Source: Eukaryota sp. TZLM1-RC (lineage: Eukaryota; Protista; Metamonada: BaSk clade). Taken from it: 64,000 nucleotides of DNA. The DNA lies in the NCBI GenBank assembly GCA_040285825.1, contig JAUPSS010000003.1, forward strand, positions 3,658,001 to 3,722,000. The letters run 5' to 3'. The notes under the pieces were generated by a model. The model saw only the letters and a program-made list of their open reading frames with translations. It had not been told where the DNA came from and did not search any database. This document shows, one piece after another, positions 1 to 64,000 of this stretch. A program made the position numbers and the translations under genes. Every line of letters begins with the position of its first letter. Positions within the stretch are counted from its first letter, which is position 1.

Positions 1-2426
1 TACGCTAGTCGTCACACTAGGATGGCCAACATTTGCATGTCCATGAATGATAGTTAAAGTCTGCTTCTTTAAACTATCTGGGATGACAATCTTCCCACGA
101 TTGTTGGTATACAATTGAATATCTGAATTATAATTGTAATCTTTATAATAATCAGGATTTGAATCAACATCTATAAGTTGTTCTTGCCTAATTTTTGAGA
201 TCCAAGTGTCAAATAAATCAAATTTAGTATCCTCAACTGCTTCTTTCAGTGCAGATAAGCTATTAATCGTGGGTAGCTCAATTGTGGACGGTTGAGTAAT
301 ATCATCCCTTAACAAATTAACTCTAGTTAATAAATTTAAATAGGGTAATTGTTCTTCAACTCTGTGAGGTGCCAAGTTTCTCACTTGTTGGACTCGAGGG
401 GTTTTGGGTTTGGTATCAACCAATCTAGACAACATGTCTGCCCAATAATTCTCCTCGCCTGCAGTGTAAACTACATCAAAATTGAATTCTGACAATATTG
501 GTAGCCACCTTTTCACAATTCTGTTCTTTTCAGCAGCTGATATAAGGTATGCTAAGTTTCAATGATCAGTGAATATAGTTAATTTCCTCGAAATTAAATA
601 ATTTTCTAAACTACTGTCAGTGAGAATTAGTAAAATTGCATACAACTCTTTCTGAAGCACAGACCAATTCTTTTGTGAAGTTGATAATAATCTGCTAAAA
701 AGGCAATAGGTACAACCTTTTTCTTAATTAGCGGTGTCGTAGGATCTTTAGGTGGGTTAGCTTCTTGCCATATTACTCCACCTACAGCCACATCGGACGT
801 GTCAGCACTTATTAAAATATGCTTGTCTTCTGAGGGCAATTCAAGAGGGATATTTGCTTTAATAAGATTTATAATCTTACCAGAAGCCTCGTCATGATCA
901 GAAGTCCACTTGATTTTTGACGGTTTGTTTCTGGTTAATTTGTTGATTGGTTCTATCAAATCAGACAAATTTGGCAACCAGTCACGTATATAATTGATCC
1001 AACCTATAAAACTCCTAACTTCAGGTAATGTCCTGGGTTTGGGTAGGTTGATCAGTCCCTCAATCCTAGATTCATCTATATTACGGGTTTTGTTTACAAA
1101 AATACTACCTAGAATTTTTATTTCATGTTTACAAGTGGTAAAGCTACACTTGGGTAGGCCCAGGTTAACTCTAAAACGTTTGGCGCGTTCTAGGACCGTA
1201 CCTACTCTGGATAGAAATTCATCCAGGGTCGAAGCTACTATTATTATATCATCGATATAAATAAATACGCCCTCAGAATCAAATATTTCCATCATCATGT
1301 TTTGGAAGACTGCAGGAACGTTCTTCAAACCAAAACAAGCCCTTTTAAAACTGATCGACATCCCGGGAATTGATACGGTAGTTTTATCAATATCCTCTTC
1401 TGCAATTTTGAGCTGCCAAAATGCCTTAGGTAAATCTAGAGTTGCTATATAATTAGCTTTACTTAGAAACTCTAAAATGTCGCTAATCCTGGGCAAATTT
1501 GCCTCTACAGGTTTAGTTAAATCATTTACTCCACCAATACCACTAAAATCGCCAGTTAATCGTGGTTTCCTGTGATCAGGGTAAATCACAAGACAGATGG
1601 GACTACTGAATTGAGACTTTGCGGGTACAGCAAATCCATTACGGATCAATTCGTTAAAAATTTCCTCGGCTACCCGTTGTTTTTCTGGGTTTAATCTTCG
1701 AGGTTTCCTTTTGACGACCTTACTTTCGTCATAAAATGGAATGGTCATCGGCTGACAATCAATTCCATCCGGGTGAGGTAGCCCACTAAATACATTTCTA
1801 TATTTTTCGAGTAGCACGACTAGGCGTTCCTCGTTCCTAATGTCATCCAGGCATATTCTACAGCCCAACTCATCTAACTCATGTCTAAATGTGGAATGCC
1901 CAAAATCATTACCTAAGTCTGATTTATTACTCAATTGTTCTATGAATCTAATTGGTTGACAAATTCTATTATCGAACTCACATTCAGCATTTAAGATGGT
2001 GCGGTGTTCGCGATCCAAATTAATATTGAAACCGTGCTCCGTGCGTAGCCCCAAGGTTTGTAATAAGTCTCTTCCGATCAAAAAATTATTGGTACCAGGA
2101 ATGATCTAGAATTCGATCCTTAAAAACACTTGAGTGGCCAAGCTACCCACATTTAGAGCAAGAACACCACTTGCACATCCCAGGGTCGTGCAGCGAATAC
2201 CGTTTGCCGATAAGTATTCGACAGTCTTATTGTCATTAACTGTCATATTACATTTAGAGGCTAAATCCATTGATAATGCTGAAAATGCAGCTCCATTATC
2301 AATTTCGCCTTGTACTTCCACGTTATTTATAGTGCAGGTTAACCAAAGTTCCCCGTTAGAAATTTCTTGGTCCTCTGCTACCCTGGATAGTCTAACACTG
2401 TGGATAGAACCCCCAGGATTGGATGA
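1..2426 (-). pseudogene. Gypsy pol (protease-RT-RNase H-start of integrase), disrupted
   Basis: In frame with gag after TAG at 2427-2429. Second TAG at 2106-2108 inside the protease, frameshift near 697 (PIAF then FSRLLSTSQKNW), TGA near 562. Confidence 0.88.
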
Positions 2427-5372
2427 CTATCTAAATCTTTTTAATGGATTTAGGTGCTTATAATTCGAATCTGCTTTGCTCATTTTATAAATGGATTTGA
2501 TTGAATTTTTTGTAAAGTTATTGTTAAAAGATGTATAATCATCTGATTTATTACTACTACTTTTACGTTTTCTATCACGTTTTTCGCCTCCTTGACGCTT
2601 TTTTGAACCGGGTCTTCCCACTAATTTAAAACATTTCTCTTCAGGATGTTTATTGGTTTTACATAAGTTACACCATTGCTCTGAAGGGATGGGTCGACTG
2701 CTTACTCTAGGGTTCTTAAAAGGACCTTTTGACTGGCTTCGTCCTTTTTGCGCAGGAGCGTGAGCACCAAAAGCTGTTCTTATCAAATTCATGTCTTTGA
2801 TCGAGGATTCAAGGCTATTGACCTTGTTAACAAATGCGATACCTAAATCGTAGATCGCATCGTCCAGTTTCTCGTTGCTCGAATCAAACTTGCCAATCCA
2901 AATGATATATGTGTCCATCAATTGATTGTTTGTTTTGTCGTTAATAGTTTCGAGAAATCTCTTTGCTGGGTAGACGACAGACGGATTACCATCCGTTCCA
3001 GGCATAATTGTAGAGCGTCGAATTATATATATGATCTGCTCTATGAAGGCTGTCCATGAAGATTCAGCAGTCATTCTGCGACTGATCTTAGGTGGTCTTA
3101 CAGACCTTAAAGCCTTCTCAACATCGGTAGGGTATTTGTACTGGGTGCTGAGTAGCAAATATTCCCAGATTTCGGCGTCAGATGGGTTGTTGCCTAACAC
3201 GTTTGTTCGGCCTCCATAAAAACTCTGCCATTCTGCGATGACCTTACCCTCGATCATAAATCTCAAATACAAAGGGTCCACTTCGAAGAACATAGATCTA
3301 ACGAAGTCGTACTGATGAACAGGTTGACCGTATTTGGTGATCGGCGTAAATGCTCTGGTGGGTCCATCGCGATCCCTAACTGTTTTAGCCCAATTGCCAA
3401 AGTTAAGAACGAAGTCGAAGATCTTTTTGGCGTCAACCGCTTCATTTAACTTAACTAGGCATCTGAGTTTGTCGTATATTCTTTTCCTCAATTTCTCCTC
3501 GTCTGTTACAGGAGTTCTATAAAGACCGAGGGTGTCGACGAGAGAATCTCTAGGAGCATTCGTTCCTAGGGGTTGCGTGGGTATAGATGATTTTATAACA
3601 GATGCTTGTGTAGGAGTTGCTTCACAAGAAGCTCTCCTAGATGCCAGAGGCCCTACAGAAGGTGTACTAAATAGGTTCATATTCCTCTCTTCTGAAGGCA
3701 ATGTTTCGCCCAACTTTATGATAAATCTTGTCTTAGGAGGTTCCTCCTGCACAGGTACAGTCTGGGCTGGTGGCCTTAAATCCACCCAATCTGGTGCATC
3801 TTTAGATCCTCTAGGGACCCCTGCTAGTTTATGATCATATGGAAGGCAACTGCTCTTTATTAAGACATTCTCAAAAACATTTTGGTCGGGCCAGCTATCA
3901 ACCCATGCCTTAAGTTTAGCCATCCATGCATCAGGATATACTAATTTTAACTTGTTAGGGCCAACACGCTGCTCTTTCAATTCAATTACCCTAGTGCCTA
4001 TTTCTCTAATGTAGGACTCTTTGGTATGAAATTGAAGAGTGTCACCTCGAGATTCATCGAATCTGCCTCCAAGCATAATAAAAATGTCCGCAATGGAATC
4101 TTTTGGGTGTACGTTCTCCACTAGGAAATGGTTTACGACGCCTCTGAGGTTTCTACCTTGTTGATTATCAGGATACATTTTAGCTATCCAAAATAGTCTG
4201 TCGTAAGCTTCTTGATTTCCACTGAAATATATTTTGTGGTCATCAATTGCATATCTATGCCATTTGGCAGGCCTGGGAGTAGCAGCTTGATACTTTGAAC
4301 GAGGAGCGCTGAAATAGCAATCCTCGACTGCACTCATCCCACACGAGACTGCCGAATCGGTAAGATCATCCAATCTCTTTAAAAGATTTGGACTTTGATC
4401 ATAATTCTCGTAGACGACGTCGTCAAGTGTTTTGCCGTGGTCTTCCCCAAAGAGGAAGGGCCAAAGTTTCGCTAAATAGTCACGTCGGACCTTCTCACAT
4501 TCGGCTGGGTCTACGTCTCCCGCAAGACGTTCTGACTCATTCTCAGCCATTTTTAATAATTCGTCATCACTCCAATCCATTACATCTTCGGGAGGATTGG
4601 CGATGAGGGCCAATAAGAAATCTCTAGTTACAGCCTCAACTGCCTTTGCTAATTTCCTTCGGTAAAGACCCTGAGAAGTTCTTTCCGTAGATGGGAAACT
4701 AGGAGTTGGATTAGGAGGATTGGGTGTATGAGGTGGTTCATCATCGCTCTCATCCCCTCTCCTGCTGTAGTTCTGATTAAGAGATCCTTTGGAATCACTT
4801 TGAGGTTCCTCACTTGAGCTGATGTCAGAAGTAGGTGAGGAGGGAGTTTTACGTGAGGAGCTAGTCGTAGACTGTTGCTCGCCTTCGCCTCCTTCACCCT
4901 CTGTACAAGCGTCAGATTTGTTACTTACAACAAACGCTTTGAATCTCCGTTGCTCGCTCGGGGTGAGAAAACTCTTCCTACAAGGAAGGAGCTCCGAGGA
5001 GTTATTGGGATATGTGTACAGTTCTGTCACATCCACAACGTGGTTACCTCTCTCCTTATTAGGGAGGTGACTTCCTTTCTGGGAGGAAGGGCTCTCCTCA
5101 GTGTGAAGTTCACTCTCCTTATTGGGGAGGTGGCTTTCTTTCTGAGAGGCAAGGCTCTTCTCAGCGGAAAGCTCACTCTCCTTAGGAGGATTACTCTTCC
5201 CGAAGGAAGGATTACTCTCCGTAGGTGGAGGATTACTCACCGTGGGTGGTGGATTACTCACCGTGGGTGGTGGATTGTTCTCCTTCAAAGAAGGGACATT
5301 ACTCTTCCTCAGAGAGGAAGGAGGGTTATCATTGTGGCTTTTCAGGCCATTAATTAATGATGCTTTATCCAT
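2427..5372 (-). CDS. Large Gag-like protein (~980 aa) with N-terminal tandem peptide repeats and C-terminal zinc knuckle
   Basis: Uninterrupted ORF with CNLCKTNKHPEEKC (CX2CX4HX4C), directly upstream of pol. ATG 5372 chosen because the ORF-track start lies in the putative PBS. Confidence 0.8.
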   Translation of the reverse strand: MDKASLINGLKSHNDNPPSSLRKSNVPSLKENNPPPTVSNPPPTVSNPPPTESNPSFGKSNPPKESELSAEKSLASQKESHLPNKESELHTEESPSSQKGSHLPNKERGNHVVDVTELYTYPNNSSELLPCRKSFLTPSEQRRFKAFVVSNKSDACTEGEGGEGEQQSTTSSSRKTPSSPTSDISSSEEPQSDSKGSLNQNYSRRGDESDDEPPHTPNPPNPTPSFPSTERTSQGLYRRKLAKAVEAVTRDFLLALIANPPEDVMDWSDDELLKMAENESERLAGDVDPAECEKVRRDYLAKLWPFLFGEDHGKTLDDVVYENYDQSPNLLKRLDDLTDSAVSCGMSAVEDCYFSAPRSKYQAATPRPAKWHRYAIDDHKIYFSGNQEAYDRLFWIAKMYPDNQQGRNLRGVVNHFLVENVHPKDSIADIFIMLGGRFDESRGDTLQFHTKESYIREIGTRVIELKEQRVGPNKLKLVYPDAWMAKLKAWVDSWPDQNVFENVLIKSSCLPYDHKLAGVPRGSKDAPDWVDLRPPAQTVPVQEEPPKTRFIIKLGETLPSEERNMNLFSTPSVGPLASRRASCEATPTQASVIKSSIPTQPLGTNAPRDSLVDTLGLYRTPVTDEEKLRKRIYDKLRCLVKLNEAVDAKKIFDFVLNFGNWAKTVRDRDGPTRAFTPITKYGQPVHQYDFVRSMFFEVDPLYLRFMIEGKVIAEWQSFYGGRTNVLGNNPSDAEIWEYLLLSTQYKYPTDVEKALRSVRPPKISRRMTAESSWTAFIEQIIYIIRRSTIMPGTDGNPSVVYPAKRFLETINDKTNNQLMDTYIIWIGKFDSSNEKLDDAIYDLGIAFVNKVNSLESSIKDMNLIRTAFGAHAPAQKGRSQSKGPFKNPRVSSRPIPSEQWCNLCKTNKHPEEKCFKLVGRPGSKKRQGGEKRDRKRKSSSNKSDDYTSFNNNFTKNSIKSIYKMSKADSNYKHLNPLKRFR
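5050..5277 (-). repeat. In-frame tandem repeats in gag (21 bp x3, NPPPT[V/E]S; ~60 bp x2, ESEL..E..SQK.SHLPNKE)
   Basis: ggattactcaccgtgggtggt repeated at 5210-5277; the peptide repeats are visible in the translation. Confidence 0.85.
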
Positions 5373-5418
5373 ATATGATAACAAAGAATAAGGGTAATTT
5401 ATTAGAATTTCACCGGCC

Positions 5419-5500
5419 CTTATAAAGGCCATCACTAGTGAACTAAACTATATAAATACAAATGTACTAGACTAATTGTCCACAGTACAACAGATAATTG
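5419..5500 (-). promoter_or_regulatory. Putative primer-binding site and 3' end of the 5' LTR
   Basis: Minus-strand TTCACTAG-TGATGGCCTTTATAAG upstream of gag. The same blocks (aaggccatcactagtgaa; actaatt.tccacagtacaac) recur at 32125-32180. Confidence 0.5.
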
Positions 5501-5683
5501 TAATCCCAGTAACAATGGTGAAAGAAAGCTGTTTAATAGAAGAAAGTTGGTATTTTGAATATGTTTGCGAATGCTGAAGCGAGGATGAGAGGTAATGAAA
5601 GGCTATTTTATTTGAGTAGAAGTTAGTTTTTGTAATTGTTCCGCACGAATATAGATCGTGTAAATATGGGGATTTTCCCCATA

Positions 5684-7453
5684 ATGAGCACAACGCTTTC
5701 ATCAGTCTTGTCTCTCTTTCCAAACGCTGTGCGTGGTGTCAAGCTGTCACTGGTTGATAAAGAGATTACCACAATTGATCTTGTTTCTTCTCAATATCAT
5801 ACACTCGAAGTACTCTTCCTATCCAACAACTACATCAACAACCTTACTTCACTCACTCAGTTCAGCTCTCTTCGCATATTATCGCTTGCCAATAATGAGA
5901 TATCAAGCATCGAGCAATTACACCCCCTCAAGACATTGACCAAATTAACAGTGCTGAATCTTTCGTTTAACAAAGTTCAACAAACTGTGAATTACCGGGC
6001 TCAAGTCATTAATATGCTTCCTTCATTGACTTATCTTGATTCTGCTGACGTGTCATCTGCTGACGTGTCAGTTGCCCAAAAATATGTATCCAGGGAAGAA
6101 ACTTTGAAAAATACCATTAAATCAAATCATTTACTACTTTGGAAGCTTTCCTTAGTCCAAAACCGATTTAATTTACATTCGAAATTAATATTATATAATG
6201 ATAAATCAAATGAACTTAATGTCAAAGTTTTGCTGGAGGAAACTTGCCTGACTTTCATTGACCAGATTCCGTATTCCATGGCGGATTATAACCTTTTTAA
6301 TCATTTTAGGTCAAATTTCAAAGGAAAACCAAAGACTTTCACATCACTTTGTTCAAGGTGGCTATCATGTTTGTCATCAGTAATCAGCCAGCAAACCAGT
6401 AAAATTTCCAATGAATTAACCAATCTCTCCGACACTTACCTTTCCATTGTAAATTCTACAGTTTCTGAAGATGTGAGTATTACGAAAATTTCATCTGATA
6501 CGTGTTATTCGTCACTGATTCCATTATCACGTCATCAGCATCAATTTTTGAATTCCTTTTTGACCTCAATTTTGAATGAAGAAAATCCTTTTGAACTTGA
6601 ACAACTTTTATCTCGTTTATATTCAGAATTTACTCACAAAAAAGAATTAACTATACTTTACTTTGGTTTTGTCAAATTAAAAACAATGTTGTCTTGGTTG
6701 AAATCCTTGAAACTTTACAGTTATAATTTAAATTTGAAACAGAATTGCACTATTTTGAGTAAGTTTTTCTCGTTCTGGTACTCATCATCTAAGGACATCA
6801 CTTATCAGAAAAGATTAATGCATTTAGTAAACCAACTGAAAAAGAAAATCAACTTTCACAGAATTTACTCTTATTACAATTCAACTAGAGTTTTCACCAC
6901 TCTTTGTGAGGGTTTGTTGAAGGAATTTAGTGTGGGTAAACAACAAAATCTTTTAAAAGAATCATTTATTATATGGAAAAACATTTTAATTTCAAATAGT
7001 TATTTCAAAGTCAGATTACTAAGATTGTTCTTCAATAAGTGTAAGTCTTCTCTTAATATACTGAAAAGTACCTTTACTCAACAACAATTACAATTTAGAA
7101 AACAGCAAATACTTTGCAATTATTACCAAAATTGGTACTTATCTCACCAAATGATTAAGTTCTATAGGCAATTAGAAGTCAAAAGAATTCTTGATTTTTT
7201 TGAACTTTGGAGAACAAATTGGGCGCAATCTTGTTTAGATTCCGCCAATCTGATGGATATTTTTCAATCAAAATACCAATCAAATTTTACACCTGCTGTT
7301 AGTGTTTCGAGTAGTTATTCTGATTTCTATCAACCCGAATTTAAATTAAACAAGGCTGTTTATCATGATGATTCACCTTTTGAACAATCTAATTCTTCTA
7401 CTTCTATTGAAATTGATCGGTTGGAAGCTCGAATACTGGCCCGATTGAGTTAA
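5684..7453 (+). CDS. SDS22-type LRR protein with C-terminal Sfi1-like W-repeats (possibly centriolar/ciliary)
   Basis: LFLSNNYI, LSLANNEI, LNLSFNKV, LRR cap NYRAQVINMLPSLTYLD; repeated F/Y-x-x-W motifs. Start could be ATG 5666 or 5684. Confidence 0.75.
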   Translation: MSTTLSSVLSLFPNAVRGVKLSLVDKEITTIDLVSSQYHTLEVLFLSNNYINNLTSLTQFSSLRILSLANNEISSIEQLHPLKTLTKLTVLNLSFNKVQQTVNYRAQVINMLPSLTYLDSADVSSADVSVAQKYVSREETLKNTIKSNHLLLWKLSLVQNRFNLHSKLILYNDKSNELNVKVLLEETCLTFIDQIPYSMADYNLFNHFRSNFKGKPKTFTSLCSRWLSCLSSVISQQTSKISNELTNLSDTYLSIVNSTVSEDVSITKISSDTCYSSLIPLSRHQHQFLNSFLTSILNEENPFELEQLLSRLYSEFTHKKELTILYFGFVKLKTMLSWLKSLKLYSYNLNLKQNCTILSKFFSFWYSSSKDITYQKRLMHLVNQLKKKINFHRIYSYYNSTRVFTTLCEGLLKEFSVGKQQNLLKESFIIWKNILISNSYFKVRLLRLFFNKCKSSLNILKSTFTQQQLQFRKQQILCNYYQNWYLSHQMIKFYRQLEVKRILDFFELWRTNWAQSCLDSANLMDIFQSKYQSNFTPAVSVSSSYSDFYQPEFKLNKAVYHDDSPFEQSNSSTSIEIDRLEARILARLS

Positions 7454-7539
7454 TCAATCAATGAACGTGATTGTTCAATTGATTGGAAATTGATTGGAAA
7501 TTATGTTGTATATTACTTATTTCATCAAATTAACTAAGT

Positions 7540-8625
7540 TTATTCATTTATGAAAGCACTTTTTTTAGGCAACCTTTCCAAATAAGTTTTTCCTTTACTT
7601 AATAAACTTAAATTTAAAAACTTTGCACCACTTTTTAAATTTCGAACTAAAAAAGGCAGCCTTTTCCTATTAGGAAAATCACCTACTTCTACCAAAGTCT
7701 GCCTCAAACTATCTTCCAACCGGGAAATAAAACTTAAAGGTTCAGGTAATAAGTCTAAATAAATTTGCGTATTATCTTTCTTTTTTGCAACACTACCAAG
7801 ACAACCAAGACTACCACAAAAACACTGAAAGTAATCCATAAAATGAGAAGAAGAAAACTTGTAATTAAAACAAAGTTCTTCTCCGGCAGAGATATCTTTT
7901 TCAGCAAAGATCCCGACTCTCTGTTCATTATCCACAGTCCAAACCTCTACTCTGCAATTAGGGTTACAAGAATGATTTATAAATCTCGATTGCGAACCAT
8001 AAACCCTAGCATCAATAACTAGCCCATTGCCAAGATAAAGAAAGTAGACAGGAGCAGATTGTCTTATTAATTTTGCAAGTCTTCTTTGGGCGGAATCGAT
8101 AGTAATGACCTCGCCTACGTACTCCGTGATGAACTGATTCTGTTTAATGTTACTAGTACACTTCAAGCCCCAGCCCTTACCTTTAGTTTCAAACACCTTG
8201 AATTTCAAAGTTCTGGGCAGTTGGAATCTCAAGTTGGTACACTTCACACCACACGGACAGACTCCTGGAGAACATTCAATCATGGCAATCCTGTTTAAGC
8301 ACCCTTCTCCACAAAGGGAAGATGGAGAGCATTCACAAGGAAAGGGGGTAGGTGATCTAGGCTTAGGGACATTAATATATTGATTACATCTAATGCGATG
8401 GTATTTCGGGAGAGATCCGGAATGTTGTGATAGAGTTTTTTTGGGAAAGTATAGCACACGTTTGTTTGAAGCATTCTCGTATGTGGAAGAATAAAGTGCA
8501 GATGATACTTCAGATTCAGTTTCATAAGACGAAACGCATATTGTTATATCATAACAGGACTCGGTGGCTGTGTCGTATTCGATTATCTCTTCATGGATTA
8601 TATCATTATGAGTTCCAGTGTCCAT
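7540..8625 (-). CDS. AWS-SET-postSET histone lysine methyltransferase (SET2/NSD/ASH1-like, H3K36)
   Basis: CLNRIAMIECS, KGWGL, EYVGEVI, SRFINHSCNPNC, GEELCFNY, CFCGSLGC. Confidence 0.92.
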   Translation of the reverse strand: MDTGTHNDIIHEEIIEYDTATESCYDITICVSSYETESEVSSALYSSTYENASNKRVLYFPKKTLSQHSGSLPKYHRIRCNQYINVPKPRSPTPFPCECSPSSLCGEGCLNRIAMIECSPGVCPCGVKCTNLRFQLPRTLKFKVFETKGKGWGLKCTSNIKQNQFITEYVGEVITIDSAQRRLAKLIRQSAPVYFLYLGNGLVIDARVYGSQSRFINHSCNPNCRVEVWTVDNEQRVGIFAEKDISAGEELCFNYKFSSSHFMDYFQCFCGSLGCLGSVAKKKDNTQIYLDLLPEPLSFISRLEDSLRQTLVEVGDFPNRKRLPFLVRNLKSGAKFLNLSLLSKGKTYLERLPKKSAFINE

Positions 8626-8739
8626 TATTACAGATATTGTCTATAACAATGAAATAAGTGTCCTTTTTACACCAATGTAGAGAAACTGAGTTTTTGAGAA
8701 GTGGAAGATTTTCTCCTTGATACCATTTTCTTTGAACAT

Positions 8740-11304
8740 GTAACAACCTTGGCTCTCTGTAGGTATACTGGTCTATCTCCACCTTTTACATGTGCTTCCA
8801 TCACTGCCAATATATTCAGTGAAGCATTTCGATCTCTATTCTACAAACTTTTGCACTATTTACACTTGGTAAGCTTGTGACGAGTAGACATCTCTTGCCT
8901 CTTCCATGGCCCTGGATTTCTGCACCATCGGAATGTTTCAACTGTTTTCTCCGCTTTCTTACAATTGAAACAACAGCAACGGGTTCGAAACTCGTCAATT
9001 AGAGACCTTATCACCAGTCTTTTTAAATAAAATCCTCAAACCTTTCCCTTTAGTTGGTTCTTTGAATTTCATGTGTTTTCGTTGTTCCCGTCATTTTAGT
9101 TTCCTGAATGTTCTCTGGTCATAGACCCCACCAACGATACTATTTATATAATTATTTTGTTTTGTAAACTCCATAAATATATCAAACCTGCAGCTCTGGA
9201 ATTGAATTGAGGTAAAGTGGCTTCCCATTCTGCTACAGATTTAGTTTTTTGATTAATGTTACCCAAGTTTAATGAGTAATCAATTTCATGGGGAATACTG
9301 ATTTCTTGAGGTACTTCACTCTTAATAAACTAATTGTTCTTTCAGTCATTTGATTAATTATACTGCTGTTTAAATACATCCTTTCTTGTTGCTCTTCTCA
9401 TAATTCGTAATTGGACGGATCAATTACTCTGCCGGTAGAGTTACTTATTGTGATAAGAGTGTCATTCCGTTTGCTCTCTCTTATTCTTTTGAATTTGGTG
9501 TTTTTGGTCAAATCTTCATTGATTTTGAGTGTACCTGAAATGAACATATTTATCTCTTTCAGGTTTCCTTGAAGGAGTCATTCAGGTAGCTAAATTGGCA
9601 GAAAAATAGAGTAGATCAAATTTACCTGGATCAGCAGCAGCCAGGGTCATATCTTGATATTGAGAAGAATTAATTCTGGGGTCATCAATATATTTCTTTT
9701 TCTTTAAATTCTTTTGCAGTTACTTTGTATTTTTTCAATTCTAGATTGTATGAATGATACTGCTACTCCATCAGTCTTGATTCTAGACATGATGTACTTT
9801 GAATTTTCTGAATAAAGTTTAGTGTTTTTGATCTTGTCCATTTTCAAAATGGTGTCCTATAAAACCAAATCAGCAGCTTGATTATTGCATTGGCAGGACG
9901 GCTTTTGACCAAGAATGTTCGGCAAAGAACAAGTCCAGCAACTTGTCCTGTCAATTCTGGTATAAAATGTTATACAAGATTGTTCCAACGTCAGAGCATG
10001 AAAGAGCTTATTCTCCCTATTTCCTGAAAAATTATCACTATAAAACATGTCAATTTCAAATACAAATTTTATTTTGACAAAAAATCAATCTTTGAAGACT
10101 CTTGCCTTTTTGAAATAATGGGAAGTAAATAAGGGCGATGGCCATTAATCAAAAGCAAACTAATTGATGAAACTCTTTTTTTAGTGTAGATGTCTCACTA
10201 TTAATATCATTCATCCTTCTAGAAGGAAAAATTTAGCCATACTGATATATGATGAAAAGTTCTTCTTACCTTGCTTTTTCAGGACATTGTTGTTTTTATT
10301 AACATTATTGAAAACATCAACGAACCGATCCAAGAAATTAGAATAAAGCTCTTGGATGTTATTTTGGAAATTCACAATCAATTTTTCAATTGTGTAATAC
10401 AAAATATTATTGATTCCTTTTTTAGAGAACAGTTTTGGAACAAGTCTGTTTTTGAAATGTTTGTGATAGAATCCCAAGAATGTTGCACAACGAGGATTTT
10501 CTAAAGCTGTTTTTGTTTTTAGACTAAGGGAACTTTCCTTCTCACTTTGAGTTGTGATAATTAGAAAAGCGTCAATAAATAATTGCCTTTCAATTTTTGG
10601 TAAAAAATCATTATGGTAGCTTATTATTTACTAAACTTCCACACTTTTCAAAAAATTTTAGAAACTTTTTTTAATTTGCGTGGTTCATAATAGTTTGTGT
10701 AGATACTAAAGTCTCAACAACAAATCGACCAGTAATGAAAGGGTTACAGTGTTTGTGATTTAATACTATCAAATTTGAATTATAATATTGAATCCATTCA
10801 CTAGCATGGATTTTACCCTTAGAAAAGTCCTCAATTTGAGATAATTTGTGGATTAACAAAGTTGACAATATTCGAACTTTTATTAAACCTACACACTTCA
10901 CAAAATAAAATCATAACTAACGGGACGAAATTCATTGAACCAAGATTTCCTCTACAAAATCTTGATCTGCTTGCTGTCTAGGTAAAGGTTCTCTAATTCG
11001 ATTGAAAAACCGAAGCAATCTATTAATAATGGCAAATTGAATTCGAGAGCGCCATTAAAAGATATCAAATCTTTTCATTGTTTTTTCTTGCGCAATTTTT
11101 TTGGAAATCATTCAAAATAGTTCCTGCTTCTACTGATGATCCTACGTTTATAGAAAATAAAAATAATTAAGGTTTAAACCAAAAAGCAAATAACAACCAC
11201 CAAATTACTACCTCATTGATCACGTCAATCATTTTCGGATCTCTGATGACATTTTTAAGGCTGTCCTTATAACCATCATAAGGTTTATGTTTAACAGTTT
11301 CCAT
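8740..11304 (-). pseudogene. Fanzor1 (eukaryotic TnpB-like) pseudogene, interrupted
   Basis: Collinear minus-strand motifs: METVK..YKDSLKNVI (11304), NNIQELY..RFV (~10350), IKTDGVAVS (~9770), DPGKFDLL (~9620), FRYTQNQ (~9530), HMKFKEPTKGKGLR, IDEFRT..C..C, C..C..NRDRNASLNI, RPVYLQR (8750-9080). Multiple stops. Confidence 0.85.
10878..11155 (-). mobile_element. 3' fragment of CRE-like non-LTR family A
   Basis: Closely similar to 41310-41590 (RSRIQFAIINRL..EEILVQ stop plus conserved 3' UTR). Confidence 0.85.
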
Positions 11305-11588
11305 GCTGTTGGTTTGACAATTTGGATAAAGGTTTATTGTATTATTTGATGTTGAAATTTTCAGCATTTGAAAGAGGATTATGAATTTCAGAATTAGCAA
11401 GCATTTCATTTGAGGCATTACCAGAATCAACAAACATTACATACAATAAAATGAAGGTTCCATCTATTCCATGTAATATGACATCACCTCTATTATTCTT
11501 ATGAAAATCATCTTCAGTATCAAACAGATTTTGACAACAGAGGTTCCAAAAAGGATTCAATTCTATGCGACTTACACAAACAATATAA

Positions 11589-12010
11589 TTATTCTCTTAC
11601 AGCATCGTGAACCTTGCTTCTAAAAGTAATAAAATGTTTACAATTTAACAAATGAGTAATTGTAATTTTTCGAGAACATTTACAAATTGAATTACGAGGT
11701 AAATAATCAGGCCAGATAAAGGAACGAAATCTCATATTCAAAGTGTAAGTAGAATCAATCAAGGGAGTGCCATAAACTTGAGGAATTGTTGTTCCTAAGG
11801 CAGAAGAAGTACTATCACACATTTCTTGTAAAAGATTTGCAAAGGCGGACTTCTTTTTCTTGGCCAAGTCTAACATCAAAATCCAAGCTTTTAAAAATCT
11901 TTGACAATCCTTGTTGAAGCTTTTACAGCAAAACTGCAAATTAAAAAAATAAAGAATGCTTTTCCAGTGAAAACCACAACAGAGATTATCAATTATTTCA
12001 TTCCACACAT
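11589..12010 (-). mobile_element. CRE-like non-LTR fragment (CCHC region)
   Basis: MRFRSFIWPD..CKC...HLLNCKHFITFRSKVHDAVR matches the elements at 36.3 kb and 42.6 kb. Confidence 0.85.
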
Positions 12011-12062
12011 TCCATTAATCTTTACGGGTTTCTTTTGTCTTATACCTTTCTCCTGGTAACTT

Positions 12063-13366
12063 ATGTCAGAACTCAACGTTGGTATTTTGGCCCATGAAAT
12101 CTACTTTCCAAACTTATTTGTTTCCCAGACAGACCTGGGTATGTTCATCTGCTTTATTTTCTTACATTAGAACAATACCACAACATTTCTCCAGGTAAAC
12201 TGACAAAGGGCTTGGGTCAACTTGAAATGGGTTTTACTGGAGATAGGGAAGACGTCAACTCTATTTCTCTTTCAGTAGTCTCTAAGCTCTTGTCCACTCA
12301 TTCTATTTCTCCATCCCAAATAGGACGTATCTCTGTTGGAACCGAGTCCACCGTGGACAAGTCAAAGAGTGTAAAGTCGGTCCTCATGAGGCTCTTTAAG
12401 GACAGCAACACTGACATTGAGGGCTGTGATGTTACAAATGCTTGCTATGGAGCTACTCAGGCTCTTTTCGATTCTATTGCTTGGGTGGAATCTTCTTCCT
12501 ATGATGGAAGGTACGCTCTGGTCGTCGCTGCTGACATTGCGGTGTATGAGGAAGGACCAGCCCGACCAACGGGGGGAGCAGGTGCTGTTGCTTTGCTTAT
12601 TGGAAGAAATGCCCCGTTAGTTTTTAGTACTGTCAGAGCTAGTTATTCCTTTGATGCACACGATTTTTACAAACCTATTTTGGGTTCCGAATATCCACTA
12701 GTCAATGGTCAGTCGAGCATCAACAGTTACTTGACCGCTGTTACGGAATGTTATAGCAATTACAAGACCAAATTTTCTCGTTTATATGGAAAAGAGCTCA
12801 ATTACAATTGTTTTAGTCATTTGTTATTTCATGCACCATTTCATAAGATGGTCTTTAAGGCATTCTCACAACTCTATTCAGAAGATTTTGATGACGTGGC
12901 AGGTCAAAATGATGATGGAATTCCTGTACTGTTTGAGCGAAAGGTCGAACCTGGCCAATTGTTGTGCAAACGGGTTGGCAATATGTACTGTGCTTCTCTT
13001 TATGGCTCGTTAATCTCCTTGATGAGTAATGACAATGTGAATTTTTCAAAAGGAGATCAAATTCTCCTGTTTTCTTACGGCTCTGGGCTCTGTTCAACTG
13101 TGTTTTCTCTCTTCGTTGCAGATGATTCTCGTTTGGATCGTTTGAGCTTGAATTTGAATGAACGGTTGAGTCAACGTTTGGCTAAAACTCCTCAAGAATT
13201 TCAAGAACTTTTATCATTTCGGGAAAATCTATTGCAAGAATTAGAAAATTCAAAAGATTTTAAAGGTTTTAAACCGAGCCAATCAATCGATGACGTGTTA
13301 TGTGGAAGTTATTACCTGGATTTCATAGATGAATATAGAATTCGTCATTATTCTTTTAAGGAGTAA
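12063..13366 (+). CDS. HMGCS: Hydroxymethylglutaryl-CoA synthase (exons 12063-12138 and 12171-13366)
   Basis: NVGILAHEIYFP, EDVNS, GTESTVDKSKSVK, NACYGAT, ARPTGGAGA, FHAPF, FSYGSG. Removing a 32-nt GT-AG intron restores DLEQY..GKLTKGLGQ. Confidence 0.96.
12139..12170 (+). other. 32-nt GT-AG spliceosomal intron
   Basis: GTATGT...TCTTACATTAG; removal restores the frame and conserved HMGS sequence. Confidence 0.9.
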
Positions 13367-14098
13367 ATTTTTGTTTTGTGCTTCTTTGCTGTGAATAGGT
13401 ATTAAATCCGTGTCTTTTTATTTGTTTTTTTATTTTTGTTCCAGTTGCATCTGTCAATTCAACATCAGTAAAATATAAATCAATGTTCAAACAATTTCTA
13501 TTCGTCCTTTAAATGTACCGACTTTTCATATGATGACATGTCTTCTAGAAAGTCTTGCACTGATTTCCACGTCATTTAACTTGTACCATACATACAGGTC
13601 ATTTACCATCATAATTGACCTACTGTACGAATATGGATTAGAGCTGATCGTTAGACGTTCTCAGTGAGTTGTATCGAAAAATGTGGTTGAAAGACAAAAT
13701 GAATTATTTAAACTCATACTGTGATTTTTACTTATCATGCATTCCCCTGTAAAATTCACTCCTGTTTTCAACTTTCTCAATGTCTACTCACAGGCTGTAA
13801 GAGACATGTAGCATCATTTGACAAAGACAATCATGATCTTCATCAATGGGCTACATCACTTGAATATACCTACTGCTTTCACAGAACAAAGCCTCGTGAC
13901 AAGATGTATCTAAGTGGATCTACCAAATGCTACTAAGACATTTATAGATCGGTCTCAAAAGTTTTTCAAAGAAATTAAAAAAACTAAAAAACTCAAAATA
14001 AAATATCAGTTTTTCCAAAGTTTCTGTTTTTGTATGCTCAGGTTCCTCATTCATCTCCTCACCAGAGCTTCTGAGCAAATGTATCTTTCCGGCCACAA

Positions 14099-16088
14099 TT
14101 ACGCTTTCTTCTTAATTTGAATATTTTTTGCAGCGGAAATATCTCTGTCATATACTATTTGACACTCAGTACAAATACGCATCTGCCATGAGCCTGCTTG
14201 AATATTCTCGGCCATACAACAACTGGACAGTTTGCTTGTATTAAGTTCACTGGTTGACAAGTGCTTCACGTCCTTTTGATAACACAACCATTTTCTGAAA
14301 GCCCTTGCTGATCCATATCGATTGACTTTTCGGCAATGAAAAGGGAAATTAGCAGAACCCACAGCCAGGTAGAGTTTTTCAGGATGTCCAGTCATCCTTT
14401 GAAATTTGTTGAGACTCTTCCAGAACCGTCTCTCTTTTCGTCTGCGGTTATCAAATTTAATTATTTTCCATTTCTGGCGATTACTTTCCAAGTACACTTT
14501 CCTCCTGACCAAATTCCAATGGTTCAAATATTGGTTGAAATTTTGAACGGAATATTGGTTGGGAAAGGGTTTACTAGGTGAAGGTGTTGTCATGTATCTC
14601 CTGCCAGTTGGACAAGGGATAACTTCACATTGATTATCAGTTATGAAGTAACCACATAATCTTGATTGTCCCAGATCAACGCCGATAAGGGGTCTTTCAG
14701 CAATTATTTGGACTGGATTACTACGTCTTTGACGCGGCATTTTTTAGAACCTTTCAACTGTACTTCTCTGGTTTTATTGGCATCAGGGTCACTTTTCATT
14801 TCTTTTTTGATCTTCTTTTCTTTTTCGGTGGTTCGTCCAGCTCATCTTGTTTTCTGAATCATTATCTTTAACTTTAAATGTCAAAAGCAGCTCATTATCA
14901 TTAGTTTTCAATAAGATTTTTTAAATCTATTTCTCAAACTTTGCTTGTTGGTATTGAATTTTTGATAAAAAGCAAATAATAATAATAATAAGGGCATCGT
15001 TTGAATATTCGTTTCCTATATTGATTTTTAATAAACCTTAATCTTTTCATGATCCTTCAATAAGTGGGAATTTTCTCAACGATTTGCGATTTGCGATTTT
15101 TTAAAAATTTATAAAGGTACCTCAAGAAATTGGTAACCCTTGTGAAAAGCTAATGGTATTATTCTAAATTTCTTCCAGCAATGCAAATGAGAAAAAAAGT
15201 GAGTAAGTATTGTGAAATTTGCAGACTAAAGAGAAAAAGCTCACCAATTTTCTTTGATGAAAAAAATGATTCTATCACTTGAAAAAGCAGTGGCAGAAAA
15301 TCCTTGAAAAAAAATTCAAGATAAAATTACATACATTTTATAAAAAGAATCTTTCTCTTGAATTATTAAAATAGAAATTGATGTAGGGCTCGAGATTAGA
15401 ATGAATAACTACTGCTTCGAGTTGCTCATTTTTTGCTATTTCACCAGCTTCTAGAGGTGCTAAGGTTTCATCTGCTATAAGAGAGAGAAGGTAATTGGCA
15501 AAGACATTCGTTTTATCCAGAGCTGTACAATGAGCACGAATGAAGTATTTTGTCCAGAATTGACAAATTTTAGGTAAACTTGTCTTAACATTAGATACCA
15601 ATTGACGACCCCCGACAAGCAAGGTAAGGAGAAAGTCCTTTTCCATTAATAAAATTGCATCTCTGTGTCTGCAGCCATTCATTGAGGAAAATATCGAATG
15701 AATTTCTATAAGGAACTAGAGAGCTTTCCCATGAAGAAACAAAAGACCTGTCTTGTGGGCATTCAGGAAGAAATCAATTGTAAAAGATATGGAGTAATTG
15801 GCGTTGTCCTTTGGAGGTGGATGGCTTTGGAACAGAACCAGTGGTGATGACGGTCATAAACAGATACCATACATCTTGTTCCACCAAAGCTCTAGATGCC
15901 AACGGAAAATTTAAAAGAAAAGATTGAAGCAATAAAGAAGCTTCACGACAAAACTCGGTGACCAAGAGTTGGTCAGTCCGAATTTGTTGCACCGCTGCAG
16001 GGGTCAGCAGCGAGTTAAGTGCACAAGACGAGTGAATACACGTGACACAGAGTGGGTGTCTGAAATGTAGTGAGAATAAAGGGCTCAT
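14099..16088 (-). pseudogene. Second Fanzor-like locus: N-terminal part (15338-16088, disrupted) and open 213-aa RuvC/ZnF part (14099-14740)
   Basis: IGVDLG (RuvC-I D), AVGSANF, SELNTSK..CC (RuvC-II E), CTEC..DRDISAAKNI (RuvC-III D). The upstream ORFs resemble a Fanzor1 N-terminus (EASLLL..LL...QDVWY). The two parts are separated by AT-rich DNA. Confidence 0.75.
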
Positions 16089-16099
16089 CTATCAAATTT

Positions 16100-16450
16100 T
16101 ACACTTGTCACCCCATTTTCGACTTCTGGTTGCCTGTTTTGGGAGGATTTAACCCTCAATTTGGTTTTGGGAGGTTTTCACTATTTCCACACTTTCCCCT
16201 CATTTCATAAACTAGCTTCTTATTTCCCTCACTTATCTTCTTTTCCGAGCATTAGGACTCCCCTCTAATCTCTCGACCAGTTTTTCTACTCATCTTTGAT
16301 AACTAATGTTTACTAATAGTGTACTGATTAAATCCACACTTTTTACTTGTACAGAACTTTTTATATTACACTTTGATAAGAGAATGGCATTTCTCTAATC
16401 CACAGTACATTCCACAGCTTCCCGTGGTTGTTAAAGTCACAGTGAAGGTT
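16100..16450 (-). mobile_element. Possible remnant of the 5' LTR/gag start of a related Gypsy element
   Basis: ccacagtaca block shared with 5480 and 32169; decayed NPPK-type coding downstream on the minus strand. Confidence 0.3.
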
Positions 16451-17104
16451 GTTTTACATTATTGATTACAGTTGCAAGCAGCCTTCTTTCACAAACATGG
16501 TGGACTTAATCTATTCACACATTAATTTTTCAGTCTCGGGGAACTGTCTGAAAGGGCTGATTTGACACCAAGACTACTAGTTGCTGTCGATACTCTCTTT
16601 TTCGGATTGAATAACACTCTAAATACCATTCTGTTGAATAGTGAATCACTGCAGTCCTTGGAATATTCCTTTCATATAGCCTTGAACTAACAAAACTACC
16701 ACCTTTCTTTAAACACTTCTATGTGGAACTTCTTGGGGTTTTAACTGATCTGAATTGAACTTTGTCAGCAACAATAACAGAGCCCAACTATAAGAATATT
16801 TTATCAAATTGTTAAATTGTTCAAATTTATTCAATTAAAAATATTCTAATATTTTGGAGAACATAAAATTTCTCAAACTAGGCCTACCATCTTTCATTCC
16901 ATCGCAAACTCTTTTCCACTTTCTGTGTTCCTTATTGCGCATTATGCCTCACACCTTTGATTTGCTGATTCAATGATTTTGCATTCAGTTTATTCTTTAT
17001 GTTACAATTGTGATCCAGCAATATATTCACCAACACTTTGTTTTTTAGATGTTTATAATTCTCTAATTGTATTAGATTTATGTGGATGAAGATTTTGTAG
17101 AGTA

Positions 17105-17172
17105 AATCTTGGTTCAATGAATTTCGTCCCATTAGTTATGAGTTTACTTTGTTAAGTTCACAAGTTCAATAA
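17105..17172 (+). mobile_element. ~70 bp extreme 3' tail of CRE-like family A
   Basis: atcttggttcaatgaatttcgtcccattagttatgagttt...ttcaataaa matches the family A terminus. Confidence 0.8.
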
Positions 17173-17809
17173 ATCAAAAACAACAATTTATGTGTCTCAT
17201 ATACCTTTTTCACAAATGATTTTTGCGATAAATACATACAGATGGATTGTTTAATGAACAATCCATAACTCTGTTTCCAAAAACCCCAAAAACGGAATGT
17301 ATTGTGTTAAAGTGAAGTAAATGTTGGAGTTAAATCTTGTGACATATTTAATAAGATAATTGTATTTTGTTAGATAATATCTATTTCTTAAACAACTTAT
17401 AAATCAAAATCTAAATGATCCAACTCTCCCATAACGAAACAAATAGATGCAACTCTCCCATAGTGAGATCCAAAAGAATGCAGAGTATCAGAAACCATCC
17501 TCAAAAATTTCCTTAAAAACAGAAAACACAATTCTATCTTGCCAAAAGAATCTTTTAAAATTTCTGTTGGTTCTTTGCTTTACAAACATTTCAATACCTG
17601 CCACACAACGTACAGCGGTGGGAGCAAAGGAACCAAATAGAGAAAATACAAATGAATACAAATTGCATTTTGCAGATAATTGTATTGGAACTAAACTGAA
17701 AGAAGTGTATTATTTGTGCAAAATTAAGAAGATTAAGTTGGGTTTTTGACAAATCAAAAACCCCTTCATTCTCTGTTGACTTAGAGCCTGTCTAACTTGT
17801 AAATATATT

Positions 17810-18334
17810 ATGGGAAATGCATCTTCAACCCTAACTACTGCTGATGTTGATGAATTATCCGCTGTCTCAGGCTTTTCTCCTAAAGAAATTAAGCTCATGC
17901 ACAAACGCTTTTGTAAGCTCGACAGGTCACAGAAAGGAACCATAACTGCAGAGGACTTTAAACACATTCCAGATTTATCTTCAAATCCCTTTCTTGTCCG
18001 TGTCATAGCCATATTTACAGAGTCTTCCGGTTCTATTGATTTCAAGAAGGTTGTCAGTGCCCTCAGCTGTTTCAGGAGCCGTGAAGTAACAATTGATAAA
18101 CTCTCATATGTATTTAAGGCATGTTTTCTTTTTCTCTTACCCTAGGTCTTGGATTATGATTGTGATAATCTGCTAAGTGAAGACGATCTTTCACGAGGTT
18201 TTGATTCTCTTTCTTTTGGAACTCTAACCACCGAACAGTTAGTGGATATTGCGTCCAATGTAGTTGAAGAGGGACGTCCTGTTAATCCATCGGCTCTGTC
18301 CTTTGAAGAGTTTGTTCGACTTGTTCGAAGGTAA
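17810..18334 (+). CDS. Calcineurin B-like EF-hand protein (exons 17810-18118 and 18146-18334)
   Basis: Myristoylation-type MGNASS, EIKLMHKRFCKLD, NPFLVRVIAIF, KLSYVFK|VLDYDCD after removal of a 27-nt GC-AG intron. EF hands partly degenerate. Confidence 0.85.
18119..18145 (+). other. 27-nt GC-AG intron
   Basis: GCATGT...TCTTACCCTAG contains an in-frame TAG; removal joins the two CNB-like ORFs. Confidence 0.8.
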
Positions 18335-18412
18335 GTTTGCAGTGTACAATTTAAAATAAAATCATACTTTAAGGTATATAAATATCAAAAAAGCAGGTTC
18401 TACACAGATTTA

Positions 18413-18942
18413 TCAACATTCTGCATTTGTTACCTTCTGGAGCATGCTGATGCAAACAATGACTCCATAGAGTGCCAAAGCTTCAGCCATAATAAGCATA
18501 AGGATCATGGAAACGAATAGTCTAGGTTGCTGACCACTTGAGCTGATTCCACTGGCGCCTACATAGCCAATAGTGATACCAGCAGCAAGCGATGACAGGC
18601 CTTGAGTGAGACCTGCTGAAAGGGACACTATTCCATCAAAGAGGGGATATCGACCATCGTTGTTAATGTCACCAATAATCAGAATACTAAGAATTAGTCC
18701 ATAAATTCCAAAGATTCCCGCATAAGGTAAGAATGAGAAGCAGCAAGTCATACCATAACAACTGGGATAAGAAACTTCATGACGGATTCTGGTAAAAGGA
18801 CCCCTGTGCTAGCAACAGCACTACCAGCTTTAGTTGTACCAATGGCAGATCCTACACAAGAAAGTACAAGAGAGGCAGTAGCTCCCATAAAACCAAGAAA
18901 GACTGCAGAAGGAGGACATGTGTTCAAAAGAAGATCGATCAT
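18413..18942 (-). CDS. ATP6V0C: V-type ATPase 16 kDa proteolipid subunit c (165 aa; exons 18942-18754 and 18721-18413)
   Basis: GFMGA, GSAIGTTKAG, IPVVM|AGIFGIYG, QQPRLFVSMIL, AEALALYG (proton-binding Glu). Confidence 0.93.
18722..18753 (-). other. 32-nt intron with apparent GT-AT boundaries
   Basis: GTATGACTTGCTGCTTCTCATTCTTACCTTAT lies between ATG and GCG of the conserved PVVMAG. It contains no AG. Confidence 0.7.
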
Positions 18943-19192
18943 TAGGAAAAAATTAAATCAACTAAAGCTGAGGAACAAAAACGTGTGATTTACAAGAATG
19001 CTCACATTTTCACTTTGAAGTTTCGAAAACGCTCACGTTGTGTGCCACCTTTACTTATATTCCATCAGGCATTCTCCTGACATTGCTATGTTCAGTTGAG
19101 GTTATACAAACGTTAACATCACCTATATGAAGATATCACTTTTGAGCTGATAAAGACCATTTGTCATCACAGTGTTTATTTTTAATACTAGT

Positions 19193-19770
19193 CTATGCTA
19201 CATCGTCATTCAGCAAGTCGAAATGATTTTCCATGTTTGAGTCTGGATGATCATCGTCCACGTCGATGAGTTCTGCGGCATTGTCCTGCTGAAACAAGGA
19301 CAACCAATCATCTTGTGCCACTGCAACTCTTTCGTAGGACTTTTTGTAATACTCTAAACTATGAATTTTAGCTATACCATCAAATAGCACAACATGCTTC
19401 TTTAAATAAACAGCCAAACTGGGAGTACATGGGTATCCATCATTTTTCCACCCATTACAACAATATTTTTTGCTGATAAAGTCTACCGTGTGTGTACTAT
19501 TTTCAAACCACACAACTTTATATACACTGTCATTGCTGGCCATATTTGCAATATATTCTGCATTTGCAGCCTTGTTGGTGTTAGAGATTGTTCTAAAGCA
19601 TGTATGAGAAGAAAAGGCATTCATTTTAAAGTTAGGTTGTGTAACTGTTGCGACCTTACTAGATTTAAAGCGTCTTCCAGGTCCAATCCATGTACTAAGC
19701 AATTCGAAAGTACAAGTGGGATCTTTACACTTCAGGAACCATCCATCTGGTCTAGTGTTGTCGACCATTC
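19193..19770 (-). mobile_element. Mutator/MULE transposase remnant (Zn DNA-binding piece fused to SWIM finger; DDE core missing)
   Basis: FLKCKDPTCTFEL...HTC, then HTVD...CCNGWKNDGYPCTPSLAV (SWIM-like) and HSLEYYKKSY. Confidence 0.7.
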
Positions 19771-19799
19771 ATCGGTGATTTTGGGCAGGTCGGCAGGTA

Positions 19800-22460
19800 T
19801 GGGGATGGTTTAGTCGTTCACACCTCCAGCACCTGAATAGTCTCCTGTGAGTCGAGGTGGTTTTCCGGGGCGTTGCACTAGACAAATAGGTGAGCTCCAG
19901 GGGCCTTCATATAAAACAGCGAACCCGTTGTTAATGAGGACATCCATCTCTTGGTGGGCGACTTTCAATTTATCAGGGGGTAGATATCGAAACTTTTTGG
20001 AAACAGTCTTAGATTCATCATAAAAAGGTATGCGCACTGGAGGACAGTCAATACCTTCAAGGGCGGGCAGCTTCGAAAATACTTCAGAATACTTGAACAG
20101 CATGTTTTTGATGGATTGTTCCAAAGCAGGATTGTTTAATAGGAACGATGTTTTGTCTAAATCAGGGAGGCTGGATAGGGCAAAGACACAGTTGGAGGGA
20201 GGGATGAACTGATCAGGGATTGCTTCGTCTTCCATTAGCTGGATGTTCCGGTTAGAGAGATTCACAAACAGATAGTCATCGGTGAGAATGCCTAGTTTTT
20301 TCAGTAGATCGCATCCTATAATGCAAGAGTTCTAAACAGGGGAGCACGGCAGTGGAGCAGTTTCGTGTTCACAAGCTTGTTCAGCTCATTCCTGGACAGT
20401 GAGATTATGGGCTTATTCCTTCTATTCCTGGACGAAACAATTTGATGCCACGGCCTTAGTCTTGGAGAAGGTCTTGTGGATCCTTCTAGGATAGGATCGC
20501 GTTACTCCACCGTCGGCGTCAGCACAGTCGGCGTACACCAGCCCAGAGTCAGTAACGAGGTCGGGATTAGCTTCCAGCGTCAAAGAATCTATGTTACGGG
20601 AGAAATCCTTTCCTGGCGGTACCACGTCCTTTCCTAGATTGATTGCAGAAACAATCTTTTCGAATTCGACAGCAGAGTCAAATGAAGAGTCGCAGGAGAG
20701 AGGCGGGGCGGGAGAGATAAGGGTGTGATTCTGGTAAGCTCGATGTTCAGGTTCGGAGCAAATAGTATCCAAGTTGTCAAAAAGATCTTGGAATTCTTGA
20801 GCGTCAAACAGAGCAGTACTGCTAGATGTAGAAGAGCAATAGTTATGACGTTTGATTTGGGTTAAAGGATTCAAAACAACATGATACATTTCAGTACCAG
20901 AGCTAGAGGAGGAGGAGGAAGACTGAACACCAGGGGGTTAAGTGCTTTCCACTTGATTGTTCTTCAAAAAGCGGATTGAATGGAGTCAGTGACAAAGTTG
21001 ACCTGAGAATCTTCGGCTTTCTGATGAGCGACTTGATTGACGGAACTTCGGAGATTATGTTTCTTTTGGACGGTGGGATTATTTCCATATCTTTGGGGAG
21101 TTTTGCTGGCACAGCAATTAGGTTTGGGACAATCCTTGACCACATGGCCAGGTTCCTTACAATAGAAACAAGTGACGAGAGAAGGGGACTTCTAGAGAGA
21201 GAAATATTTTCGTTCTGTTTGAGGAGTACGAAAGGACGGTGAGTGCTTGGAAGCGGAACGAGCAGAGTAAGACTTGTTGGAGGCGCGATGAGCTTGAGGA
21301 GTTCGGGGGTTGGGGTGGGGAGGTTGGGATCTTTGAAGAGGAGGAGCAAAATTGTGAACTGTGTAGTAAGCAGAGTATGGGAAATGGTAAGATGAGAGGA
21401 GCTCACGGAGGTGGGAGATTAAGCTGGAGAAGCTATCAATTATTTCAGTGTCTACATCAGTGCGAAGGACGAAACAGAGCTTGTCAGGGCGGATACCGTT
21501 GATGAAAAACTTCATTTTGGCGGATTTGGGGAGAGAGGAGGAACTAAAGCGGACGATCTTGAGAAAATGAAACTTGTATGAGGCAATAGCTTCAGAGGAA
21601 GTAAAAGAGGAGAGCTTCAAGCGTAGGTTCTGGAATTTCTAATAGATTACCGCAGGATCTTCGCTCTGGCAGAATGAAAGTAAATATGAAAGAACGGCAG
21701 AGGGTTTACGCGGGTCAACACCTTCAAGAATTTTGAAGGTTTCCAATACTATCGGCGAGATAGTAAAGAGGACGTGAGTAAGCATGGCTTGGCGGAGTTG
21801 CTCTTCTGAGGAGATTTGTCTTAGCAGGTAAGACTGAAGGTTGGAGCGGGGAAGGCATGATTCTTCATCGTCAGAATTGGTAGAGGGTTACGTGAAACTA
21901 GCAAAGGTTCGGTGATATGAAGACTCAGCTTCATTGCGGGGGACGATAACAGGTTCAGAGGGGCTTCCAAACAGAGTTTTAGACTCCGAGTTGGCGGAAA
22001 GTCTAGATCTCAGCTCAGCAATCTCTTTATTGAGTGACTCTACGTGAGAGTTTTTGGCGAGACTGGAGGAGGACGAGGGGACGCTGGAGCTTGAGGAGGT
22101 CTAAATGTTAGCGAAAGGCGGATATCTTGTCATGTCTATCAAGACATGATTAGACAAACGAGAAGCGTAAATTTTCAGCGCCTCAACATACCGAAAGATG
22201 GATTCTCGACCGGTATGTTCTAAATACGGGGCGTCTGAAGGAACGCGGGCAGAGGCAGAGGCAGGAGTGGATTCTCTCGGGTCCACATTAATTACTGTTG
22301 GCTTTAGTGCACTGTTGTTTATAAGCAAATAAATACGAGAAGTCTATGAACCAGAGTTAAGAAAATCAAAATATAAAATAAACTAAATAAATTTAAACTA
22401 ATGACGTGATGCGTCACGTCATATTTTCCAAAACAGGAAGGTTGAGTTCAGCCTGAGCTA
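19800..22460 (-). mobile_element. Second Ty3/Gypsy element, heavily decayed and truncated in RT
   Basis: Gag fragments with CFYCKEPGHVVKDC (~21130-21172); IGCDLL; RT start GIDCPPVRIPFYDESK...WSSPICLV...PRLTGDYSG, homologous to element 1. Confidence 0.85.
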
Positions 22461-22859
22461 ACATAATAGTGTTTGAACCTCACTGTATTTTTGCTCTCGC
22501 AATAAGACAACAATTCCCTACAAGACAACTATCTTTTGAGAACTTGTGTTTCATTGAAGGCGATAATTGTGAATCCATTAGATACGTTGTGTCAAAATTG
22601 GCTATACCTTTAAGTTGTGCTCCTACTCGATATTTTCTTGAAGTTAAGGCAAGAGTGTTCAGTCTAACAAACAAAAGCAAATCGTTCCAACTAAGATTCA
22701 AATAGCTTTCGTCTATCTACAATAAAGTTTGTCATGTAAACAAAGCCTATTCAGTCGAAATTGAACTTGATTAACCTTCCTATTGAACTTGATTAGAGGT
22801 TTAAGTCTGTTATTACAAATGTATTTTGTCTTAGATTCTCTAAGTTTTAGATTTCACGT

Positions 22860-23690
22860 TTGACTGCACTTGTCAAAAACTCAAAAATGGTCGTTCAATT
22901 GCAATTTCTAAAAGTTTTCACAATATTTTTTTTCAGCTTGCTGTTCAAATAAATTCAATGAAAGAGCAAAAAAATCGTTACTGTTCCGATACGGAATTAA
23001 TACCGCTGATGGAGTTGTTTCAGCAGTATTTGCTACAAATGTTTTATTTCATCAAAATGAAGCCAATGTTTGTATGTTGTTGGATGTTAGCAATGCATTC
23101 AATTCAATCAATCGTTGCAGAATTCATGGTGCTTTGTTGAATTATCTGCCAGAATTGTTACCTTATTTTCAAACAACATATTACACGAATTCTGATTTGC
23201 ATTTTCTGCTTCTATTTTGAAATCATCAAGTGGTGTTAACAAATAGATCCGTTAGGACCTCTTTTCTTTTTTCTGGCAATTGATCCAATTTTATTACAAA
23301 TTCAAGCAATGTTTCCTTCTTTAAAAATGATTGCTTATATGGATGATGTTGTTCTTATAGGTGACTTAACGATTTTCAGAGAAGCAACTTTAGGTTATAA
23401 AAAATTATTTAGCAAAATTGGCCTTCGACTCAACATACTTAAATGTGTTTTACTTTCAAATTCTGCAGTTTCTACAATAGTTGATGGTATTGAAATTCAA
23501 GCCAAGTTATATTCAACTGATGCTATTCGTCATTTGGGTTCGCTTTTAGGAAATGATGATGAAGTTACCAAACAATTGTTTGAAAAGTTGAATTCAATTT
23601 CGGAGAAAATTGACCAAATGATGAAATTGGATGTACAGAGACAAATCAAATTTACCATTATAAGACCTTGTTTCAAATGTTACAATAAAT
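22860..23690 (+). mobile_element. CRE-like RT fragment
   Basis: LDVSNAFNSI, SSGV..DPLGPLFF, AYMDD, GLRLN..KC, HLGS; frameshifted. Confidence 0.85.
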
Positions 23691-24059
23691 AAAATAAATA
23701 AATATCAATATTTTTCAGCTGTCGCTAACATTATATCACGATTAAATAATAGTTGAAGCAGCAACATCACCATACACAGACAGGTACCCACTCATCTACG
23801 AGTTCTCCAAAATTCCTCAAGTCTTTCTATTTTAAAACAAATGAGTATTGGCAGCCGTCATCCCACATTGGAGAATTGTAAATAATTTTGTAAGTCTTTT
23901 AAGAAAGTCTCTTTCCTGGAGATTTGAGAGATTGACGAGAGGGGCTGCCGGCACCATTTGCAAATCAAACTTTGAATAGTCCACAATTGGCCAAGTTTCA
24001 AGAGCCCAACAAATAATATAAAAATACAATTTATTAAACAAATTAAACAAATCATTAAT

Positions 24060-27000
24060 TTACAAACACTGAATAACATCATCTAGTTTTAAATCAACAT
24101 CATATTTTTCTAAAAACTTCAATAAAGACGTGGCCAATAATTCTAAATTTGCATCAAAACCAAAGGGAAGTAATTTTGACCAAGAAATGCAATTTTGAAT
24201 AGTCAAAATAACATTAAAATGTTTGTTGTTCAATCGATCCTCACACTGTTTCAGTATTTTGTACACATTCCATGCAATTTTCGAATGATTAACCCATGAT
24301 TTTGCTTTGAAAACCAAAGTTAAAAAATTCAAAAAATTTGGTTCATCTAATGAAATTGTTTGAGGACCTGATTGAGATTCCACAAACAAACCAAAATTTT
24401 GGTGAAATGATTGGGGGTCAATCTCCAAAAAATCACAAACTTGACTGTTTCCTAAATTGGAAACATATAACCAGACAGGAACCGATGATAAACTTTCGAT
24501 AATACAAATCAAGCGATCCAAAGGATAAATAGACGCATCAAGAAAGAGGCAATGAAAACCAAAATAATTGGAAAAGAATTTAAAATCTTGAAAACAAATA
24601 TTATTAAAAAGTACTACCTGACTCACCTTCCATTCAGCCAACAGTCGTTCAAAATCAATTTCAAATAAATCAATTTGTGGACTAGACTCAAAAACAAAAT
24701 TTCCAAGTTTGAATGAATAAAGACTCCTTTTGACCATAACGTGATGGAGCTCAGAATTCCAAAAAAATCTTGTATTTTTGAGCCATTTCTTATCAGTAAC
24801 AGACATGGTAGTAGATTCTGCCTTTTCTAAAAGGTTAACAGCGTTCGAATTCATTAAGAGTAGGGCAAATAGTGTGTCCTTCAATTCTCTACCCAAATCC
24901 TTACTTTTTACCATCAGCAGCATTTCTTCCACATTGGTCATCAGTTGATTTTTGGCAGAATCGATGGAGCCTGGGTCATATGGATGCCTTGTTAAAGCGA
25001 GATCGACTGATTTGGTTAAAAAAACAGCTTCGCAAGTAATTATTACTGAATGAGGGAATTGCTTTATCCATTGGGGTCGTTGAGCAGAATTATAATCTTC
25101 TAAGCAACTCCAGAGACTTTCATTGACTGATGACGTGATTGATTTGTAGATTTGATTGATGAAAAGAGACAAATCACCTGAGAATGAAGAAATTGATTCA
25201 GTAAAGAAGAGAATTTCTGAATTTGTGGTTTCTAATCCAGAAATTTCGTTACCCTTGAATAAAAGTTCAAACAGAAACGGAAAAATTTGACTGACAACTT
25301 GACACAGGTCTATCTGATCTCTACTCATCACTGAGAATTCCAACAGTTCCTCATTGGAAAACAAACACAACCAAGGACAACCTTCCCGATCTCGGTCAAA
25401 TCGTTTCAATAGAGAGTCAAAGGAAGTCTTTAAATTGGATTTTAATTCAGCCATTTCAGAACTTAAAGATGAGCAAATACTTGATGAAAAAAATGTTTCA
25501 ATATAGTCTGCTTGTGAAAATTTTGCCTGAATAACAGTCTCCCAAGTTGACGTGACAAGGTCAAATTCCCTTGATTGATCACGTGCCAACTGCCGGGCGA
25601 CAGCTCGAGAAAAGAATCCTGCACAAAAGAGCAACTGATTTTGTAATTGTTGAGCCGACTGAAGCATTAGGTCAAAATTAGTCAAAAATGACTGAAAATT
25701 TGATATATCACTCGAAAACGATTCGGAAAGAGGATCATTTAATATAGACGATAGTTCGATTAAATGGAGATCAACCTGTTTGATTAGACAATCAAAATCA
25801 ATTTTTGATATGTTGAACTCGTCAGAAGCGATCTGTACTTCCACACCACGCCACGTGTTATAAATTGATTCATATCGACAATAGAGATCATGTTCAGACA
25901 GTGCTTTCTGGCAAATGGAGATCAAATAATCATCATTTTCTAAAATTTTATGTTGTAAAAGCATACTGATCGTAGGAACGATTAATGACGTGGTACTTTG
26001 GGCTAACACGTCATAATGATGGAATATATCAGACCAATGATGGTTTTTGAGATGCGATTCTTTGATGAAGATAATCTTTTGTAAAATCTTTTCAAAGTCA
26101 ATCACTTTTGATTGAACTAGATCAATCACTTCATCCTTTTTCAAAACCGTGCTAACACTTTGAATAATGTCCTTAGCTTGATCAACCTGACCAGAAACTT
26201 TATTCAAGTCCATCTGTCTTATATCACTGCTGACCCACTCAATTTCCTGGGAATTCCACGTGTCCAGCAAACGCCACGTGTCATTCCTAGCTTTAACAAG
26301 CTTCACCAATTCCCCATAATTATGGAAATCAGAGAGATTTCGGCTTAAGAGCTTTTCAAATGAATGAATTTCCTCAATTGAAGCTTCATAATGACTTAAT
26401 TTTTGTTGGATTTTGGCAAGTTTTTCCATAACCATATTCGGATCACTTTTTGGATTGGTTAGTATTGGAGAGTAAAGATCACCTAAAATACCTAATAAAC
26501 CAGATTCAATTTTGCCAGAAACCTCAGCCAATTGAGATCTAATAGAAGGTAGATTTTCATCAATTTTGCATTGACTTGAAGCCAAAACAGTATCAAAGGT
26601 GTTGATAGTGGATTTCAAAGAGGAAAACTTCGAAGATTCAGAAACTGTAAAGCCACATTTATAACGTTGACCAGTTGCATAAAGGTCTTCTATAAAAGAC
26701 AACCTGCTCTCAATAGTTACTGTCTTTTGTTTAATTTCGTTAAACAGACCCACATACGAACAGAATTCGCTGAGTGGAGAAAATGAGCCTCCAGAAAGAT
26801 GTTTAATACACGTTCTGACCTCTTCCGTCAGTTCTGAATAAAGTTGCGAAAAAAGCAACCTGACCTGCTCCTTGATTATGATCAACGATTTGATTGGAAT
26901 ATCAGTCAAAAACTCCCGAAGTAGCCTTCGGTCGATAATCAAAACACCAACAGAAGACTGCTTCTTTCCCGTGGACTCAAATAGTTGGTTCCAAGATTCA

Positions 27001-28847
27001 AACAAATTGATTCTCGAAATGATCGTCTTGTTATCCCATCTTGCAACAATACTTTCCAATTCTTTAAACTCTGTTTGACTAAATTCATAAACTTCTCTCC
27101 ATGTAGACTCAAAAGAAGTGACTGATTGGGCAGCTCGCTTATAAGAAAGTTTTATTTGATTGATAATTTCTGATCGAGTTGCCGTCAAATCTTCATTTGA
27201 TTGGGAAAGTAAGGTTGCTAGATCAAAATCAACACTTGATTGATTAATGATTGATTTGAAATGATTAGATGATGCAATTAAAGGGACCGAATTCAAAATA
27301 CTGTCCGTATCAGCGAAGATACTGCTCCATACATTTGAAAACTCCTCAAAATTAGGAGAGAAAGTTAAATGTCTGGTATTTGGTTTAAAATTTACCGATG
27401 TAAGTAAAAGGCCTTCGTGTCTGGAGTCCGTGTGATGATTCAGAGTTTGGAAAATCGAAAGTACATGATTGCAATCATCATGTAAACGTGACCATAGTGA
27501 CGTCATCAACATTAAATCAATCATTTTGATGAACCTATCAAATCTAGTTGCTTCCTGTCGAGCTTCCTCCACAGCTCTTTTTCTTTCCCATTTGACTTTC
27601 TTTGCCTCTACCATTGACATACTTCGTTCAGAAAACTCATCTTCACCATCAAAATCAATCAAATTTGATGGCTTCAGTTGAGTTCTTTTATGGATGGACT
27701 CCTGGACTTCGGTGATAATGTCAATGATGGTGTTGCGGTGATTCTTAATCTTACTAATGGCTGACTCCCTAACAGTGGACTGCTGGTCGGATAACTCATT
27801 CAGTGAAACCCACCTATTGTCAAAGGAAAGTTCAATCAAATTTGAGTGGTTGATTTCATGCAAGATATTTTTAATTCTAAAAAGAGCATCTTTGAAATAA
27901 GGTCTCACAAAATAAAGGTTTTGATAAACCAACGCTTGGCTATCATTAAACTTTCTCGTTCTAAGCCATAACTTCCATCCAATAAAGAATCGAAAAAGCA
28001 AATTATTCTTAAAAAAACTAAGACACTTTAGAATTCTAAATATACCAGAGTGTTTAATCCAAGTTTTTAAATCGGTATAGTCCAACTCATTTTCCCTACC
28101 CCGTAACTTTGACATCTCCACAACTCCCTTTGCTGAGAGTGTATAATATTTTGACTTTGAATGAGCCGTGGAACCTGAAACTACTGACAATAGATAAGGA
28201 TCCCAATCAAGGTCTGAAGGTGACGTCATGTCAGTCAAAAACACGAATTTGATTGAATCATCAGGGTTATTTACAAAATAGGAAACTGCATCATCTGAAG
28301 TCTTGAGAAATCTTTCTTGGTCACGCGGTTGATTTTCCATATGTAACTTTCTGCCTAGCCTCGAAGATTTTCTAGAAGTGATTGGGGTGTTTTTGATTGA
28401 AGGTAGGTCAAAAGAATTCAGGGGAAGTGTGGATAGTGATGGCAGAAGTGAGGACTTTGTTTGAGTTTTAGAGGAAAGTCCCAAGGGTGGAAGGGTAAGC
28501 TTAGAGACCTGAGAAGAGAGAGACGAAAGGGAAGATGTGGACACGTCAGGAGAAATTGTGCAGAGCTGGTGTATAACGCATGGAGAGAAGAGTTGTTCAA
28601 GAGCAGGGATCAGGGAAATATGAGCTAGTGAGGGTGATCTACGAAGATGAGTAAGAGCACTGCGAAGAATAGAGATAACACGTAAGGAAGGGGATACTGC
28701 AAAGAAAGCACCTGATGAATAATTTCCAAGAAAGTCTATTAAGCTATACCAGAAAGACTCTTCAGAAAAGGAAGAGGATGTTGTTGTTTTAAAGAAGGAC
28801 ACTAGATCATGTTCAAAACGCCTCAGACTAAGGGTTTGATCGCTCAT
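24060..28847 (-). CDS. Divergent, truncated inner-arm-type dynein heavy chain-like protein (tail, linker and degenerate AAA1; no motor ring)
   Basis: DPYLLSVV/YYTLSAKGV, LKNHHW, CPWLCLFSNEELLE (cf. FPRFYFLSNDELLE), WLKNTRFFW (cf. WxxQLRYYW). No GPAGTGKT Walker A. 1595 aa followed by an AATAAA-containing UTR. Confidence 0.8.
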   Translation of the reverse strand: MSDQTLSLRRFEHDLVSFFKTTTSSSFSEESFWYSLIDFLGNYSSGAFFAVSPSLRVISILRSALTHLRRSPSLAHISLIPALEQLFSPCVIHQLCTISPDVSTSSLSSLSSQVSKLTLPPLGLSSKTQTKSSLLPSLSTLPLNSFDLPSIKNTPITSRKSSRLGRKLHMENQPRDQERFLKTSDDAVSYFVNNPDDSIKFVFLTDMTSPSDLDWDPYLLSVVSGSTAHSKSKYYTLSAKGVVEMSKLRGRENELDYTDLKTWIKHSGIFRILKCLSFFKNNLLFRFFIGWKLWLRTRKFNDSQALVYQNLYFVRPYFKDALFRIKNILHEINHSNLIELSFDNRWVSLNELSDQQSTVRESAISKIKNHRNTIIDIITEVQESIHKRTQLKPSNLIDFDGEDEFSERSMSMVEAKKVKWERKRAVEEARQEATRFDRFIKMIDLMLMTSLWSRLHDDCNHVLSIFQTLNHHTDSRHEGLLLTSVNFKPNTRHLTFSPNFEEFSNVWSSIFADTDSILNSVPLIASSNHFKSIINQSSVDFDLATLLSQSNEDLTATRSEIINQIKLSYKRAAQSVTSFESTWREVYEFSQTEFKELESIVARWDNKTIISRINLFESWNQLFESTGKKQSSVGVLIIDRRLLREFLTDIPIKSLIIIKEQVRLLFSQLYSELTEEVRTCIKHLSGGSFSPLSEFCSYVGLFNEIKQKTVTIESRLSFIEDLYATGQRYKCGFTVSESSKFSSLKSTINTFDTVLASSQCKIDENLPSIRSQLAEVSGKIESGLLGILGDLYSPILTNPKSDPNMVMEKLAKIQQKLSHYEASIEEIHSFEKLLSRNLSDFHNYGELVKLVKARNDTWRLLDTWNSQEIEWVSSDIRQMDLNKVSGQVDQAKDIIQSVSTVLKKDEVIDLVQSKVIDFEKILQKIIFIKESHLKNHHWSDIFHHYDVLAQSTTSLIVPTISMLLQHKILENDDYLISICQKALSEHDLYCRYESIYNTWRGVEVQIASDEFNISKIDFDCLIKQVDLHLIELSSILNDPLSESFSSDISNFQSFLTNFDLMLQSAQQLQNQLLFCAGFFSRAVARQLARDQSREFDLVTSTWETVIQAKFSQADYIETFFSSSICSSLSSEMAELKSNLKTSFDSLLKRFDRDREGCPWLCLFSNEELLEFSVMSRDQIDLCQVVSQIFPFLFELLFKGNEISGLETTNSEILFFTESISSFSGDLSLFINQIYKSITSSVNESLWSCLEDYNSAQRPQWIKQFPHSVIITCEAVFLTKSVDLALTRHPYDPGSIDSAKNQLMTNVEEMLLMVKSKDLGRELKDTLFALLLMNSNAVNLLEKAESTTMSVTDKKWLKNTRFFWNSELHHVMVKRSLYSFKLGNFVFESSPQIDLFEIDFERLLAEWKVSQVVLFNNICFQDFKFFSNYFGFHCLFLDASIYPLDRLICIIESLSSVPVWLYVSNLGNSQVCDFLEIDPQSFHQNFGLFVESQSGPQTISLDEPNFLNFLTLVFKAKSWVNHSKIAWNVYKILKQCEDRLNNKHFNVILTIQNCISWSKLLPFGFDANLELLATSLLKFLEKYDVDLKLDDVIQCL

Positions 28848-28905
28848 GGTAAACCAATCCCTTATGAAAACTAATGAAACAGAAGAATTCTTCTAAACCA
28901 TTCCC

Positions 28906-29234
28906 ATCTTCACCATTTATGTTCTTCCTTCACTGCCAATATATTCAGTGAAGCATTTCGATCTCTATTCTACAAACTTTTGCACTATTTACACTTGGTA
29001 AGCTTCTGACGAGTAGACATCTCTTGCCTCTTCCATGGCCTTGGATTTCTGCACCATCGGAATGTTTCAACTGTTTTCTCCGCTTTCTTACAATTGAAAC
29101 AACAGCAACTGGTTCGAAACTCGTTAATTAGAGACCTTATATCCAGTCTTTTTAAATAAAATCCTTAAACCTTTCCCTTTAGTTGGTTCTTTGAATTTCA
29201 TGTGTTTTCGTTGTTCCCGTCATCTCAGTTTCCT
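28906..29234 (-). pseudogene. Fanzor1 C-terminal fragment, near-identical to 8776-9105
   Basis: Direct sequence identity, including the same stop codons. Confidence 0.88.
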
Positions 29235-29309
29235 ATCAGAGAAATCACTACCTGTTTTGATAAGATACATTAGTCACAAAATACGCATAGCAAAACACTA
29301 CCTTATTTA

Positions 29310-30980
29310 TTATTCCAAGACAGACACACCAAATGATCTACAAAAACAATCTTCTAAACCTTTGCTAAAGAAAACAGGATACTTTGGAGTTAACAATACA
29401 GGAAAACCCAGGTAATTGAGTAAAGATAAACATCCTATTGACTCTGCTTCATACCAAGACAAAATAAACTTGATTGGAAGTTGATTCGGCTCTACTTTCA
29501 TTACAGAAGACAAAGTGTAAATGGTTTCTACAATGGAAGCACAGTCTTCAAAGCCACCAAAATCCAAAACCCTGGGGAAAACATTCGAAACAGAGAAATC
29601 AGTGGAAAGAAAAGGAGCACTGGACAATACCCTAAATTTGACTGAGCCAAAGAGAAAAACAACGGTAGTTATGGGTAAAGCTTTAAAAATTTTCATAAAA
29701 TTCAAATTTTCTGATGCTAATGCACCATCAGAACCGCCAATAACCAAAACATTTTCTAATTTACCTTTTTTAAAGAGATCGACAAATTCAGGCATGAAGG
29801 TACGAAGTCTAGAATTCCAATGATAGACTGAATAGAACGTCATTGGGTCGAAGCGAGCAGGTGCAAGGGGATCAAAGCTTGGAAAGAAAAAGTTACTGAA
29901 AATTGAAAGATCCAAGACACCCCCCTTACTGGAAATTCTTTTTAATCCGGGAATTCCAACAGTATTGGCTAAATAAATACGTTCAGAGTAATTGGTTTCT
30001 GTTAAATGCAAAGGCAACGTGGGTCCATTCAACAAAATAATTAAGCCAGGAAAACTCTCAAAGTCAAGACGTTGATTTTGGTAAATGTTGGAATAATGAC
30101 CAACTAAATTAGGAAACTTCTGGAAAAAGGGATAAGAATGTGCCTTGATTAAATTACCAGAGCTATAAACATTGATTGTTGGGGAAAGTGTTTCTAATAT
30201 AGAATAAAATTGATAAAGATTATCACCATAAACCACAACAGCTGGCCCAGTAGATGAGTAATTGACCTCAATAGATCTTGGTCGAGCTAAACCAAAAGAA
30301 TTGACAAGAGATTCATCTAATTCAAGAGATGTTTTGTAATAAACTTCACCCAACTTTTGGTACATCGAGCGAACATCCTCAATGGTGGAGCCATTGTCAA
30401 AAGCAATGGCCAAATCACTACAAACAGCAATAGAATCTACGGTAAACGAAGAAAACACATTGAGACGAAGGAGAAGTTTGGCATAACCAGGAAGCGCTGA
30501 CGTGACCATTAGCTCAAAAAAACCAGCAACCACATCATCACCGAGACTTTCGAAGACTGTTTGAGAATTGAAAAGTTCCCCATTCAGGGATTGTTCATTC
30601 CTATTTCTCCCAATGGTCCATTCAGTAAGGGAATACTTGGGAGGGGCTAGGTCGTGCTCACGAAGCATCTTCCGAAGAGTGGCTCGTTCGGCTTCCATGA
30701 CAGTAAGGGTAGCAGCTACGAGATTAGCATCATAATTTTCTGATGTAGAAATCAAAGCAAGTGAGTAAAACAGCGTTCTATAGGTATGATCAGGGACTTC
30801 AATGTAATGGTAATGAAGGGGGTGCATATTGAGGGAGAGGGAAAGACATGATGCTATCACATTACGGTTAAGGCTTTCAAGTGCACTGTCCTTTCCACAG
30901 ATCCCTCTCGGCTGAACACATGCGAGAGAGTCTTCTGCTGAAGGACACTGGAAACAGAGAAAATCTGGTCGCTCAGTCAT
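29310..30980 (-). CDS. Hybrid-cluster protein (prismane) homologue lacking most hybrid-cluster ligands
   Basis: CFQC-X8-C-X6-CGK, AHSYP..KFPNLVGHY, QRLDFESFPG, IGGSDG, PRVLDFG, LSWYE; 556 aa, matching HCP length. Confidence 0.85.
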   Translation of the reverse strand: MTERPDFLCFQCPSAEDSLACVQPRGICGKDSALESLNRNVIASCLSLSLNMHPLHYHYIEVPDHTYRTLFYSLALISTSENYDANLVAATLTVMEAERATLRKMLREHDLAPPKYSLTEWTIGRNRNEQSLNGELFNSQTVFESLGDDVVAGFFELMVTSALPGYAKLLLRLNVFSSFTVDSIAVCSDLAIAFDNGSTIEDVRSMYQKLGEVYYKTSLELDESLVNSFGLARPRSIEVNYSSTGPAVVVYGDNLYQFYSILETLSPTINVYSSGNLIKAHSYPFFQKFPNLVGHYSNIYQNQRLDFESFPGLIILLNGPTLPLHLTETNYSERIYLANTVGIPGLKRISSKGGVLDLSIFSNFFFPSFDPLAPARFDPMTFYSVYHWNSRLRTFMPEFVDLFKKGKLENVLVIGGSDGALASENLNFMKIFKALPITTVVFLFGSVKFRVLSSAPFLSTDFSVSNVFPRVLDFGGFEDCASIVETIYTLSSVMKVEPNQLPIKFILSWYEAESIGCLSLLNYLGFPVLLTPKYPVFFSKGLEDCFCRSFGVSVLE

Positions 30981-31227
30981 TGGCTACGAGAAGAACAAGT
31001 CGTTGATATCCTATAGGAATTGCTATACTGTGAAACTCTTTCCAGAAAACATCATGCAGCTTCGCACTACTCAGAAGATGGGGATTATTAATAATAATGT
31101 CTGGAGCACGACATTGCCTACCATCCTGTAAGACTAAATCACCCAAATAGTCAAAAGCTATAGCCGTGCCGATTATAATTCGATTATCCTTAGTCAAAAC
31201 GTAAAGCTTTTGATCTAAGATGAACAT
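30973..31227 (-). CDS. Sm/LSm-fold protein (possibly Naa38/Mak31-like)
   Basis: Sm1 motif LDQKLYVLTKDNRIIIGTAIAFDYLGDLVLQD; 84 aa. Confidence 0.7.
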   Translation of the reverse strand: MFILDQKLYVLTKDNRIIIGTAIAFDYLGDLVLQDGRQCRAPDIIINNPHLLSSAKLHDVFWKEFHSIAIPIGYQRLVLLVAND

Positions 31228-31719
31228 GACAAAATGTAAGCTTGTAGACTTGTAGAAACAGAGTATAATTCTATAATTCTTTTTTTTATTCTATGTTAGT
31301 TTTGGTTTGGTGGAAAAAATTTACCAAAATAAGTAGTCCACTTTTTGGAAAACAAAAACCAAACCGTTTTCCTTTTTTTAAACCTCCTTTTTCTGACCAA
31401 CATTGCTTAGCTTTTCGAGCCAAATTTCCCTATTTGCAAATAAAATTTTCTCAAAACCTTTAACTTCATTGAACAATACTAAAAAGGCAATTACCACTAA
31501 GGGTCCACCAGATCATGCTTCTAATTCAACAGCTCTTCGACATTTTCTTGCTCATATCTATTTAAACAAACCAGGCCTTCTAAACTTTTACAATACAGGG
31601 CGGATCTCAAGTCTGTGGCGGTTTAACCAGCTGTTGAGAACAATCGTTCAATATCAACATGTATTTTATTCAAGTAGATCACATAGAAGTTTTATTTACA
31701 AAATTCCTCTTGAATTAAT

Positions 31720-32045
31720 AGCGAAGGAAAAACACATGCAATTTGGCAAAGATATCGAAGAAACTAATGCTGATAGAAATAGACAGTGTGTTTTTGATGA
31801 TTTCTCAATTCCTATAAACGAAAAATCATCAGTAGAAGTAGAAAATTTTGTGGATGATTTCAAAAAACGGGTTGAAAAAAAACAATGGAGAGATTTGTTG
31901 TCTTTTTGCGGCGGTCACGAATTCACTTTGCCATAATTAATGGATTACCAAGGTTTTTCCATAGCATAAGAGAAGCAATGATGAGAAAGCAATCAGATCA
32001 GGATTTTGTTGAGGAAATCTTGTTTCAATGAATTTCGTCTCGGCA
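31720..32045 (+). mobile_element. 3' fragment of CRE-like family A
   Basis: KEKH..FGKDIEETNADRN...; ends gaaatcttgtttcaatgaatttcgtc. Confidence 0.8.
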
Positions 32046-32117
32046 ATTCTGAGCTTATGATGCTGAAAGGTTAGACATAACTATGACAGTAAAGATAAAG
32101 AATATATATTTAAACTC

Positions 32118-32520
32118 ACTGGCTCTTACAAAGGCCATCACTAGTGAAGTCTATACTACACTAATTTTCCACAGTACAACACTTATTGTTTTAAGTGTTG
32201 TAGGTCAATAATAGTTCAAGAAAACATAAAATTTCTGAAACACAACCTTGGGCGACTTAAAAAAGGCATAAACTAAGAACACACTATACATTGCCACAAT
32301 ACATAAACCTTGATGAACAGATTGTGTCGTAACTGCTGATTTGGATACCTGAAACAATTGAGGTAGATTCCAACAACGAATAGGATGGGGGTGCCAATTG
32401 AGATAGTAATGCTGACGGTGCTCTCTACATGTACAGACCAATGGTATTGCAAAGGTCTATAAGTGTGTGTGAATAGAATGTTTAGAGTATTAGTATTAAG
32501 ATTATGAGGATGGATAGAAA
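32118..32520 (-). mobile_element. Probable LTR plus PBS remnant related to Gypsy element 1
   Basis: Shares two blocks with 5419-5491; no gag follows. The far boundary is uncertain. Confidence 0.5.
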
Positions 32521-32605
32521 CATCCTTTTTTTTTAATTTGATTTGTTTAAATGAATTTAGTCAAATAAGGAAACTGAACAAAGTAAAATAGAATACATAA
32601 ACTAG

Positions 32606-33223
32606 TTAAACATCAACACCTAATCGTTTGAATGCTTCAACAGCAACCTTTTCACCCTTTCCAGTGGCCAATTTCTTTTCTTTTTTAAGTTGGTGGAAGG
32701 TTTCAACATCAAAGGGACGAACTTTGGATTCATGAATATATCCCTTGTTGGCTCCACCATAACCATAGAAACGAACCAGCAGATCTCCCTCAGCATCGGG
32801 TTTTTGAAGGACGATACTGGCATAGTATTTCTTGGGATAAGGAGCAAAAACCATCTCACGATTAGTAAGATCAATATCACTGTCTTCAGTGCGCTCAACT
32901 TCTACTTTGGATTTTTTAGAGGGAGTGCCAGCAGTGGTGCGTGCGCGTCGTGGTTTGGCAGACGGAGTAGTGACTGGCTCCTTAGCTGGAGGCTTGGGTG
33001 ATTCCCTTGGTGAGACGGTATCGGGAGATTTAACGACGACATCAACCTTTTCCGATAGAACAGCACCTTCCTTGGTGACAGATCGTTTAATGACCTTCTT
33101 CACCTTACGACGGCGTTTCTCTTTCTTTTGATCGGATTGTTCAGGAGATTGTACTTCTGGAGGATTGGCGGTTGCTGCTGATTCCTCTGTTACAGGAGAT
33201 TTAGGTTCCTCTTTGGAAGACAT
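32606..33223 (-). CDS. PWWP-like domain protein with basic, low-complexity N-terminus
   Basis: MVFAPYPKKYYASIV...LLVRFYG...YIHESKVRPF; NLS-like KKEKRRRK. Confidence 0.72.
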   Translation of the reverse strand: MSSKEEPKSPVTEESAATANPPEVQSPEQSDQKKEKRRRKVKKVIKRSVTKEGAVLSEKVDVVVKSPDTVSPRESPKPPAKEPVTTPSAKPRRARTTAGTPSKKSKVEVERTEDSDIDLTNREMVFAPYPKKYYASIVLQKPDAEGDLLVRFYGYGGANKGYIHESKVRPFDVETFHQLKKEKKLATGKGEKVAVEAFKRLGVDV

Positions 33224-33369
33224 TAAAGTTCAATTGATGCTGAAGTGTGAAGGACGATAGTTTAAGTTCTTGTTTGATGAATTTAAATCTATTTGAAATT
33301 ATACTAAAGTAAATGATACTATAGCATATAGTCATTTATAGTATTCTATAGTCTATTTGAAATTATAAT

Positions 33370-33785
33370 ATATATTGAACATCCACACTTAACAAAATAA
33401 ACTCATAACTAATGGGACGAAATTCATTGAACCAAGATATCCTTTACAAAATCTCGTTCTCTTTGCTGTCCAGCTAAAGATTCTCTAATTCGATTGAAAA
33501 ACCGCGGCAATTTCTTAATAATGGCAAATTGATTTTGAGAGCGCCTTAAAAAGATATCAAATGTTTTCTTCGTTTTTTCTTGAACCATTTTTTGAAAATC
33601 ATTCAAAAAGCTTCCTGCTTCTACTGATAGTTTTCCGTTTATAGAAAATGGGAAAGCAATAAAAACAAGTGGTTTATTTCTATCAGCATTAACTTCTTCG
33701 ATATCTAGACAAAATCAACAACAGCTTCAGAGTTCTCAATCCAATCACAGTATATATCACCTCTATCATCAGAACCAAAATTCAT
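33370..33785 (-). mobile_element. 3' fragment of CRE-like family A with internal deletion
   Basis: FGSDDRGDIYCDW joined directly to DIEEVNADRN; conserved 3' UTR. Confidence 0.85.
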
Positions 33786-33799
33786 TCTCTTGCGAGATG

Positions 33800-36700
33800 C
33801 AAACTCCCTGCACAACAGCAAGAATCTTCTTCGTCGAAAACAATTATGAAGCCTCAGAATAGTAATATTGCAATTTCGTTCTCCCATTCGACAACATTGC
33901 TCTTCTTCTAATGCAATAGACAATCAATCAAATAACTTAATTACTCGAAAAACTAAATCAAGACCAAAATGTTCCATTTGCGGAATTAATGGTCATAATT
34001 CAAGGACTTGTAAAGAAAATAAAATTAATGCTTTAAAATTCCAATCAGCTAAAAACGTGCTTAACAGTTGTTTTCTTGATTCCAACAATGCAAAACTTAA
34101 AGCTAGTAATCACAATGCAAAAAATTTTGAAGTATCATTGTCCGAATATTTGCAATTGTCTGATGATCGTGAAAATTCTGCTTCAAGCCACAATGATTCA
34201 AATTTTAATGTGAATACATGTCCTTTTTCCCAGAAATCCATTAATGAAGTCAATCACGGTAGACCATTGCTTTTTTGTCGATCCTGTAAAGCACAAGATA
34301 CTCGAAGAGCTCCAGTCAAGATTCCTGTTGAAATCAGTCCTGCTTCTTCAATCCCATTGTATGTTCAACTTCGTTCATTTACAAGTAAGTTGAAGAAAAA
34401 TGAATGGGACATAAGTAGTTTTTGGAAATTTTTTGCAAAAAAAATCTTATGTCAACAAAAATGCTGTCTAAAAACAAAATCCGATGCAAAAAGTCAAACA
34501 ATTAAAAAAACTATGTCTTCGAGGAAGGTACGGTGCTGGAGTTGAGTCAATATTTTCCTCTGATATTGCTAAACCAACTCTTGAAACAGTTGATAAATTA
34601 AAGAAGCTTCATCCTGAAGAAAATTTTGTTTGTCCAAAACCCAATATTTGTGAGTTTTGGACTAATAATCCAATTAATGCTTCTGAAGTTCTTGCTTTAA
34701 TTAAGAAGTTACCAAATGGTAAGGCTGCTGGACCATCAGGAATTTCGTTTGATATTTTAAAAACCGCCTGCAATAAGACACCTGAAATTGCAGATGAGTT
34801 AGCTTTTTATTTTCAACAATTGGTTTCATTGAAAGTTGTTCCTCCTCCTGAGCTTACTGCTGCACGTCTTATTGCTTTAGTAAAAGCTGGTAGTGATACT
34901 AAGCCTTCAGGAATTCGTCCAATTGCAGTAGGTGAATCTCTATCTCGTTTGTTTGCCTCAATTATTTTCAACAGAATTGTTAAAAAGGCTGGTAAATTTT
35001 TGTCGCCAATGCAATTTGGTATTCAAACAATTAATGGAGCGTCAGTCGCTGCTCTGACATCAGACTTGTTTTTTAACCTTAAAGAAAACAATTCTATTTT
35101 CAAGTTAGATTTTAGCAACGCTTTTAATAGTGTAAGAAGAAAAGCAATTTATGAAGTAATTCAAAAACATTTCCCTGAACTATCAAGTTATTTCTATTTG
35201 TTTTACGGTAAACCCAGTGATTTAGTATATGATGTTTTTTTCCTCAAGTCTTCATCAGGAGTAAAACAAGGGGATCCTTTAGGCCCATTATTATTTTGCA
35301 TAGCAATCCAAGAATCATTGATTGTTATCAATGAAAAATACCCTTTTCTAAAAATCGTAGTTTACATGGATGACATCTCCCTTATCGATCCTTTTAGTGT
35401 TGTCCAAAAAGCTTCAAATGAAATTGCTGAACAATATGAAATCATTGGTCTTCACTTGAATCCTAAAAAATGTTTATCAATTGGTAATGATTTCAAAGAG
35501 TATAAAATTAATAATTGTAAAATTCCTTTTACCAATTATTCACATGAAGCTTTTCGTTTTCTAGGATATTGGTTAAGAAATGTTGATGAAATTACTAAAA
35601 ATCTTAACGAAGTTGTTGCAAAACTTTGTAATGAGCTTCCATTAATTTCTGAATTAGAAATTGAAATACATATTAAATTTTTTATTTTAAAAATTTGTTA
35701 CTCCGGAAAATTACTCACTGATTGAGGTCGACAGTACCTTCATTGTCTATCGATTTTTGCCGATCATTTAATCAACTTCGTGCAACCTTCTTTGCTTCCT
35801 CACAAGAAGTGAATCCTGAGCTAATTCGAGCTCAATTGTTCTCTTCTTCACAATTCGGTGGTGTTGGCTTTACCAAATCCTCAATTCTTTGTCAAGCAGC
35901 TTTTGTTGGTGGTGGCAAAAATTTTATCTTTGAATTTGTTAATCGTTTCCCTGAAGATATTCATTTGCTTAGTCCATCATTTTCAAAATATTTGTTTGAC
36001 CTTGATGTTGCCATTAATAAAATTGCACCACAGATTTGGTGTCAATGTTTTCCCGACTCAGTTCAAGAGATTCCTCCACGAAATTTAGTTAATTTAAGGT
36101 ATTGTGTGAAGAAGCTTCAACAAAAACTGACAGTAACATTTGAAGGCTTGGATTATGAAGTACGTCTTGGCATGGCCAAGCACAAAAATCCCGCTTTTGC
36201 AAATTTTTTACTGAATGTTCGCGATAGTTCTGCTTCTTGTTTAATTAATCAAGTACCAAGAATTTATGGTTTGTTTCTCAATCACCCTTGCCTTTTATTA
36301 TCTATGCGTCTTCGATCCTTTATTTGGCCTGATAATCTTCCTCATGGATTAATTTGTAAATGTGGAAAGTCTGTCACTCCAGCCCATTTATTTAATTGTA
36401 ATCGATTTATTACTTTTAGATCAAAAGTGCATCATGCAGTTCGTGATCAGCTTTATTGTATGTTTAAATCCTACAAGTTTGAATCTTTTTTAGAACCTTT
36501 GCTTTCAAATTTGGCTGATGAATCTGACAGAAATTTTTTTTGGTCACAGCCGTGGTGATGTGCTAGTTCCCAGACTTGATGGATCAATGATCATTATTGA
36601 TGTCAGATCTACTGATGTATCAAACAGCTCAAATGAAAAACTGGCACAATCTTATAACTCACCTTTACGAAGAGCCGAAGAAGCGAAATTTATTAAGTAT

Positions 36701-37056
36701 ACAGAAAAAATCAATAATCTGAATTCCAACTCACATACTCAATACATTCTTTGTCCTTTTGCTTTTTCTTTATTGGGAAGCTTGGGTAAAACTGCGCTAT
36801 CTTTCTGGACGATTTCTCATCTATTGTCAAAAATAAAACTGGAGGAATATTTGACCGAACCTTTTGGCAAGACAGAATTGTATTTTCTATTTTTAAGGGA
36901 GTGTATAGTCTTGTTTCTAGCTCGTTGTTATCATTAGGAAAATTTTATGAAGAAAAAGCTTTAGGTAAGTTTTCTATAGTAGATGTGTTGTATGAGGAGA
37001 TTGATTTTTAATTTTTTTTATAATTTTGTTTGAATAAAATTTGTATCGAAAAAAAA
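33800..37056 (+). mobile_element. Near full-length CRE-like RT-RLE non-LTR retrotransposon (frameshifted)
   Basis: Zn knuckle CSICGINGHNSRTC; RT GIRPIAVGE, LDFSNAFNS, GVKQGDPLGP, YMDD; CCHC, HAVRD, RGD..DV..KY (RLE); AATAAA and A8 at 37049-37056. Confidence 0.92.
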
Positions 37057-37194
37057 CAATCTAGAAATCAATATCTTCAAAACAAGCTTCCACACTATCA
37101 AACCGTACAACGGCAATGTCTTGGTGATCAACATAACGAACAGGCTTCATCTCTTTGAAAGGATTTGCATAGTTCATCCGCTTGATTGTTTAAG

Positions 37195-37623
37195 TTACTT
37201 CAAAATTTTCGCTTTCACTACTCGTGATAATCTAATGAGGTCAGGTTGTTGAATCGGACTCATTCCAACTTCTTTCAGGCTTGTGTCAGTGGGTTTGATA
37301 ACATTGGTTTGAGACTGTTGTCTCTTGAACACCTCTGATCTCTCTCTTCCATCCAGAATGTCTTCAGCCAACAACAGAATATTTAATGCAGAATTAGTAT
37401 CTCGATTCCAGAAGGTTTTGCATTGATTACACTGCCTCAAACCCCATGGAACTACTTGACGAACTTTATAGTTGCCCAATTCATCCTTTTCCAAGAGCTT
37501 TGAAATTCGTTTTCTTATCCTCTTGTTGGTTGTACTTTCTAATGCTTCTACTAATTCCGCAATTGCTAGACGTCTTTGTTCATTCTTACTTATATCTATG
37601 ACTAGGTCTTGTCTTGATTTCAT
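37195..37623 (-). pseudogene. Fanzor1 C-terminal fragment (ZnF and RuvC-III)
   Basis: VPWGLRQCNQCKTFWNRDTNSALNILLLA...RERSEVFKR. Confidence 0.8.
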
Positions 37624-38929
37624 TGGTTCCTCTAATTTCTCCTTTACTTTTGCTCTCTTTTTTGCATTTTTCCCATTATTTGAATCTATATGTAACCTTG
37701 AATACTAGTGATCAATTCGGCCTACTTTGAGAAAATTACTTGATCAACCGTGTTCATGTTTGTCTCTTGAAATGTTTTGTCAGAAGTCAGCAGCAGTATC
37801 GAAACTGCATGTCCCCATAAGTGGTCTGTTGTGGGCTTTCACCATTCGGAAGTGATAACGTCGACGTCATCGGCTCTCTCACCGACTTTCTTGTGGTAAT
37901 GCAGTGTGTGAACTTCCCACAGTATTTACATTTGTGAATTCACTTCTGAAATTATTTATAACAAATATTTAGGTAATATAATATTTAGGTGAAATTATGT
38001 GAATCAACAGAAAGTAATGAAGAAGAATATTTGAAAAATCAGTTGATGGGGTTAGAAAGAGGCTATATAATTTTCTAAGCTTTGAAAGAGGCTTTGGGGT
38101 TCATCATAACCAAAGAAAAACAGAGGTTTATAAACAAGACTTAAACAAATCATATTCAGCACTAATGGTAATAAGTTTAATTGAAAAATGGTGTGATGCT
38201 TTCGTAAATCCATTAGTTTGGAGATATTGCATTAGCAATATATTGGATCAATTTTGTAGGGAATTAATACAATTATATTGAATGGTTGACAAACCAAAAC
38301 AATATTATTGTGATGCTGTACTGGAAAATGATGCGAGACATTTGGGCCATGCTGATCAAAATACCCAAATCCAAAGAAACATTAATTAGAAAAAATATCA
38401 AAGTACAAATTTACTCATTTTTCTCATTTCATCATCTGCACAGCAGTGTTATTCCAAAATTTCACTCACCGTTTCAAGGTTCCAAAGTTCGCTATTGCAG
38501 TGAAGGAACAGCTGCATGTGAAGGTTCTCACTTTTAACTAGTTTACGAGGTTAAGATCTAGTCCAAGTGGTTTCAAATGAGCAGAGACAACTCCTTGTTT
38601 GAGAGGTCTGTTGAGTCAACAGGGGAGTGGTATGAATGAGAAAATCGTAAATTTTTCAATACCTATAAAAGTACCCAATAATTCAATGCAATCGTTGTTA
38701 TAATTGACAAAGAGAACTTCTATTTTCACAAAAGAAATGCAATTGACATTTTGAGGGTCCAAGATCAAAGCCATTTGCACGAGCTAGAATTCCAAACAAA
38801 TACATTGCACTTTGAACTGTGTTAGAAGAACCCTTGATCTAGAAAAACAATCACTTCAAACAACATCGTCTGGAACAATTTTTCGCCAATACAGCGTTAC
38901 AGATAGATTTTGTGTTTAATTTAGTTTTT

Positions 38930-41900
38930 TTTCCTCCCACCCTTCATACCCTCTCTGTTTTTCGTTCGCTGTTGTACTTGTTCCTGTGGCTTTAAAAATG
39001 CATCACGCATTAAGTTCACCTGAGTGGGATCATGACGCTGAGTTTCGTAGCCGTCCCGTGATGGTTCCAACTTCACCTCACTCATCCCCTCTTCCTACAC
39101 CACTTTCTCTCTCTTCATTTTCGAGTAAAAAAATTCGGAATTAATATCACCAAAAAATAGTTTTTTCAGAAATCATTCCAAATTATCTCAGGTGCCTACA
39201 GATCCTTCTCCCTTAGGCCAAAACACTATTTCAAGATCCCAAAAAGCCAAAGTTTCAATGAAAAATTCTTTTTCTACTTCTGCTGCACATCCTAATAAAC
39301 TATCAAGAAAGAAAAGTATTTATAAATGTAGTTATTGTGGTGATTCGTCACATAATATTTTGACATGCAAAAAAAAATTAAAAGATACTGAGGAACTTAA
39401 TACAGAAAAATTTGTCATTGAATCGTCCTTACCAAATATTGAGCCTCAAAATTCAAACATATTTTCGGAAGATTTGAATTCTAATTTTTTACCTTATCTA
39501 ACGTTAATCATGATGTTCCTGTTCATGGTTCTAACACTTGTATTTTTTGCTCAAAAGCTTTCACTGAGTCAGTCAATGGTCGGCCAATTTTATTTTGTAA
39601 ATCCTGTACTGCCGTAGATACCTTAAGACCCCCTGTAAAAGTTCTTGTGGACACCAGCCCTGCAAGTTCCATTCCTTTGTCTCTTGAAATGCGAAAATTT
39701 TCTTCTCAATTGACAAATAATAATAATTGGGCCATAACTGATTTGTGGAAATTTTTTGCAAAAAAAGTCTCTTTTGAAGAAACAACATAAAACGGGACTT
39801 TCAACGTCATGTGCACAAAAAACCAAATTGGCGAGAAAAATGTGTCTTAGAGGTCGCTATGGTTCAGCTAAAAAATCTATTTTCTCCTCTCAATTGGCTG
39901 AGCCTTCTGATGACACAGTAAGTGAATTGAAAAACCTTCATCCTGCAGAAAATTTCTGTTGTCCGAAGCCAAGAATTTGTAAGTTTTGGACTGATGCTCC
40001 GATTAATTCATCTGAAGTACAGACTGCTATCAACCATCTTCCTAAAAACAAAGCAGCAGGTTTTATCCTTCGTTTGATGTTTTGAAATCCGCTTGCAGGA
40101 AAGCTCCAGAAATTTGTGATGACCTTGCAGAATATTTTCAAAATCTGGTTTGTCTCAATACCATTCCTCCGACTGAATTACTAACTGCTCGATTGATTGC
40201 CTTGGTAAAATCTGGAAATGGTAAGAAGCCAGATGGAATTCGTCCAATTGCCATTGGCGAATCAATTACTCGTCTTATTGCATCAATTGTCTTTAATCGT
40301 GTTGCTTCCAAGGTTGCAAAATTTTTAGCACCTTTTCAATTTGGAATTTAAACAATGGATGGTGCATCAGTTGCTGCTTTGACTTCTGATTTATTTTTTA
40401 ATTCTAATAATCGGAATTCTATTTTCAATTTAGATTTTAAGAATGCTTTCAATTCTGTACATCGAAGTGCAATTTATGATATTATCCAAAAAGAATTTCC
40501 AGAATTATCCAGCTATTTTTATTTATTTTATGGTAAAACTGGAGAACAAATTTATGAATCTTATACTCTATTTTCGACTTCTGGAGTTAAGCAAGGTGAT
40601 CCCCTTGGGCCATTACTCTTCTGTTTAGCAATTCACAAGTTTTTGATTCATTTAAGTAATCGTTATCCGATGTTGAAGATAGTAGGATACATGGATGATA
40701 TTTCAATTATTGGTCTTTTAAATGTTTTAAATGAAATCGCTTCCGAAGCCTCACTTTTTGTCAGAGATATTGGTCTTTTGCTTAATGCCGACAAGTGTCT
40801 CCTCATAGGAAATGTAAAAGATAGATTAACCATTGATGGTGTTGAAATTCCTTTTCTTAACTATTCCTCAGATGCATTTCGTTTCCTAGGATGCTGGCTT
40901 GGAAATGTTCCAAAAATTACTGAAGAATTGAGTAATCTTTTGATGAAATTGGGTTCTGAACTTGACACAATTTCGTCATTTGAAATTGAGAAACATATTT
41001 AGTTTTTTATCTTAAAAATTGTTACTCCGGTAAAATTACTCACATTTTAAGAACAACATCTCCTGATATTTCACGTGAGCTTTGCCACTCATATAACTAT
41101 TTGAGAACAACAATTTTTGCATCTTTGATTGATGTCAATCCTGAACTAATTCGAAGTCATGCATTTTCACCATCTAATTTTGGTGGAATTAATTTCACTA
41201 CATCGTCTATTCTCTGTCAAGCTGCTTTTCTTGGTGGAGGGAAAAATTTTGTTTTTGAATTTTGCAACCGTTTTCCCAATGATGTTAATTTATTTTTTTT
41301 TCAATATAATATTTATTGAATTTGCACACTTAATTAAATTAACTCATAACTAATGGGACGACTATCATTGAACCAAGCTTTCCTCTACAAAATCTTGATC
41401 TGCTTGCTGTCTAGCTAAAGCTTCTCTTATTCGATTGAAAAACCGTGGTAATCTATTAATAATGGCAAATTGAATCCGTGAACGCCATAAAAAAATATCA
41501 AATCTTTTCATTGTTTTTTCTTGCACCATCTTTTGGAAGTCATTCAAAAAAGTTTCTGCTTCATCTGATAATCTTCCATTTATCGAAAATGGGAAAGCAA
41601 TAAAAACCAGCTGTGTATTTCTATCGACATTAGCCTCTTCAATATCTTTATCATATTTTCCATGTTTCTCTTTTGCTTTAAAATCCAGAGCAGCCACAGG
41701 ATTAAGTTTTCTTCTGTGAACCAAAGTATCATTTGCAACATTACATGAGACAAAGTCAACAATAGCTTCAGAATTGTCAATCCAATCACAGTATACATCA
41801 CCTCTATCATCAGAACCAAAATTATTCAGAGAAAGTGTTTCCTTCAGCAGGGGCTCTTTGATACACGATATTCTTGCAGTTTGTGCCATATTGAAAACAG

Positions 41901-42885
41901 TGTCTCTAACAGCATCATGTAATGAAGAACGATAAGTTATCAATTTAGAGTAATTCAGAGCATGGCGCAAAGTGAGTTGAGGTGAATTCGAACAAATACA
42001 TTTTTCTTTTGATAATAATTGATTAATGGGGATATTCAAATATAATCTCATTTTTGTTACAAATGCTTCATTAGTGGCACACAATCCAAATCTTCGTGGT
42101 ACAATGGTTACAAAAAGTGAAGAAGTTGATGACTTATTTTCACAAACACCCTTTTCCAATAACAATGAGTGAAGAACTTGATTTAAAACAGCCGAGCTGC
42201 ATATATTATTATAAAGATCTTTTTCATACATTTCAGTCAATCGTTTCATAAATGTAATTGTTATGTTAATTTATTGAATTTTACAAGCAATTATCTAAAA
42301 GACCTACAAAATCCTCTTGATTGTTTGCCCCCTGAAATATGGGGTAAATGTTTTCCCGACAATGTGCAGGAAATACCATCTAAAACACTAGTTAATTTGA
42401 AGTATTGTGTTAAAAAATTGCAACAAAAGTTAACAAAAATTTTTGAAGGCTTGGATTTGAATGTTCGTCTTGGCTCGGTCTAAAAAAGATAATCCCGTTT
42501 TCGCAAATTTTTTTTAGATGCCCAAAACAGTTCCTCTTCGTGTTTAATTACTCAGATTCCTCAAATTTATGATCTTCTTTTAGATGATACCGAATTTTCT
42601 TGTACAATGCGTCTTCGTTGTTTCATTTGGCCTGATAACGTGCCTCATAATTTAATTTGTAAATGTGGATCAAAAATATCACCAAATCATCTATTCAATT
42701 GTAAACATTTTATTACTTTCCGATCAAAAGTTCATGAAGATGCAGTAAGAGATCAACTCTATTGTATGTCAAAATCACATAGAATTGTTTCCTATTTAGA
42801 ACCACTACTCTCCCGTTTGGTTGATGAAGATACTTTGAATTCTTTTGGTCGAAATAGAGGTGATTTAATGCTTGAAGGTCTTGAA
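38930..42885 (+). mobile_element. CRE-like RT-RLE element (stops and frameshifts) carrying a nested insertion
   Basis: CSYCGDSSHNILTC; GIRPIAIGE, LDFKNAFNS, QGDPLGP, YMDD; CCHC and RGD. Interrupted at 41295-42262. Confidence 0.9.
41295..42262 (-). mobile_element. 5'-truncated family A retro-insertion with poly(A) and 13-bp TSD; open 294-aa CCHC-RLE ORF (41365-42249)
   Basis: atgttaatttatt at 41282-41294 and 42263-42275; T-run at the 3' end; LHDAVRD, RGDV..DF..KxxKY. The host frame FPNDVNL|LNFTSNYL is restored on removal. Confidence 0.9.
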
Positions 42886-42971
42886 GACATGTTTAATAAA
42901 TATTGAAATAAATAAAAATTTAAAAAAAAGATTTTGCGTTTTGCAAATTTTCCGCCAAAACTTCTGAGTTA

Positions 42972-45900
42972 ATGTCATCACTCAACTTGTGCTTCTTACT
43001 TCTCATCAGTTTCACTCTAGTTGCTGCGCATCAATGTTCTGGATATCGCAACTTCACAGTGAGTTTTTTGTCACCAACATGTGGTACGGTCATTGAAGCT
43101 AGTGAATCAGTTCCTTTCTCGATCAGCTTTCAGTTTTCCTGTACGTATTTGCAAATCGGAAGCAATGTGCTTGATCTTGATGTTGATCTTGATGTCGATC
43201 AGTTCCCTGAAGCAATGTCCTTATTTTGTTCACCAGATTTAACCGATAACCAAACCAATATTCTGAAGCCTCTTGGTGCCAGCTTTTATCCTCAATCACA
43301 GGACGGAATCACCACAGTCGATGTTCAATTTGATCTTTATGCACTACCTGACCTGGATCAAACAAGCTACCAATGTTTTTTCGATCTTCAAGAGTGGCAA
43401 TGTGGAAACTCCCTTCTACCTCGTACCAGCTGGTTTTCAATTGTTGTTGATAACTTGGGTTCAGCAACGGAACTGAATTGTACGCCTCCTCTTTCTGATG
43501 TACTTTGCTCACCTTATCCAGATTTTGGACTCAGTCTGCCGAATGATTTCTTTGATAAGGACCGCAGCAATTTCAGCAGTTCTTCAATCGGCGTCTTTGC
43601 TTCGTTGACTGAAGCTAATACAGTGCTCATAGAACTTCATGGATCTCTGACTACGTCTGAAAAACCTGTAGGTATTGACATTAATCATTTTGAGATCGAA
43701 CAGGTAAAGTATCTTCTGGACGACTCTTCTTTAATTACAGTACAATCTCAACTTCACAATCCTTTGAATACATCTCTTCTTTGGTCACACGGAAGCAATT
43801 TGTTACTATCCTTCAGTACCACCGAAGGAACTTCATCTTCAAATCAGCATATTCAGCTTTCCTCTCATGAAATTCAACCCTTGTTTGACGCTCTTGATAC
43901 AAGCACCCTTAGGATAAGGTGTGTAGAGGAACGCGTGTTCTTGCCCTATTCCACTTACGATGACGATGACTACCGATCTTCACTCAACGCTTCCTTTCTA
44001 GAACAATATATTCAATCCAATAATCCGCCTAGTGGGTATTCAGCGTTCTTCACCTTCGATAGCCTTGCCGTTTCTTTTTTTTATTCAGACACAATTTGGA
44101 CAGCAATTCTGCCTTCCCGTTTTTGTCCAACGGGTTCTACTGCTTTTAGGTTTTCTCAACTATTGGAACAGTCGGATGGTGAAGCTTTCGCGTTTCAAAA
44201 TGGTGACAGTTTTTTCTTTTTTGATTTTACCGAAATATTTTCTGAACATACACTTAAGTTCTCTCTTTTTCACTCCACTTTTGGAGAATTATTCACAAGT
44301 ACTTTTTCTCATGACAACAACTACAAAAGTAAAGATGCATTTAATTCCACATTTAGCTCAAACTTCACTACTAACCTCTTTAAATTCTTGGATCAAGATT
44401 ACCCTGCTGTTGCCTTGTCGAGTGATCTTCCCCTTGGTGATATAACTGATCACATTAATGATCTTGTTTTTGTACCAAAAGAGGCTATTGAATTAGGGGA
44501 AAATTGTGGAGGTCTATTCTACAGTCCAATTTCTTGGTGGCTGGAGTTTGATTGTAATTCAAAAAGTTCATGGCAGTGTCTCCGTAATGGGGTTGGAAGG
44601 TTAAGTCATGATCCCAGTCTTAGGTTTGGAAATATGGTTAAGAATTTTTCTTCTCTTTTTGAAGGTAACCTGGATGGAGATAAGTTATTCCATATTGAGA
44701 GAACAACTGATTCTTTAACCATGCAATTGAATCCTATTGATCCAGATGATGTTATTTTCTCCTTTTCCTTACATCGTGACGATTTGACCTTTAAGCAACC
44801 ATCTGTTGGTGATTTTGGTGTTTCGGTTTCAAACATCAATGGATCTTTCATTTCTGTTGATTCGTTTGTTTACAATGTCGGAACTTTGAATGATTCAATA
44901 ACCATTTCTCTTGAATGTGATTCTGAATTTGTTGATTCTAGTGATCCTATTTCATCCCATCTCAATCCATCAGAAGCTTTATATCATTCTTTCATATTAG
45001 CCTCAAATGGATTAATTGATCAAACATCCATTAATTGCAAAGTGTTTTTTAGCTTTTCTCAGCTCCCCTTGTGGGATAATGATGACAAATACGCTGAAAC
45101 AGAATTCATTATTTACCCAATTGATTCATCTGCTTGTTTTTGACAGTGGTTTTTCTTTTATCACTGCTGATATAGGGAATTTTAACCTTTGCGATTATTT
45201 AGAATTACCACTATTAAAAATCCCACAATATCTTTTTGTTAACCTCACCATCCCTTCTCAATTCCCAGACCCGACTGCAAACCCCATTTTCAAGACAAAA
45301 TTCTGAGTTATTATACTATATCATTTGATAGTGACCACTTTACCTCCGATACATTAATCTCGCTCAAACTTGATGTTAATTCTTGTAAGAATTGTGAAGA
45401 CTATGGAGTCATTGTTGAACAGCAATACTTTAATAACCATGAAGTTGATGAATTGCTTACAATAGACAATCCTAATTCAATTTCTCTTGCTATTCTTGTT
45501 CCTTTTGTTGATCAAAAGTCACTCCACGTGACTTATACCATTGGTTTGCACAATGTAGATAATTGTATCTGTTATGATGAAGTTGAAACTAGTTTTCTAT
45601 TATCTACGTCAACTAATATCGAATGTCCTTTCATTGTTGATGCTCCCAGCCTTCAACTCCCAATGAATTCTGGATTGTGGATCGATGGAAATGTCTTTTC
45701 AAGTGTTGAAACAGATTTTGTTGATTTGGATAATGAAGTAGACTTTGGATTGTTTAATCTCAATACCCAGTCAAGTTTTGTACATACAATGGAGGGCTTT
45801 CTCCTGCAGAGAAGTAACATTTCATTTACACTTGTAAATCTTGGAGACGGATTGGCATCATCACGGTTTTCAATAGAAGTAATTACCTCAGCTGAATCCA

Positions 45901-48821
45901 AGTTTCATTCATTATCAGATGTTTTTACTTTGGGACAATCAACAAACCATTGCTCAACCGTAGAAAGACAACATAAGCTCAAATCAGTTTTAGATTGTGT
46001 TATTTCGCCCCTTGAATCTCTTGATTTAGGAGTAGTTTTAACTTCCACATATTTAAGTGAATTCACGTTGGTCTTCTCAGTTGTAAATGAACACTCTCTT
46101 TGTATGAACAAGGATTATGGCCTTAATGTAACAGAAGTTATTCACACCAGGTCTTCATGCAACAAAAATCACCCACCAAGGGCAAAACTTGTTGTAGAGT
46201 TTGATGAAACTTTAACTCCAACTGACAATGGTTTTATGTCTACAATTGGAATTTCAAATCAAGGAAATGTGACGTCTTTTAGTAATATTTCTCTTTCTTG
46301 TACCGAAATAACTGATAGTTATGGAAAAGAAGGTGATAAATCGATTACATCTCTGTTGGAAAGGGACAACATTTCAATCGATTCTTTGACTGAAATCTCA
46401 GTTAATTTTGAATTGGTTGATGTGATGCAAGGGTCAGAAATACACTGTGAGATTAACTTGTTAGTCCAAAATGATCCTATTTTTGACCCTTGTACACCCG
46501 ACTTCAGAAGTGAATATATTCACACGATACCATGCATTTCTTCTATTATTCCGGAAACCATTCTTCACTTGTCTGACCAAAACCTCTGGTCGCAGTCGAA
46601 CTATGAATTTAATGGTCACCTGGGAACTGTTTTTGAACCAATGATTTTCCTTGAGAAGCCAGTTTACAATTATAAAGATCTAATCATTAGTATAAATTCT
46701 GAAGAATTCAATGTATTTGATTCCCGATTTGTCAATTCGTCTGTGGTTGTTTTTTCCTTCTTTATGAAACATAATTTTTCTGTCAAAGATCCAATCTTGT
46801 ATTTCAAGGTTTACATTGAAACTCAGCCAGAGTATGTTTGTTGTAATCAAGTTGAATGCAAACATAAGTACTTTAAAGACCTTTGGTTACGTCCTTCATG
46901 TCTAGATATCGCACCATTACCCCAACCTCTTGTACAGTCATTGGATTTTTTCAAAAGTCGCTCTATTTTTGATTACTATGCAAGCTTTCTGTTACAATTG
47001 TCAGTGGCATCTGAAACACAATTGCATATTTCAAGCATGATTTTTAATTATGGAGAGGATACTGGCAATTTTACGTTAAAAACTGAGTGTACTGTTTGGG
47101 GACTTTACAACGCTGAGCTTAGAGCACTGCACAAGGTGAAATTGCCCTTGTTATCTTCCCTGGTTGAACCCCAAAATAATTCATTTGTCGAGTATCTTTA
47201 CACTTTCGATGATTCTCTATGGGGTTTTCCTTTGCGATGTGTTGCTTATCTTCAAACATATCCCTTATATCCCAGTTTGGCCTACAACAGCTCTCAATGT
47301 TTGCTCTTTAAGGGAAACTATGCTGTAGCGGAGAGAGAACTTGAAATTCCTTGCCCATTCAAGTCGTCTATATTTAATTCTGTTGAAAATATACTGTTTG
47401 CAGAAAGGAACACATCGCATATAAGTTATGATTCACTGAATTCTTATACTTTTACTGGAACCATCGATCTCAATGAAGAAGAAATAATGTTTCCTGATAA
47501 TTTGAGACTAACAGCAACATGTTCACATCATTACACCATCATTGCACAAAACATCTCTATTGTACCGGCTTTTAAACATAGATTTGAGTTTGTGCTTGAT
47601 GTAGATATTGATCGGCAATATTCAACTTTGATTGGTAACTCAATTTCGTGTGAAATTGAAATTGAAACAAACAAACCGCGACATCCCTGTATTATACGAA
47701 ACCAGAGGTCCATTGATCACTATAAGCACCGTATTGAAACAATTTTGCTTTGTAACGGATATATTGGAATTACTGATATTTCACTAGTGGACATCATATC
47801 TATCACATCCCGTCCTGTGATATATGGACTTAATTCGATCGGATTTCACTTGAATATGTTTATAAAGGAAGAACATTTAGCGGATTTCAATGGTTTAGGG
47901 TTTTCCTTGAATGGGCAGTTTTCAGGACATTATTTTGAGCATCAAGACTATCAATGTACAACATCTACGTTGTTGAGCAACGTTGTTTGTTCTCAGTTTG
48001 TTGAGGTTAGTCCAGTTAGAGTCCATAGACGACCACCTAAGGGCGCTGTTGTCTATTTTTCTCAAAATATATCAACGTCCTTAAGCAGGGATGAATGTGC
48101 AGTGAGAAAAGCCCATTCAACGAACACTTTTACTCACACTTCCAGTTTTGACTGTCCTATCATTGGTTCATTATTTGAACTCAAATTTGAATTACAGTTG
48201 ATTAGCCTTAAAGAACTTGAAATTTCAGTTTCTTTAAACTCTACAAATCATTATCAACATTACTTCTCTGCAAATTATTTTGAGTCTATCAGGAGTTTGA
48301 AAAAGAACATCATTGTTGCTGGTAATCTGTATCTTTCCACCAGTCCCAATTGTCCTAATTTTAGTTCAAACGAAGTTGAATTTAGTTTGGTGGAACCAAG
48401 AACTACCACGGTCTTCAATATGGATACAGTTCCGGTGCACCATCAATGTTTTGTTAATTTGTCCTGCAATGTGTCCCCCAAGGGCGATACATTAGATGGA
48501 CTGTTGAACAATATATGTATAGAGGATAATAAGATTTATGCTCCATTTCTCTCTTCTACAGTTCTGTCTGGTACTGCAAAGTTTGATCTCACTGAAGCTG
48601 TTCATGTTAAATTAGATTCAATGGGATTTTTCTTTCATTTGTTTTCTGAAAAGGTTTTACTTTTTTCTGCTCTGTCTGCAGTGTTGCTCGGTATTGTAGT
48701 TAGTGTCGGTTGGATTTATACTCGAATGCGAAAGATCAACAGAGCAATTCAACAAAGAGATGCACACCGTTTCAAATGTACTTACAATTCCATGTTTTCA
48801 ATGTCCACCTTGTATAGATGA
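42972..48821 (+). CDS. HAP2/GCS1-like type I membrane protein, long form (~1949 aa if four homopolymer indels at ~45140-45290 are corrected)
   Basis: Signal peptide, HAP2-like core, multiple NxG..C Ig-like repeats, TM VLLFSALSAVLLGIVVSVGWIY. Indels versus copy 2 (+1,-1,+1,-1) net to zero. Confidence 0.7.
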
Positions 48822-48944
48822 CATTGATGATTAAACATTTTGAATTGTTTGTACTGTTTGTATTATTAAATAATTATGTATCATAGCAAATAAAAAAGAA
48901 ACTAAAAATGACTCATATATTTAAAATATATAAATATAGAATTG

Positions 48945-49589
48945 TTACATAAAATCGTCTTCGACCTCATCTAGAGATTTCCCAACAAAATCTTTATTAG
49001 TGAAGGTTGTTGAAGTTAGAGCCATTATACTCGAATAAGATCTCAGTTCATTCTCTTCTCTCTGTTTTTTTACAAGTTCCTCTTGTTTCTTCCTTTCCAA
49101 CAACCGTTCACGGCGCTTCTTCTGGTCTAGTAGATTTATACGGTTCTCTAGTTGAACACACAGGTTGGGAAACTCCTCTATCCTCGTCTTATTAAGCCTA
49201 TTGACAATTGAGTTGTTTCTACACTCAATGGTGATGTATCTATTGAGTGAAGGATCCTTAAACGATACTTGACCTGCAACCATGTGGGACTCTTTCAAAA
49301 GATTGGATGCAGGAGTAAAAACGATGCGGACGTTGTTGGTTTTATTACCTTTGATGGAGTTTGCTTTGGTTAATTGGGCACAATCTTGAATGACTTCTTG
49401 TGGTACTTGGTCAATGGTTTTATCATCGGGAAGACGAAGGTATATATGAGCAGAACTCATTTCAGAAACGTGAAACCACCAATCCACATCCCAAGCATAA
49501 CGAATAAGAGTTTCGTTTTCAATCTTGTCCCTGCCTGAGTAGATAGTATACTCAATGCCATCATTGGCAACAGAACAGAAAAAGTACAT
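48945..49589 (-). CDS. CCDC25: CCDC25 / NFACT-R (DUF814) protein
   Basis: GRDKIENETLI, WFHV..SSAHIYLR, DCAQLTKANSIKGNK, GQVSF, C-terminal EDDFM. Start at MYFF (49589). Confidence 0.93.
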   Translation of the reverse strand: MYFFCSVANDGIEYTIYSGRDKIENETLIRYAWDVDWWFHVSEMSSAHIYLRLPDDKTIDQVPQEVIQDCAQLTKANSIKGNKTNNVRIVFTPASNLLKESHMVAGQVSFKDPSLNRYITIECRNNSIVNRLNKTRIEEFPNLCVQLENRINLLDQKKRRERLLERKKQEELVKKQREENELRSYSSIMALTSTTFTNKDFVGKSLDEVEDDFM

Positions 49590-50699
49590 AGTTGGAGGAA
49601 GTTGATAACTCAAGGTGAAGTCAAAGATTTTCCAAAAAGATTTCTGTACACAAACAACAACTTTCATATTTAAGAGATAAAAAGCTTCTCTCGAAAAATG
49701 CAAGTCGCCAATTCTCTTGAAAATGAGGAGTATGTGGCTCAATGCAGTTAAAAAATCTATTATGGTGTTAATGCTATCTTTTTGTTCAGCATATATGTAT
49801 ATTAACCAATAAATAAAGGCGAATATTACACAATAATTCTTGTCTTCACAACTTTAGTTAGTCACTTTTTTTGTTAACTGTGTTATTTTCAAAATTTAAA
49901 ACTGTTCTATGGAAGTTTTATGATAAAAATTCAGCTATTTTATTGCACTCCAAGAAGCAGTTTCAAGAAGTTTAAGAAGTTCCTTCACACAAGCTTCAAC
50001 ATTGCAATATTCATCATCTCAAAGTACGTGTTATCAAAATGATTGAAAAAATAGACTAAGAGATTAACCAGTCTCATTTTCTCAACTGACTTAAACTGAT
50101 TTTTGAAGACTGTAATCTCACACCATGAGGAATTGCAGAAATTGAATTGATGAACTGTTCGTAAGATGCGTTTAGTGTGAATACAACAGGGTCATTGGCC
50201 TTAAGTTTATTCAGATTCAATCCGACTGTCATAGACAGAAATAGGTAGGTGGTAGGTGGATTTTGCTTAAAAGTTTCAGAACTAGGTGGATTTTATATTT
50301 ATCCCTTTTCTTTTTCTTTAGGGTCCACACTGAATTTCTGTGGTGATTGCAGATGGACTTTTGCAACATCCAATGTGTATTTAGATGGTATTGTACAAAT
50401 GTACATTTTATAAGAATGTTTGTGTCCCCGCGGAAGTATATAAAATATCTTGATCATCAATGTTATAAAATCTACGGAAAAATGAAAGTAGAAGCCACTG
50501 TTATTGATTTAAGATAGACTATTGAATAGGCAAAACATGCTTCGAAAATATCATTGACAGATGGATAAGATTAATTAAGAGGTACGGCAAGGTTACTGAG
50601 GTCACAACTACGTAGTTTTGATAACTATCTGAAGAACAACAGAAAAGGAGGAAGGTGTAAATGTAAGTTTGCAAATTTTCCGCCAAAACTTCCGAGTTC

Positions 50700-53600
50700 A
50701 TGTCATCACTCAACTTGTGCTTCTTACTTCTCATCAGTTTCACTCTAGTTACTGCGCATCAATGTTCTGGATATCGCAACTTCACAGTGAGTTTTTTGTC
50801 ACCAACATGTGGTACGGTCATTGAAGCTAGTGAATCAGTTCCTTTCTCGATCAGCTTTCAGTTTTCGTGTACGTATTTGCAAATCGGAAGCAATGTGCTT
50901 GATCTTGATGTTGATCTTGATGTCGATCAGTTCCCTGAAGCAATGTCCTTATATTGTTCACCAGATTTAACCGATAACCAAACCAATATTCTGAAGCCTC
51001 TTGGTGCCAGCTTTTATCCTCAATCACAGGACGGAATCACCACAGTCGATGTTCAATTTGATCTTTATGCACTACCTGACCTGGATCAAACAAGCTACCA
51101 ATGTTTTTTCGATCTTCAGGAGTGGCAATGTGGAAACTCCCTTCTACCTCGTACCAGCTGGTTTTCATTTGTTGTTGATAACTTGGGTTCAGCAACGGAA
51201 CTGGATTGTACGCCTCCTCTTTCTGATGTACTTTGCTCACCTTATCCAGATTTTGGACTCAGTCTGTCGAATGATTTCTTTGATAAAGACCGCAGCAATT
51301 TCAGCAGTTCTTCAATCAGCGTCCATGCTTCGTTGACTGAAGCTAATACAGTGCTCATAGAACTTCATGGATCTCTGGCTACGTCTGAAAAACCTGTAGG
51401 TATTGACATTAATCATTTTGAGATCGAACAGGTAAAGTATCTTCTGGACGACTCTTCTTTAATTACAGTACAATCTCAACTTCACAATCGTTTGAATACA
51501 TCTCTTCTTTGGTCACACGGAAGCAATTTGTTACTATCCTTCAGTACCACCGAAGGAACTTCATCTCCAAATCAGCATGTTCAGCTTTCCTCTCATGAAA
51601 TTCAACCCTTGTTTGACGCTCTTGATACAAGCACCCTTAGGATAAGGTGTGTAGTGGAACGCGTGTTCTTGCCCTATTCCACTTACGATGACGATGACTA
51701 CCGATCTTCACTCAACGCTTCCTTTCTAGAACAATATATTCAATCCAATAATCCGCCTAGTGGGTATTCAGCGTTCTTCACCTTCGATAGCCTTGAGGGT
51801 TATTTGTCTTATTCAGACACAATTTGGACAGCAATTCTGCCTTCCCGTTTTTGTCCAACGGGTTCTACTGCTTTTAGGTTTTCTCAACTATTGGAACAGT
51901 CGGATGGTGAAGCTTTCGCGTTTCAAAATGGTGACAGTTTTTTCTTTTTTGATTTTACCGAAATATTTTCTGAACATACACTTAAGTTCTCTCTTTTTCA
52001 CTCCACTTTTGGAGAATTATTCACAAGTACTTTTTCTCATGACAACAACTACAAAAGTAAAGATGCATTTAATTCCACATTTAGCTCAAACTTCACTACT
52101 AACCTCTTTAAATTCTTGGATCAAGATTACCCTGCTGTTGCCTTGTCGAGTGATCTTCCCCTTGGTGATATAACTGATCACATTAATGATCTAGTTTTTG
52201 TACCAAAAGAGGCTATTGAATTAGGGGAAAATTGTGGAGGTCTATTCTACAGTCCAGTTTCTTGGTGGCTGGAGTTTGATTGTAATTCAAAAAGTTCATG
52301 GCAGTGTCTCCGTAATGGGGTTGGAAGGTTAAGTCATGATCCCAGTCTGAGGTTTGGAAATATGGTTAAGAATTTTTCTTCTCTTTTTGAAGGTAACCTG
52401 GATGGAGATAAGTTATTCCATATTGAGAGAACAACTGATTCTTTAACCATGCAATTGAATCCTATTGATCCAGATGATGTTATTTTCTCTTTTTCCTTAC
52501 ATCGTGACGATTTGACCTTTAAGCAACCATCTGTTGGTGATTTTGGTGTTTCGGTTTCAAACATCAATGGATCTTTCATTTCTGTTGATTCGTTTGTTTA
52601 CAATGTCGGAACTTTGAATGATTCAATAACCATTTCTCTTGAATGTGATTCTGAATTTGTTGATTCTAGTGATCCTATTTCATCCCATCTCAATCCATCA
52701 GAAGCTTTATATCATTCTTTCATATTAGCCTCAAATGGATTAATTGATCAAACATCCATTAATTGCAAAGTGTTTTTTAGCTTTTCTCAGCTCCCCTTGT
52801 GGGATAATGATGACAAATACGCTGAAACAGAATTCATTATTTACCCAATTGATTCATCTGCTTGTTTTGACAGTGGTTTTTCTTTTATCACTGCTGATAT
52901 AGGGAATTTTAACCTTTGCGATTATTTAGAATTACCACTATTAAAAAATCCCACAATATCTTTTGTTAACCTCACCATCCCTTCTCAATTCCCAGACCCG
53001 ACTGCAAACCCCATTTTTCAAGACAAAATTCTGAGTTATTATACTATATCATTTGATAGTGACCACTTTACCTCCGATACATTAATCTCGCTCAAACTTG
53101 ATGTTAATTCTTGTAAGAATTGTGAAGACTATGGAGTCATTGTTGAACAGCAATACTTTAATAACCATGAAGTTGATGAATTGCTTACAATAGACAATCC
53201 TAATTCAATTTCTCTTGCTATTCTTGTTCCTTTTGTTGATCAAAAGTCACTCCACGTGACTTATACCATTGGTTTGCACAATGTAGATAATTGTATCTGT
53301 TATGATGAAGTTGAAACTAGTTTTCTATTATCTACGTCAACTAATATCGAATGTCCTTTCATTGTTGATGCTCCCAGCCTTCAACTCCCAATGAATTCTG
53401 GATTGTGGATCGATGGAAATGTCTTTTCAAGTGTTGAAACAGATTTTGTTGATTTGGATAATGAAGTAGACTTTGGATTGTTTAATCTCAATACCCAGTC
53501 AAGTTTTGTACATACAATGGAGGGCTTTCTCCTGCAGAGAAGTAACATTTCATTTACACTTGTAAATCTTGGAGACGGATTGGCATCATCACGGTTTTCA

Positions 53601-54722
53601 ATAGAAGTAATTACCTCAGCTGAATCCAAGTTTCATTCATTATCAGATGTTTTTACTTTGGGACAATCAACAAACCATTGCTCAACCGTAGAAAGACAAC
53701 ATAAGCTCAAATCAGTTTTAGATTGTGTTATTTCGCCCCTTGAATCTCTTGATTTAGGAGTAGTTTTAACTTCCACATATTTAAGTGAATTCACGTTGGT
53801 CTTCTCAGTTGTAAATGAACACTCTCTTTGTATGAACAAGGATTATGGCCTTAATGTAACAGAAGTTATTCACACCAGGTCTTCATGCAACAAAAATCAC
53901 CCACCAAGGGCAAAACTTGTTGTAGAGTTTGATGAAACTTTAACTCCAACTGACAATGGTTTTATGTCTACAATTGGAATTTCAAATCAAGGAAATGTGA
54001 CGTCTTTTAGTAATATTTCTCTTTCTTGTACCGAAATAACTGATAGTTATGGAAAAGAAGGTGATAAATCGATTACATCTCTGTTGGAAAGGGACAACAT
54101 TTCAATCGATTCTTTGACTGAAATCTCAGTTAATTTTGAATTGGTTGATGTGATACAAGGGTCAGAAATACACTGTGAGATTAACTTGTTAGTCCAAAAT
54201 GATCCTATTTTTGATCCTTGTACACTTGCCTCTGTATCTGCTTTTACATTTGCGATTCCTCCTCATAATTCACCTATCAAACCTTTAGCTATCGTCATTG
54301 TTCCTGTTGTTCTCGTTACTGTAGTAGGAAGTGTTTTCTTTATATTGAAGAAATCAATCAAGAAATCAATTGTGTCTGAGCTTGTTTCATTTTCTACAGT
54401 GCCTGTTAGTGTTGAAGTTGTTCCAGATCAGCCACAACCAGATGATTCCCAAGTTCCTGTTCCTCCTACAACTTCTGCATTTGTACGTTCAGAAGCTGAT
54501 TACACTAATGCAAAGGGGACAGTCACACCAGAAGCTGAGGATAATTCACGTTTAATGCCTGCATTGTCTCCTGGTAATGTTTTGTTAGGAAGATCACCAA
54601 AAATTGAACCTGCGAACTGGATCCAAAATTCACCAGTTAATGGCCCTGTTCACTCTAGTCCTCACGCATCCGCAAGAGCTAGAAGACCTCAATTAGCGTG
54701 GCATCATCCTGTACCAAGATAA
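50700..54722 (+). CDS. HAP2/GCS1-like type I membrane protein, short form (1340 aa) with Pro/Ser-rich cytoplasmic tail
   Basis: Intact ORF; same ectodomain start as copy 1; TM LAIVIVPVVLVTVVGSVFFIL followed by KKSIKK. Confidence 0.75.
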   Translation: MSSLNLCFLLLISFTLVTAHQCSGYRNFTVSFLSPTCGTVIEASESVPFSISFQFSCTYLQIGSNVLDLDVDLDVDQFPEAMSLYCSPDLTDNQTNILKPLGASFYPQSQDGITTVDVQFDLYALPDLDQTSYQCFFDLQEWQCGNSLLPRTSWFSFVVDNLGSATELDCTPPLSDVLCSPYPDFGLSLSNDFFDKDRSNFSSSSISVHASLTEANTVLIELHGSLATSEKPVGIDINHFEIEQVKYLLDDSSLITVQSQLHNRLNTSLLWSHGSNLLLSFSTTEGTSSPNQHVQLSSHEIQPLFDALDTSTLRIRCVVERVFLPYSTYDDDDYRSSLNASFLEQYIQSNNPPSGYSAFFTFDSLEGYLSYSDTIWTAILPSRFCPTGSTAFRFSQLLEQSDGEAFAFQNGDSFFFFDFTEIFSEHTLKFSLFHSTFGELFTSTFSHDNNYKSKDAFNSTFSSNFTTNLFKFLDQDYPAVALSSDLPLGDITDHINDLVFVPKEAIELGENCGGLFYSPVSWWLEFDCNSKSSWQCLRNGVGRLSHDPSLRFGNMVKNFSSLFEGNLDGDKLFHIERTTDSLTMQLNPIDPDDVIFSFSLHRDDLTFKQPSVGDFGVSVSNINGSFISVDSFVYNVGTLNDSITISLECDSEFVDSSDPISSHLNPSEALYHSFILASNGLIDQTSINCKVFFSFSQLPLWDNDDKYAETEFIIYPIDSSACFDSGFSFITADIGNFNLCDYLELPLLKNPTISFVNLTIPSQFPDPTANPIFQDKILSYYTISFDSDHFTSDTLISLKLDVNSCKNCEDYGVIVEQQYFNNHEVDELLTIDNPNSISLAILVPFVDQKSLHVTYTIGLHNVDNCICYDEVETSFLLSTSTNIECPFIVDAPSLQLPMNSGLWIDGNVFSSVETDFVDLDNEVDFGLFNLNTQSSFVHTMEGFLLQRSNISFTLVNLGDGLASSRFSIEVITSAESKFHSLSDVFTLGQSTNHCSTVERQHKLKSVLDCVISPLESLDLGVVLTSTYLSEFTLVFSVVNEHSLCMNKDYGLNVTEVIHTRSSCNKNHPPRAKLVVEFDETLTPTDNGFMSTIGISNQGNVTSFSNISLSCTEITDSYGKEGDKSITSLLERDNISIDSLTEISVNFELVDVIQGSEIHCEINLLVQNDPIFDPCTLASVSAFTFAIPPHNSPIKPLAIVIVPVVLVTVVGSVFFILKKSIKKSIVSELVSFSTVPVSVEVVPDQPQPDDSQVPVPPTTSAFVRSEADYTNAKGTVTPEAEDNSRLMPALSPGNVLLGRSPKIEPANWIQNSPVNGPVHSSPHASARARRPQLAWHHPVPR

Positions 54723-54767
54723 TTTTGTATAATAAGTTTGTATTTTGTTTATAAACCATAACTATAA

Positions 54768-56444
54768 CTACAAATTTTTACAAATAATTGTACAATCAGC
54801 CAACTTCATAACCTCACAATCCTGAAAGTAACCAAAATATGAATCAGTGGTGCCAAAAAGAAACCACAAAATTCCAGATGGAAAAATCAAAACTGAAACA
54901 ATAGCATTGGCTAATAGCAGATAAAAAATGGTGTTTTTCATATTTCCAAACGCAAATTCAAGTTTGAAAAGTTTTAATAAACTGATCTTATCGTGGTAAT
55001 ACTCTAGAAATTGACCAATGAAGACAAGAATACCCAATAAAGGGAAAAAAGAACTACCAACTGATAAAAGAAACATTCTATAAATAACTTCTACATATTC
55101 ATCACTGGTGTCAAATTCAGATTTTTCGTCCCGTTTTAGCACAAACTTTTTGAATAAAGGCCACAACCACTGGACTATATTGACCAGTACAATATCAGTA
55201 ACTAGCAACCAAAAAATTTGAGATGCCATTGAATCAAACCCACAGCCGGTTCCAGTGATGTTTGATTCATAGCACAAACAACCATCCACTCTGAAAGAAT
55301 TTTCCTGCCTTTTATCAGCCCAAACTAAGAATCTTGAAAGATACAACACACAAACCTGTGCTAGCTTGAGTACATAAACATGGAATAACCTAGCGGCATA
55401 TTTGCCAGTCCAAGTTTTGTGTTTTTCAAAATCGACAATTTTTTTGGCCAATTTTTTCCACATATAGTTGGAGCAAACGACATAAGATGAGACCAAAATT
55501 TGGCCAAGAGGAGCATCTGCCAAACGTGAAATAGTGATCCAGTTCACAATAGAGGAAATAACCAAAGTTAAAAGCCACAGAATGAATCCTACAAACAAGC
55601 GAACAGATCGAATCAACCAATGAATGTTTTTGTTATCTGTTATTACATCAAAAGAGGTATTTTTGACCGATCGTGATCTTGAAAGCAGGCTGCCTTGACA
55701 AGTGTTTCTATCTTCCTTTTCATACTTGGAGAGAGTTATTTCATGATGAACCAAGTACCTAAAAGGAAGAGCAAAAGTTAAAGCCGCATTGGTAACAATA
55801 CTTAACAGAAATATCCACCGAATTTCCCCATAATAACGTGCAGAAGAAAACAATAGTGGCAAAGTTGCAATTCCTTCATAAGAAGTTGTATGTTCAAGGA
55901 TTTCAGCATAAATACCCCTAAAATTAAGATCAGGAAAGTTGCTTGTATTGTATTGAAGTAAAGAAGGAATTAGAACCAGCAATCCAGAAAGAACAAAGTA
56001 GAGACAGTAAAAGTAAAGAAATTTGATGAAAGAAAAATAAAGAGAAATACCAATGCCGTGATGTCGTCTAATAGAGCGTAAACTGGAAGAAATACCAAGT
56101 TTGGATAACTTCTTATCTTTGTCACCAGTATCATCATTAGTTGTGGGAGAATAAGAGGCTGGTCCACCATCTACAATATCTGGACAGTCAAGATCAGATT
56201 CGTTGACATAAGTGACTTCAAGGCCATCATCCACATTCTTTTGATTTGGGTAGTTACCTGAACCATCATGATACTCCACATTGACATCGCAATGAGAATT
56301 CCAAATAGTGGGAAACGTGGAGACGAGTTGTAACTGCTGACTGGGAATAAGAACTGGGCCATAATCCGAATAGTAGAGCTGGAAACCAGGGGGTACTTGG
56401 GATGGATCAAAGTTATGAATGCGCGAGCTGTGAGAACTACCCAT
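54768..56444 (-). CDS. Transmembrane channel-like (TMC) family protein
   Basis: GIGISLYFSFIKFL, VDFEKH, C...SQIFWLLVTD, KSEFDTSDEYVEVIY..GSSFFPLL; multiple TM segments. Confidence 0.82.
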   Translation of the reverse strand: MGSSHSSRIHNFDPSQVPPGFQLYYSDYGPVLIPSQQLQLVSTFPTIWNSHCDVNVEYHDGSGNYPNQKNVDDGLEVTYVNESDLDCPDIVDGGPASYSPTTNDDTGDKDKKLSKLGISSSLRSIRRHHGIGISLYFSFIKFLYFYCLYFVLSGLLVLIPSLLQYNTSNFPDLNFRGIYAEILEHTTSYEGIATLPLLFSSARYYGEIRWIFLLSIVTNAALTFALPFRYLVHHEITLSKYEKEDRNTCQGSLLSRSRSVKNTSFDVITDNKNIHWLIRSVRLFVGFILWLLTLVISSIVNWITISRLADAPLGQILVSSYVVCSNYMWKKLAKKIVDFEKHKTWTGKYAARLFHVYVLKLAQVCVLYLSRFLVWADKRQENSFRVDGCLCYESNITGTGCGFDSMASQIFWLLVTDIVLVNIVQWLWPLFKKFVLKRDEKSEFDTSDEYVEVIYRMFLLSVGSSFFPLLGILVFIGQFLEYYHDKISLLKLFKLEFAFGNMKNTIFYLLLANAIVSVLIFPSGILWFLFGTTDSYFGYFQDCEVMKLADCTIICKNL

Positions 56445-57275
56445 CACTACAGATATGGTGAATCAAAATGCTATTCTTGGACGCAGAATGTCTAAAAATA
56501 GATAACAAATTTATTCAATCCCATCATCTCCAATATTAAACAAGTGGCCCTTCAACGTTGCATGAACGATTCATTGCAATCAGAAACACTGATTTTACTG
56601 AAACAAGAACAGCTGAAAGTGATGTTCTGACTCATTTCTTGTATATTCTGCCAAAAATGTGTATGTACCAAAAATAAAATAGCAACTATCCAATTATAAA
56701 ATTACAACCACCTACGAAAATTGACACTTCTCTCTTCTTCTTTGAAGGGTATAGTTAAAAGCACTGTGAGACTGAAAACTATTCTAAAAATTAAACTATT
56801 CATTCTACTCCCTTATTCTATCTAAATTGTTCAGCATTTGATTCTGTTCAAGTGTATACCATGAATATTGTAAAATTGCAACGTGTATTTTGTTTGGCGA
56901 AATTAAATCTTTTTAAAATGGACTACATTGAAATTTTAGCAGAATAAGGATCGGAAAAAGTATTTTATTTAGTACCAGTATGATGGTTTGGGCTGTTCGT
57001 TAGGCTTAGCTATATCTTTAGATGTAATGAGATTTATTACCAAGAGAAAATGTAATCTCTCTTCTGATACTAATAAGCGGAACGTAAACTAATGAACTAT
57101 TAATACAAAGCTATTTTAAACTATTCAAGACAAGCACTGCCTTTTCTTCTCTCTTGAGCGACGAGCACTAGAAGCTCTAGTCATATGGGAAGAAGTACCT
57201 GACTTGGATCGCTTCCTGGGAGCAGCGGATTAAGTACAACAACGTGTTTTGGAAGTCTTGATAAAGACCCTTAAA

Positions 57276-57307
<32 letters not shown>

Positions 57308-57461
57308 ACTTCTACCGATTGGATGTTGAGGTGAAATGTTTGGACTCAATGGGTTAAGCTGCAAAGCAAGACTTGTTTGGAAAATTCTGTAAATCTTTGT
57401 ATCTAGAGGAAGGAGAAGTTGTAACAAGATATCCGTAGGTAAACCTGCGGATGGATCATTG
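57276..57461 (+). rRNA. 18S rRNA 3' fragment (pseudogene)
   Basis: tacgtccctgccctttgtacacaccgcccgtc ... aacctgcggatggatcatt. The 5' part is absent and invariant motifs carry substitutions. Confidence 0.93.
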
Positions 57462-57560
57462 TCGTTTGTGAGTTTGGCTTGCCAAGTTTCACTTTAACTG
57501 AAACCTAATACCGACCCAACACTTTGTATTATATAAACTAATAGTTTCTATGAAACATCC

Positions 57561-57718
57561 AACTTTCAGTGATGGATGTCTCGGCTCCTTTATCGATGAA
57601 GAACGCAGCGAATTGCGATACGTAATGTGAATTCAGAATCTGTGAATCATCGAAACTTTGAACACAAATGGTAGTTCTTTAGAGCTTCGGCTTTATTGAA
57701 CTATACTTGAATCAGCGT
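57561..57718 (+). rRNA. 5.8S rRNA (probable pseudogene)
   Basis: gatgaagaacgcagcgaattgcgatacgtaatgtgaatt, gtgaatcatcgaa. Confidence 0.92.
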
Positions 57719-57879
57719 CGTCTCTTATTTTTCCATTTCGGATAATTGGAATTGAAGGTTACTTCTTTTCTTAAATAATCAAATATATGATTGACTTTTG
57801 TCAACATTTATTGTTAAAGGCAACTTTTACATTAATTGACGACTCATCTCTTTCATATATTGTCTTTTCGACATCATTT

Positions 57880-58222
57880 CGACCAGATTTCAAGTAAAAT
57901 CACCCTCTGGACTTAAGCATATCAATAAGGGAAGGAAAAAAACTTTGATTTCCTTAGTAGCGGCGAGCAAACAGGAAAAAGCTGAAGACTGAATCTTTAT
58001 GATTTTGAAATTGTGAAGAGTTTTAGTCTATGGAAACCAGTATTCGGTTCTCGATGTATAAGTCCTTTGGAAAAGGGTATCAAGGAAGGTGAAAATCCTG
58101 TAAATGACATCGAAGTAATTGATTCACTACCGATTTTCCGAGAGTTGCGCTGTTTGGAAACGCAGCGTTGAATGTGGGGTCAGTTTCCCATAAAGCTAAA
58201 TATAAAAGGAGACCGATAGTTC

Positions 58223-58253
<31 letters not shown>

Positions 58254-58770
58254 TCTAAAGAGAGAGTTAAAAATACCTGAAATCATTGAAAGGATAGGCG
58301 ATTGGAACTTGATATTGATAGCTTCGGCTGTCTTGCGTTTGAGTGATTTTAAAAAATGAGTGATTGTGGGGAAGGTAGCTATAATGAACTTCGGTTTATT
58401 GTAGTGTTATAGCATCATAAATTGTTCTTCTTTTGGAATCAGAAATACGGTTTTACCGAAACTCCAACATAAAAGGTTCAATTGTCTCGTCTTGAAACAC
58501 GGATCAAGGAGTGTATCTTTTCTGCAAGTCGTAGGGTGTAAAAACCTGAAGGCGAAATGAAAGTAATTTTATGAGGGAAAGTTTCGACTGCACCCTCAAC
58601 CAGTCCTTGCAAAGGGATCTGGATATGAGCAGAATGGATACGACCCGAAAGCCGCTGAACTATGCCTGAATAGGATGAAGCCAGTGAAACTCTGGTGAAA
58701 AGTCCGTCTGTTGACGTGCAAAGCATTTGTCAAATTTGGGTATAGGGGCAAAAGACTCATCGAAGCGGCT
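57880..58770 (+). rRNA. 28S rRNA 5' fragment, truncated (pseudogene)
   Basis: acttaagcatatcaataag, gagaccgatag..caagtaccgtgagggaaag, cgtcttgaaacacgga, gacccgaaa, gtataggggc..aagactcatcgaa, then an abrupt end. Confidence 0.93.
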
Positions 58771-59430
58771 TTTATTGAAATTCAAAAGAAATAAAGAAAA
58801 CATAACTGAAAAAACTAAAACAAAAACCTACTAAAACCTACGAGCATCTCCAATTCTCTCAAGAATAGAATTAAATGCTTGATTGCATCTGAAACTGTTC
58901 TTTTGGATGATGCAGCTCAATTCACTACATAAATCAATCCAACCAAAACGTTCAAAAGTTTCTTTGGTTTTTTTGTACCATCCCCCATGGACATTGAAAA
59001 CCAAAGGAACTATTTCTGAAATTAAATTGTATTCTTTGAGAATACTGTGCTTCCTAAGTTTTGTAGCAAATGCCTGGGAGTAAGCATCTTGCCACTGATT
59101 TCCAAAACCTCCCACTATGGTAATATCGAAAGCAATCTTTGATTTGGGATCAAATAAATCAAGATAGAATTTTTTAAACCAATTTCAAATTCTTTTTCTT
59201 TTTCATAATTTGAAACTTCTAATAAAAAGTCTCTTACCTCATCGTGTCTACTTTTAATACAACGCGGGACACCCTTACATTGAAAACCGTGATCCATGCC
59301 AAGATTTCCATAATGACATCTAGGGCACTGATGGTGAACTTTAACTGAAAGCAATCTTAAACTTAAAAAATGTAGCATACAATCATTTGAAAAAGTAAAA
59401 TTTGAATTAGAAGGAAAAACAAACTTCTTG
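58771..59430 (-). mobile_element. 3' RLE fragment of another non-LTR family, antisense, abutting 28S
   Basis: CPRC...HGFQC...SRHDEVRD, KLRKH, PLVFNVHGG; terminus ttcaataaa. Confidence 0.78.
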
Positions 59431-60452
59431 TTTTTTTAACAGAATTTCTACTGAAGCAAGGGACTATTTGAAGCCTTTCCAATTTGGTATAAAAACTGTT
59501 GAAGGTGCTTCTGTTGCTTCAATGACTTCAGATGTTTTTTTCAATAGTCAACAACATCAATATATTTTCAATTTGGATTTCAAAAATGCTTTCAATTCTG
59601 TGAAACGTAATTGTATTTTTGATGTGATTCTTCATAATTTTCCTGAACTTTCTGCATATTTTTATTTATTTTATGGAAAAAAATCAGACATAATTTTTGA
59701 CTCCTTTTCCCTTGAATCTTCTTCTGGTGTGAAACAAGGTGATCCTCTTGGCCCTTTGCTGTTTTGTTTGGCTATTCATAATATTATTAAAATGACACAA
59801 CAAGATTTCCCTGATTTGCGTATTGTTGCCTATATGGATGACATTTCTATTATTGGTTCTTTTGAAAGCATTTCCAGGGTTTCTGAAGACATTGCAGCGA
59901 AATACAAAGAAATTGGTTTAGCTTTGAACCCATCTAAATGTCTCTTGATTGGTAGAGAAAATCAATCTTTGATGATTGGTGGAGCTCATATTCCTTTTAT
60001 CAATTATGACCAACAAGCTTTTAAGTTTCTTGGATGTTGGCTTGGCAATTTGGATGAAATTTATTCCCAGTTAAACAATTTATTGGAGAAGTTTGACAAG
60101 GATCTTAGTTTTATTGCTGAATGTGACATTGAGAAACACATCAAATTTTTTATTTTAAAAATTTGTTATTCTGGAAAATTCACTCATATTTTAAGGTCAA
60201 CTCCCCCATCCGTATCTCTCAATTTTTGCAGATCTTTTAACAAACTTCGAGTCAAATTTGTTTCTTCTTTATTAGAAGTAAATGAATCTTTAATTCGAAG
60301 TCATGTATTTTGTTCAGCAGATTTGGGTGGCATTGGATTCACCAAATCTTCGATTCTGTGTAAAGCAGCATTTTTGGGAGGTGGTAAAAATTTTGTTTTT
60401 GAATGTTTCCAAAGGTTCCCTTTTGATGTTCATCTGATCAATGGTGAATCAA
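59430..60452 (+). mobile_element. CRE-like RT fragment (open 345-aa frame)
   Basis: QFGI, LDFKNAFNS, GVKQGDPLGP, AYMDD, GGIGF, GGGKNFVFE. Confidence 0.92.
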
Positions 60453-61440
60453 ATTTTAAAATAAGATTAGGATTTATTCCAAGAATGCAAACAAGATTAC
60501 TATAAACAACAACAATGCAAAGCAATATTCTAGATAAGTGATCACTGACAAAATGAAGGTAGATTCTCACTATTTACGGGTTCATGAGCACGTACATTGT
60601 GAAACTCAGTGATACTTAAAAGTATTGAGTTAAAATAACGCGGTAGAGCCTTAAAGAGTGAGAAAACAATTCTGTTCTTCCAAATAAGTTGATCAAAAGA
60701 ACGTCCTGAGTCTTTTAAGAAACTGCCTAAATCATTTAAGAAAGATAGTCCTTCCCTGCCTGAAGTACCAAAAATAGAAATTCCAATTGGAACAAAAACG
60801 ATGTTTCTGCCACGTTGTTTGTTCAAACGTACAAGTAAATCATTATACTTCGAGTGCTTGCTCCTTTCCGCATTCTTGAGGGTTGATTCAATGTCGGAAG
60901 ACGAAGACAACTTCCAAGGAGAAACAGTTGTACAATCATTAATTAATTCCTGGCCGCTACGCCAAGCACATTGAATATCACCTCTTTTTTGACTTTGAGC
61001 AAGCTGCATTTCATCAAAAACTGGTTCCAGTCGTACTGGATGATGGGCACTCTTCAACAAATCATAAATGCAATCGCGAACGGCATTGTGAATAATCGAC
61101 CTCTTCTGAGTGAACTTCCTACAAGATAAGACATGAGTATAGGAAGCAACTGCTCCACATTTACAACGAATATTTGTTAAACATTGAGGGGGAGGTAAGT
61201 TCAAACGTAGTCTCATAATTGTTAAAAACTGGGAATCGGAAAGCAACAGACCAAAACGGCGAGGTACTTGGGTTATTAGGCAAGATGCACTGTTGATAAA
61301 AGAACCCTTATCGCAAAGAGAGGATAGAAATGTTGCAAAGGAAGAATCACCTGAATTGTTAGCCAAGCTAATTTGTTCTTCTAGTGATTCAGCTTCGAGA
61401 GCATTAATCAACTTCTTTTGCAGTTTAGGGACAGTTCTCA
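60453..61440 (-). mobile_element. Antisense CCHC-RLE 3' part of a CRE-like element (open 289-aa ORF, 60542-61411)
   Basis: CKC..HVLSC, IHNAVRD, RGDI..DCT, AERSKHSKY, FVPIGISIFG. Confidence 0.88.
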
Positions 61441-64000
61441 GGTGAATTGCATGTAGTCCTTATGTACTAGATGTGATCAACTTGTGATCAAACTTTGTGT
61501 GAAATTGTGTGTGAGTAATGTTGGACATGTGTTACCTGATCAGTACAAACTCATGATTACATTTTCAATTGATTTTGTATATATTTGAATTAATTGAGTT
61601 TATTAATTTTTAAACATTAAATTGTAAAAATAGTAAAAAATCAAAAAGTATACAATTGAATGTTGCAAACTAATAAAACCATTGCTGTAAGTGTAAGAGT
61701 ATCGTTTTTGATACGATTTACTGAGGCTCATATGAAGTTCCTAGTTTCGTATATTGACCAATGGTTGTTTATTACAATCATTGGTCAAATCTTTAAAGTC
61801 CATTTTGGGACAATTAATATAACAATTGTGGTGTTAAAGTCCGTGCTATGGTCATTTGAGTAGTCATTGGTATGATTGGTTGAATGGTCATTGGTGTGAT
61901 TAGGTGAGTTGCATGTAGTCCTTATGTACTAGATGTGATCAACTTGTGATCAAACTTTGTGTGAAATTGTGTGTGAGTAATGTTGGCTATGTGTTACTTG
62001 ATCAGTACAAACTCATGATTACATTTTCAATTGATTTTGTATATATTTGAATTAATTGAGTTTATTAATTTTTAAACATTAAATTGTAAAAATAGTAAAA
62101 ATCAAAAGTATACAATTGAATGTTGCAAACTAATAAAACCATTGCTGTAAGTGTAAGAGTATCGTTTTTGATACGATTTACTGAGGCTCATATGAAGTTC
62201 CTAGTTTCGTATATTGACCAATGGTTGTTTTTTACAATCATTGGTCAAATCTTTAAAGTCCATTTTGGGACAATTATTATAACAATTGTGGTGTTAAAGT
62301 CCGTGCTATGGTCATTTGAGTAGTCATTGGTATGATTGGTTGAATGGTCATTGGTATGATTAGGTGAATTGCATGTAGTCCTTATGTACTAGATGTGATC
62401 AACTTGTGATCAAACTTTGTGTGAAACTGTGTGTGAGTAATGTTGGCTATGTGTTACTTGATCAGTACAAACTCATGATTACATTTTCAATTGATTTTGT
62501 ATATATTTGAATTCATTGAGTTTATTAATTTTTTTAAACATTAAATTGTAAAAATAGTAAAAATCAAAAGTATACAATTGAATGTTGCAAACTAATAAAA
62601 CCATTGCTGTAAGTGTAAGAGTATCGTTTTTGATACGATTTACTGAGGCTCATATGAAGTTCCTAGTTTCGTATATTGACCAATGGTTGTTTATTACAAT
62701 CATTGGTCAAATCTTTAAAGTCCATTTTGGGACAATTATTTTAACAATTGTGGTGTTAAAGTTCGTGCTATGGTCATTTGGGTAGTCATTGGTATGATTG
62801 GTTGAATGGTCATTGGTGTGATTAGGTGAGTTGCATGATGTAGTCCTTATGTACTAGATGTGATCAAATTGTGATCAAAGTTTGTGTGAAATTGTGTGTG
62901 AGTAATGTTGGCTATGTGTTACTTGATCAGTACAAACTCATGATTACATTTTCAATTGATTTTGTATATATTTGAATTAATTGAGTTTATTAATTTTTAA
63001 ACATTAAATTGTAAAAATAGTAAAAAATCAAAAAGTATACAATTGAATGTTGCAAACTAATAAAACCATTGCTGTAAGTGTAAGAGTATCGTTTTTGATA
63101 CGATTTACTGAGGCTCATATGAAGTTCCTAGTTTCGTATATTGACCAATGGTTGTTTATTACAATCATTGGTCAAATCTTTAAAGTCCATTTTGGGACAC
63201 TTATTATAACAATTGTGGTGTTAAAGTCCGTGCTATGGTCATTTGAGTAGTCATTGGTATGATTGGTTGAATGGTCATTGGTATGATTAGGTGAATTGCA
63301 TGTAGTCCTTATGTACTAGATGTGATCAACTTGTGATCAAACTTTGTGTGAAATTGTGTGTGAGTAATGTTGGCTATGTGTTACTTGATCAGTACAAAGT
63401 CATGATTACATTTTCAATTGATTTTGTATATATTTGAATTAATTGAGTTTATTAATTTTTAAACATTAAATTGTAAAATAGTAAAAATCAAAAAAAGTAT
63501 ACAATTGAATGTTGTAAACTAATAAAACCATTGCTGTAAGTGTAAGAGTATCGTTTTTGATACGATTTACTGAGGCTCATATGAAGTTCCTAGTTTCGTA
63601 TATTGACCAATGGTTGTTTATTACAATCATTGGTCAAATCTTTAAAGTCCATTTTGGGACAATTAATATAACAATTGTGGTGTTAAAGTCCGTGCTATGG
63701 TCATTTGAGTAGTCATTGGTATGATTGGTTGAATGGTCATTGGTGTGATTAGGTGAGTTGCATGTAGTCCTTATGTACTAGATGTGATCAACTTGTGATC
63801 AAACTTTGTGTGAAATTGTGTGTGAGTAATGTTGGCTATGTGTTACTTTATCAGTACAAACTCATGATTACATTTTCAATTGATTTTGTATATATTTGAA
63901 TTAATTGAGTTTATTAATTTTTAAACATTAAATTGTAAAAATAGTAAAAAATCAAAAAGTATACAATTGAATGTTGCAAACTAATAAAACCATTGCTGTA
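61441..64000. repeat. Tandem satellite, 460-465 bp unit, at least 5.5 copies, running off the window end
   Basis: Unit starts (ggtga[a/g]ttgcatg) at 61441, 61903, 62363, 62825, 63290 and 63752. Confidence 0.98.

Follow-up and report, generated by a model that had tools for sequence, protein, structure and literature searches.

Two neighbouring plus-strand genes of the free-living metamonad Skoliomonas litria TZLM1-RC, here called A and B, each encode a large single-pass surface protein, and they raise the question of whether these proteins are giant, divergent fusexins of the HAP2/GCS1 family, as a reading of the sequence alone had proposed, or surface proteins of another kind. A giant HAP2-like fusexin would be a striking new member of the fusogen superfamily; the evidence, however, falls short of it. 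The analysis points instead to a lineage-restricted pair of large putative surface receptors that lack known domains. The two anchor types occur in both of two deeply diverged species, where gene conversion keeps them partly identical. All positions refer to the window, the 64,000-nucleotide stretch of DNA that was analysed (Table 1).

Gene anatomy and the duplicated tract

Both proteins begin with a hydrophobic N-terminus resembling a signal peptide and contain one transmembrane (TM) segment in a hydropathy scan, giving the type I topology that is also expected of HAP2/GCS1, and N-glycosylation sequons number 16 in B and 17 in the second ORF piece of A. The two copies of the duplicated tract are 99.0% identical over 3,560 columns, with 30 substitutions and four indels. 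Residues 1-1175 are common to A and B; past the breakpoint, which falls directly after a Cys-Thr closing a module, the proteins are unrelated. The sequence-only reading had described this anatomy correctly, including the signal peptide, the single TM, the identity over the first ~1,175 residues and the complete divergence into two C-termini. Its description of two genes holds for gene B, which is intact, but the open frame of 1,949 codons that it assigned to gene A is interrupted by four indels as assembled. The NFACT-R/CCDC25-like gene between the paralogues has no kinship to them; a divergent upstream region of 950 bp is common to it and gene B. Retroelements are abundant at the locus, and the 3' end of one lies ~40 bp upstream of the gene A start codon.

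Table 1. Features of the paralogous pair in the window (aa, residue numbering of the encoded protein)
Feature	Position	Strand	Remarks
Duplicated tract, copy 1	42940..46497	+	32 bp upstream plus gene A codons 1-1175
Gene A	42972-48821	+	broken into two ORF pieces as assembled
Gene A, ORF piece 1	42972..45143	+	723 codons; terminates at the stop made by the first indel
Gene A, four 1-bp homopolymer indels	45137, 45215, 45233, 45286	+	+1, -1, +1, -1 (net 0); from alignment with gene B
Gene A, ORF piece 2	45453..48821	+	1,122 codons, up to the natural stop
A-specific C-terminal part	46498..48821	+	774 aa: ~715 aa ectodomain, TM, 33-aa tail
Gene A TM	48645-48719	+	hydropathy scan; begins ~aa 1892
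NFACT-R/CCDC25-like gene	48945..49742	-	Pfam PF05670, E 4e-29
Duplicated tract, copy 2	50668..54225	+	32 bp upstream plus gene B codons 1-1175
Gene B (P0001)	50700..54722	+	intact ORF, 1,340 codons
N-terminal 8-Cys domain, aa 22-180	50763..51239	+	beta strands in model; all 8 Cys kept in RCL P0003
Phe/Ser-rich, Cys-poor region, aa 181-608	51240..52523	+	pLDDT ~20-35 in both models
Ig-like beta-sandwich, aa 609-717	52524..52850	+	C649 and C689 conserved
Cys-bounded beta-rich modules, aa 718-1175	52851..54224	+	last ~308 aa correspond to the module triplicated in RCL P0004
Gene B TM helix, aa 1191-1218	54270..54353	+	hydropathy scan
Gene B cytoplasmic tail	54354..54719	+	125 aa, Pro-rich (14% Pro)

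Taken at face value, assembled gene A is a pseudogene, and the locus might then be evolutionary debris, with A a frameshifted pseudogene and B a functionless chimera left by a recent segmental duplication. The four frameshifting indels, the retroelement end close to the start of gene A and the near-neutral ratio of A/B differences (21 nonsynonymous to 7 synonymous) would suit such an origin, which we nonetheless consider very improbable. The indels all lie in homopolymers, cancel out and fall in a 1.6-kb stretch with zero substitutions relative to gene B, a pattern that fits Nanopore error; because the assembly was made from Nanopore R9.4 reads with Illumina polishing, they are probably sequencing errors. 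The NCBI model P0002 (1,883 aa) treats the same region as an 'intron', and the A-type gene of Skoliomonas sp. RCL is similarly broken, at a T7 run. Also at odds with decay, frames of 1,340 codons in B and 1,122 codons in A are open in a genome of 35% GC, and both anchor types are kept in RCL, the motif at the end of the tail included. Six of the A/B changes cluster at codons 366-370, inside a T-rich run, and may represent base-calling error; positive selection on the head was considered and dropped, the differences being near neutral and this cluster suspect.

Relatives in Skoliomonas sp. RCL

When 1.84 billion representative sequences were searched exhaustively with HMMER, the sole homologues retrieved were two proteins of Skoliomonas sp. 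RCL, P0003 and P0004. Word-indexed protein searches with aa 1-1175 of gene B and with the B/P0003 alignment returned the window's own genes only, and PDB sequences, searched with phmmer and with profiles, yielded no relevant match for the family. Over aa 1-1175, P0003 is collinear at an identity of 27% and 27 Cys align, and the C-terminal part of A is collinear with the C-terminus of P0003 and the next RCL ORF (z 5.1, 0/200 shuffles), which ends with a TM followed by a short tail. The gene B tail matches that of P0004 (BLASTP E 4e-18), its last ~22 residues (54654-54719) being near-identical to the P0004 C-terminus. The RCL homologues are likewise a pair, P0003 of A-type and P0004 of B-type, and have the collinear ectodomain, the conserved Cys pattern and the A- or B-type anchor of the family.

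This pair carries a converted tract of its own (1,815 bp, 98.5% identity, inverted), located directly downstream of a stretch in which P0003 and P0004 are only 33% identical; the heads of the two RCL paralogues differ. P0004 also contains a 924-bp module in three copies, and its match to PrgX_C_TPR (E 3.5e-7, summed over the three identical repeats) was discarded as an artefact of repetition. A claim of fast evolution was likewise dropped: since the SSU rDNAs of skoliomonads differ by up to 12%, a protein identity of 27% may be ordinary.

Within ~15 kb of the RCL genome, the gene order is HAP2, MORN, the B-type gene, TALE homeobox, NAC and the A-type gene. The two family members are oriented head-to-head on either side of the TALE homeobox gene and lie 1.7 kb from the canonical HAP2; a large neighbouring gene (~1,065 aa) was tried as a further relative and rejected as unrelated. 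The neighbourhood with HAP2 and TALE homeobox, a lead only, suggests an alternative in which A and B form a gamete-recognition or adhesion system alongside HAP2, or one itself HAP2-derived, in a mating-type-like setting. Beyond the gene order, this reading would account for the presence in each species of just two paralogues, which carry converted tracts, and for the retroelement-rich S. litria locus, and known gamete adhesion proteins are likewise single-pass and species-specific (PMC13601591). We regard it as unlikely: the S. litria window contains 0 RCL neighbours and shows no synteny with the RCL locus, neither the RCL genes nor HAP2 share upstream k-mers or motifs with A and B, and sequence signals of filamin or FUS1 type are absent. 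Neither a sexual stage nor cell fusion is described for Skoliomonas, and the proximity of the genes, seen in a single compact genome, could be due to chance. If true, this would be the first time that a candidate locus for sex recognition is found in a metamonad that is free-living and without a known sexual cycle, and the association of HAP2, TALE homeobox and both family members is a testable lead to the sexual biology of these anaerobic skoliomonad flagellates.

Ectodomain layout and the comparison with HAP2/GCS1

Structural models of the ectodomain were of low confidence over >80% of the protein, with pLDDT values of 31.5 (aa 1-1175) and 33.1 (aa 250-760). The 8-Cys domain is the best-modelled portion of the longer AlphaFold model (pLDDT 55-64). 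It is followed by the Cys-poor region that the sequence-only reading had assigned to fusexin domains I/II, within which a 3-Cys motif (C512, C528, C536) is kept in both P0003 and P0004. Where the same reading had placed domain III, a beta-sandwich unit was indeed found (aa 609-717), and beta strands extend across aa 573-1165 of the low-confidence model, from which we infer a mostly Ig-like stalk. The recurrence of an NxG...C unit along this stalk, also proposed earlier, is visible as a pattern but reaches no significance by HMM or hhalign; BLASTP self-comparison and module HMMs detected no internal repeats, and hhalign gave E 0.06 at a probability of 0.9%.

Kinship with HAP2 receives no support from sequence or profile searches. 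The Pfam HAP2-GCS1 profile (PF10699, 515 positions) recovered the canonical RCL HAP2 (P0005), used as positive control, at E 3.1e-28 over profile positions 25-510, but gave zero matches to gene B and both gene A pieces at E<=1 or to P0003 and P0004 at E<=10. The best BLASTP hit against the RCL HAP2 had an E of 0.24, two hhalign comparisons with that protein returned probabilities of 0.4% and 0.1%, and a local alignment of its domains I/II with aa 160-620, evaluated against shuffles, gave z = 0.7. An alignment to HAP2 with z = 3.8 was out of register, was not reproduced with P0003 and was discarded. The motif correspondences on which the fusexin proposal had been built are no better than chance, and the first of these blocks, FAFQNGDSFFFF, is not conserved even in the RCL orthologue. 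With BLASTP, hhalign and the profile searches of PF10699 and PDB all negative, that proposal is not supported. A word-indexed protein search for an S. litria counterpart, made with the RCL HAP2, retrieved only the query itself.

Structural comparison reaches no further than one common Ig-like domain. For the aa 609-717 sandwich (model pLDDT 43-56), HAP2 domain III is the top or near-top structural match, within 1 Z of BBS9, transglutaminase and FixG-type sandwiches, and the alignments to HAP2 and Fsx1, obtained with models of such low pLDDT, span domain III only. Cys density is 1.2% in aa 200-608 (5 in 409 residues), as against 3.6% in aa 20-350 of the RCL HAP2 (12 in 331), and the disulfide-rich domain II scaffold of HAP2 is absent from the former segment. 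Moreover, HAP2 passes from domain III to a stem and TM, whereas in A/B the sandwich ends at aa 717 and the TM begins only at aa 1191 (B) or ~aa 1892 (A), leaving 470-1,170 further ectodomain residues.

The top match of aa 609-717 is HAP2 domain III and an RCL family member adjoins HAP2, so the family may have some connection with the fusion machinery. In its strongest form, the family would be an extremely diverged fusexin derived from a tandem HAP2 duplication and driving or assisting fusion, or since repurposed, with aa ~160-608 as domains I/II minus their Cys scaffold, aa 609-717 as domain III, and Ig-like modules inserted before the TM. We judge this decidedly unlikely. PF10699 misses every family protein while finding the RCL HAP2, hhalign probabilities do not exceed 0.4%, the domain I/II alignment stays at z = 0.7 and the Cys content at 1.2% as against 3.6%, and structural alignments never reach past a domain III match that is tied with unrelated sandwiches in a poorly modelled region. 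Heads that differ between RCL paralogues would be unexpected in a conserved fusion machine, and RCL already owns a canonical HAP2.

Putative function and known systems

The explanation that we favour, with somewhat better than even confidence, is that A and B make up the S. litria part of a family of type I surface glycoproteins confined to skoliomonads, with adhesion or recognition as their most likely job, in agreement with the adhesin or recognition receptor that the sequence-only reading had offered as its fallback; membrane fusion is a less likely function. Receptor is used here as a generic label, inferred from architecture alone. The ectodomain would be built of an 8-Cys beta domain, a ~430-aa Cys-poor region and Cys-bounded Ig-like modules acting as a stalk of variable length, mounted on two old anchor types: a long stalk with a short tail in A, and a shorter stalk with a Pro-rich tail and conserved end motif in B. 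The B tail would likely serve as a signalling or sorting handle. Gene conversion or segmental duplication may hold long A/B tracts at 98-99% identity in each species, so that S. litria would display one head on two anchors. In an intron-poor genome, such an arrangement would provide 'isoforms' without splicing. The most likely target is another cell, prey or a substrate.

HAP2/GCS1 fusexins (class II; PDB 5MF1, 5OW3, 7LR3, 7P4L) differ from the A/B family, which has no profile or sequence match to them, lacks the Cys-rich scaffold and, in RCL, varies in the head between paralogues. Arrays of MG domains in alpha-2-macroglobulin and complement are aligned by Foldseek with 160-350 columns of the A/B model, which fits a chain of beta-sandwiches; TM-scores are however low, the model is of low confidence, and A/B carry no thioester or family signature.

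FUS1/GEX2 or MAR1 (Chlamydomonas) are recognition and adhesion proteins that work with HAP2. Gamete adhesion proteins in general are single-pass and species-specific, composed of Ig-like domains or bearing long disordered tails, and in FUS1/GEX2 filamin-type Ig-like domains follow one another in a chain (PMC13601591). Apart from the discarded PrgX_C_TPR match of P0004, no Pfam domain, Filamin included, matched A, B, P0003 or P0004, and filamin, FUS1 and GEX2 were absent from the top 50 structural matches, for which PDB 9QS0 may postdate the library. Two parts of A/B, the large Cys-knotted head and a non-Ig region of 430 aa, have no counterpart in FUS1/GEX2. They resemble A/B in being single-pass, species-specific and largely made of consecutive Ig-like sandwiches, and in their association with HAP2, for A/B by the RCL gene neighbourhood alone.

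The mating-type pairs MTA/MTB of Tetrahymena are adjacent paralogues encoding large single-pass surface proteins with common and different segments. The HMMER search revealed no sequence relationship between them and A/B, and A/B show no sign of programmed rearrangement or multiple alleles. What the two systems have in common is the adjacent paralogue pair itself, combining shared and differing segments and, in RCL, arranged head-to-head.

Anatomy of the paired genes

Skoliomonas litria TZLM1-RC, listed at NCBI as 'Eukaryota sp. TZLM1-RC', is a free-living, anaerobic, bacterivorous metamonad of the BaSk clade, whose assembly was generated from Nanopore R9.4 reads with Illumina polishing (PMC11316075). 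The region has a GC content of ~35% and abundant retroelements; its features are listed in the table, together with those of Skoliomonas sp. RCL (TZLM3-RCL). One ORF carries a TNB domain, suggesting a TnpB/Fanzor-type relic.

Features of the window and of the RCL loci (L001 and L002), with coordinates
Feature	Coordinates	Details
Reverse-transcriptase (RVT_1) ORFs, several	627-2081; 34484-36558; 40355-41002; 59468-60505	
Short dispersed repeat	8775-9105 = 28906-29234	95%
Short dispersed repeat	10879-11158 = 41312-41590	86%
TNB-domain ORF	14099-14740 (-)	213 aa; Cas12f1-like TNB domain, E 4e-6
Retroelement ORF end and A-rich tail	42607-42930	~40 bp upstream of gene A ATG
Gene A	42972-48821 (+)	as assembled, ORFs 42972-45143 and 45453-48821
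Direct repeat, genes A and B	42940-46497 = 50668-54225	3,560 bp, 99.0% identical
Substitution cluster, A versus B	44067-44081	6 substitutions in 13 bp
Gene A single-base indels (four)	45137-45286	+1, -1, +1, -1
Gene A transmembrane (TM) segment	48645-48719	
Gene B	50700-54722 (+)	intact ORF, 1,340 codons
Multi-pass protein, convergent with gene B	54768-56447 (-)	559 aa; matches to Anoctamin (E 1e-7) and TMC (E 2e-4), both weak
Satellite	61440-64000	462-bp unit, 5.5 copies, 97% match; continues past window end
RCL, P0003 stop right after T7	L001:13995-14130	adjacent frame continues into next ORF
RCL, ORF downstream of P0003	L001:14125-15642	TM at end
RCL, 1,560-aa gene	L001:16929-21611	TNB-related and Peptidase_C48 domains
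RCL, HAP2 to A-type gene cluster	L002:8759-19575 (JAUPST010000013)	within ~15 kb

The direct repeat starts 32 bp upstream of the ATG in both genes and ends at codon 1175, right after a module's final Cys-Thr. Past this codon the sequences are unrelated: gene A has 774 private codons, encoding an ectodomain of ~715 aa, a TM segment and a 33-aa tail, and gene B has 15 residues, a TM segment (aa 1191-1218) and a 125-aa tail (14% Pro). The sequence-only reading had described a shared front, two C-termini and single TM segments, all of which stand, except that gene A is not one open frame as assembled. An NFACT-R gene lies between A and B, and a TMC/anoctamin-like gene and retroelement relics flank the pair.

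Gene A is split by four single-base indels in T or A runs, which its NCBI model (P0002) conceals inside an 'intron'. Since these indels are all at homopolymers, have a net length of zero and fall inside a 1.6-kb stretch without A/B substitutions, we infer errors of base calling, which polishing was unable to mend in a duplicated region. The gene A pieces were searched as two separate sequences, and intact gene B was used for all full-length analyses. The two genes show 28 coding differences (26 within the first 600 codons), 21 nonsynonymous and 7 synonymous, an approximately neutral ratio. That the locus is debris appears very improbable. Five successive codons (366-370) are altered in the substitution cluster, where the B version resembles the RCL orthologue and the A version is a T-rich run, so that either a base-calling error or micro-conversion accounts for it.

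Relatives and concerted evolution in Skoliomonas sp. RCL

When 1.84 billion cluster representatives were searched exhaustively by HMMER with aa 1-1175 as query, the only other family proteins recovered were P0003 (E 3e-37) and P0004 (E 9e-33), both from RCL. The family is thus confined to skoliomonads, each species having two genes. It has no annotation and no known domains. P0003 is collinear with aa 1-1175 (27% identity, 27 aligned cysteines), and the A-private part is collinear with the P0003 C-terminus plus the next ORF (z 5.1, 0/200 shuffles), which terminates in a TM segment and short tail; RCL thus has an A-type gene. P0003 is separated from this next annotated gene solely by a shift of frame at a T7 run, and a homopolymer error has probably divided what is a single A-type gene. 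P0004 carries a TM segment and a Pro-rich tail homologous to that of gene B (E 4e-18; last ~20 residues nearly identical), so RCL has a B-type gene too. Both anchor types are older than the split of the S. litria and RCL lineages, among whose relatives SSU rDNA divergence reaches up to 12%.

The RCL genes have in common 1,815 bp that are 98.5% identical and in inverted orientation. Directly upstream of this tract the identity between P0003 and P0004 is just 33% (E 6e-11), and still further upstream no similarity between them is detectable. It follows that the paralogue pair is ancient and that the near-identical tracts stem from recent conversion or segmental replacement, which took place independently in each species over different segments. 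P0004 also contains a 924-bp module in three copies, and a PrgX_C_TPR Pfam match (aa 843-913 and its repeats; E 3.5e-7, just above the cutoff) is probably spurious, as its score is summed over these near-identical copies.

Comparison with HAP2 and the RCL neighbourhood

The sequence-only reading took A and B to be divergent HAP2/GCS1-like fusexins. PF10699 gave no match to gene B or either gene A piece at E<=1, nor to P0003 or P0004 at E<=10; the positive control, RCL HAP2 (P0005, 691 aa), covered profile positions 25-510 with E 3.1e-28 and also matched solved HAP2 ectodomains. BLASTP of the family against RCL HAP2 reached a best E-value of 0.24, hhalign against HAP2 returned probabilities of 0.4% and 0.1%, profile searches of PDB sequences had no HAP2 among their matches, and HAP2 domains I/II aligned locally to aa 160-620 with z = 0.7. 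One HAP2 alignment with z = 3.8 was set aside, its register differing from the proposed mapping and P0003 failing to reproduce it. The first proposed HAP2 motif block is unconserved even in the family; the three-Cys block (C512, C528, C536) and those around aa 599-689 are kept within it. Cysteine content is 1.2% in the putative domain I/II region versus 3.6% in RCL HAP2. AlphaFold models of aa 1-1175 and aa 250-760 had mean pLDDT values of 31.5 and 33.1, respectively, low scores attributable to the approximately three effectively distinct sequences. We read aa 609-717, the proposed 'domain III', as a genuine Ig-like module that is closest in shape to HAP2 domain III; this likeness is a lead and no proof of membership. 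Descent of the pair from a HAP2 fusexin appears quite unlikely.

The gene order in RCL is HAP2, MORN, B-type gene, TALE homeobox (Homeobox_KN, E 4e-13), NAC and A-type gene, with the HAP2, a canonical one (PF10699), starting 1.7 kb from the P0004 end. This cluster could be a sex-related gene neighbourhood, and the pair could accordingly comprise HAP2-associated gamete-recognition proteins, a special case of a receptor or adhesin role; none of these neighbours (HAP2, MORN, TALE, NAC) lies within the S. litria 64-kb window, no sexual stage has been described for Skoliomonas, and we regard gamete recognition as unlikely. The reading with the best support, somewhat more likely than not, is that A and B form a pair of modular type I surface receptors or adhesins specific to skoliomonads, with two conserved anchor types and partial identity kept by gene conversion. 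Protists commonly have orphan Ig-like surface proteins, and it is the RCL neighbourhood together with the domain-III-like module that raises this family above ordinary ones.
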